From positions 1-32,873 of the forward strand of contig JAYZEG010000080.1 in assembly GCA_036337435.1 (NCBI GenBank): a stretch of DNA of 32,873 nt. The letters run 5' to 3'. The notes under the pieces were generated by a model. The model had not been told where the DNA came from and made no database searches. It saw only the letters and a program-made list of their open reading frames with translations. This document shows positions 1 to 32,873 of the stretch, piece after piece. The position numbers and the translations under genes were made by a program. The stretch's first letter is position 1; each line of letters begins with the position of its first letter. This DNA is from Myxococcota bacterium (lineage in GTDB: Bacteria > Myxococcota_A > Bradymonadia > UBA7976 > UBA1532).

Positions 1-726
1 TTCGCAGCCTTGTTTGCTGCAGCTGAGACTGCTGTTGACCGGATTAGAGAAGAGCGACACGAAACAGATGGACTGCCAGAGAGACAGGTGCCCGATGAAT
101 CCAGTACAGGCGTTGAGAACCCGGCATCGTCTTCACGTCCACCAAGGCCAATCGCGAAGCTTGCTAAAGAGACCTCAGACCGCAGCGCAAACGCGGCTGT
201 CACGGCATCGTTGATCAAAGCTCGGAACGAATTGGGTGAACTTTTAGCGCATGAAAAGAAGGAACATGCGGCGTTACAATCGGAACACATGCGAATGAAA
301 GCCCGATTGAGCCGGTTCAAAGAGCAGAAGGAATCGATGCAGCAGAAAACGGAGCGCAGCATCGAGACCGCTGTTCAAAGAGATCGGGAGAAGTTAATCA
401 AGTCTATTTTGCCGGTTCTTGATAATTTGGAGCGTGCCATTTCCTTCGATGGACTGACTCAAGACTCGAGTACACAACCGCAACTGACTGGCTTTCTAGA
501 TGGACTTGACAATGTTGTCTCCCTCTTCAGAACGACGCTCAAAAAACTTGGCGTCGAGGGGTATTCTGCTTTAGGTCAGGAATTCGATCCGGCCTTGCAC
601 GAAGCCGTACGCCGAGTTGTTGACGACAGCGTAGACGCAAATATTGTGGTGGAAGAGTACCACCGGGGTTATCTCATCAATGGCCGCTTGCTTCGACCGG
701 CATTGGTCGTGGTTGCCATTAAGTAA
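1..726 (+). CDS. grpE: Nucleotide exchange factor GrpE with long N-terminal low-complexity/coiled-coil extension (probably 5'-truncated by the window edge)
   Basis: GrpE motifs LPVLDNLERA, GQEFDPALHEAV and RGYLINGRLLRPALVVV. The frame is open from base 1, so the true start may lie upstream. Confidence 0.93.
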   Translation, partial: FAALFAAAETAVDRIREERHETDGLPERQVPDESSTGVENPASSSRPPRPIAKLAKETSDRSANAAVTASLIKARNELGELLAHEKKEHAALQSEHMRMKARLSRFKEQKESMQQKTERSIETAVQRDREKLIKSILPVLDNLERAISFDGLTQDSSTQPQLTGFLDGLDNVVSLFRTTLKKLGVEGYSALGQEFDPALHEAVRRVVDDSVDANIVVEEYHRGYLINGRLLRPALVVVAIK

Positions 727-880
727 CCAAATCATAGGCCGGGCCATGGACATGGGCCGATCGGTCACATCTCTATTGAGCCAATGGAGGTTGGCACCGT
801 GTCCTTATCTTGGCTGAAGCTCGATTGAGGCTTTCAATAGCGGACTTGCTCAACAGGGCTAAACGGGCTAGAAGGTCCAT

Positions 881-2095
881 ATGAATGCGATAGAATTACT
901 GCAAGCACGTGGGTTCATTCAGCAGACCACCGATCTGGATGAATTATCGTCTCATTTCGAGTCTGGCACCCGAACTTTTTACGTTGGCTTTGACCCAACC
1001 GGTCCCAGTTTACATGTTGGCCATATGGTGCCCGTGATGGCGATGGCTTGGCTTCAGCGCTTGGGTCATCGGCCGATCGCAGTTCTGGGAGGTGGGACGG
1101 CTCTGATCGGGGATCCGTCCGGGAAAGATCAAACTCGAGAGATGTTAACAGCCGAGGACATCGCCTATAACCGAGACCGATTTCGTGAACAGCTCTCGCG
1201 CTATTTGCGCCTCGAAGACCAGGGCCGCGAGGACCAATCGGGAACAGCCGCGATCCTCATTGACAATGGCGATTGGCTCTTACCACTGAATTATGTCGAG
1301 TTCTTGCGCGACATCGGACGTTATTTTTCAATTAATCGGATGTTGTCTGCCGAAGGGACGCGGCAGAGACTTGAACGAGACCAGGGGATGAGCTTCATCG
1401 AGTTCAATTACCATTTGCTCCAGAGCTACGATTTTCTGGTTCTCCATGACAACTATGACTGCACGGTTCAGTTTGGTGGAGACGACCAATGGTTTAACAT
1501 TTTGGGCGGTGTTCAGCTGATTCGAAAGGGCCGAGCAAAGAAAGCTTATGCGGCGACGGTTCCGCTGATTACGACAGCGGATGGCAAAAAGATGGGGAAG
1601 ACCGAATCGGGTGCAGTTTGGCTCGATGCAGACCAGTTGTCGCCATATGACTATTACCAATATTGGATCAATGTTCAGGATGCTGATGTCGATCGTTTCC
1701 TCAAACTCTATACGTTTCTTGAATTGGATCAGATCGATGAATTAGGTCGTCTACAAGGCGCAGACATTCGGCAGGCAAAAGCTGTGCTCGCCTTCGAAGC
1801 GACTAAACTTGCTCACGGTGAGTCGGAGGCTTTGGCTGCTCAAAATGCGGCGAAAAAGGTGTTTTCTGGGCAAGGAGCACAGAACATGCCGACCTACCAA
1901 ACCCATTTTCCTATTTCTGTTCTCGATGCTTTCGTTGACAGCGGGCTTTCGAAGTCTAAGGGAGAAGTACGGCGGCTCATAAAGATGGGCGGTGCGCGGA
2001 TTGGGTCCACCAAGATCACCAGTCCTGAACAGGAAATAGGCGAAGAGTGCATCATTTGGGCGGGCAAAAAACGGGCTGTTCAACTCGTCAAATAG
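881..2095 (+). CDS. tyrS: Tyrosine--tRNA ligase
   Basis: YVGFDPTGPSLHVGH (HIGH-like), LQSYDF, QFGGDDQW, KMGKT (KMSKS-like) and a C-terminal S4-like domain ending GKKR. Confidence 0.98.
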   Translation: MNAIELLQARGFIQQTTDLDELSSHFESGTRTFYVGFDPTGPSLHVGHMVPVMAMAWLQRLGHRPIAVLGGGTALIGDPSGKDQTREMLTAEDIAYNRDRFREQLSRYLRLEDQGREDQSGTAAILIDNGDWLLPLNYVEFLRDIGRYFSINRMLSAEGTRQRLERDQGMSFIEFNYHLLQSYDFLVLHDNYDCTVQFGGDDQWFNILGGVQLIRKGRAKKAYAATVPLITTADGKKMGKTESGAVWLDADQLSPYDYYQYWINVQDADVDRFLKLYTFLELDQIDELGRLQGADIRQAKAVLAFEATKLAHGESEALAAQNAAKKVFSGQGAQNMPTYQTHFPISVLDAFVDSGLSKSKGEVRRLIKMGGARIGSTKITSPEQEIGEECIIWAGKKRAVQLVK

Positions 2096-2369
2096 ACGTC
2101 GGCCGAATCAATCCCCTGTTTTAATGAATCGACCGAGTTCGCTTCTTTAAGAATGAGAACTCACTCAGGTTTTCGTTAGTCCGGTCGTGCTTTTTGTGGG
2201 CCCAAGCAGCTGCCTATCGATGGCGTTTACGAGTCAATTGTACCCACTCGAGTTGCTTTATTTGCCGACCTATCAGTCGTCTTAGTGGGCCCATTTTAGT
2301 AACCCGTATGCACGGTTGAGTCAGGCGTTGTTCTCGCCCATCGCCGATGTTTTTTTAGGGAGCCCTCCA

Positions 2370-2750
2370 ATGATGACAAAACAACGAATCGAGCCACTTC
2401 TTCGACTTTCCAAAAACTTCCACGCTCATGTGTATTTCGATGACATTCAGTTTGAACAAGCCTTGGCGTGTTATTCGGCTATCCAATCATCTTTTGCTGA
2501 GCTGACGCTGGGTCGAATACACGAAAAATTGGTCGGACCACATTTAAAAAGACAGTTCCAAATTGCCATAGACCGGAAGACTGTGACTGAGTTCGTTATT
2601 TGGCTCGACAAAAACAGAGGGCGATTGTCTGTCCTGGTGCATCCATTAACCTCAAACGATTTGGAAGACCATACACATCATGCGCTCTGGCTTGGGACGC
2701 CAATCCCACTAAACCTCGATGTATTGGAGGCGTCTAATCAATCTGATTAA
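2370..2750 (+). CDS. DOPA 4,5-dioxygenase family protein
   Basis: Family motifs FHAHVYF, VGPH, SVLVHPLT, DHTHHALWLG. ATG at 2370 has AGGGAG upstream and is preferred over the TTG at 2316. Confidence 0.88.
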   Translation: MMTKQRIEPLLRLSKNFHAHVYFDDIQFEQALACYSAIQSSFAELTLGRIHEKLVGPHLKRQFQIAIDRKTVTEFVIWLDKNRGRLSVLVHPLTSNDLEDHTHHALWLGTPIPLNLDVLEASNQSD

Positions 2751-3351
2751 AGTCGGAATAACGTGACAAACGACGGCGCGTCGGATCCAAGAAGTACTGG
2801 GTGTCGAGGCCGCTGATGAGGCCGACTGAAAGCCCAATTAACATGCCTGATGTAAGGGAGGTCACGAAAGTCTTTGAAATGGTGCTTGGGTCTGTCGACC
2901 CCTGAGACAGAAAAAAGCCTGCGACACTGCCGACGAATGCACCTGTCAACAGACCAGCGACAGGTCTTGCTGTACCCGCTATCGCCAGTACCTGAACGTC
3001 GCTGAAATTGATTTCTGTCCGCTGGCCATGGCCCTCCAGCACCAAGGTGTCTGCGTCTTCAGCTAACTCCACGAAGGACCCCTCAGCCGTCTTTTGCCCG
3101 ACTGTGAGCAGCCTGAGGTAAGTGCCCGGCGCGACGATGCTTTCCGTCACCCAGCCAAAACGGCTCGGTCTGCGTGCAGATGGAGAAAATGGCCTCGAAA
3201 AAAAGGCGATTGAACGGGCCTCCGAGGCACTCATCTGGATATACAACTCTTTTTTAACAGGATGCGCTTTGGTTTGGTTCGGTGACGCAGACCCGTCGCC
3301 TATCCAGTTTGGTGCGACGCACAACAGGCCGACTAGCGCGAGCCCCCGCAT
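2734..3351 (-). CDS. Hypothetical exported/membrane protein with C-terminal glycine-zipper-like hydrophobic hairpin
   Basis: Likely start MRGLALVGLLCVA (signal-like). Two Gly-rich hydrophobic segments, GLLTGAFVGSVAG and TSGMLIGLSVGLISG. The ORF track extends the start to 3420. Confidence 0.55.
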   Translation of the reverse strand: MRGLALVGLLCVAPNWIGDGSASPNQTKAHPVKKELYIQMSASEARSIAFFSRPFSPSARRPSRFGWVTESIVAPGTYLRLLTVGQKTAEGSFVELAEDADTLVLEGHGQRTEINFSDVQVLAIAGTARPVAGLLTGAFVGSVAGFFLSQGSTDPSTISKTFVTSLTSGMLIGLSVGLISGLDTQYFLDPTRRRLSRYSDFNQID

Positions 3352-3599
3352 GCTCTCTCTCGATTGGCGAATTCTGACTGGCAGCCCTTCAGACCGGTCG
3401 GACCGGAACGCTTCATACATAAGCGGAACGAGGTGTCCTTACTTTTGCAATCGGCACTTTTTGCGGACCCTCGGACTGAATTCTTATATTTGCTGCCCCG
3501 ATTGGCCGTACAGCCGCCGGCCCATACGGCAATGGCCGACCCGAGGAACATCAGGAGGGCGAGGGGGACGACGGTCTTCTGTTTGGTTCGATGCTTCAT
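3333..3599 (-). CDS. Small basic Cys-rich lipoprotein-like protein
   Basis: GGAG RBS upstream. Basic N-terminus, hydrophobic core and lipobox-like AGG-C30, then CX9C and CX10C pairs. Confidence 0.6.
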   Translation of the reverse strand: MKHRTKQKTVVPLALLMFLGSAIAVWAGGCTANRGSKYKNSVRGSAKSADCKSKDTSFRLCMKRSGPTGLKGCQSEFANRERACGGSR

Positions 3600-3675
3600 T
3601 TAACTCCGAAAAAGTCACGGACGCTTAGTTGAACGGGACCAGATTTCTGAGACAAAAGCTAATTTTTGTCGTTTT

Positions 3676-4101
3676 TTATCGGCTTTCTCCGCCGGACCGC
3701 CCCTTGGACTCGAGAATAACAGTAGCCGTAGCATACTCATCTTCATGGCTTAAACTTACCCAAATGGGTCCGATATTGAGTTGGGCGGCAATTTTGCGAG
3801 CTTGACCATGGAGGCGAATGGATGGGCGACCCCACGCGTCGCTTACAATTTCAATATCGATCAGTGGAATTTGACCAATGAGTGGTGGGGTTCCATATCG
3901 ACTCGCGCCCAACGCCTTGAGAAATGCTTCTTTCGCAGCAAAACGGGTTGCGAGCCGCTCGGCGGTTGGCACTGTCCCATCATTGCAGTAGGTCAGTTCC
4001 TCGCGTGTAAAAGTCCCTTCGATGACGCTCGTACTTGCGTCATCGAGTGCACGACGCCAAAAGTCCGTTTTGGCGAGATCTGTTCCCAAGCCAATGATCA
4101 C
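3676..4101 (-). CDS. acpS: Holo-[acyl-carrier-protein] synthase (AcpS-type 4'-phosphopantetheinyl transferase)
   Basis: IIGLGTDL, FTREEL, LATRFAAKEAFLKALG, GRP and VSLSHE motifs. The GTG start overlaps the FAS stop (GTGA, 4098-4101). Confidence 0.95.
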   Translation of the reverse strand: MIIGLGTDLAKTDFWRRALDDASTSVIEGTFTREELTYCNDGTVPTAERLATRFAAKEAFLKALGASRYGTPPLIGQIPLIDIEIVSDAWGRPSIRLHGQARKIAAQLNIGPIWVSLSHEDEYATATVILESKGRSGGESR

Positions 4102-7100
4102 AATACGATACGACCATTGGGATCGAGAAGCAGTTCGTATTCTTGGTCCGCCGACATAGTTTTATCGAGGCCACCACCAAAGAACTTCTGTTCACCAAGC
4201 ATGACACTGTATTGTGCCTTCAGCTGATAGTTCCAACGCGCATCTCGCCTTTGAGCATATTGCTCAAGCTCCGCTTCGCTCAGGCCCTCCAGCAAGACGT
4301 TGGCGTTTGCAATACAAACAGCAGCCCCCACATGGCCAAAGCCTAAGCTCGTCAGAATACCCGCTTTGAGGGAACCTGGGCCGTAGTTCAACGCTTCGTC
4401 TGAAAACAAGAGCGGTGCGCGGTCGTCTAATCGTCGGTCCGGCTCATCGAGATTATGCATTGGAGGGATAACCCCCTCATTTAACGACTGGCAAAGACCG
4501 ATTAGTTGCCAAGCGGCCGCACCACCCTTCGCATGACCTGTGATGGCTTTTTGTCCGATGACGGGCAATGGGTTACCCGGACTTCTACCTAATGCCTTAG
4601 CGAGGTTCGAGTGCAATTTCGTTTCATTGAGGTCATTGGCATCCGTACTTGTCCCATGCATACTGATGACGCCGATATCGTCGGCGCCCAGCCCAAGCTT
4701 GTCTAGAGCTCGTCCCAGGGGCGAACTCAGACCACCAGCACCGATTGCACTGATACCGGGTCCAGGTGCTGGCACCGATTTTTGAAGGCCGTCGGCTGCT
4801 GACCAGGCACCAGCGACCAACCCATAAATCGGAAGACCGAGCTCGATGGCTGTATCGGCACGACATAAAAGGATTGTTCCCCCGCCTTGAGACTCTACAA
4901 ATCCACCTCGACGGGCATCGCATGGGCGACTGCTCTGATCTGGGTCAAACCCTCGTCGTTCGCGCTCAGCTGCGCTGATGGTTGCTTGCATCTCAGCAAA
5001 CCCGCGCGCACCTTCCTTACTGAAGTCATCGAAGGCACCAGCCACAACGAAATCTGCTTTGTTGGCCATCAGCAGGTCGTTTGCAATTTCCACGGATACC
5101 GCAGCGGTTGCACAGGCGGACACCGGATTAATCATCGGGCCATAGCCCCCATAAATATACATGCCCGGATAGGCAGCACCCACATTGATCAAAGTCTCTT
5201 GCAGGACATCGCTTTGCTTGTTTTGGTCGAGCACCGAATCCGCATACAGCCGCCGCAATGCACGCATCCCACCAATTCCACTGCCCTGTGTGCAGGCGAT
5301 CCGACTCGGATGAATCTCTGCCCATAGTTCCCTCGGGTCGATTCCAGCGGTTCTAAATGCCTCGGCTGTTGCCAGCAAATTGTAGATGGCGACTGGGTCT
5401 ATTTGTTCTAGTTGCTGAGCGTCGAAACCGAGTCGCGTTGGCTCGAACCCCTCTGGGAGCTGACCTGCAATGTCTCGGTCGATTGGGTCAATCCGGGGTA
5501 CACGAACTCGCGCGCCCGCCTTTCGAACGACTTTGAACCCATCATCTGCAACCACGACTCGAGTGTGTGCCGGATCTTGGCGTTTAAAACTCTCGGCGAT
5601 GTCCGCATCCGGGACATGGAAGACCAAGTCCTCACTGAGGAGCACTTCGCTGTATGCTTCGACCATAGTCGGGTCAAAAACCGCGTTCTCACGGATGCCA
5701 ATTGCACTGTTTAACTCATAAGTCTGCACCAGTGAATTGACATCGACAGCGTCTCCAGTCTCGATGTCCAGCCATTCGCCGTTCTCAAATTTAATATGAC
5801 CGCACAACCAAGCCAGCTCGATAGCATCGGACGGCGTCAGGTGTTGGGTCTTCTCAATGGACCAGCGCGCACGCGCGTTTCCAAAGGGACCGATTTCTCC
5901 AAACCCGACGATGGCGATGGTGCCTGCCGGGTCGATAGCCTTACCAGTTGCAGCCTTTGGTAGTGCTGGGAAGTCGAAGAGATTCAGCGGCAATCCTGGC
6001 GAAGCCGCTGGCGCCTCGACCGCGCCGAGCTGGCTCTGGGCACTTTGCAGCGCATCATTGATCAAATCACGTAAGCCTGTTGCTTTCCCGAAACCGCCGG
6101 TTAAGTCAGCAACCACCGGAGCCTCAGCACTGGTTGCTCGGCCGTTTTCGTCACAGTAACCCAAGATGAGGTCAGCCATTTCGGTTGGGCTGAAGGTTTC
6201 GATACCAAGCTCAGTTTCGATGCGTTTGTAGACTCTATCGAGCCCATGCATGAGTCCTGTCCCCCGTACCCAGCCAATGCGAGCACCACATAGGGTTGTA
6301 TACTTGCCCCAGCGATCGAATTCAGCGGCCCATCGACGGAGTAAAGTCTCAAGCCCAATTTTAGATTCAGCATAGAGCCCATCCCGGCCCATTTGGCCGT
6401 GATTAGGTGAGAGGGGCAAAACGACATGGACAGGTTGCACGTCAGCACCGCGCTTACTGATTTCAACAGCGAGCTTACCGATTAAGCGCTCGACGCCGAT
6501 CAGATTCACTTTCAATGTGTCCGCAATGGACTCATCGAGCGTCGTTGGGTCACCCTCGGCGGGGACGGCACCAAATGGAAAGCAGAGCGTTGGTAGCCAC
6601 GGTGTTTTCAGTTGTATTCGAGCGGCACCGCGTGTTTCAAAACTCGACGACAACATCCACTCGCAGAGCCGATCGATATCATCGAAGTCACCCTGATTAA
6701 AGGGAACGATATGCAACTCTGAGCCTCTGGCACCATGTCTTCGATACAGGGTCTTGAATCGTTTCAAGCGGTCACGGGTGGGCCTCGATGTCGTCACGAC
6801 GACGCGGGCTCCACCCTCAAGGAGTCGTTTGATGATGCCCTCGGCGATAGAGTCTGGCCCCGCACCTGTGACCAATGCTGTTTGGTCTGCCCAGGCTAAA
6901 GGTTCAGCCATTCCGTTCATAATGGCGGTTCGCGTTTGTCTCAGCTCTTTTGCAAATTTCGATTGTTTAGACGTCGTTGTCAGAAAGTAATCCAGCATGT
7001 CGATACTGGCCTTGTCACCGGAACGAGACAACCTCTCATTGAGCTGATTACAGGTCTTACCGGCGCGTGCCGTCTGCACCAATGCCAGCGTATCGACCCG

Positions 7101-10100
7101 CTGCCATTGCTCAATGGCTGTATATGCGACATGAGCCGCGGCATCGAAACGGCCCGACTTAGATGCTTGTTTGGCGACGGGGTCTGCGGGCGCCTCCGCG
7201 AGTGCTTTATCAATGATGAGCGGATCAATATTGGCGGAACGGAGTGCCGTTCGTGCAACATCCAGCCAGCTTTGGCGGATTTTCGTTTCCGTCGCTTTGA
7301 GCGCACTGGCGTCGACTGCCACCGTAGGCCCTGCCGCTGAGGTACTGCGTTCAAGTGACACTCCGGACCGTCTTGCGTACGCTTGTGCAGCAGCTTTCAA
7401 TGGGTCTGCATCCGACATGTACTGGCCGGATTCACTCGCAAGGGTACTGAGGACCGCATTCCCGCGACCGGCTTCGAGCCCGTAGCGTTCATTTAATTGA
7501 CTCAAAGCCGCTTTTTTACCCTGTCCGATCGTACCCAGTGCTTGAGTTTGTGCAGCCTTCAAAATGGCGCCCGGATGTCGGTAGCGTGCGCCACCAGCGC
7601 GGGAGATCGCATCGGTTAACTCGACGATGGGCAGCTCATGTGCGCCGTCGACCGGCCCAACACCAAACTCTTTACCCAGGTCGAGTAGTACTTGGTTTCG
7701 TCTCGCTGAATTTCCACCGAGCAAACCATCTATGGTGTCGGTTCTTCCGATTGAATCGATGCCTTGCCCTGCCCGCAGCGCAAGCAGTGCTTTCAGTGCA
7801 TCAGCGATGTCCCATGGTTCGTCATCTATGGGTTCTGTCGATGCGACCGATACCGTGTTTGTGGTCTGAACGTGAGTGACGTCCGCTTGCGTTTCAGGTG
7901 CTCGCGTCTCGACGGCGACCGGATCTTGTTCATCAGCAGGCTCAGGCCCGATGCCCACGACATCAATGAAGTCACGTGTGCCGTGCAAAACCGGCGGGAC
8001 GACATCCCTCGCGCGGGTGCTGCTTCGAAACATATTAGATAAAACAGGTGCGGCCTCTGGGCCAACCTCAATGAGTTGCTCCACTTCGTCCGCGAGGTAC
8101 TCTTGTGTCTCGATCCATCTGACGGGTGATGCAAATTGCCATGCCAGAAGCTCGATGAGCAGTCGACGTGCATGTTTCTCCGGTGCTTGTCGAAATTCAA
8201 TCAGATCCGTAAAGCCCGTTGCGGCGATCATGTCGTCGACAAAATCAGCGGAAAGCTCAAACGGGCGAGCGACAAGGTTGGGGACGTATCGACCCACGAG
8301 ACGGTTGATGTCAACATCTTGGGGGATACATTTTTCGAGAACGTCTCGGAAAGCGGGAACGCCATCCACCAGCAGTGGGCTATGAAAGGGGACATCAATG
8401 CCTGGAATTTGAATCCATGCACTTCCATCAGGTGCGCGTTCGGCGAGTCGTTCGGCCAGGATCTTGATGGCCCCCAAGTGCCCAGCGACCGCATATTGGC
8501 GGTTTAAGACATTGTGGTTGACGACGTATAAAGGCAAGCCCGACTCATCTGCGACAGCATTGACAAGTTCCTGTGCGGTGACACCATCGATACCTGCGCG
8601 ATTGGGTCTAATCACACCCATCGCGTAGTCAGAACGGCCGTTCTCATCGCGCGCGACGTAGCGTTGCATGGTCAAGCCACGATGATAGACCACATCGACT
8701 AATGCGTCTAAGGGCAAAACATCGGTTACAGCCGACAATGCCGAATATTCTCCAACGGAGTGGCCACAGAACCAAGCATCGTCAGGACACGCTCCATTTT
8801 CTCTCAGTTCAGCGACGCCGGCGCATGACAAAACCGTGAGGGCAACCTGGGTAAACTGGGTTACATGAAGCACACCATCTGGATGGCGAATAATGTCACC
8901 GCCGACATCGAGGGTTTTTGGATTATTGCGGACGATCTCCAGTAGCGAGAACCCATAGGTCTCTTGTGTATGCGCATCCGCTCGATCCCAAATTGCTTTC
9001 GCGTCTCTAGAGCGGGCGTAAGTGTCCATGCCCATGGCACGTCGTTGACTCCCTTGGCCCGGAAAAATGAGGGCGGTTTTTCGTCTTGCAACTTGGGCTT
9101 TGAGTCGAACTGCGAGAACTCCATCGCTAAACACCTGCATATCGATGAGGTCATCACCGTTCTTACGTCCGACCAGTTCAGCTTCGAACCTGAGCGACGC
9201 GCCCGGTCTCACTGGCGCGATGAACTGAGCGTAAGAATGATTGAGTTTCCGGTCCGACCCACAGAGCAGTGCGCATGCCGTGGCGGCTGTCCACTGGCCA
9301 TGAACAATGGGCTCAGGGAGGCCGGCCAAAACGGCCAGAGCCGGATCGCGATGTATCGGATTCAAATCACCCGAGATATGAGCGAATGCTCGCAGGTCAG
9401 ACGGTGCCTGAATCTCCGTCGTAGACACATGACGGTTCCTGAGCAGCACAATCCCTTCAGGGCCCTGGCTCTCTGCTGTCTCTGAACTTTGGAAAACAGT
9501 TGGAATGGTCCCGTCAGCCCGTCTGATCAAGAAGACTTGATTGAGACGAGCAACAAGGGTGTCCGATGCCGATATGTCGACGGCAATCTCGACGCGTCGG
9601 CCGGCCGCCTCATCTCTCACCCTCGGCGTATGTGTAATCACGTCATAGGGCCCATCCGCTGCACTGATTTGTTTAATCTCACTGCTTAGGTGGAGTAGCG
9701 ATAAGGGATCGAGTCCGAGCTCTGGATTCAGGAGAACCTGCATAATGCCAGGAAGAGCTGTTGCGAAGAAAATCTGTTCTGGTGTCGCGGGCCCTTCGTC
9801 ATTTGTGACCCGGCGATAGGCGGCAATTCTGTCTGCATCAATGGCCACTTCATCGGGCATGACCTTGCTATAAAAGTCTCGGACGCGCGCGGCCACATCA
9901 TCAGATGCCCGCAGCGGATAAGGATGGAAGGGCTTGACGTCGAAATCTAACGTCAATGTCTCCGAGCCCCCGAGCGGGCGTTGATGCTTGATGCTGAGTT
10001 GAATGCTCTTGCCTTGAACTGACAATGACACCTGGTCTCTCGCCACCTCAAGCAAACGCGGAATTGGATTAGGCCGTTCTTCCCGCCCATACAAACAAAC

Positions 10101-13073
10101 ATCTGCGTTTTGAGCCACCGCAAGCAAATCGACTTCAGCGACTTGCCCCATCGACGGTACGCTTTCCTTGGTTTTGTCCAAGAATCCTGCGAGTAAGTCA
10201 GCGACCGGAACATTACTTTGAGTGATCCCCCCGACAGCCTCCGGGCCTGGAATAATCAGAACTTGATCGGGCTCATACCGGTCATCATGGGCCTGCCAAA
10301 GGGAATCGGAGCAGTACCATCGCCGCACGTTTGCATCGATGACGGGCACGAAGGGAACTGGTTTACCCGGCGTTGCACAGATGCGATGGATAAAGAATTG
10401 CACATCTTCGGGTATCACTCGGGCATCGGTGAGTCGAGGGCAGGCCTCGAGCAACTGATTGAGCTGAGACTTGGGTGAATTCAATTCGCGGTCTTCAGGA
10501 AGCGCTCCGTCATAGCCACATCGCATCAATGCGCGACGAAGCATTTTTCCGTACCGTGCGCGATGGGTAATATCTAACCAGATTCCATCTTCGTAGTCCC
10601 CATCACGACCCAACGCCATAACCTCGATCAACCTTGACAGAGCCTCGCCGTAGGTCATGTGATCGATATCCCCGAAATAGGGTTTTGCTGTCTTGTTCAG
10701 CGCATCGATAATGGCCGAACGTTTTGATTGAATCTGGCGTTCATCGCCGACGACCGTATCCAATAGAGCAGCCGTTCGTGCCGCATGATTGTCGATGTAG
10801 TGAATGTCAGCACCGAGCCCACTTAAGCCAGAGCGGATGCCGGCCGTTGCAGTTCCGCGACCAATGACTGCCGGTGTACCGTTGGTTTCGACAAGGCAGT
10901 CTTTCACCTTTGGTGCGGTACACGCTTCTTTGGCTGCCATGAGTGCTGTACCCAAGAAAACAGCGTCTACGGGCATATCCGCTCGCTCGTATCCCCGGCT
11001 CCAAGTGCCCGTGAGCAAGTCTCGAACGCGTTCACCGGTGCCAATACCACCCCCGACGGTCAACAAGACATTTGCGCGTTGCCGAATCCGCGCATACCAA
11101 TTGAGCAACAGTTCATCGAGAGAGTCGAAACTATGATGCCCACCGGCCTTACCGCCCTCAACTTGCAGTATAAATTGTCCATCATAGGCGTCGGCAATTT
11201 GCAGAGCTTGCCGAATCTGATCATCGTTGCCCACTTTGAGTGAATTGAGGGTCATGCCAAGTTCGGTGAAGCTATCGAGTAAGGCTACAGCTTCATCAAC
11301 AGGTGGGATGCCCGCTGTAATGGTGACTCCAAGGATGGGATGACCCTCACTTCGAAGTTTTTGAACCAGACGATCTTTGCCGATCTGCAATCCCCAGAGA
11401 TAAGGATCAAGATACAAGGTATTAACCACATAGCCCTCTCCCGGTATCAGTTGTTCTAAAAGTTCGTCAGCGCGCTTTCTAAAAATACGCTCGGTGACTT
11501 GGCCACCGCCGGCCAACTCCGACATATAGCCCGAATTGGCGGCCGCTGCGACAATGGGTGCTTCCACTGTTGTTGGGGTCATTCCGGGTAGCCAAATTGG
11601 CTGTCGATTTGTCCGCCGAGTGAACTCATTTTCTAGAACCAATTCTCCATCAGGGCGCTCCACGACCACCGGTGCGAATATGGTCCAGGGTTGAGGCGGC
11701 TTGAGGTCTTGGTCGTTTCGAGTCATCAGCAGGCGTTCGCCGCTCTCTGTGGCACCCGCGATGACTTGTACGCCTTCTCCACGCAAACAGAGAGCCGAGA
11801 CCGCAGAGACGCCTGCGCCAGGACCGGCGTCGATCACCTGGGTTGGTGAGAACCCCATCACGCCCTTCATGGTTGCCGGCCATTGGACCGAATTGATGGA
11901 CTGCGATACGCACAGGTCTTCACCTGCCCAAATCGCCCCCGTTTCAAATCGAAGCATGGGAACCTTCAAGCGTTCCGGAGTTGGTTCAAACCCCAGCTGT
12001 TTCGCTTTGGCTTGCATGAGTGGCAGAGCCTTAGCCATCGCTGGTGAATGATACGGTGCACTGACAGACAGCCATTCGACGCCCAGCGAGCGCGGACGAG
12101 CAGACAAACCCTTATCGAATGCGCTAAATTCGCTCTTTGACCGAGTTTCTAGTCGCCTCACAGCCTGTTCGAGGGCATCCGGTTGTCCACTGATCACAAA
12201 GCGCCTCGGTGAGTTCGCTAACCCGATGACTGCATCAAGACCCGACAGAGCTTGTTCAATCTCAACTCGAGATTGTCCCGTTACAGCAACCATGGGAGTT
12301 TCCGTACCGGCGGGTCGGCCGTAAGACATTTGCATGTAGATGCCTTGCCAGACCAGGTAGCGCGCGATTTGGTCAGCTCGTCTTTCTAAGGTTTGAAGGG
12401 TATGTCCTTCAGCCGCAACCAACGCTGGCAGAATGCCCTGACTGTGACCTGTCGTAGCAACAGCCAAATCGGCGATCCGCTCAATATGGAATCCCTGTCG
12501 TTCGAGAGCGACTAACTGGGCAATTTGAGTGACAAAGATCAGCGGTTGAGACAAGACAGCATCAGCCAATCTGTCCGAGGGTGGCCGAGTTGCTGGATCT
12601 TCGATCCAACTGATGAGTTCAAATCCAAACGGATGCAATCCCTCTAAACCCGCACGAGTGTCGACTTCATCTTTGAGCGCGGTCGCACATGAGTTAATGA
12701 GCCGCTTTGCGTTTGGTATTTCGTACAATCGTTCGAGGTCATCAAAATAACTTTGGGCTTGTCCGGCAAAGGTCAGAACAACTCTTGCGTCTCCGTTCCG
12801 AGCCCATTTCAAAAGCAGCGAGTTGGTCGTCGGTGTGAGTTGTGCTCGAATGGCGTAAATGGTGCGTTGATCAACAGTTCCAGCCAAAGACTCAACCAAT
12901 GCATCTGTGATGTCAGTGCCCGTCAGACGACTATCTACTCGATTCCAAGCGTCCATGACAGCTGAGGCGTCTTTTGCATGGATGTTGAGTTTTGCTTTGC
13001 CAAAACGGGACGGCCCCTCAATCCAAGTTTTCTCGCTATTCGCGTTCATTGTCTTGTCCATAAGCTTGTTCAT
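4098..13073 (-). CDS. fas: Single-chain type I fatty acid synthase (CMN/fungal-type): AT-ER-DH-MPT-ACP-KR-KS
   Basis: AT GHSQG (~12440). FMN-ER PGMTPTTV, ELAGGGQ, EGGKAGGHHS. DH SGDLNPIH and HGQW. MPT FPGQGSQ, GHSVGEY, VPFHS. ACP GGNSARRNQ (Ser codon 7707-7709). KR LVTGAG, SPNHG, YAESK. KS SACATAA (Cys 5112-5114), HGTST, GHAKGG, TSLGFG. Start probably ATG 13073 (alternatives 13061, 13049). Confidence 0.95.
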   Translation of the reverse strand: MNKLMDKTMNANSEKTWIEGPSRFGKAKLNIHAKDASAVMDAWNRVDSRLTGTDITDALVESLAGTVDQRTIYAIRAQLTPTTNSLLLKWARNGDARVVLTFAGQAQSYFDDLERLYEIPNAKRLINSCATALKDEVDTRAGLEGLHPFGFELISWIEDPATRPPSDRLADAVLSQPLIFVTQIAQLVALERQGFHIERIADLAVATTGHSQGILPALVAAEGHTLQTLERRADQIARYLVWQGIYMQMSYGRPAGTETPMVAVTGQSRVEIEQALSGLDAVIGLANSPRRFVISGQPDALEQAVRRLETRSKSEFSAFDKGLSARPRSLGVEWLSVSAPYHSPAMAKALPLMQAKAKQLGFEPTPERLKVPMLRFETGAIWAGEDLCVSQSINSVQWPATMKGVMGFSPTQVIDAGPGAGVSAVSALCLRGEGVQVIAGATESGERLLMTRNDQDLKPPQPWTIFAPVVVERPDGELVLENEFTRRTNRQPIWLPGMTPTTVEAPIVAAAANSGYMSELAGGGQVTERIFRKRADELLEQLIPGEGYVVNTLYLDPYLWGLQIGKDRLVQKLRSEGHPILGVTITAGIPPVDEAVALLDSFTELGMTLNSLKVGNDDQIRQALQIADAYDGQFILQVEGGKAGGHHSFDSLDELLLNWYARIRQRANVLLTVGGGIGTGERVRDLLTGTWSRGYERADMPVDAVFLGTALMAAKEACTAPKVKDCLVETNGTPAVIGRGTATAGIRSGLSGLGADIHYIDNHAARTAALLDTVVGDERQIQSKRSAIIDALNKTAKPYFGDIDHMTYGEALSRLIEVMALGRDGDYEDGIWLDITHRARYGKMLRRALMRCGYDGALPEDRELNSPKSQLNQLLEACPRLTDARVIPEDVQFFIHRICATPGKPVPFVPVIDANVRRWYCSDSLWQAHDDRYEPDQVLIIPGPEAVGGITQSNVPVADLLAGFLDKTKESVPSMGQVAEVDLLAVAQNADVCLYGREERPNPIPRLLEVARDQVSLSVQGKSIQLSIKHQRPLGGSETLTLDFDVKPFHPYPLRASDDVAARVRDFYSKVMPDEVAIDADRIAAYRRVTNDEGPATPEQIFFATALPGIMQVLLNPELGLDPLSLLHLSSEIKQISAADGPYDVITHTPRVRDEAAGRRVEIAVDISASDTLVARLNQVFLIRRADGTIPTVFQSSETAESQGPEGIVLLRNRHVSTTEIQAPSDLRAFAHISGDLNPIHRDPALAVLAGLPEPIVHGQWTAATACALLCGSDRKLNHSYAQFIAPVRPGASLRFEAELVGRKNGDDLIDMQVFSDGVLAVRLKAQVARRKTALIFPGQGSQRRAMGMDTYARSRDAKAIWDRADAHTQETYGFSLLEIVRNNPKTLDVGGDIIRHPDGVLHVTQFTQVALTVLSCAGVAELRENGACPDDAWFCGHSVGEYSALSAVTDVLPLDALVDVVYHRGLTMQRYVARDENGRSDYAMGVIRPNRAGIDGVTAQELVNAVADESGLPLYVVNHNVLNRQYAVAGHLGAIKILAERLAERAPDGSAWIQIPGIDVPFHSPLLVDGVPAFRDVLEKCIPQDVDINRLVGRYVPNLVARPFELSADFVDDMIAATGFTDLIEFRQAPEKHARRLLIELLAWQFASPVRWIETQEYLADEVEQLIEVGPEAAPVLSNMFRSSTRARDVVPPVLHGTRDFIDVVGIGPEPADEQDPVAVETRAPETQADVTHVQTTNTVSVASTEPIDDEPWDIADALKALLALRAGQGIDSIGRTDTIDGLLGGNSARRNQVLLDLGKEFGVGPVDGAHELPIVELTDAISRAGGARYRHPGAILKAAQTQALGTIGQGKKAALSQLNERYGLEAGRGNAVLSTLASESGQYMSDADPLKAAAQAYARRSGVSLERSTSAAGPTVAVDASALKATETKIRQSWLDVARTALRSANIDPLIIDKALAEAPADPVAKQASKSGRFDAAAHVAYTAIEQWQRVDTLALVQTARAGKTCNQLNERLSRSGDKASIDMLDYFLTTTSKQSKFAKELRQTRTAIMNGMAEPLAWADQTALVTGAGPDSIAEGIIKRLLEGGARVVVTTSRPTRDRLKRFKTLYRRHGARGSELHIVPFNQGDFDDIDRLCEWMLSSSFETRGAARIQLKTPWLPTLCFPFGAVPAEGDPTTLDESIADTLKVNLIGVERLIGKLAVEISKRGADVQPVHVVLPLSPNHGQMGRDGLYAESKIGLETLLRRWAAEFDRWGKYTTLCGARIGWVRGTGLMHGLDRVYKRIETELGIETFSPTEMADLILGYCDENGRATSAEAPVVADLTGGFGKATGLRDLINDALQSAQSQLGAVEAPAASPGLPLNLFDFPALPKAATGKAIDPAGTIAIVGFGEIGPFGNARARWSIEKTQHLTPSDAIELAWLCGHIKFENGEWLDIETGDAVDVNSLVQTYELNSAIGIRENAVFDPTMVEAYSEVLLSEDLVFHVPDADIAESFKRQDPAHTRVVVADDGFKVVRKAGARVRVPRIDPIDRDIAGQLPEGFEPTRLGFDAQQLEQIDPVAIYNLLATAEAFRTAGIDPRELWAEIHPSRIACTQGSGIGGMRALRRLYADSVLDQNKQSDVLQETLINVGAAYPGMYIYGGYGPMINPVSACATAAVSVEIANDLLMANKADFVVAGAFDDFSKEGARGFAEMQATISAAERERRGFDPDQSSRPCDARRGGFVESQGGGTILLCRADTAIELGLPIYGLVAGAWSAADGLQKSVPAPGPGISAIGAGGLSSPLGRALDKLGLGADDIGVISMHGTSTDANDLNETKLHSNLAKALGRSPGNPLPVIGQKAITGHAKGGAAAWQLIGLCQSLNEGVIPPMHNLDEPDRRLDDRAPLLFSDEALNYGPGSLKAGILTSLGFGHVGAAVCIANANVLLEGLSEAELEQYAQRRDARWNYQLKAQYSVMLGEQKFFGGGLDKTMSADQEYELLLDPNGRIVL

Positions 13074-13416
13074 TGTTTTACCGATTTTCCCCAAAATCAC
13101 GATTCGCCTTGCCAATAGCAAAAAGCGTGCACAAAAAAAGTGCCATCGGGCCGGGGTGACCGGCATTTTATCGCCAAAGACCCGTGGCGAAACGCTTTTG
13201 CACTGCGTAGGCTGCTTCGCAGTCCAACAGCTGATACACCCACATGTCCAGTGAACCCTAACCGCGTGCGCGTCAGGGAACAAGCGTCTCTGTTAATTTA
13301 TCATCCGGGTTCCCGAGCCCTGAAAACCCGCACAACTGGTCCCGACGGGACTTTGCAAAACGAGACACTTAAGGTACCGATATTGGGATAACGGAATGAT
13401 TGCAAGATGGAGTTCG

Positions 13417-14196
13417 ATGGCAACCTATATCATCGGCGATGTACAGGGCTGCTTTGCCACCTTTCAGCGATTGCTGGCTTTTGTGCAATTTCAGCCTCAA
13501 CGCGACCGGGTTTATTTGCTCGGAGATTTGGTCAATCGCGGTCCGGATTCACTCTCCATGCTCCGGTGGGCTAAGTCTCATGATGCCGTCTGCGTTCTCG
13601 GTAACCACGACTTGTACTGTCTCCATACGTACTCAGGCGGTGCGAGGCGCGTTGGCGATACGTTGTCAGACGTATTGGCTGCACCTGATGTAGATGACCT
13701 TATGGATTGGCTACGGCGACGTCCTTTCGCTTGGTTCGACGAAACCTGCGTCCTGGTTCACGCGGGATTTCAACCGGATTGGAACGTCGAACAGGCCATG
13801 GCGATTGCCACCGCCGCCACGCGACGGCTTTCCGGGCCTGATTGGAAAGCTGTCTGTCTCACGATGTCGAACACTGATTCGGCGGATGACGGAGTATCGA
13901 CTCTCACCCAAATTCGCATGTGTAACCCATCTGGGGAGCCCGATTACCGATATAAAGGCGCACCTGAAGCAGCACCAAAACACCTATCCCCGTGGTTTGA
14001 AGGCTCGTCCATAGGCACGCCGACTCGTCCCGTTTTTTTTGGGCATTGGGCGGCGTTGGGGCATCGTAACTTAGGCAGCGTCATCTCGATGGACACCGGA
14101 TGTGTTTGGGGCCGGACATTATCGGCCTATCGATTGGACGATGGTCGTGTCTTCGCTGTGCCTGCTGTCCCATCGGATATCTACAGCGACCAGTGA
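13417..14196 (+). CDS. apaH: Symmetrical bis(5'-nucleosyl)-tetraphosphatase
   Basis: MATYIIGDVQGC, GDLVNRGPDS, LGNHD, VHAG, FFGHWAALG, DTGCVWG. GGAG RBS before ATG 13417. Confidence 0.95.
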   Translation: MATYIIGDVQGCFATFQRLLAFVQFQPQRDRVYLLGDLVNRGPDSLSMLRWAKSHDAVCVLGNHDLYCLHTYSGGARRVGDTLSDVLAAPDVDDLMDWLRRRPFAWFDETCVLVHAGFQPDWNVEQAMAIATAATRRLSGPDWKAVCLTMSNTDSADDGVSTLTQIRMCNPSGEPDYRYKGAPEAAPKHLSPWFEGSSIGTPTRPVFFGHWAALGHRNLGSVISMDTGCVWGRTLSAYRLDDGRVFAVPAVPSDIYSDQ

Positions 14197-14271
14197 ATGA
14201 CAGGTGCATGAGAGCAACAGCGCATGGTATGGTATAGCGGAGCGACTTAGTCGGGGTAAGCAGGTAAAAAA

Positions 14272-17200
14272 ATGGGAAGCATGTTCCGTAGATTCATAGT
14301 GCTCATTGTGATGTGTCTGCCGAGCTTCCAAGCACACGGTCAAGATTTGGTGCGCGGCTGCATCGAGACCAATGGGCAGGGTCAGGGACTAGACCTTTTT
14401 GTCGATGGTCTTGGTGTCCTACACATGAGCCATGCGACCCGTATTCAAGGCAGCTTGCGGCTCACGTCAATCGACGTAGATGGCACTGTGACCAATCAGT
14501 CTATCGCCAATCGCATTCATCGATTCCCGACCACTGACACGTTAGGCACGGGGCTCTTCATCGACGGGACGACAGCCATCGTGTGTTACCACAACCAGCT
14601 CGCCGATACGCTTAATGTAGCGACTCGGACCAATGGACAATGGCGCATCGATATTGTTGCTCGGAATGTGGCTGGTAATGGGTGTGCAGTAACGCGGAGC
14701 GGCAATGAGACATTGGTGCTCTATCACGGCAATAATCAGCTGATGGCTGCAGCCAAAATTGGTAATGGCCAATGGACGACACGCGTTGTGGATGCGGGTG
14801 ATGGCAATGTCGGAGAGTTGCCCAATTTGGCTCGAAGTGGAGCAGGGCAGTTGGCCGTCGCGTATCGTGATACTGCAAATGGTCGACTCAGGGTTGCCTT
14901 TAGAAATGGGGGACAATGGATTGTCGAGATACCTGACCTACCTGTCGGCAATGCTGGTCATAATCCGCGGCTTGTTGCTGTCGCGAACGAATTCAAAATT
15001 TTTCATGGACAAATCGTCGGTCAGCTCGACGTTGAGACCGACGGCAGTCTTTTGATGACCACGCGGACCAATGAGGGTGACTATGATTCCATCATTTTCC
15101 CCGACTTTGCTGTCGGTGGCACCATCGGTGCAGCGGCGAGTGACCGTGGCGTTTTCGCGTCGACTCGACATTTGAGTCGCAGTGCACTGTTTGGTGATTC
15201 CGACGGTTTGTTGGTCTTTTCTGGTGAGCCCCTCACGTCAGATGCATTCGAGCAGTATGGTCCGGCCCAAGGCCGACATACTTATTTGTTTGTCCGCGTT
15301 GCCATGGACCCTTTTGGCTTGCCTGTCGTCGCTTTTGTGGATTCGTTTCTTGGTGGTTTTGGAAGCGCCGATGGCTCTCCGATTTGTTACTGGCGTCCTC
15401 GCGACACCGATGAAGACCGGATCCCCGACGAAATCGAGCAAGAGTTGGGCACCGATCCCAATGTGCGCGATACGGATGGCGACGGTCGAAGCGATGGTCA
15501 AGAAGTGTTGATCGATGGAACAAACCCCCTCGCGGATGATGTGTGCCGTCCGGTGCCAGAGGTCTGCAACGGTGATGACGACGATTGTGACGGTCGGACC
15601 GATGAGCAGCTCGTCACCGATTGTTACGAAGGGCCGGAAGGAACCGACGGTGTCGGGGCTTGTATCGGTGGCAGTCGGCGCTGCGTCGATGGTGCTTGGC
15701 TAGGCTGTGAAGGACAAATTACCCCATCTGGTGAAGCGTGCGACTTGGTTGACCAAGATTGTGATGGTCGCGTCGATGAATCCGTCGCGGGCACAGGCGG
15801 GGACTGTGACACGGGATTGGCAGGGATCTGCGGCGACGGTGTGCTCGCTTGCTTTGCAGGTGCGATTCGTTGCAGCGCGCTGACGGCGGCTCAACCGGAC
15901 GTATGCAATGGTCTTGACGACGATTGTGATAATGCCGTCGACGAAGGTGATATCAGCTGCGGCGTCGGCGTTTGCGTACGTCGCGTAAATGCATGCTCAG
16001 GCGGGCTCGACAACGTATGCTTACCACTCGCCCCAACCGGAGATGATTTAACCTGTGATGGTGCGGATAATGATTGTGATGGCCAAGTTGACGAAGGTGC
16101 GCCGCCGCAGCGGGTCAGTTGTGGCCGAGGCGCGTGTCTGCGGCAGGTCGAATTGCCTTGTCAGAATGGACAGCGGCTGGGTGAGTGCGTGCCCGGACAA
16201 CCGAGTGATGACACCGTGTGTGATGGCATTGATAACGATTGTGACGGTCGGATTGATGAGGCCTTTGTATCAACGGTAATTGAGTGTGGTGTGGGTGCCT
16301 GTCGAACGGTTGGCAGCACCGGTTGCATTGCCGGGGTCGTTGTCGAGCAGTGTCTGCCATTAGACCCGGCAGTTGATGATGCGCAATGTGATGGGGTCGA
16401 TGCTGATTGCGATGGGCGTTTGGACGAAGACTATGCGGAGAACGCCTCAGAATGCGGCGAGGGTGCATGCGCCCAAATTGGTGTTGTCGCCTGCGTCGCC
16501 GGCATTGTCGTTGATCAGTGTAGTCCGTTGCCGGGAACGCCTGATACCGACTGCGATGGGCTGGACAATGATTGTGATGGGAGAATCGATGAGGCGTATG
16601 CTGGCCGGCCCGTCCAGTGCGGCATCGGCCTATGTCAAGCTGAGGGACTCACGGTTTGCTCGGACGGTGAAGAAGAAATCCGCTGCCAAACCTTCGAGCC
16701 GGAACCAGACGTCAATTGTGATGGACTCGATGATGATTGCGACGGTCGGGCCGATGAGTCCTTTACCGATATTGGCATTCGATGCGGTGTTGGTGCGTGT
16801 ACACAGGCCGGTTTAAGGCAATGCGTTAATGGAAATCTAGTCGATTCGTGTGACCCGACATTGCCCGTGACACCCGACGCCGAGTGTGACGGGATCGATA
16901 ACGACTGTGACGGTCGGACAGACGAGAGCTTTGCTGGTCAACTGATTTCTTGTGGGCAAGGCTTGTGTTCGGCAGAAGCAGCTGAAGTCTGCATCGATGG
17001 AGAGACGATAGACCGATGCATACCGGGTGATCCCGAAGCCGAGGATTGGGTCTGTGACGGACGCGATGAAGACTGTGATGGTCGTCTAGATGAGGATTAT
17101 GAAATTGTGCCGACGACGTGTGGCGTTGGTGCATGTCAGGCAGAGGGACAAATCATTTGTCTCGATGGCGACCCAAATGTTTTGTGTACGCCCGGCCAAC

Positions 17201-20200
17201 CTAATCCAGACACGAATTGTAACGGGACCGATGATGATTGCGATGGTTTAATCGATGAAGACTTTGTCGGTCGCCTCGTCGATTGTGGCCGGGGGGCGTG
17301 TCAGGCGGAGGCTCGGTCAGTGTGTATCGATGGCCAGCAGCAGAGCACGTGTCTGCCTGGAAATCCCATCGATAATGACAGCCTCTGCGATGGAATCGAC
17401 TCGGATTGCGATGGAGAAGTTGATGAGGCATTTGTCCCCAGACCTGAGGCATGTGGACTGGGTGAATGTCGCCGAGACGGCGTCTGGCGCTGTATCGGGG
17501 GTCGGCAACAATTAGATTGTCAGGCAGGGGTGCCTCAGCCCGATGGTCAGTGTGATGGACTGGACCAGGATTGTGATGGGCGAGTCGACGAGGCCTTTTC
17601 TGGCATGCCCGTTCAATGTGGCATTGGTGCGTGTCAAGCGGATGGAACTGAGGTTTGTCGAAATGGGCAGGTTGTTGATTCGTGTGTGCCTGGACAAGGA
17701 GCAGATTTCGACAGGAGTTGCGATGGGTTGGACGATGATTGTGACGGCCGTATCGATGAAGATTACCGTCCTGAGACCATCGAGTGTGGCGTCGGCATTT
17801 GCCGCGCAGAGGGCCTGACCACATGCATCGACGGGTCTGTAATCGACGCCTGCGAACCGGGTGTGGGCGCGGATGCTGATCTCACCTGTGATGGACTAGA
17901 CGATGATTGCGACGGTCAAGCAGATGAGGACCATCAAGCAGAGCCGATCACGTGCGGCGTGGGCGCATGCCAAGCTGACGGACGCCGCGTTTGTCGGTTA
18001 GGTGCGCTCGTCGATGTGTGCAGTCCGGCTGGGCCGAGTGGTCTAGATACGGGATGTGATGGCATCGACCAGGATTGCGATGGACAAGTTGACGAAAGCT
18101 TTCCAGTACAGGCCACCAGCTGCGGAGTCGGAGCGTGTGCGCAGGCGGGCCAATTGACCTGCCGCAACGGGCGACTCATTGACAACTGCGAAGCTGCACC
18201 GCCCAACGGGCAGGCCGACATCTGCGATGCAATCGACACGGATTGTGATGGCCGAGTTGATGAAGACCATGAGCTCAGTCGTACAGAGTGTGGTGTTGGT
18301 GCCTGTCGGTCCATTGGTCGTCTCAGATGTGAGACGGGACGTGTCATCGACACATGCAGACCGGGGGCTGTCCTCGGACCGGATACAATTTGTGACGGAG
18401 TCGATTCAGATTGCGACGGGCGATCCGATGAAGGGTATGTGGCGACCGCGACAGCATGCGGCGTTGGTGCGTGCGCGAGTATTGGACAACGCCAATGCGA
18501 GGCAGGGCGTGAGTCAGATACTTGCCGACCCGCCGAGCCGGCTGGTGGCCAAGACCTCTGTGACGGAATCGACAACGACTGCGACGGTTCAGCCGATGAA
18601 GACTACCGGGTGACAAGAACTTGGTGTTCTACCGGTGTTTGCCTGTCCAGTGGGCGGTTGCGGTGCATTGAGGGCGCAGAAATCGACAGTTGTGTACCCA
18701 AAGAGCGTTGGGGTCGCGATTCCAACTGCGACGGGATCGATGCAGACTGTGACGGCCGATATGACGAAAATTTTCGGTCTATCGATACACAGTGTGGCGT
18801 CGGTGCCTGCGCATCGAACGGTGTCACAGTATGTGTTGATGGCTCGGTCGTCGACGATTGTGAACCCCGTGATGCACTTGGAGATGATGACAATTGTGAT
18901 GGTGTCGATGACGACTGCGATGGGCAAGTCGATGAAGGCTTTGTTAGAACAGAGACATCGTGTGGCGTGGGCTTTTGTCAGATAACGGGTTTTATCACCT
19001 GCCTGGATGGTCAAACAGTGGACACCTGTGAACCTGGTCTTCCTCGTGGTCGTGATAGTGCATGTGATGGAATTGATGCCGATTGTGACGGCCGCCTCGA
19101 TGAGCGTTACCGCGTCCAGCCGAGTGAATGCGGTGTGGGCAGCTGTGCGAGCTCAGGGGAGGTCATCTGTCGGGATGGGCAACGGGTCGACACCTGCCAA
19201 TCCGGCACGCCGTCCGGCGCAGACGTACTTTGTGATGGCCAAGATCAGGATTGCGATGGTCGAGTCGACGAGGGCTTCCAAAACAGCCCTACTCGTTGCT
19301 CGACTGGTGTGTGCATGGGGATCGGTCAAACCCGTTGTGAAGGGGGCGACGTGATCGACGATTGCCAACCTGGCCAGCCAACGGGTGGGGATGTGTCGTG
19401 TGATGGTCTCGATAACGACTGTGATGGTCAAACCGACGAGTCGGTGCCCCGAACCCAGAGCACCTGCGGGGTTGGAGCCTGTCGAAATACGGGCGAAACC
19501 GTCTGCGTCGGGGGGCGCTTACAAAACAATTGTCGACCCAATACACCCGCAGCCGACGACAACTCCTGTGACGGTATTGACTCTGATTGTAATGGCCAAG
19601 TCGATGAAGATTTTCAGCCGGACCGCATTACCTGCGGTGTCGGGACGTGCCAAGGAAATGGCATTACACAGTGTTTCGGAGGTGAATTGATTCGGAATTG
19701 TCGTGTTGGACAGCCCGCGCCGGGCGATATCAATTGCGATGGGCTCGATGATGATTGCGATGGACGTAATGATGAAGACTTTCAAGGCCAACCGATCGAG
19801 TGTGGCATTGGCGTGTGCTCGGTGACCGCAGTCGGGGTGTGCGCACGTGGACAACTCAGAGCCACCTGTGACCCATTACCGCCGACCGGTGACGATAATG
19901 ATTGTGATGGACTCGATAGCGACTGTGACGGGCGCGTGGATGAGGCATCAAGCATTGAAATTGAGTGTGGAATCGGTGCATGCAGACGCCTTGGCCGGCA
20001 AGTTTGTCGAGATGGTGCCGCTGTACAGGAATGTGAACCAGGCCGAGCCGCCGATAATGACCGGTCGTGTAACGGCCTGGATGATGATTGCGATGATCGA
20101 ATCGATGAGGACTGCCAATCTGACGCGCGGGTCGATTCTGGTGCCACCGACGCGGCTGTCAGTCGCGACATGGAACCAGTCCAACCGTTGGACGGGGGTG

Positions 20201-20508
20201 TCGATGGTTTTGGACCACAGGCCGATAGTGCTTTGTTAGATGGCGGCATCGGGTTGGATTCATCAGTGGATTTTGGACCGGATCTATCCACCGACGACAA
20301 AGATGGATCGCCCGCTGATGCATATGTTTGCCAAGCCGATGGTACGTGTGAAGATCTTGGCGGATCCGAACGTAGAAAGCCGATCCGCGATGGGTGTGGC
20401 TGCGCGGTTGAACAAACAAATCTGGGCCTTAATTTTATCTTCTATCTTTTCTTAATTGGGGCGATTAGAATACGGCTGACGAGTCGAAGACTGCGTCGTA
20501 ATACCTAA
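14272..20508 (+). CDS. Giant secreted surface protein: N-terminal beta-rich (propeller-like) domain, TSP3-like Ca-binding motifs, 28 MopE-like 'putative metal-binding' repeats, MYXO-CTERM-like anchor
   Basis: Signal peptide ending ..FQAHG. DTDEDRIPD and DTDGDGRSDGQE motifs. Repeated CDGxDxDCDGxxDE. C-terminal GCGC, hydrophobic helix and Arg-rich tail. Confidence 0.9.
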   Translation: MGSMFRRFIVLIVMCLPSFQAHGQDLVRGCIETNGQGQGLDLFVDGLGVLHMSHATRIQGSLRLTSIDVDGTVTNQSIANRIHRFPTTDTLGTGLFIDGTTAIVCYHNQLADTLNVATRTNGQWRIDIVARNVAGNGCAVTRSGNETLVLYHGNNQLMAAAKIGNGQWTTRVVDAGDGNVGELPNLARSGAGQLAVAYRDTANGRLRVAFRNGGQWIVEIPDLPVGNAGHNPRLVAVANEFKIFHGQIVGQLDVETDGSLLMTTRTNEGDYDSIIFPDFAVGGTIGAAASDRGVFASTRHLSRSALFGDSDGLLVFSGEPLTSDAFEQYGPAQGRHTYLFVRVAMDPFGLPVVAFVDSFLGGFGSADGSPICYWRPRDTDEDRIPDEIEQELGTDPNVRDTDGDGRSDGQEVLIDGTNPLADDVCRPVPEVCNGDDDDCDGRTDEQLVTDCYEGPEGTDGVGACIGGSRRCVDGAWLGCEGQITPSGEACDLVDQDCDGRVDESVAGTGGDCDTGLAGICGDGVLACFAGAIRCSALTAAQPDVCNGLDDDCDNAVDEGDISCGVGVCVRRVNACSGGLDNVCLPLAPTGDDLTCDGADNDCDGQVDEGAPPQRVSCGRGACLRQVELPCQNGQRLGECVPGQPSDDTVCDGIDNDCDGRIDEAFVSTVIECGVGACRTVGSTGCIAGVVVEQCLPLDPAVDDAQCDGVDADCDGRLDEDYAENASECGEGACAQIGVVACVAGIVVDQCSPLPGTPDTDCDGLDNDCDGRIDEAYAGRPVQCGIGLCQAEGLTVCSDGEEEIRCQTFEPEPDVNCDGLDDDCDGRADESFTDIGIRCGVGACTQAGLRQCVNGNLVDSCDPTLPVTPDAECDGIDNDCDGRTDESFAGQLISCGQGLCSAEAAEVCIDGETIDRCIPGDPEAEDWVCDGRDEDCDGRLDEDYEIVPTTCGVGACQAEGQIICLDGDPNVLCTPGQPNPDTNCNGTDDDCDGLIDEDFVGRLVDCGRGACQAEARSVCIDGQQQSTCLPGNPIDNDSLCDGIDSDCDGEVDEAFVPRPEACGLGECRRDGVWRCIGGRQQLDCQAGVPQPDGQCDGLDQDCDGRVDEAFSGMPVQCGIGACQADGTEVCRNGQVVDSCVPGQGADFDRSCDGLDDDCDGRIDEDYRPETIECGVGICRAEGLTTCIDGSVIDACEPGVGADADLTCDGLDDDCDGQADEDHQAEPITCGVGACQADGRRVCRLGALVDVCSPAGPSGLDTGCDGIDQDCDGQVDESFPVQATSCGVGACAQAGQLTCRNGRLIDNCEAAPPNGQADICDAIDTDCDGRVDEDHELSRTECGVGACRSIGRLRCETGRVIDTCRPGAVLGPDTICDGVDSDCDGRSDEGYVATATACGVGACASIGQRQCEAGRESDTCRPAEPAGGQDLCDGIDNDCDGSADEDYRVTRTWCSTGVCLSSGRLRCIEGAEIDSCVPKERWGRDSNCDGIDADCDGRYDENFRSIDTQCGVGACASNGVTVCVDGSVVDDCEPRDALGDDDNCDGVDDDCDGQVDEGFVRTETSCGVGFCQITGFITCLDGQTVDTCEPGLPRGRDSACDGIDADCDGRLDERYRVQPSECGVGSCASSGEVICRDGQRVDTCQSGTPSGADVLCDGQDQDCDGRVDEGFQNSPTRCSTGVCMGIGQTRCEGGDVIDDCQPGQPTGGDVSCDGLDNDCDGQTDESVPRTQSTCGVGACRNTGETVCVGGRLQNNCRPNTPAADDNSCDGIDSDCNGQVDEDFQPDRITCGVGTCQGNGITQCFGGELIRNCRVGQPAPGDINCDGLDDDCDGRNDEDFQGQPIECGIGVCSVTAVGVCARGQLRATCDPLPPTGDDNDCDGLDSDCDGRVDEASSIEIECGIGACRRLGRQVCRDGAAVQECEPGRAADNDRSCNGLDDDCDDRIDEDCQSDARVDSGATDAAVSRDMEPVQPLDGGVDGFGPQADSALLDGGIGLDSSVDFGPDLSTDDKDGSPADAYVCQADGTCEDLGGSERRKPIRDGCGCAVEQTNLGLNFIFYLFLIGAIRIRLTSRRLRRNT
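15565..20116 (+). repeat. Coding tandem repeat, ~168 bp (56 aa) unit, 28 copies of the CDGxDxDCDG core
   Basis: Cores counted in the translation, for example at 18559, 18727, 18895, 19063, 19231, 19399, 19567, 19735 and 19903 (exact 168-bp spacing). Copies are diverged at the nucleotide level. Confidence 0.9.
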
Positions 20509-20604
20509 ACAACAGTTGTGGCTGTCGGGGTGCCTGCTCGCAGGGACTCGACATCTGAACGAAAGATACGTACGCTCAGGATCTTCTGAGTACCGGAACA
20601 AACT

Positions 20605-22290
20605 ATGAGAGCAGTTGATATTCCCCAGGCTGATAGCCTGAGTCGCATTCGTGAACTTGTACAGACCGTCCATTTTGGTGCGTCCGACACAGCTCGACTT
20701 CAAAAGGTGATGTCACTTCATCCGCGGCATGTCGGCTACCACTTGCATGCAGCCCGAGTCTTAAATTGGATTGAGCGCGCTGATGATCAATGGGCGGTGA
20801 CCAGTCTTGGTGGCGAACTGATCGCAACAGCCGCAGGGTCCCAAGAAGAACGAGCCATCTTTCGAAAGTCTATTTCGGCCAGCGAGTATCTGGTGGCCAT
20901 TGCGCCAAACCTCTTGACGGATCAAGCACCAGAACAAGACCTTTTATCTCTGCGGATTCAAGAGGTCGCCGGCATCGCGCCCGCGACGGCGAGACGGCGT
21001 GCAAGCACATTGCTACGCTGGCGAACTCAGAGTCTCCCAACGCGCGTTAAGCGCTTTGAAATTACCGACGTATCTGATGATGAGGAAGCCAACCGAGAGA
21101 GCATGCGTGTGCATGCGGCCCATGTTGAGCGATATGGACTTCTTGGGTCGCTCCGTGTGGAGTTTGGCGAGGCGCCCGTATTCATCGGTGCCAATTCGAC
21201 AGGCAAAAGCACGCTTTTTGATGTGTTCCAATTCTTATCCGACGCTCTCTACAAAGGCATCGATAACGCCATCTCAATCCGAGCAGACCGATTTGAAGAT
21301 CTCGTCTGGTTTGGTGAGGGTGACAGCTTCGCGTTGGCCCTTGAATTCACCATTCCCAAAGCGGCACGCTACGACCTTGCTCGCATCCGTTACGAAGTAG
21401 AAATTGGCCGTAATGAAGAGGCAGCCGTCGGTGTAGTACGAGAAGCAATGTACCTGTGCCCAAGAGAGTTACCAGCCCAACAAGTTGTTCACTCCAATAC
21501 GCCTAGAGGCTGGAGAAAGATCTTGGGCATGGGCCAAACCGGACAAGCCCGATATGGCTCTGAACATCCATCGAGTCGAAAAACGACGACCGCACCGGTT
21601 GGAAATCAAGCTCTTGGGCTGAGTCAGCTGCCCGATGATCCGGAACGATTCCCTGCGGCGAGGCGGGTAAGAAATTTACTTCTCAGCGGTGTACAACAAG
21701 TCAATTTTGACCCAATTGAACTTGTGCGGCCAACACCCTCAGATGCGCCCGCCAGTATGGACTCGCAAGGTGCTGGATTAGCCGCTGTGATCGGAGCATT
21801 AGAATCTGGACCCAGCGACATTTTTCTGCGTTGGATGTCTCATATCCAAGAAGCGATACCTGGCGTTGAAAAATTGATGACACGTGTCATCGATGGTTCA
21901 CGCAGTGTTTTTGCTGAAATGAAGGGCGGTGTTCAGCTGCCACTCAGACGCCTGTCAAAGGGATCGATAATTGCTATTGGATTGTGCACCCTCGGATACC
22001 AGGACCGAAAAGACACCGTGCTCATCGTTGAAGCCCCCGAGGCAGGCGTTCATCCATCGACCATTGAAGCGGTTGCTCAGGGAACGATGGAGTCTGATTC
22101 CTCACTTCAAATTATGCTCACCACGTATTCGCCCGCTTGGGTGGCAGCGGTTCCTGTGGATCGTCTCCGACGTTTCGTTCGGGAGGCGGGCGCAATTCGC
22201 GTCTTGCCAGGGATTGATTTGACATCCGGAGATGACTCTGAGGCTGAGCAACCAAGTCGCGCGCTTCTCTACGCTGCAGGCCTTCTCTAA
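20605..22290 (+). CDS. N-terminal winged-helix (DUF7226-like) domain fused to AAA_21/MAD3-like ABC-type ATPase, with degenerate Walker B and H-loop
   Basis: N-terminal IPQADS..RHVGYHLHAARVL..T.LG..TARRRASTLLRW. Walker A GANSTGKS (21187-21210), signature LSKG, Walker B/D-loop LIVEAPEAGVHP, H-loop TTYSP. Confidence 0.85.
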   Translation: MRAVDIPQADSLSRIRELVQTVHFGASDTARLQKVMSLHPRHVGYHLHAARVLNWIERADDQWAVTSLGGELIATAAGSQEERAIFRKSISASEYLVAIAPNLLTDQAPEQDLLSLRIQEVAGIAPATARRRASTLLRWRTQSLPTRVKRFEITDVSDDEEANRESMRVHAAHVERYGLLGSLRVEFGEAPVFIGANSTGKSTLFDVFQFLSDALYKGIDNAISIRADRFEDLVWFGEGDSFALALEFTIPKAARYDLARIRYEVEIGRNEEAAVGVVREAMYLCPRELPAQQVVHSNTPRGWRKILGMGQTGQARYGSEHPSSRKTTTAPVGNQALGLSQLPDDPERFPAARRVRNLLLSGVQQVNFDPIELVRPTPSDAPASMDSQGAGLAAVIGALESGPSDIFLRWMSHIQEAIPGVEKLMTRVIDGSRSVFAEMKGGVQLPLRRLSKGSIIAIGLCTLGYQDRKDTVLIVEAPEAGVHPSTIEAVAQGTMESDSSLQIMLTTYSPAWVAAVPVDRLRRFVREAGAIRVLPGIDLTSGDDSEAEQPSRALLYAAGLL

Positions 22291-22898
22291 TGGATGATCT
22301 GCTCATCATTTGTCCTGATCGGCGCTGGAAGGCGGTGCTCGAGGCATTTTTGGATCGCACGAGACACCTCGGCATACGAGAGGTGACGGTCAGTATCCAT
22401 GCCATGAGCACGGGCGGTTCGAGGGCTTTGCTCGAGTCGGGTGTGGAGTTGGCAAACGCCCAGGCGGGTCGTTTCAATCACTGTTTGCTGATGTTGGATG
22501 CTGATCAAGCCGGCGATGAGCGAGATGGAGCCGCCATCCAGGTTGACCTATCCAGTCGGCTCAGCACGGTATGGGAGAATAGAGCGGCAGCGGTTGTGTC
22601 GAGCCCGTCTCTTGAGTCATGGCTGCTCGAAGCGCACCGTGTTTTTGCCCGTATCCCTGGCTTGAGAGGTGTGGATGTAAGACGTTGGCTGAGCGATTCC
22701 GGTCATTGGCCCATGAATGCTGCACAGCCCGACCAGGCGAGACATGCCGTGAAGGCCTTATTCGAAAAGCACCGCGTGCCACTGTCCGCGGCAAACTATC
22801 GAATTGTTGCGGCCGAATATCCGCTGCGATTCGATCGTATTGAATCGCCGAGCATGAGACGCTTTATCTACCAGCTTCGGGATTGGTTTCTAGCCTAG
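22290..22898 (+). CDS. MAD4-like / DUF4276-like TOPRIM-fold partner protein
   Basis: TAATG overlap with the ATPase. DLLIICPD..LDRTRHLGIR, LLMLDAD, PSLESWLL, WP..QP and SPSMRRF..LRDWF pattern recalled for MAD4-type partners of AAA_21 ATPases. Confidence 0.7.
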   Translation: MDDLLIICPDRRWKAVLEAFLDRTRHLGIREVTVSIHAMSTGGSRALLESGVELANAQAGRFNHCLLMLDADQAGDERDGAAIQVDLSSRLSTVWENRAAAVVSSPSLESWLLEAHRVFARIPGLRGVDVRRWLSDSGHWPMNAAQPDQARHAVKALFEKHRVPLSAANYRIVAAEYPLRFDRIESPSMRRFIYQLRDWFLA

Positions 22899-23757
22899 GC
22901 CTGAGCTCGCGGCTGAGCACGGTGTTGTCCACAAGACCTCTGAGCACTTTGCGGCCCAGGCTGAGCGCACTGATGTTCTCGAATTCAATGCCATCAAATA
23001 TATCTGCCATTGGCCGAGTAATTTGGACATGTACGGACGTGCCGTTTTCAATGGGTGTCTCGGTGAATACATGACTGTGCAGGGTGCTTTCCAGCAGCCC
23101 ATAAGCAATTGATATATCGATATTAAAAGGGACGGCGTTGTTGGAGCCGGGTGCCAGGTAGGTTCCTTGCATCAAAAGACTGCGATTCTCCATGGGCGAA
23201 TAATCCGATTGGGTCTGCGTCATCGGGTCGCCGCGCGCGATCAGGTAATGGACATCGCAATAAGTCGCATTATCCCCAAGATTGACGGTGCGGACCGTAT
23301 CGTCTCCACCGATCCGCTCAACAAAACTCACACCCAACGTGCTTTGGTCTGCAACATCGCCATGGCCAGCCCATGCTTGGAAGCCAAAAAGACCCGCAAA
23401 CAACCAGTCACCGACGCGGTCGATAAATCCACCTTCTGTGGGATTGGCATCGATGCATGGAACGAGACTTGAGCTGTAACTCACAATGTAACCGGCGTCG
23501 ACTACGATTCGATAGCCCAGGTCCGAACGAGTGGTCCACTGTGTTTCGTCCCAACTGTCGATGCCGTCCTTTTGCCAAGAGTAGATATAGCTGACTTGAC
23601 CTCCTTGATTACCTACTGCGCCATCATTCGTCGGGGCGACGGTGGCCTCGTGACTGTCTCCAGGACTTTGAGTTGAACACGATGGGAAAAAAGCAAGAGA
23701 GAAAACGGTGAGGCAAACTGACATCAACGCGTCTAGCTTTGTTGAGTGAGACGACAT
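22864..23757 (-). CDS. Hypothetical lipoprotein
   Basis: ATG 23757 with GGGAG upstream. Hydrophobic stretch and FPS-C lipobox-like site, followed by a low-complexity linker. The ORF track start at 23850 runs into the palindrome. Confidence 0.7.
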   Translation of the reverse strand: MSSHSTKLDALMSVCLTVFSLAFFPSCSTQSPGDSHEATVAPTNDGAVGNQGGQVSYIYSWQKDGIDSWDETQWTTRSDLGYRIVVDAGYIVSYSSSLVPCIDANPTEGGFIDRVGDWLFAGLFGFQAWAGHGDVADQSTLGVSFVERIGGDDTVRTVNLGDNATYCDVHYLIARGDPMTQTQSDYSPMENRSLLMQGTYLAPGSNNAVPFNIDISIAYGLLESTLHSHVFTETPIENGTSVHVQITRPMADIFDGIEFENISALSLGRKVLRGLVDNTVLSRELRPRLETNPEAGR

Positions 23758-23821
23758 AGGTCTGGTTCTCCCGTTGTATCTATGGGTGCTTATATCGGGT
23801 GCCCGGTGCGTTTTGGTAGAG

Positions 23822-23848
23822 GTGTAACACTGTGACACAGTGTTACAC
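23822..23848. promoter_or_regulatory. Perfect 27-bp palindrome, candidate activator (bEBP) binding site
   Basis: GTGTAACACTGTG-A-CACAGTGTTACAC: 13-bp perfect arms around a 1-nt centre, in an AT-rich divergent intergenic region. Confidence 0.75.
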
Positions 23849-23870
23849 AATGTGATGTAACAATCATGTT

Positions 23871-23883
23871 TTTCAATGGTTTA
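23871..23883 (+). promoter_or_regulatory. IHF-like site
   Basis: TTTCAATGGTTTA versus consensus WATCAANNNNTTR (one mismatch), located between the palindrome and the sigma54 element. Confidence 0.4.
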
Positions 23884-23911
23884 AGTGCCTGTAATTACAG
23901 TGATTAATTTT

Positions 23912-23927
23912 TGGCACGCTCTGTGCT
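23912..23927 (+). promoter_or_regulatory. Sigma54 (-24/-12) promoter for the ECF sigma gene
   Basis: TGGCACGCTCTGTGCT matches TGGCACG-N4-TTGCW with one mismatch, has exact GG-N10-GC spacing and lies 45 nt before ATG 23973. Confidence 0.7.
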
Positions 23928-23972
23928 CTATAGGAAGCCCGTATCAACATTACAGCTTTTTGGAGCCCGCTC

Positions 23973-24671
23973 ATGTCAATCTCAGTCGCACTTCGAACTT
24001 ACGACAACCTTCGACGAATTCGCCCTAATCGTGCTGCTCGCCCAGCGCAACGCAAGCGCTATGCGGACATGGAAGAAGCCGAGTTGCTTACAGCTGTTTT
24101 AAGTGGCGTAACGGCCGCGCTTGCCGCCTTTGTGCAACGATATGAGTTGTACGTACGAACTGTAGTTGGGCGAACTGTTCGTCGGTACACATCCAATGTG
24201 GATGCAACCGTTATCGACGACCTTTGCCAAGAGGCATTTGTCGCGCTCTTTGAAAATGATCGACGTCGTTTGCGCATGTTTGAAGGAAGAAACGGGTGTC
24301 CGCTCCGTGCCTGGATCCGCGTGATTGCCATGAGAACGACAGTGAGTCGGATGCGACGCTGGAAGAATCATACCCAATTGCCTAACGACGACTCCGATCG
24401 CGGTTCGATGAAGATGGTGGATGATGGACCCGACGCCCTCGACCTTCTGGCGAGTCAAGATGACCAGAAGCGTCAGGCGCAGCTCCTTCGCCTCGCTACC
24501 TGTCTGTCTGAGGAAGATCGAGAACTCATCGAGCTTATCTACGTGCATGAACTGTCTGTGCCAGCCATCACCGAAAAGCTCAGCATTCGTCGGGGTGCTC
24601 TGTACATGAGGAAGAATCGTGCACTACGCCGACTCCGGAATCGTGCTCGCGCTGCAGGATTGATGGGCTAG
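23973..24671 (+). CDS. ECF-type sigma-70 family RNA polymerase sigma factor
   Basis: Region 2 DDLCQEAFVALF..LRAWIRVIA. Region 4 LSEEDRELIELIY..I..L.I..GALYMRKNRALRRLR. GGAG RBS. Confidence 0.92.
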   Translation: MSISVALRTYDNLRRIRPNRAARPAQRKRYADMEEAELLTAVLSGVTAALAAFVQRYELYVRTVVGRTVRRYTSNVDATVIDDLCQEAFVALFENDRRRLRMFEGRNGCPLRAWIRVIAMRTTVSRMRRWKNHTQLPNDDSDRGSMKMVDDGPDALDLLASQDDQKRQAQLLRLATCLSEEDRELIELIYVHELSVPAITEKLSIRRGALYMRKNRALRRLRNRARAAGLMG

Positions 24672-24710
24672 TCGAACCGAACCAACTTGCCGTCGAGCCT
24701 AAATGGCAGC

Positions 24711-26153
24711 CTAGAAGCGGATACCCGCGGCGAGACCGACTTGTTGATAGACTGTCTTAAATTGGCCAGCATTGACCGTGACGCCGCCTGCCGGGTCACA
24801 ATTTCCCTCAACATTACAAGGCGTCAGAGGTCTTTGCTGAATGACTCTCGACTCGGCTTCGCTCACATTGATGGTTTTGTGGTCGGTGTAATTGTAGGCG
24901 ATGGACAAATCGAGCTGACTGCTCTTGCTTAGGTCGACAGTATAGGTCATCCCGAGAGCAACACCCGCTCGTTCGCCCGCAGGAAAGTCCAAATGGCTGT
25001 AGCCAGCTGGGGCGGCTGCTTGCTCCCAGAAACCTCCCGCCGAGACCGAGAAAACATCGGGGCTCACAACGTACGTCCCGCCCAATCGAATGCTCAGAGT
25101 GTCCTCCCAATTTTTTTCGACCACGACATTGTTTATGGTCTGTTGAACGCCAAAGAGTTCAACTTCTCCTTCTATGCGAGTGCCGTACTTGTCAAGGGAT
25201 GACCAGCCTTCCCAGACAACATCCAATTCAACGTCAAAAACCTCGGTTTGGCCTTTTAAATGACGATATCGTATTCCAAACCGAGCGGTTTGAGGTAGGT
25301 CCAGGTCCAAGGCGAGGTGCCCGCCCTGCACAGACAGATCGAGGTTAGTTACGTCGGGAATTGTTCCGGGAATTTTATCGATTATGGGCTTGCCTCGCGT
25401 CTCCAGTCTGATGGGGAAAGGACGTCCCGAGACGGCGAGTTCGAGTTCTGGGATTGGGCGGAACCAGGCACCTAAGAGTGCGCTTGGACTGAAGTTGTCC
25501 TTTGCCTCAACGCTGGCGTGAACATCAAAATCACTCGCGTAGGGGTTAATATCGGGATTAATCGATGCGTCAACGACGAGGCTAAAATTAAGGTAGGGCA
25601 GTTGAACCCATTGGACTGTCGCCCCAATCCCCCAGGTCTCCGTTCCGTAAGCCATCGTTAGACCATAATAAATTAAGAGTACGTCTAATTCGGTCAGAAG
25701 ATACCGTTGGCTTCCGTCCCTTGGGAAACGCACATTACCGCTTGAGTTCGGCCCGAGTAGTGAAAAGCCGAAGGACATGTTTTCCAGACCGAAATCACTT
25801 GTTGCGGCAAGTGTGAGTGCCAGCGGAAAGAATGGTTTTTCATTTTCACTCTTGTCGAAGCGTTTGTCATGCCCTTCAAGGCTACTATCAGACCGACCCT
25901 CGATGCTGCTTTCAGACCGGGTGAATTCTGAAAAACTCCAGAAGAGGTTGTGGCTGTACATAATGTGTGTGCCGCGAAGCTTTGAGACCGCGCCCGGATT
26001 GTGAATGGTTGCTGACGGATCGTCTGCTTTTGCTGAAAACGCCCCGCCACGCGCCAGTGAACGTGCACCTTGTTCCGGGATATCGAATCCATTGGCTAAA
26101 GCATGACTGGTCAAGCACAACAGCACGGCAATGGCTCGTTTAAACCAAATCAT
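24711..26153 (-). CDS. FadL/OmpP1-family outer-membrane transporter for hydrophobic substrates
   Basis: Signal peptide then NGFDIPEQGARSLARGGAFSAKADDPSATIHNPG, amphipathic beta-strands, C-terminal Phe. AAGGAGG RBS at 26161-26167. Confidence 0.88.
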   Translation of the reverse strand: MIWFKRAIAVLLCLTSHALANGFDIPEQGARSLARGGAFSAKADDPSATIHNPGAVSKLRGTHIMYSHNLFWSFSEFTRSESSIEGRSDSSLEGHDKRFDKSENEKPFFPLALTLAATSDFGLENMSFGFSLLGPNSSGNVRFPRDGSQRYLLTELDVLLIYYGLTMAYGTETWGIGATVQWVQLPYLNFSLVVDASINPDINPYASDFDVHASVEAKDNFSPSALLGAWFRPIPELELAVSGRPFPIRLETRGKPIIDKIPGTIPDVTNLDLSVQGGHLALDLDLPQTARFGIRYRHLKGQTEVFDVELDVVWEGWSSLDKYGTRIEGEVELFGVQQTINNVVVEKNWEDTLSIRLGGTYVVSPDVFSVSAGGFWEQAAAPAGYSHLDFPAGERAGVALGMTYTVDLSKSSQLDLSIAYNYTDHKTINVSEAESRVIQQRPLTPCNVEGNCDPAGGVTVNAGQFKTVYQQVGLAAGIRF

Positions 26154-26348
26154 ACGACGACCTCCTTATCCTTCCCACGGGTTCGTCAGACTAACTTGCC
26201 TGCAACAAGAGTCAACACCCTTGTCCCCCGACTCGAGAAGTTCTGTTGCGACAATGGCTTGAATCTTGTTTCTTGGTGACGCGATAGCGCGTAATGCCCA
26301 ACCAGACAGGTCGAGAGCAAACGGCTATTTTGTGGTGACCAGAGATGG

Positions 26349-27053
26349 CTAGTCTGGGACAGACCAATCGACAGGGTGTGTACCGAGTCGTTCAAGATAC
26401 CCATTGATCTGAGAAAAATGTTTGCAACCAAAGAAGCCTCGGTGGGCTGACAAGGGTGACGGATGGGGAGAGCGTAAAATAAGATGCCTGCGTCCATCGA
26501 TCATAGATGCCTTGCGTCCTGCTGCAGACCCCCATAGGACGAACACCAAGCCCTCTCGTCGACAATTGAGTTCTTCGATGACCTGATCCGTCAGATATTC
26601 CCAGCCACGTCCTCGGTGGCTATTGGCCATACCTGCCCGTACGCTCAGAACTGTATTGAGGAGTAAGACGCCTTGTTGAGCCCAGTGTGTCAGGTCACCA
26701 TGTTGAGGCTTTGGAATCCCGATGTCCTGGTTGATTTCTTTAAAGATATTCTGGAGGCTTGGGGGGATTCGGCAACCGCGACGTACCGAGAAACACAATC
26801 CGTGTGCCTGCCCGACTCCATGGTAAGGGTCCTGGCCTAGTATGACCACACGAACCTGTTGAAAATGGGTCATCCAGAAGGCATTGAACATATCACGGCC
26901 TGGCGGAAAGACTCGGTGTATGCGCCTTTCTTCAACTAAAAATGTCTTGAGAGCTCTCAATTGCGGATGGTCGAAAACAGGCCCGACCACCTCTAGCCAT
27001 GACTGGGGTAATTTGGGTTTGGACGTGTTTTCACTGGTTAATGCCGTCGTCAT
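26349..27053 (-). CDS. ung: Uracil-DNA glycosylase (family 1)
   Basis: VVILGQDPYH, QAHGLCFSV, PPSLQNI, GVLLLN, LWG, HPSPLS. Confidence 0.98.
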   Translation of the reverse strand: MTTALTSENTSKPKLPQSWLEVVGPVFDHPQLRALKTFLVEERRIHRVFPPGRDMFNAFWMTHFQQVRVVILGQDPYHGVGQAHGLCFSVRRGCRIPPSLQNIFKEINQDIGIPKPQHGDLTHWAQQGVLLLNTVLSVRAGMANSHRGRGWEYLTDQVIEELNCRREGLVFVLWGSAAGRKASMIDGRRHLILRSPHPSPLSAHRGFFGCKHFSQINGYLERLGTHPVDWSVPD

Positions 27054-27082
27054 GATCGTGTTGGGACGGACCCTAGTTCAGC

Positions 27083-28531
27083 TCAGCCACCGGCACGAGC
27101 CGTCTTACGTCGCCGACCCTGACTCGAGCTGCCTAGAGTTGCGATGAACCATTGTGTCCCTGTAAAAAATACGGTCGCAAAGGCCATCACAAGTGCCACC
27201 TTCAGTGCGGCCGGCCCAATGATGGCGAGGACCATCAACAAAAGTGCATAGAAGTCTCGGTGAGCAACAAATTCGAGCTTGGCCATCACGCGCGTAAACA
27301 GGCCTGCATCGGCATTATTGAGTCCAAAGTCCAGTGCCAGGTGTGTTCCGCTTCCCGACGTCAGAAGCTTACGATACAAAATTGCAGCGACGCCCCAACC
27401 GAGTATGAAGGTGGCGACGCCAATCTGAAGCCACAGAGAGTTCCCTGTGATTTGGAAAAGCGCGTAACCCACAGAGACCTGATAACAGAGATTAATGACA
27501 TCGTCGGAAACCGTGTCATACCATTCCCCAGAGTCGCTGTGCTTGAACTTAAGGCGAGCAATTTCTCCGTCACATCCATCGAGCATGGATGACAGCTGAT
27601 ATAAGACGCCACCGAGGGCCAGAAGCCATAGAGACGATGCGGTGGTCATGGCGGTCACAACCGATGCAGCGAGGCCCACCAACAAGCCCACAGTGGTCAT
27701 GTGGTTTGGCGTAACGGCCGTATTCATCAGCATCCTTGTTACAAGTTTGCTGAAGCGCCGATTGATGTTCTTGCTCACGATGCCGTCTATGGGCTTGGTC
27801 AGTGAAGCAAAGAGCAGCTTGTGAGCGTGTTTAATGGTTTCTGGCGTATCAACATCTTGCCACCACGCTGGACCCACATCAGCAGTTCGTGCATGCCCGC
27901 GGGCTGCAAGTTGTTGTACACCATTGCTCAATGACGCATCGCCGTGGATATCATAATGCGCAACCAACTCTCTGAACAGATTTTGGCTGCATCGGAAAAC
28001 GCCCGTATCGACGGCGTCGAAATCGTTGATCTCCTTGCCAATTTCATCGATACGTCCATCGGCTGAGGTCTTTACCTTGGTGGCGTCATCCATGTCGAAA
28101 ATCGTATCAAGCTTTTTGTCGACGGCCAAAACCAGGCCTTCGCCTGCTGGTGTGTTTTGGAGCGTTCGATAAATCGACGGATCCACGATGTGGTCAGACA
28201 TCATCAAGAAAAACTCACCTTGGACATGCGGTTGGGCTTGCAGAACGCTCACACCGTTACTTAAGTCATAGCGCTCGTTCTCAACAAAGATGAGCTCTAG
28301 CCCGTCATAATCGTTGTCATTCTCGAGAGCTGCCTTCACGCGGTCGCCATCACAGCCAACAACAATGACGAACTTTTCTACACCTTCTCGTTTCGCAGTT
28401 AGAATCGCTCGCTTTATCAGCGTGATCCCGCCAACAGGCACAAGTGGCTTTGGCAAAGTCAGTCCATCTCGACGAATTCGAGTGCCTTTACCTGCTGCTA
28501 AAATGACTGCTTGATCGATATTTGTTTTCAT
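27083..28531 (-). CDS. Bifunctional NTP-transferase / CDP-alcohol phosphotransferase (IPCT/DIPPS-like)
   Basis: N-terminal AVILAAGKGTR..PKPL, NGVS, MSDH, DTG, WQDVDTPE. C-terminal TPNHMT and DGCDGEIARLK..SDSGEWYDTVSD motif with multiple TM helices. Confidence 0.9.
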   Translation of the reverse strand: MKTNIDQAVILAAGKGTRIRRDGLTLPKPLVPVGGITLIKRAILTAKREGVEKFVIVVGCDGDRVKAALENDNDYDGLELIFVENERYDLSNGVSVLQAQPHVQGEFFLMMSDHIVDPSIYRTLQNTPAGEGLVLAVDKKLDTIFDMDDATKVKTSADGRIDEIGKEINDFDAVDTGVFRCSQNLFRELVAHYDIHGDASLSNGVQQLAARGHARTADVGPAWWQDVDTPETIKHAHKLLFASLTKPIDGIVSKNINRRFSKLVTRMLMNTAVTPNHMTTVGLLVGLAASVVTAMTTASSLWLLALGGVLYQLSSMLDGCDGEIARLKFKHSDSGEWYDTVSDDVINLCYQVSVGYALFQITGNSLWLQIGVATFILGWGVAAILYRKLLTSGSGTHLALDFGLNNADAGLFTRVMAKLEFVAHRDFYALLLMVLAIIGPAALKVALVMAFATVFFTGTQWFIATLGSSSQGRRRKTARAGG

Positions 28532-28747
28532 TATTCCAGCCTTTTCATGGCGACAGATGTCCCGAGTGGAGTGTAAATGCTCCAGCTTGTGACAGCAGAC
28601 GTGGAGTACGCGTCATCCAAAGCGCGCTCTATTACGTCGATTTCGCCGCCGAGTCCAGTCAAACCGTATTTCTCGCCCTGTGGTCTAGCAAATGCCGTGC
28701 CTACTTGAGAATTTTATAACTCTGGCCGGCGTTCGCCTGATTCGGGT

Positions 28748-31345
28748 TTATTTGGGCTCTACTGTGAGAGCCAACGCTGTGCGGAGTTTGTGGTAGGGCT
28801 GTGAGGTAGAATACCTGACAAGGTCTACGATTCTGTCTTGCACTGTGGCCGAGCCGATGGGCGTTCGATCTCGTCGAATTGTATTCACGGCGGCATCTAG
28901 ATCATCGGCGATAGCAAAGGCCAGCCGAGTGATCATCTGATCGACCGAATCCAACCATGCAGCAATGCCATAGTCGCGATGACGCTTCAGAATTGACATG
29001 GGTTCAATGAATGCTTGCCTGTCTGATTCGGAAACCGATTCAAGGAGGGTGAGCAATTCAGGCATGGCCTGTGGCTGCGGCCGGTCGGGTTCTAACCATT
29101 GATGGACAGTCGCAATCAGTTTCGTCAAGCGTGCTGTGGAGCGTGCCGCATCCCGATCAAGTGTGGCCAGGTAGTAGGCCGGTTGAAGTAAGATGAAAGC
29201 CCGAGTTGCAGAAATAATCTGCTCTGACCGGCTGAGCTTGGATAGGTCGGCGGACGCAACCAATATGGGTTGAGCCAAGTGTCCAATGGCGACGCCTTCT
29301 ACTCGATTCGATAATCGAACTTCTGGTGTTGGACGACCGAGAATAGCGGCCACAAGTGCCACCAATCTTTGTACGTGTTTCAATCCGTCTTTTTGGTGAT
29401 TGGACACGCCAACGGCACGTTCTGTACGTGACACGTAGTCCAAGAGAGCAGGGGTCAGAAATTTAAGGATTTGTCCGACCTCAGCATTTTGGATTGTGGC
29501 TTCGAGCTGTTGCCAGGTGTCCGCCTTCATCGGTCTAACTTGCCGTCCTTTGGTATTGTCCCGAACACTTTGGTAGAGCGCGATTTCGTCGTCGCTCGCG
29601 TGACCCAGAAGTTTCAAAACGCGGCATACGCAGTAAGCCTGGTCCAGTTTATGACTGGTTGAATACAGCGTAACGAGTGCATGAAGGCACTCTGCATCGC
29701 CCGGGTCGCTCTCGATGAGGGACAGCAGTGTCTTTTCTGCCGCATCCAATTTACCCGTCTTTGCCTCGAGCTCTGCGACAATCTTGAAGAGCGAGCGATC
29801 GGTATCTCCGTGGGTGAGTGCCACTTCGTAAGCACTCAATGCTGCTTCGTAATTGTTAAGCTGGCGTCGATTCAAATCCCCAAGTTGTCTCGCGATCAAT
29901 GTGATGAGGTCGGAATCTAACTGATTGTCCACTGACCGAACCAGCATCTTCCGATAGTAGCGGTCTCTCCGTTCATGATTACCCTCTGCAGAGAGTAGTT
30001 CATCAATCGCGTGGAATGCGCGCACGAATTTAGGATCGAATTCCAGTGCCTGATCGAACGAGCGTGCAGCGGATTGACTGTCTTCCAGTTTGTCCCGCTC
30101 GATGACACCGATGGCGTAATAATACTGCGCGCGCCGTTCGAGATCTGTCTCTACAACCGTGAGTTTTTTCAAAACTTTGATGCTGGAGGTCCACTGCCGT
30201 GTGTTTCGGAATGCATCCATCAGTTCGATGAGGACGGCCTTATTGTTTGGCTGATAGACCAAAGCGGCAAGCCATGCATCTATGGCGTCATGCAGTTTGT
30301 CCTTTTGCTGACACATGGCTCCTTTTTCGAGAAATAAGTCGTAGCGGTGCTCATCATCTTCGATATGCTTCAGATCCGTATCGATGCGCTCGATGAGCGC
30401 GTCCAGATCTCCTGCGTCTCTCAGCAACGTTCGATAGGCGGCAGCCAGTGTCGGGTGCCAAGCTCCTGTGCTTAACGCATCAGCATAGTGTCGCCGGGCT
30501 TGCTTCGAATCGCCGAGAAAAGTGGCATACAGCTCGGCAAGCCGTTGATGTTTTTCGGCCTCGCTCGCAAAACCACCCGAAGCCCAGTCTGTCAGATGTT
30601 CATACGCTGTTGCCAGATGTTGCCAACAGTGGCTTTCCTTTGCATACGATTCCAATTTGTCGCGCAGGTCGCCTGATGGTGCTTCGAGATACAGTTGGGC
30701 CACCAGCTTGAGTGCGTCCTCAGTCCGATTGAGTTCGGTGCTGAACAGGTGGGCCAGGTTTAGGATGAGCGGCCCCCGCTCGCTTACGGAACAAACTTTG
30801 AGTTTGAGCTGAATTAATTGGGCAAGATTGTCCCAATCCTCGGTGGTCTCATAATAGGCAAAAAGCGTGTCAGCTGCTTGGTGATCATTCGGATCGGTTT
30901 CAAGAATTGCTCGCCGATGGAATACTTCTGCTGGCAAGTCATTTAGCCGTGCGTACCAATCGGCCAGACGTCTGTGAAATGCCAGTGGAGCTGAACTCTC
31001 TTCTACCAAGGCTTCGTAGGTATTGAGAATCTCTGGCCATTGAGCCAACTTGTCGGCCAAGTCCGCCAAGGGATCGCCCAGTAAAGCATCATCCTGACAT
31101 TCACGAAGGCCTTCCAACAAGACAAGAAAAGCCTTGTCCGGCGCATCGAGGTGAACGTCCATGACCTCTGCCAATCGCCGATACAAATGCACCCGAGAGC
31201 CTGTGTTGTGTTCAAGTCGATCCAGCAAAAGCTGCGACAGATCTGCCCACCTCTCTTTTTTGCTTAGAACTTTTGCGAGGGCTTCGGCGACATCGTCATT
31301 GGTTGGGTCGCTGGCCAGGAGATCTTTAAGTACGTCTTCGTCCAT
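28748..31345 (-). CDS. Large tetratricopeptide-repeat protein
   Basis: Repeated helical TPR-like units (AIDAWLAALVYQPNN, AARSFDQALEFDPKF, LIESDPGDAECLHAL). Start ATG 31345 or GTG 31372. Confidence 0.85.
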   Translation of the reverse strand: MDEDVLKDLLASDPTNDDVAEALAKVLSKKERWADLSQLLLDRLEHNTGSRVHLYRRLAEVMDVHLDAPDKAFLVLLEGLRECQDDALLGDPLADLADKLAQWPEILNTYEALVEESSAPLAFHRRLADWYARLNDLPAEVFHRRAILETDPNDHQAADTLFAYYETTEDWDNLAQLIQLKLKVCSVSERGPLILNLAHLFSTELNRTEDALKLVAQLYLEAPSGDLRDKLESYAKESHCWQHLATAYEHLTDWASGGFASEAEKHQRLAELYATFLGDSKQARRHYADALSTGAWHPTLAAAYRTLLRDAGDLDALIERIDTDLKHIEDDEHRYDLFLEKGAMCQQKDKLHDAIDAWLAALVYQPNNKAVLIELMDAFRNTRQWTSSIKVLKKLTVVETDLERRAQYYYAIGVIERDKLEDSQSAARSFDQALEFDPKFVRAFHAIDELLSAEGNHERRDRYYRKMLVRSVDNQLDSDLITLIARQLGDLNRRQLNNYEAALSAYEVALTHGDTDRSLFKIVAELEAKTGKLDAAEKTLLSLIESDPGDAECLHALVTLYSTSHKLDQAYCVCRVLKLLGHASDDEIALYQSVRDNTKGRQVRPMKADTWQQLEATIQNAEVGQILKFLTPALLDYVSRTERAVGVSNHQKDGLKHVQRLVALVAAILGRPTPEVRLSNRVEGVAIGHLAQPILVASADLSKLSRSEQIISATRAFILLQPAYYLATLDRDAARSTARLTKLIATVHQWLEPDRPQPQAMPELLTLLESVSESDRQAFIEPMSILKRHRDYGIAAWLDSVDQMITRLAFAIADDLDAAVNTIRRDRTPIGSATVQDRIVDLVRYSTSQPYHKLRTALALTVEPK

Positions 31346-31510
31346 AGGAATTCGTTCAACTATTTTCACCAAAGTCCATGTCGCTCGACGAGTATTTCCA
31401 ATTCACGTTCAGAAAACAATCGGATTACACGAAATCGCAATCAAGCAGGCATTGCTCTAGCGCTTGTCGCGTTTGCCCAGTCGAGCATGCTCGTTATTTC
31501 ACGTGGTTTG

Positions 31511-31526
31511 GGCACTCGGCATGCCA
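31511..31526 (-). promoter_or_regulatory. Possible sigma54 promoter facing the TPR gene
   Basis: Minus strand TGGCATGCCGAGTGCC has GG-N10-GC spacing, about 140-165 nt upstream of the TPR gene start. Confidence 0.35.
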
Positions 31527-31586
31527 CCTTTTCCTGGCGGCCTAGTTTAGCCCGGCAGCTTAAAAACAAGCCGATGACACGCCCTT

Positions 31587-31994
31587 TTACTGGTCGCCTT
31601 CGATGCGGGGTCTAATGGCATCGTTTGCATCCAATTCCTCAAATCGGAGGCCCAGGTCGATACTCGAGTCCATCATTTCATTGCTGGTGCTGTCTTGTGG
31701 CCAGGCAGCATTGTAAATGAAACCGAGTGCTTGCTGGGAGAGTTCACTTTTTGTACTACAAATGACTGCGCCCGCCAGTCCATAGCGATGCGCCGTGGGC
31801 TCGGGGCATTCATCGGCCTCTGGAAGATCCGCTTCGACGAAAACACAATGAATCTCTCCGTCCGTAAATACGCGTATGCCCAAACCACAGTCCACACGAC
31901 CTGATGCCAGCCCGTCTGAGCGAGAACATCCCGACGATATCCAAAAGAGCGGTATGGTCGCCAATAGGACCAGCCAATTTGTAGAGCACTTCAT
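31587..31994 (-). CDS. Hypothetical Cys-containing lipoprotein
   Basis: MKCSTNWLVLLATIPLFWISSG-C lipobox-like signal, four further Cys and an acidic tail. The ORF track extends the start to 32096. Confidence 0.6.
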   Translation of the reverse strand: MKCSTNWLVLLATIPLFWISSGCSRSDGLASGRVDCGLGIRVFTDGEIHCVFVEADLPEADECPEPTAHRYGLAGAVICSTKSELSQQALGFIYNAAWPQDSTSNEMMDSSIDLGLRFEELDANDAIRPRIEGDQ

Positions 31995-32255
31995 GACCCA
32001 CATCTTCTTCGTTTTAGACAAAAAACGCCACCAAAAGTCTGTTGGAAATTCGTCTATCAAGAATTTGAGCCAGTGGGATGCGGGGGGGATTGTCATGACT
32101 TTGAGGTGTTCTATCCAACCAAGTAGCTGGCCTGAACGACATGGGCTGCTGGCGTCTCATCAAACTTAAATCGGCAAAATTGCAGTGCGCGCTAGACATC
32201 GCTGGCACAGCCGGACTAGGCTAGATGAGTTGTTTCCAAAGAAGGCACAGGCAAT

Positions 32256-32873
32256 ATGCTTTTCGGTATCCGAAGAAATCGAAAAAATAAGGATACGCAG
32301 TCCATTGGAGAAGATCCTTTATTCGATGGATCACTGACCGGGTCTGATGAATTCAGGCGCGATTGGTCCGAGCTTGACTTGTTTGCTGACTTAACGAGCC
32401 AAGAAATCGAAGCACTCAAAGAGGCTCTTGAGCCGGTAAATTTTGTATCCGGCCAAGTCATCATGAGTGAAGGAGAGACGGGCAACGATATGTTTCTCCT
32501 CGACAGAGGCCAAGTGCGTATCGAAGCGCGCGGAACTGAATCTAAAGAACACTTTTCGACCGTTTTACACGCACCGACCGCCCTGGGAGAGATGGCATTG
32601 ATCACCAGTGAGCCGCGGACTGCGTCGGTGTGGGCGCATACCGACGTCGAGTGTCTTCGACTTAATCGGACGTCATTTGATGAGTTGATCAAGGAGAATG
32701 TCGCCGTTGCTCGAATCCTCACCCGTTTAGTTGGTGACCGATTACAGGAGATCGGTGGTATACAGAAGGTTGGTAAATATCAGATTATCGGCGTTCTTGG
32801 AAAAGGTAATGTAGCCCATGTTTTCGAAGCGTTACATCCCGAATTAGGGCAGTCTGTTGCTCTCAAAATGCTC
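32256..32873 (+). CDS. Cyclic-nucleotide-binding domain fused to a Ser/Thr (Hanks-type) protein kinase, 3'-truncated and absent from the ORF track
   Basis: Own translation from ATG 32256: LFADL..GQVIMSEGETGNDMFLLDRGQVRI..LGEMALITSEPRTASV (cNMP domain), then GKYQIIGVLGKGNVAHVFEALHPELGQSVALKML (kinase subdomains I-II). Open to the window end. Confidence 0.9.
   Translation, partial: MLFGIRRNRKNKDTQSIGEDPLFDGSLTGSDEFRRDWSELDLFADLTSQEIEALKEALEPVNFVSGQVIMSEGETGNDMFLLDRGQVRIEARGTESKEHFSTVLHAPTALGEMALITSEPRTASVWAHTDVECLRLNRTSFDELIKENVAVARILTRLVGDRLQEIGGIQKVGKYQIIGVLGKGNVAHVFEALHPELGQSVALKML

Follow-up and report, generated by a model that had tools for sequence, protein, structure and literature searches.

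A 2022 review describes bacterial fatty acid synthases of type I (FAS-I) as restricted to Corynebacteriales (PMC9260719). A single-chain FAS-I gene followed by acpS in a Bradymonadia (Myxococcota) genome raises the questions of whether this gene is complete, which role it may play and whether it belongs to its host. The analysed DNA, referred to as the window, is a whole contig of 32.9 kb originating from a marine MAG of 95 contigs (87% complete, 1.5% contamination). In a literature search covering journals outside subscription, no paper describing FAS-I in Myxococcota or Bradymonadia was found.

Domain architecture of FAS-I and its coupling to acpS

The longest open reading frame of fas starts at a TTG codon (4098..13283, minus strand) and comprises 3,061 aa, whereas the ATG at 13073 yields 2,991 aa. 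This ATG is also kept in the same-genus locus, as seen in the alignment of the window genome (G000) with MAG G001, and homology to relatives begins at residues 14-15. Because of the conserved ATG and the onset of homology, the range 3676-13073 and the length of ~2990 aa proposed by an earlier sequence-only reading are correct. The following features were assigned:

4098..13073, minus strand: fas, 2,991-aa single-chain microbial type I FAS (Pfam, PDB homology, motifs, conserved ATG)
12132..12776, minus strand: AT (acetyl/starter transferase), residues 100-314; PF16073 SAT/AT, 64 bits; GHSQG at 209
10191..11174, minus strand: ER region with the Fas1/AflB-like helical hallmark, residues 634-961; PF08354, 291.3 bits (cut-off 25); GKAGGHHS at 641
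9132..9425, minus strand: DH of the MaoC/hydratase-2 type, residues 1217-1314; PF01575, 67 bits; SGDLNPIH at 1234
8463..9068, minus strand: MPT (malonyl/palmitoyl transferase), residues 1336-1537; PF00698, 161.7 bits; GHSVGE at 1437
7353..7826, minus strand: ACP domain, residues 1750-1907; PF18325 Fas_alpha_ACP, 43.7 bits; GGNSARRN at 1786
6174..6890, minus strand: KR region with approximate, inferred limits, residues ~2062-2300; GAGPDSIA at 2070, YAESK at 2234
4449..5474, minus strand: KS, residues 2534-2875; PF00109 and PF02801; TIGR03150, 146.6 bits; ACATA (Cys) at 2653, HGTST at 2806, GHAKG at 2846
3676..4101, minus strand: acpS, 141-aa holo-ACP synthase (group I PPTase) with a GTG start
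13117..13135, minus strand: conserved block GTGCACG-N4-TTGCT, 44-62 nt upstream of the fas ATG, a possible regulatory site

Seven activities were located on one polypeptide in the order AT-ER-DH-MPT-ACP-KR-KS by Pfam and, in the case of KR, by motifs and alignment. The ER hallmark PF08354 was recovered at the same place by a genome-wide profile search, and TIGR00128 also matches the MPT stretch (8304-9080). No Pfam match was obtained for the KR of this protein; the region was placed by means of its motifs, a weak SDR match at residues 2062-2098 and an alignment with solved FAS-I that covers KR-KS. Motifs of presumed catalytic residues were detected in every domain by a motif search, and the serine of the GGNSARRN motif at 1786 is, by comparison with fungal FAS, the presumed phosphopantetheine site. 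Since the patterns were spelled from the window FAS, lower counts in other clades represent variant spelling and not loss, and were not used. Furthermore, the Pfam search of the protein revealed neither a thioesterase nor a PPT domain. The domain order, the intact motifs and the lack of these two domains had already been described in the sequence-only reading and were upheld by Pfam, motifs and alignment to solved FAS.

Full-length alignments to solved mycobacterial FAS-I reached 1,657-1,679 bits (M. tuberculosis PDB 6GJC, 1,679; 4V8V, 1,663), and the score to 6GJC excludes chance resemblance. For fungal FAS, about 615-628 bits (alpha) and about 555-575 bits (beta) were obtained. Judged by its sequence, the window gene encodes a complete FAS-I of the microbial (fungal/CMN) type in which none of the seven catalytic domains is missing. 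CMN FAS-I of M. tuberculosis and M. smegmatis (PDB 6GJC, 4V8L, 4V8V) likewise consists of one ~3,000-aa chain of the same AT-ER-DH-MPT-ACP-KR-KS order and has no fused PPT. Pfa-type PUFA synthases and type I PKS also combine KS, AT, DH and ACP in multidomain proteins, and weak local matches to PfaA/PKS models were observed. Assignment to these classes was rejected: the window FAS scored 88.2 bits with TIGR02813 (cut-off 1,010.1) and 108.4 bits with NF045894 (cut-off 1,740), its domain order differs and its ER is of a non-PKS type.

Fungal FAS is divided between a beta and an alpha chain and possesses a C-terminal PPT domain and extra scaffolding. With S. cerevisiae Fas1/Fas2 (PDB 2UV8) the window FAS has in common which catalytic domains are present and how they are arranged, a PF08354-bearing FMN-type ER and a Fas_alpha_ACP-type carrier, whereas its homology scores (alpha, 615 bits; beta, 555 bits) are lower than to mycobacterial FAS-I and only 141 residues remain after its last KS motif.

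The acpS product exceeded the cut-offs of PF01648 (49.3 bits; cut-off 25), TIGR00556 (86.5; 45.35) and TIGR00516 (63.2; 59.8), and its best equivalog model, NF000831, scored 105.9 bits, under the cut-off of 124. The TGA of fas (4100-4098) overlaps the acpS GTG (4101-4099), reading GTGA; this overlap, noted in the sequence-only reading, can be read directly from the DNA. As in the CMN fas-acpS operon, acpS directly adjoins fas on its downstream side, the stop codon of fas sharing bases with the start codon of acpS. In all 11 related genomes counted as having downstream DNA, acpS directly follows fas; the count leaves out G006 and G024, in which downstream DNA is missing, as well as G012 and G013. 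Moreover, AcpS identities between relatives track those of FAS. The gene is predicted to encode an AcpS-type PPTase dedicated to fas and translationally coupled to it. It belongs to a lineage distinct from the C66-type PPTase, which the FAS-I-negative relative G004 also has, and represents an additional PPTase for which G004 yielded no counterpart. This extra, fas-linked PPTase is new in this analysis.

Upstream of fas, G000 and G001 share the conserved block at 13117..13135, within an alignment that is elsewhere 65% identical. It resembles a sigma-54 site with two mismatches, but sites of this kind are no more frequent in the window than chance predicts: TGGCAC-N5-TTGCW with up to two mismatches was found 15 times (18.8 expected), which lends no support to sigma-54 promoters. 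Scanning of positions 2600-14400 gave uninformative counts, namely three sigma-70 promoter-like sites where 6.8 were expected, and 16 terminator-like sites where 12.4 were expected. No TetR gene is located beside fas in the window.

FAS II genes, carboxylase and predicted role of FAS-I

Diderm markers of the window genome include Pal, a TolB-like protein (match below its curated cut-off) and LpxC. The window contig itself encodes FadL, a MopE-repeat protein, ApaH, Ung, TyrS and GrpE. The diderm host proposed in the sequence-only reading is supported by FadL, Pal, the TolB-like protein and LpxC, and the ApaH, Ung, TyrS and GrpE genes it had named are present. Two of its indications found no support, namely the sigma-54 promoters and the MYXO-CTERM signal; for the latter, the C-terminal 100 residues of the 2,078-aa protein gave no match (E <= 1) to any NCBIfam model.

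Regarding FAS II, a plsX-acpP-fabF cluster was identified in the window genome, with a gap of only 163 bp between plsX and acpP. FabG scored 297.1 bits (cut-off 297.75), a FabI-like reductase and FabZ are kept, both below curated cut-offs, and FabK gave no match in this genome. Further lipid genes encode LpxC, PlsY and a PlsB-like acyltransferase. Among the genes fabF, fabH, fabI and acpP, raised in the sequence-only reading, acpP, fabF and a FabI-like gene are present elsewhere in the genome, whereas FabH was not found. At E <= 1e-20, FabH was absent from G000, G002 and G003, the best match in G001 amounted to 88 bits, and the best FabH-like match of G000 is a type III PKS. Stand-alone FabD was not detected in G000, where FabD-model matches occur only inside FAS itself; in G003, a bin contaminated to 7%, a partial FabD-like ORF situated at the end of a contig scored 144 bits across 132 residues. 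The absence of FabH and FabD rests on four MAGs of 100, 89, 87 and 81% completeness (G000, 87%). A genus apparently without FabH and stand-alone FabD, yet with AcpP, FabF, FabG, FabZ, a FabI-like reductase, LpxC and PlsX/PlsY, is new in this analysis. Its FAS II differs in this respect from that of mycobacteria, which have both FabH and FabD.

FabH and FabD are kept in FAS-I-positive relatives such as G011, G016, G017, G006 and G020. FAS-I as a general replacement of FAS II was rejected, since most FAS-I-positive relatives outside the genus keep both genes. FabH (E <= 1e-20) was also without a match in the FAS-I-negative class members G028, G030, G033-G037, G039 and G040, as was FabD (E <= 1e-30) in G033, G036, G037, G039 and G040. 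Cultured Bradymonadales are described as fatty-acid scavengers with many fadL copies, and cultured Bradymonadia as incomplete in fatty-acid synthesis and dependent on prey lipids (PMC7460792). Because several FAS-I-negative members gave no match to these genes either and Bradymonadales are reported to scavenge, loss of FabH and FabD may reflect scavenging instead of replacement by FAS-I.

The window genome also encodes a full-length, eukaryote-like single-chain ACC on contig C37, unlinked to fas; this partner carboxylase is a further difference from the CMN system. In G011, G017, G016, G018 and G014 the single-chain ACC gene immediately follows acpS. Linkage of ACC to acpS in relatives and its separation in the window genus are new in this analysis. 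The single-chain ACC was rejected as an exclusive FAS-I partner: it was detected in 16 of 16 FAS-I-positive and also in 11 of 25 FAS-I-negative genomes, these counts (41 genomes, stricter first pass) being lower bounds.

Based on genome interpretation, the locus is probably a native, intact fas-acpS module of uncultured marine Bradymonadia, in which FAS-I would be the only de novo source of fatty acids in the genus, because the genes with which FAS II would be initiated, FabH and stand-alone FabD, appear to be missing. Following the known chemistry of the family, AcpS would phosphopantetheinylate the internal ACP domain. AT would load acetyl-CoA and MPT malonyl-CoA, the latter supplied by the single-chain ACC, and KS, KR, DH and the FMN-type ER would carry out iterative C2 elongation. 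Release of long-chain acyl-CoA by MPT is predicted, acyl-CoA being the inferred product by analogy, and the PlsB-like acyltransferase could pass it into phospholipids. The remaining FAS II might cover acyl-ACP needs for lipid A and PlsX/PlsY.

Alternatively, FAS-I could have an auxiliary or specialised function (storage lipids, unusually long chains, lipid or polyketide starters), with prey, or a route of FAS II initiation that escaped recognition, supplying the bulk of the membrane fatty acids. Many FAS-I-positive relatives do keep a complete FAS II with FabH and FabD, and the fatty-acid scavenging and numerous fadL copies reported for Bradymonadales (PMC7460792) have a parallel in the FadL of the window contig. 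Moreover, the family (f1) carries three different FAS-I lineages in the KR-KS trees, a patchy, accessory-like pattern, and PlsX/PlsY and LpxC require acyl-ACP; no path leading to AcpP from the acyl-CoA of FAS-I or from malonyl-CoA was recognised. However, neither a further malonyl transferase nor a KAS for initiation was detected in the genus, and fas has no tailoring or secondary-metabolite genes linked to it, being accompanied by acpS alone and, in relatives, additionally by ACC. Throughout the genus the gene also keeps its motifs intact, with FAS identities of 74-92%. An auxiliary function is considered unlikely compared with FAS-I as the only de novo source.

Origin of the locus and distribution of FAS-I in Myxococcota

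FAS-I (E <= 1e-100) was detected in 16 of 41 related genomes including the window genome, all 16 being members of the same family, which contributed 25 genomes to the set. Orthologues of the window FAS occur across the genus and in many genera of the family, with acpS downstream in every case counted, which agrees with the long-resident lineage suggested in the sequence-only reading. The hallmark domain PF08354 was found in 45 of 401 sampled Myxococcota species (~1/9) and, among 14 control genomes, in Corynebacterium glutamicum only. The earlier statement that Myxococcota normally use FAS II consequently needs softening. A FAS-I native to a Gram-negative lineage, whose hallmark domain is present in about one ninth of the sampled Myxococcota species, also differs from the Corynebacteriales-only view expressed in PMC9260719.

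In KR-KS trees, the short-form clade containing the window FAS comprises 15 rows (support 100) and is joined by three sister rows (support 98). It lies outside the Actinomycetota clade of 16 rows (6 of them named; support 100). Long-form FAS-I of 3,200-3,490 aa (loci L017-L019), 40-45% identical to the window FAS, form two further clades, one of which groups with Actinomycetota. These long-form Myxococcota operons belong to the same FAS-I family and even the same GTDB family and have acpS directly downstream, but include ACC, which the window genus has on another contig.

Recent horizontal transfer from Actinobacteria would account for the architecture and fas-acpS linkage shared with Corynebacteriales and for the mycobacterial best matches among solved structures. 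Against it, identity to named Actinobacteria is only 38-39%, the window and Actinomycetota clades are separate with support of 100 each, the latter grouping with another lineage, the contig composition is typical of the bin, and orthologues are spread through the genus and through several genera of the family. Such a transfer is highly improbable, and the window FAS, encoded in a diderm, LpxC-bearing Myxococcota host, is not an actinobacterial import; the expectation that it would not nest in Actinobacteria was thus borne out.

The locus was furthermore described as compositionally native, which was substantiated by composition, flank synteny and bridging contigs. In a comparison of tetranucleotide distance with 35 similarly sized contigs, the window contig falls on the 60th percentile, its GC is typical of the bin, and the fas segment scores 0.0133, where random chunks of 9.4 kb have a median of 0.0123. 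Both flanks of fas-acpS are syntenic in the same-genus MAGs G001 and G002. Contigs from runs X1 and X2 of two studies bridge the acpS/fas junction, and independent metagenome contigs also bridge the acpS 3' boundary. None of the listed metagenome contigs (300-1,300 nt, gaps in cover carrying no meaning) bridges the fas 5' boundary at 13073, where continuity rests on G001 synteny. A mis-binned or chimeric contig, with the fas segment from another organism of the metagenome, is conceivable for one whole contig of a 95-contig, incomplete and slightly contaminated MAG, but can hardly be correct given the gene order repeated on both sides in two same-genus MAGs, the spanning contigs, the bin-typical tetranucleotide profile and GC, and the FadL and MopE-repeat protein genes on the same contig.

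Actinobacterial FAS-I branch among Myxococcota-labelled lineages in the KR-KS tree, and CMN FAS-I may for this reason derive from a Myxococcota pool. Taken jointly, a wider interpretation is offered tentatively, as possible rather than probable. FAS-I would be the sole de novo synthase of a diderm, lipid-A-making genus that lost FabH and FabD, and the retained AcpP-FabF-FabG-FabZ-FabI set would be fed from FAS-I. This would constitute an independently evolved, mycobacterium-like two-stage system, with MPT possibly charging AcpP in trans. FAS-I diversity would be greater in Myxococcota than in Actinobacteria, from which pool the CMN enzymes might stem, and FAS-I together with ACC would form a eukaryote-like lipogenesis module.

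An uncultured sister family with FAS-I alters the picture of the class as prey-lipid dependent that is drawn in PMC7460792. The occurrence of a FabH- and FabD-less FAS II beside FAS-I leads to a testable question, namely how a diderm obtains acyl-ACP for lipid A, and the FAS-I tree bears on the origin of actinobacterial and fungal FAS-I. Finally, structural studies and engineering could profit from the short forms (~2,850-3,000 aa) as compact FAS-I scaffolds.

The fas-acpS operon and its products

The window, contig C80 of a marine Bradymonadia MAG (4.38 Mb, 95 contigs, completeness 87.3%, contamination 1.5%; Bradymonadia represent a class within Myxococcota), carries an intact gene for a single-chain type I fatty acid synthase (FAS-I) linked to the PPTase gene acpS. 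In the ORF listing, the fas frame spans 4098..13283 (-) at its longest extent; translated from the ATG at 13073, it encodes a protein of 2,991 aa. This ATG and the purine-rich stretch preceding it are both kept in the same-genus locus, and similarity to relatives begins at residues 14-15. The following features were assigned, domains by Pfam:

4098..13073, minus strand: fas, single-chain FAS-I
3676..4101, minus strand: acpS, 141 aa
FAS residues 100-314: SAT/AT domain
FAS residues 634-961: Fas1/AflB-like helical domain of the ER region (291 bits)
FAS residues 1217-1314: MaoC dehydratase domain
FAS residues 1336-1537: acyltransferase (MPT) domain
FAS residues 1750-1907: Fas_alpha_ACP domain
FAS residues 2534-2875: KS domain

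For the KR, no Pfam match was obtained in the domain search of the full protein; a Gly-rich motif at 2070 and a YxxSK motif at 2234 were observed. The motif scan also recovered motifs ascribed to all other active sites. Among solved structures, mycobacterial FAS-I come closest (6GJC, 1,679 bits; 4V8V, 1,663; 4V8L, 1,657), followed by the fungal FAS subunits (alpha 628 bits, beta 575 bits). Translation, Pfam, motifs and structure homology thus confirm the ORF of about 2990 aa and the AT-ER-DH-MPT-ACP-KR-KS order described in the sequence-only reading. Its claim that thioesterase and PPT domains are lacking was likewise borne out: Pfam detected neither, and the protein ends just 141 residues after its last KS motif.

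AcpS matched PF01648 (49.3 bits, cut-off 25), TIGR00556 (86.5, cut-off 45.35) and TIGR00516 (63.2, cut-off 59.8), and its best equivalog model, NF000831, scored 105.9 bits, below the cut-off of 124. The fas TGA and the acpS GTG share bases, reading GTGA, in agreement with the overlap noted earlier. The proposed search for conserved synteny among Bradymonadia relatives placed acpS directly after fas in all 11 related genomes with downstream DNA, a count leaving out G006 and G024 (no downstream DNA) as well as G012 and G013 (not fetched). AcpS identities across relatives (82, 54, 52, 50 and 44-40%) track those of FAS. Two ACPS-model genes are encoded in the window's genome: in addition to the gene next to fas, C66 bears a divergent copy. 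Orthologues of the C66 type occur in G001, G011, G016 and also the FAS-I-negative G004. Genes of the fas-linked type were found nowhere except beside fas, and the two types share just 26% identity over 65 residues (E = 0.035). Based on these results, the fas-linked AcpS is an additional PPTase that travels with fas.

Consensus promoter scans around fas gave matches at chance level, and the sigma54 promoters previously suggested for the window likewise fared no better than chance. A block upstream of fas, 13117-13135 (-), is kept in the same-genus MAG G001. The same acpS sequence is located at the end of G001 contig C92 and at G001:C62:69-461 (contig start); these contigs probably adjoin each other. 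Moreover, a 228-aa ORF without Pfam match (2734-3420, -) lies 255 nt downstream of acpS; in the same genus, an equivalent occupies this position in G002 (54%), with weak conservation in G003 (33%).

Host assignment and integrity of the contig

Genes for GrpE, TyrS, a DOPA-dioxygenase-family protein, Ung, an ECF sigma factor and a 2,078-aa MopE-repeat protein were confirmed on C80, as were two neighbours named in the sequence-only reading, ApaH (NF001204, 249.9 bits, cut-off 176) and a FadL/TodX outer-membrane transporter. Genes for Pal, a TolB-like protein, LpxC and PssA are located outside C80; the host is therefore a diderm making lipid A. These genes, together with FadL/TodX, support the Gram-negative host proposed earlier.

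The tetranucleotide distance of C80 to the genome mean ranks 53 of 89 among contigs of at least 5 kb and lies at the 60th percentile among 35 contigs of 20-50 kb. For the fas-acpS segment it amounts to 0.0133, within the 5-95% range of random 9.4-kb chunks (0.0100-0.0180), so that the locus is compositionally native, as had been presumed. Gene order is FAS (92%, C-terminal 609 aa)-AcpS (82%)-orf228 (54%)-DOPA dioxygenase (69%)-TyrS (91%)-GrpE (82%) in G002. In G001, orf202 (61%)-AAA ATPase (72%)-MopE protein (58%)-ApaH (47%) is arranged divergently from FAS (74%)-AcpS (54%). Furthermore, window DNA is present in marine and seawater metagenome runs from 13 studies, and contigs of two runs bridge the acpS/fas junction (3513-4172 and 3735-4544), the former also crossing the acpS 3' end. 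Given composition, synteny and independent assemblies, mis-binning is very unlikely, as is the chimerism at the fas boundaries considered in the sequence-only reading.

The MopE-repeat protein (14272-20508, +) contains MopE-type putative metal-binding repeats and a TSP3 repeat; its gene shows a strongly positive GC skew throughout, and the protein is 58% identical in G001. The earlier mention of a MYXO-CTERM-like protein found no support here, as no MYXO-CTERM model matched within its last 100 residues. At 20605-22898 (+), a 561-aa AAA ATPase (AAA_21) is followed by a 202-aa ORF starting at the ATPase end. Among NCBIfam models, the ATPase comes closest to the MAD3 methylation-associated defence ATPase, at 203 bits and thus short of the cut-off of 420; the ORF has no family match, and G001 keeps both (72% and 61%); they may represent a defence-type pair. 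A 482-aa fusion of nucleotidyltransferase and CDP-alcohol phosphatidyltransferase (27083-28531, -) best matched the model of the Thermococcales bifunctional inositol-1-phosphate cytidylyltransferase/DIPP synthase, at 246.5 bits and so short of the cut-off of 580, and could be an enzyme for a di-myo-inositol-phosphate-type solute or an inositol lipid in a marine bacterium.

Distribution and phylogeny of FAS-I

FAS-I was detected at E <= 1e-100 in 16 of 41 genomes (the window's and 40 relatives), all within its GTDB family, which contributes 25 genomes to the set. The remaining 25 showed FabF-level matches only, apart from one ambiguous 1.1-kb AT-like fragment in G010. In an even phylum-wide sample, the hallmark PF08354 was present in 45 of 401 Myxococcota species genomes (32/339 high-quality genomes; 35/254 genera); the negative score of G002 there stems solely from contig ends interrupting its fas. 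Among 14 control genomes, only Corynebacterium glutamicum was positive. In a large protein database, 7,999 candidates were scored, of which 3,100 were homologues at E <= 1e-20; those nearest to the window's FAS show 49-61% identity, some labelled Myxococcota MAG. Named homologues originate from MAGs of Myxococcales, Polyangiales, Bradymonadia and Deltaproteobacteria, from 'Ca. Uabimicrobium' (34%), and from the actinobacterial Mycobacterium sp. (39% identity, 52% query coverage) and Mumia (38-39% identity, 97% coverage). Automatic annotation calls them 'DUF1729 domain-containing protein' or 'fatty acid synthase, bacteria type'.

Unrooted trees, with organism names on a minority of rows, were built on the KR-KS region (945 aa; representative library of 444 clusters at E <= 1e-30) using FastTree (260 rows) and an IQ-TREE LG+C20 PMSF quick tree (70 rows, SH-aLRT support only). 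In the latter, with FastTree agreeing, the window falls with G001, G011 and G017 into a clade of short forms (about 2,850-3,110 aa; 15 rows, support 100), sister (98) to three proteins, one from a Myxococcota MAG. In both trees it lies outside the Actinomycetota clade (16 rows, support 100), in which six of 16 rows are named (Mumia twice, Tomitella, and MAGs of Micrococcales, Microthrixaceae and Solirubrobacteraceae). Nesting within an actinobacterial genus at high identity, raised earlier as a counter-explanation, is thus not found. The Actinomycetota clade joins (100) a long-form lineage including G014, G015, G016 and G018 of the window's family (loci L017-L019 and L021), and a third lineage (G006, G020; loci L020, L022) is positioned deeper, near planctomycete and Leptospirales MAG proteins. 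Three distinct lineages (about 2,950-3,000, 3,260-3,300 and 3,460-3,490 aa) within one GTDB family imply either transfers inside Myxococcota or an ancient paralogy there.

Both this enzyme family and its fas-acpS operon have been known from Corynebacteriales and fungi, and the window's FAS-I is a separate lineage of the family in a different phylum. The relevant passage of a 2022 review (PMC9260719) gives the bacterial range of FAS-I as Corynebacteriales; our literature search found no paper on FAS-I in Myxococcota. New for the window's genus are a FAS II lacking FabH and FabD, a dedicated second PPTase and an ACC separated from the operon.

Fatty-acid and lipid genes in the genus

The sequence-only reading had asked whether fabF, fabH, fabI and acpP are present elsewhere. 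Canonical AcpP (110 bits, cut-off 70.45), FabF (619.5, cut-off 493.75) and a FabI-like reductase (best 12 matches all FabI models, each below its own cut-off) were found, but not fabH. The cluster reads yceD-like-plsX-acpP-fabF, and since only 163 bp separate plsX and acpP, fabH, fabD and fabG are absent from the cluster itself and not lost in an assembly gap. FabG is encoded outside it (TIGR01830, 297.1 bits, cut-off 297.75; NF009466, 264, cut-off 222). FabZ (NF000582, 104.9, cut-off 113) and PlsY (142.8, cut-off 137.2) were also identified, as was a PlsB-like acyltransferase that scored 372 bits without reaching its cut-off. The FabD model had no match in the genome outside the AT and MPT domains of FAS, and no stand-alone FabD was found in G000 (the window's genome), G001 or G002; the best match in G001 (100% complete) lies inside a 2,236-aa PKS-like ORF, and a partial FabD-like ORF sits at the end of a G003 contig. 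FabH was not detected at E <= 1e-20 in G000, G002 and G003; the best G001 match reached 88 bits, and that of G000 turned out to be a DpgA-like type III PKS encoded in a FAAL-ACP cluster.

Speaking against a simple replacement of FAS II by FAS-I are the co-occurrence of FAS-I with FabH and FabD in G011, G016, G017, G006, G020 and others, and several FAS-I-negative class members without FabH, FabD or both. Mu et al. 2020 (PMC7460792) report for all cultured Bradymonadales that FAS II is incomplete and that fadL occurs in many copies, and propose prey scavenging. De novo fatty-acid synthesis in the window's genus probably proceeds through FAS-I alone.

In L017-L019, as well as G011 and G017, acpS is immediately followed by the gene of a single-chain ACC of about 1,820 aa (biotin carboxylase, BCCP, ACC_central, carboxyltransferase). 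G000 and G001 carry a full-length orthologue (42-43% identity, residues ~9-1816) on a separate contig from fas; none was found in G004. As, across the 41 genomes, it occurs in 16/16 FAS-I-positive and at least 11/25 FAS-I-negative ones, a role as exclusive FAS-I partner is ruled out, and it is predicted to be a malonyl-CoA source across the class.

Following the family's established chemistry, AcpS would activate the ACP domain, AT would prime with acetyl-CoA and MPT would load malonyl-CoA from the single-chain ACC. KS, KR, DH and ER would carry out chain elongation, and MPT would release acyl-CoA, which may be usable by the PlsB-like enzyme. The remaining FAS II elongation enzymes probably provide acyl-ACP for LpxA/LpxD-type reactions and PlsX/PlsY.

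A second FAS-like cluster (FabZ-like, two KS genes, FabD-like AT, SDR) recurs in many family genomes, e.g., G011:C3:9079-15898, G016:C1:1048846-1054730 and G009:C24:5251-9100, and the best 'FabD' matches of the family often fall there, not beside acpP. Furthermore, locus L036 (G000:C11:82000-97000) encodes, at about 4100-11000, a DpgA-like type III PKS (150 bits) together with a fatty acyl-AMP ligase and a small ACP-like ORF. The cluster further comprises a UbiG-like methyltransferase, an isoprenylcysteine-methyltransferase-like protein and a geranylgeranyl-reductase-family flavoprotein, and resembles a lipid pathway of the alkylresorcinol or alkylpyrone type.
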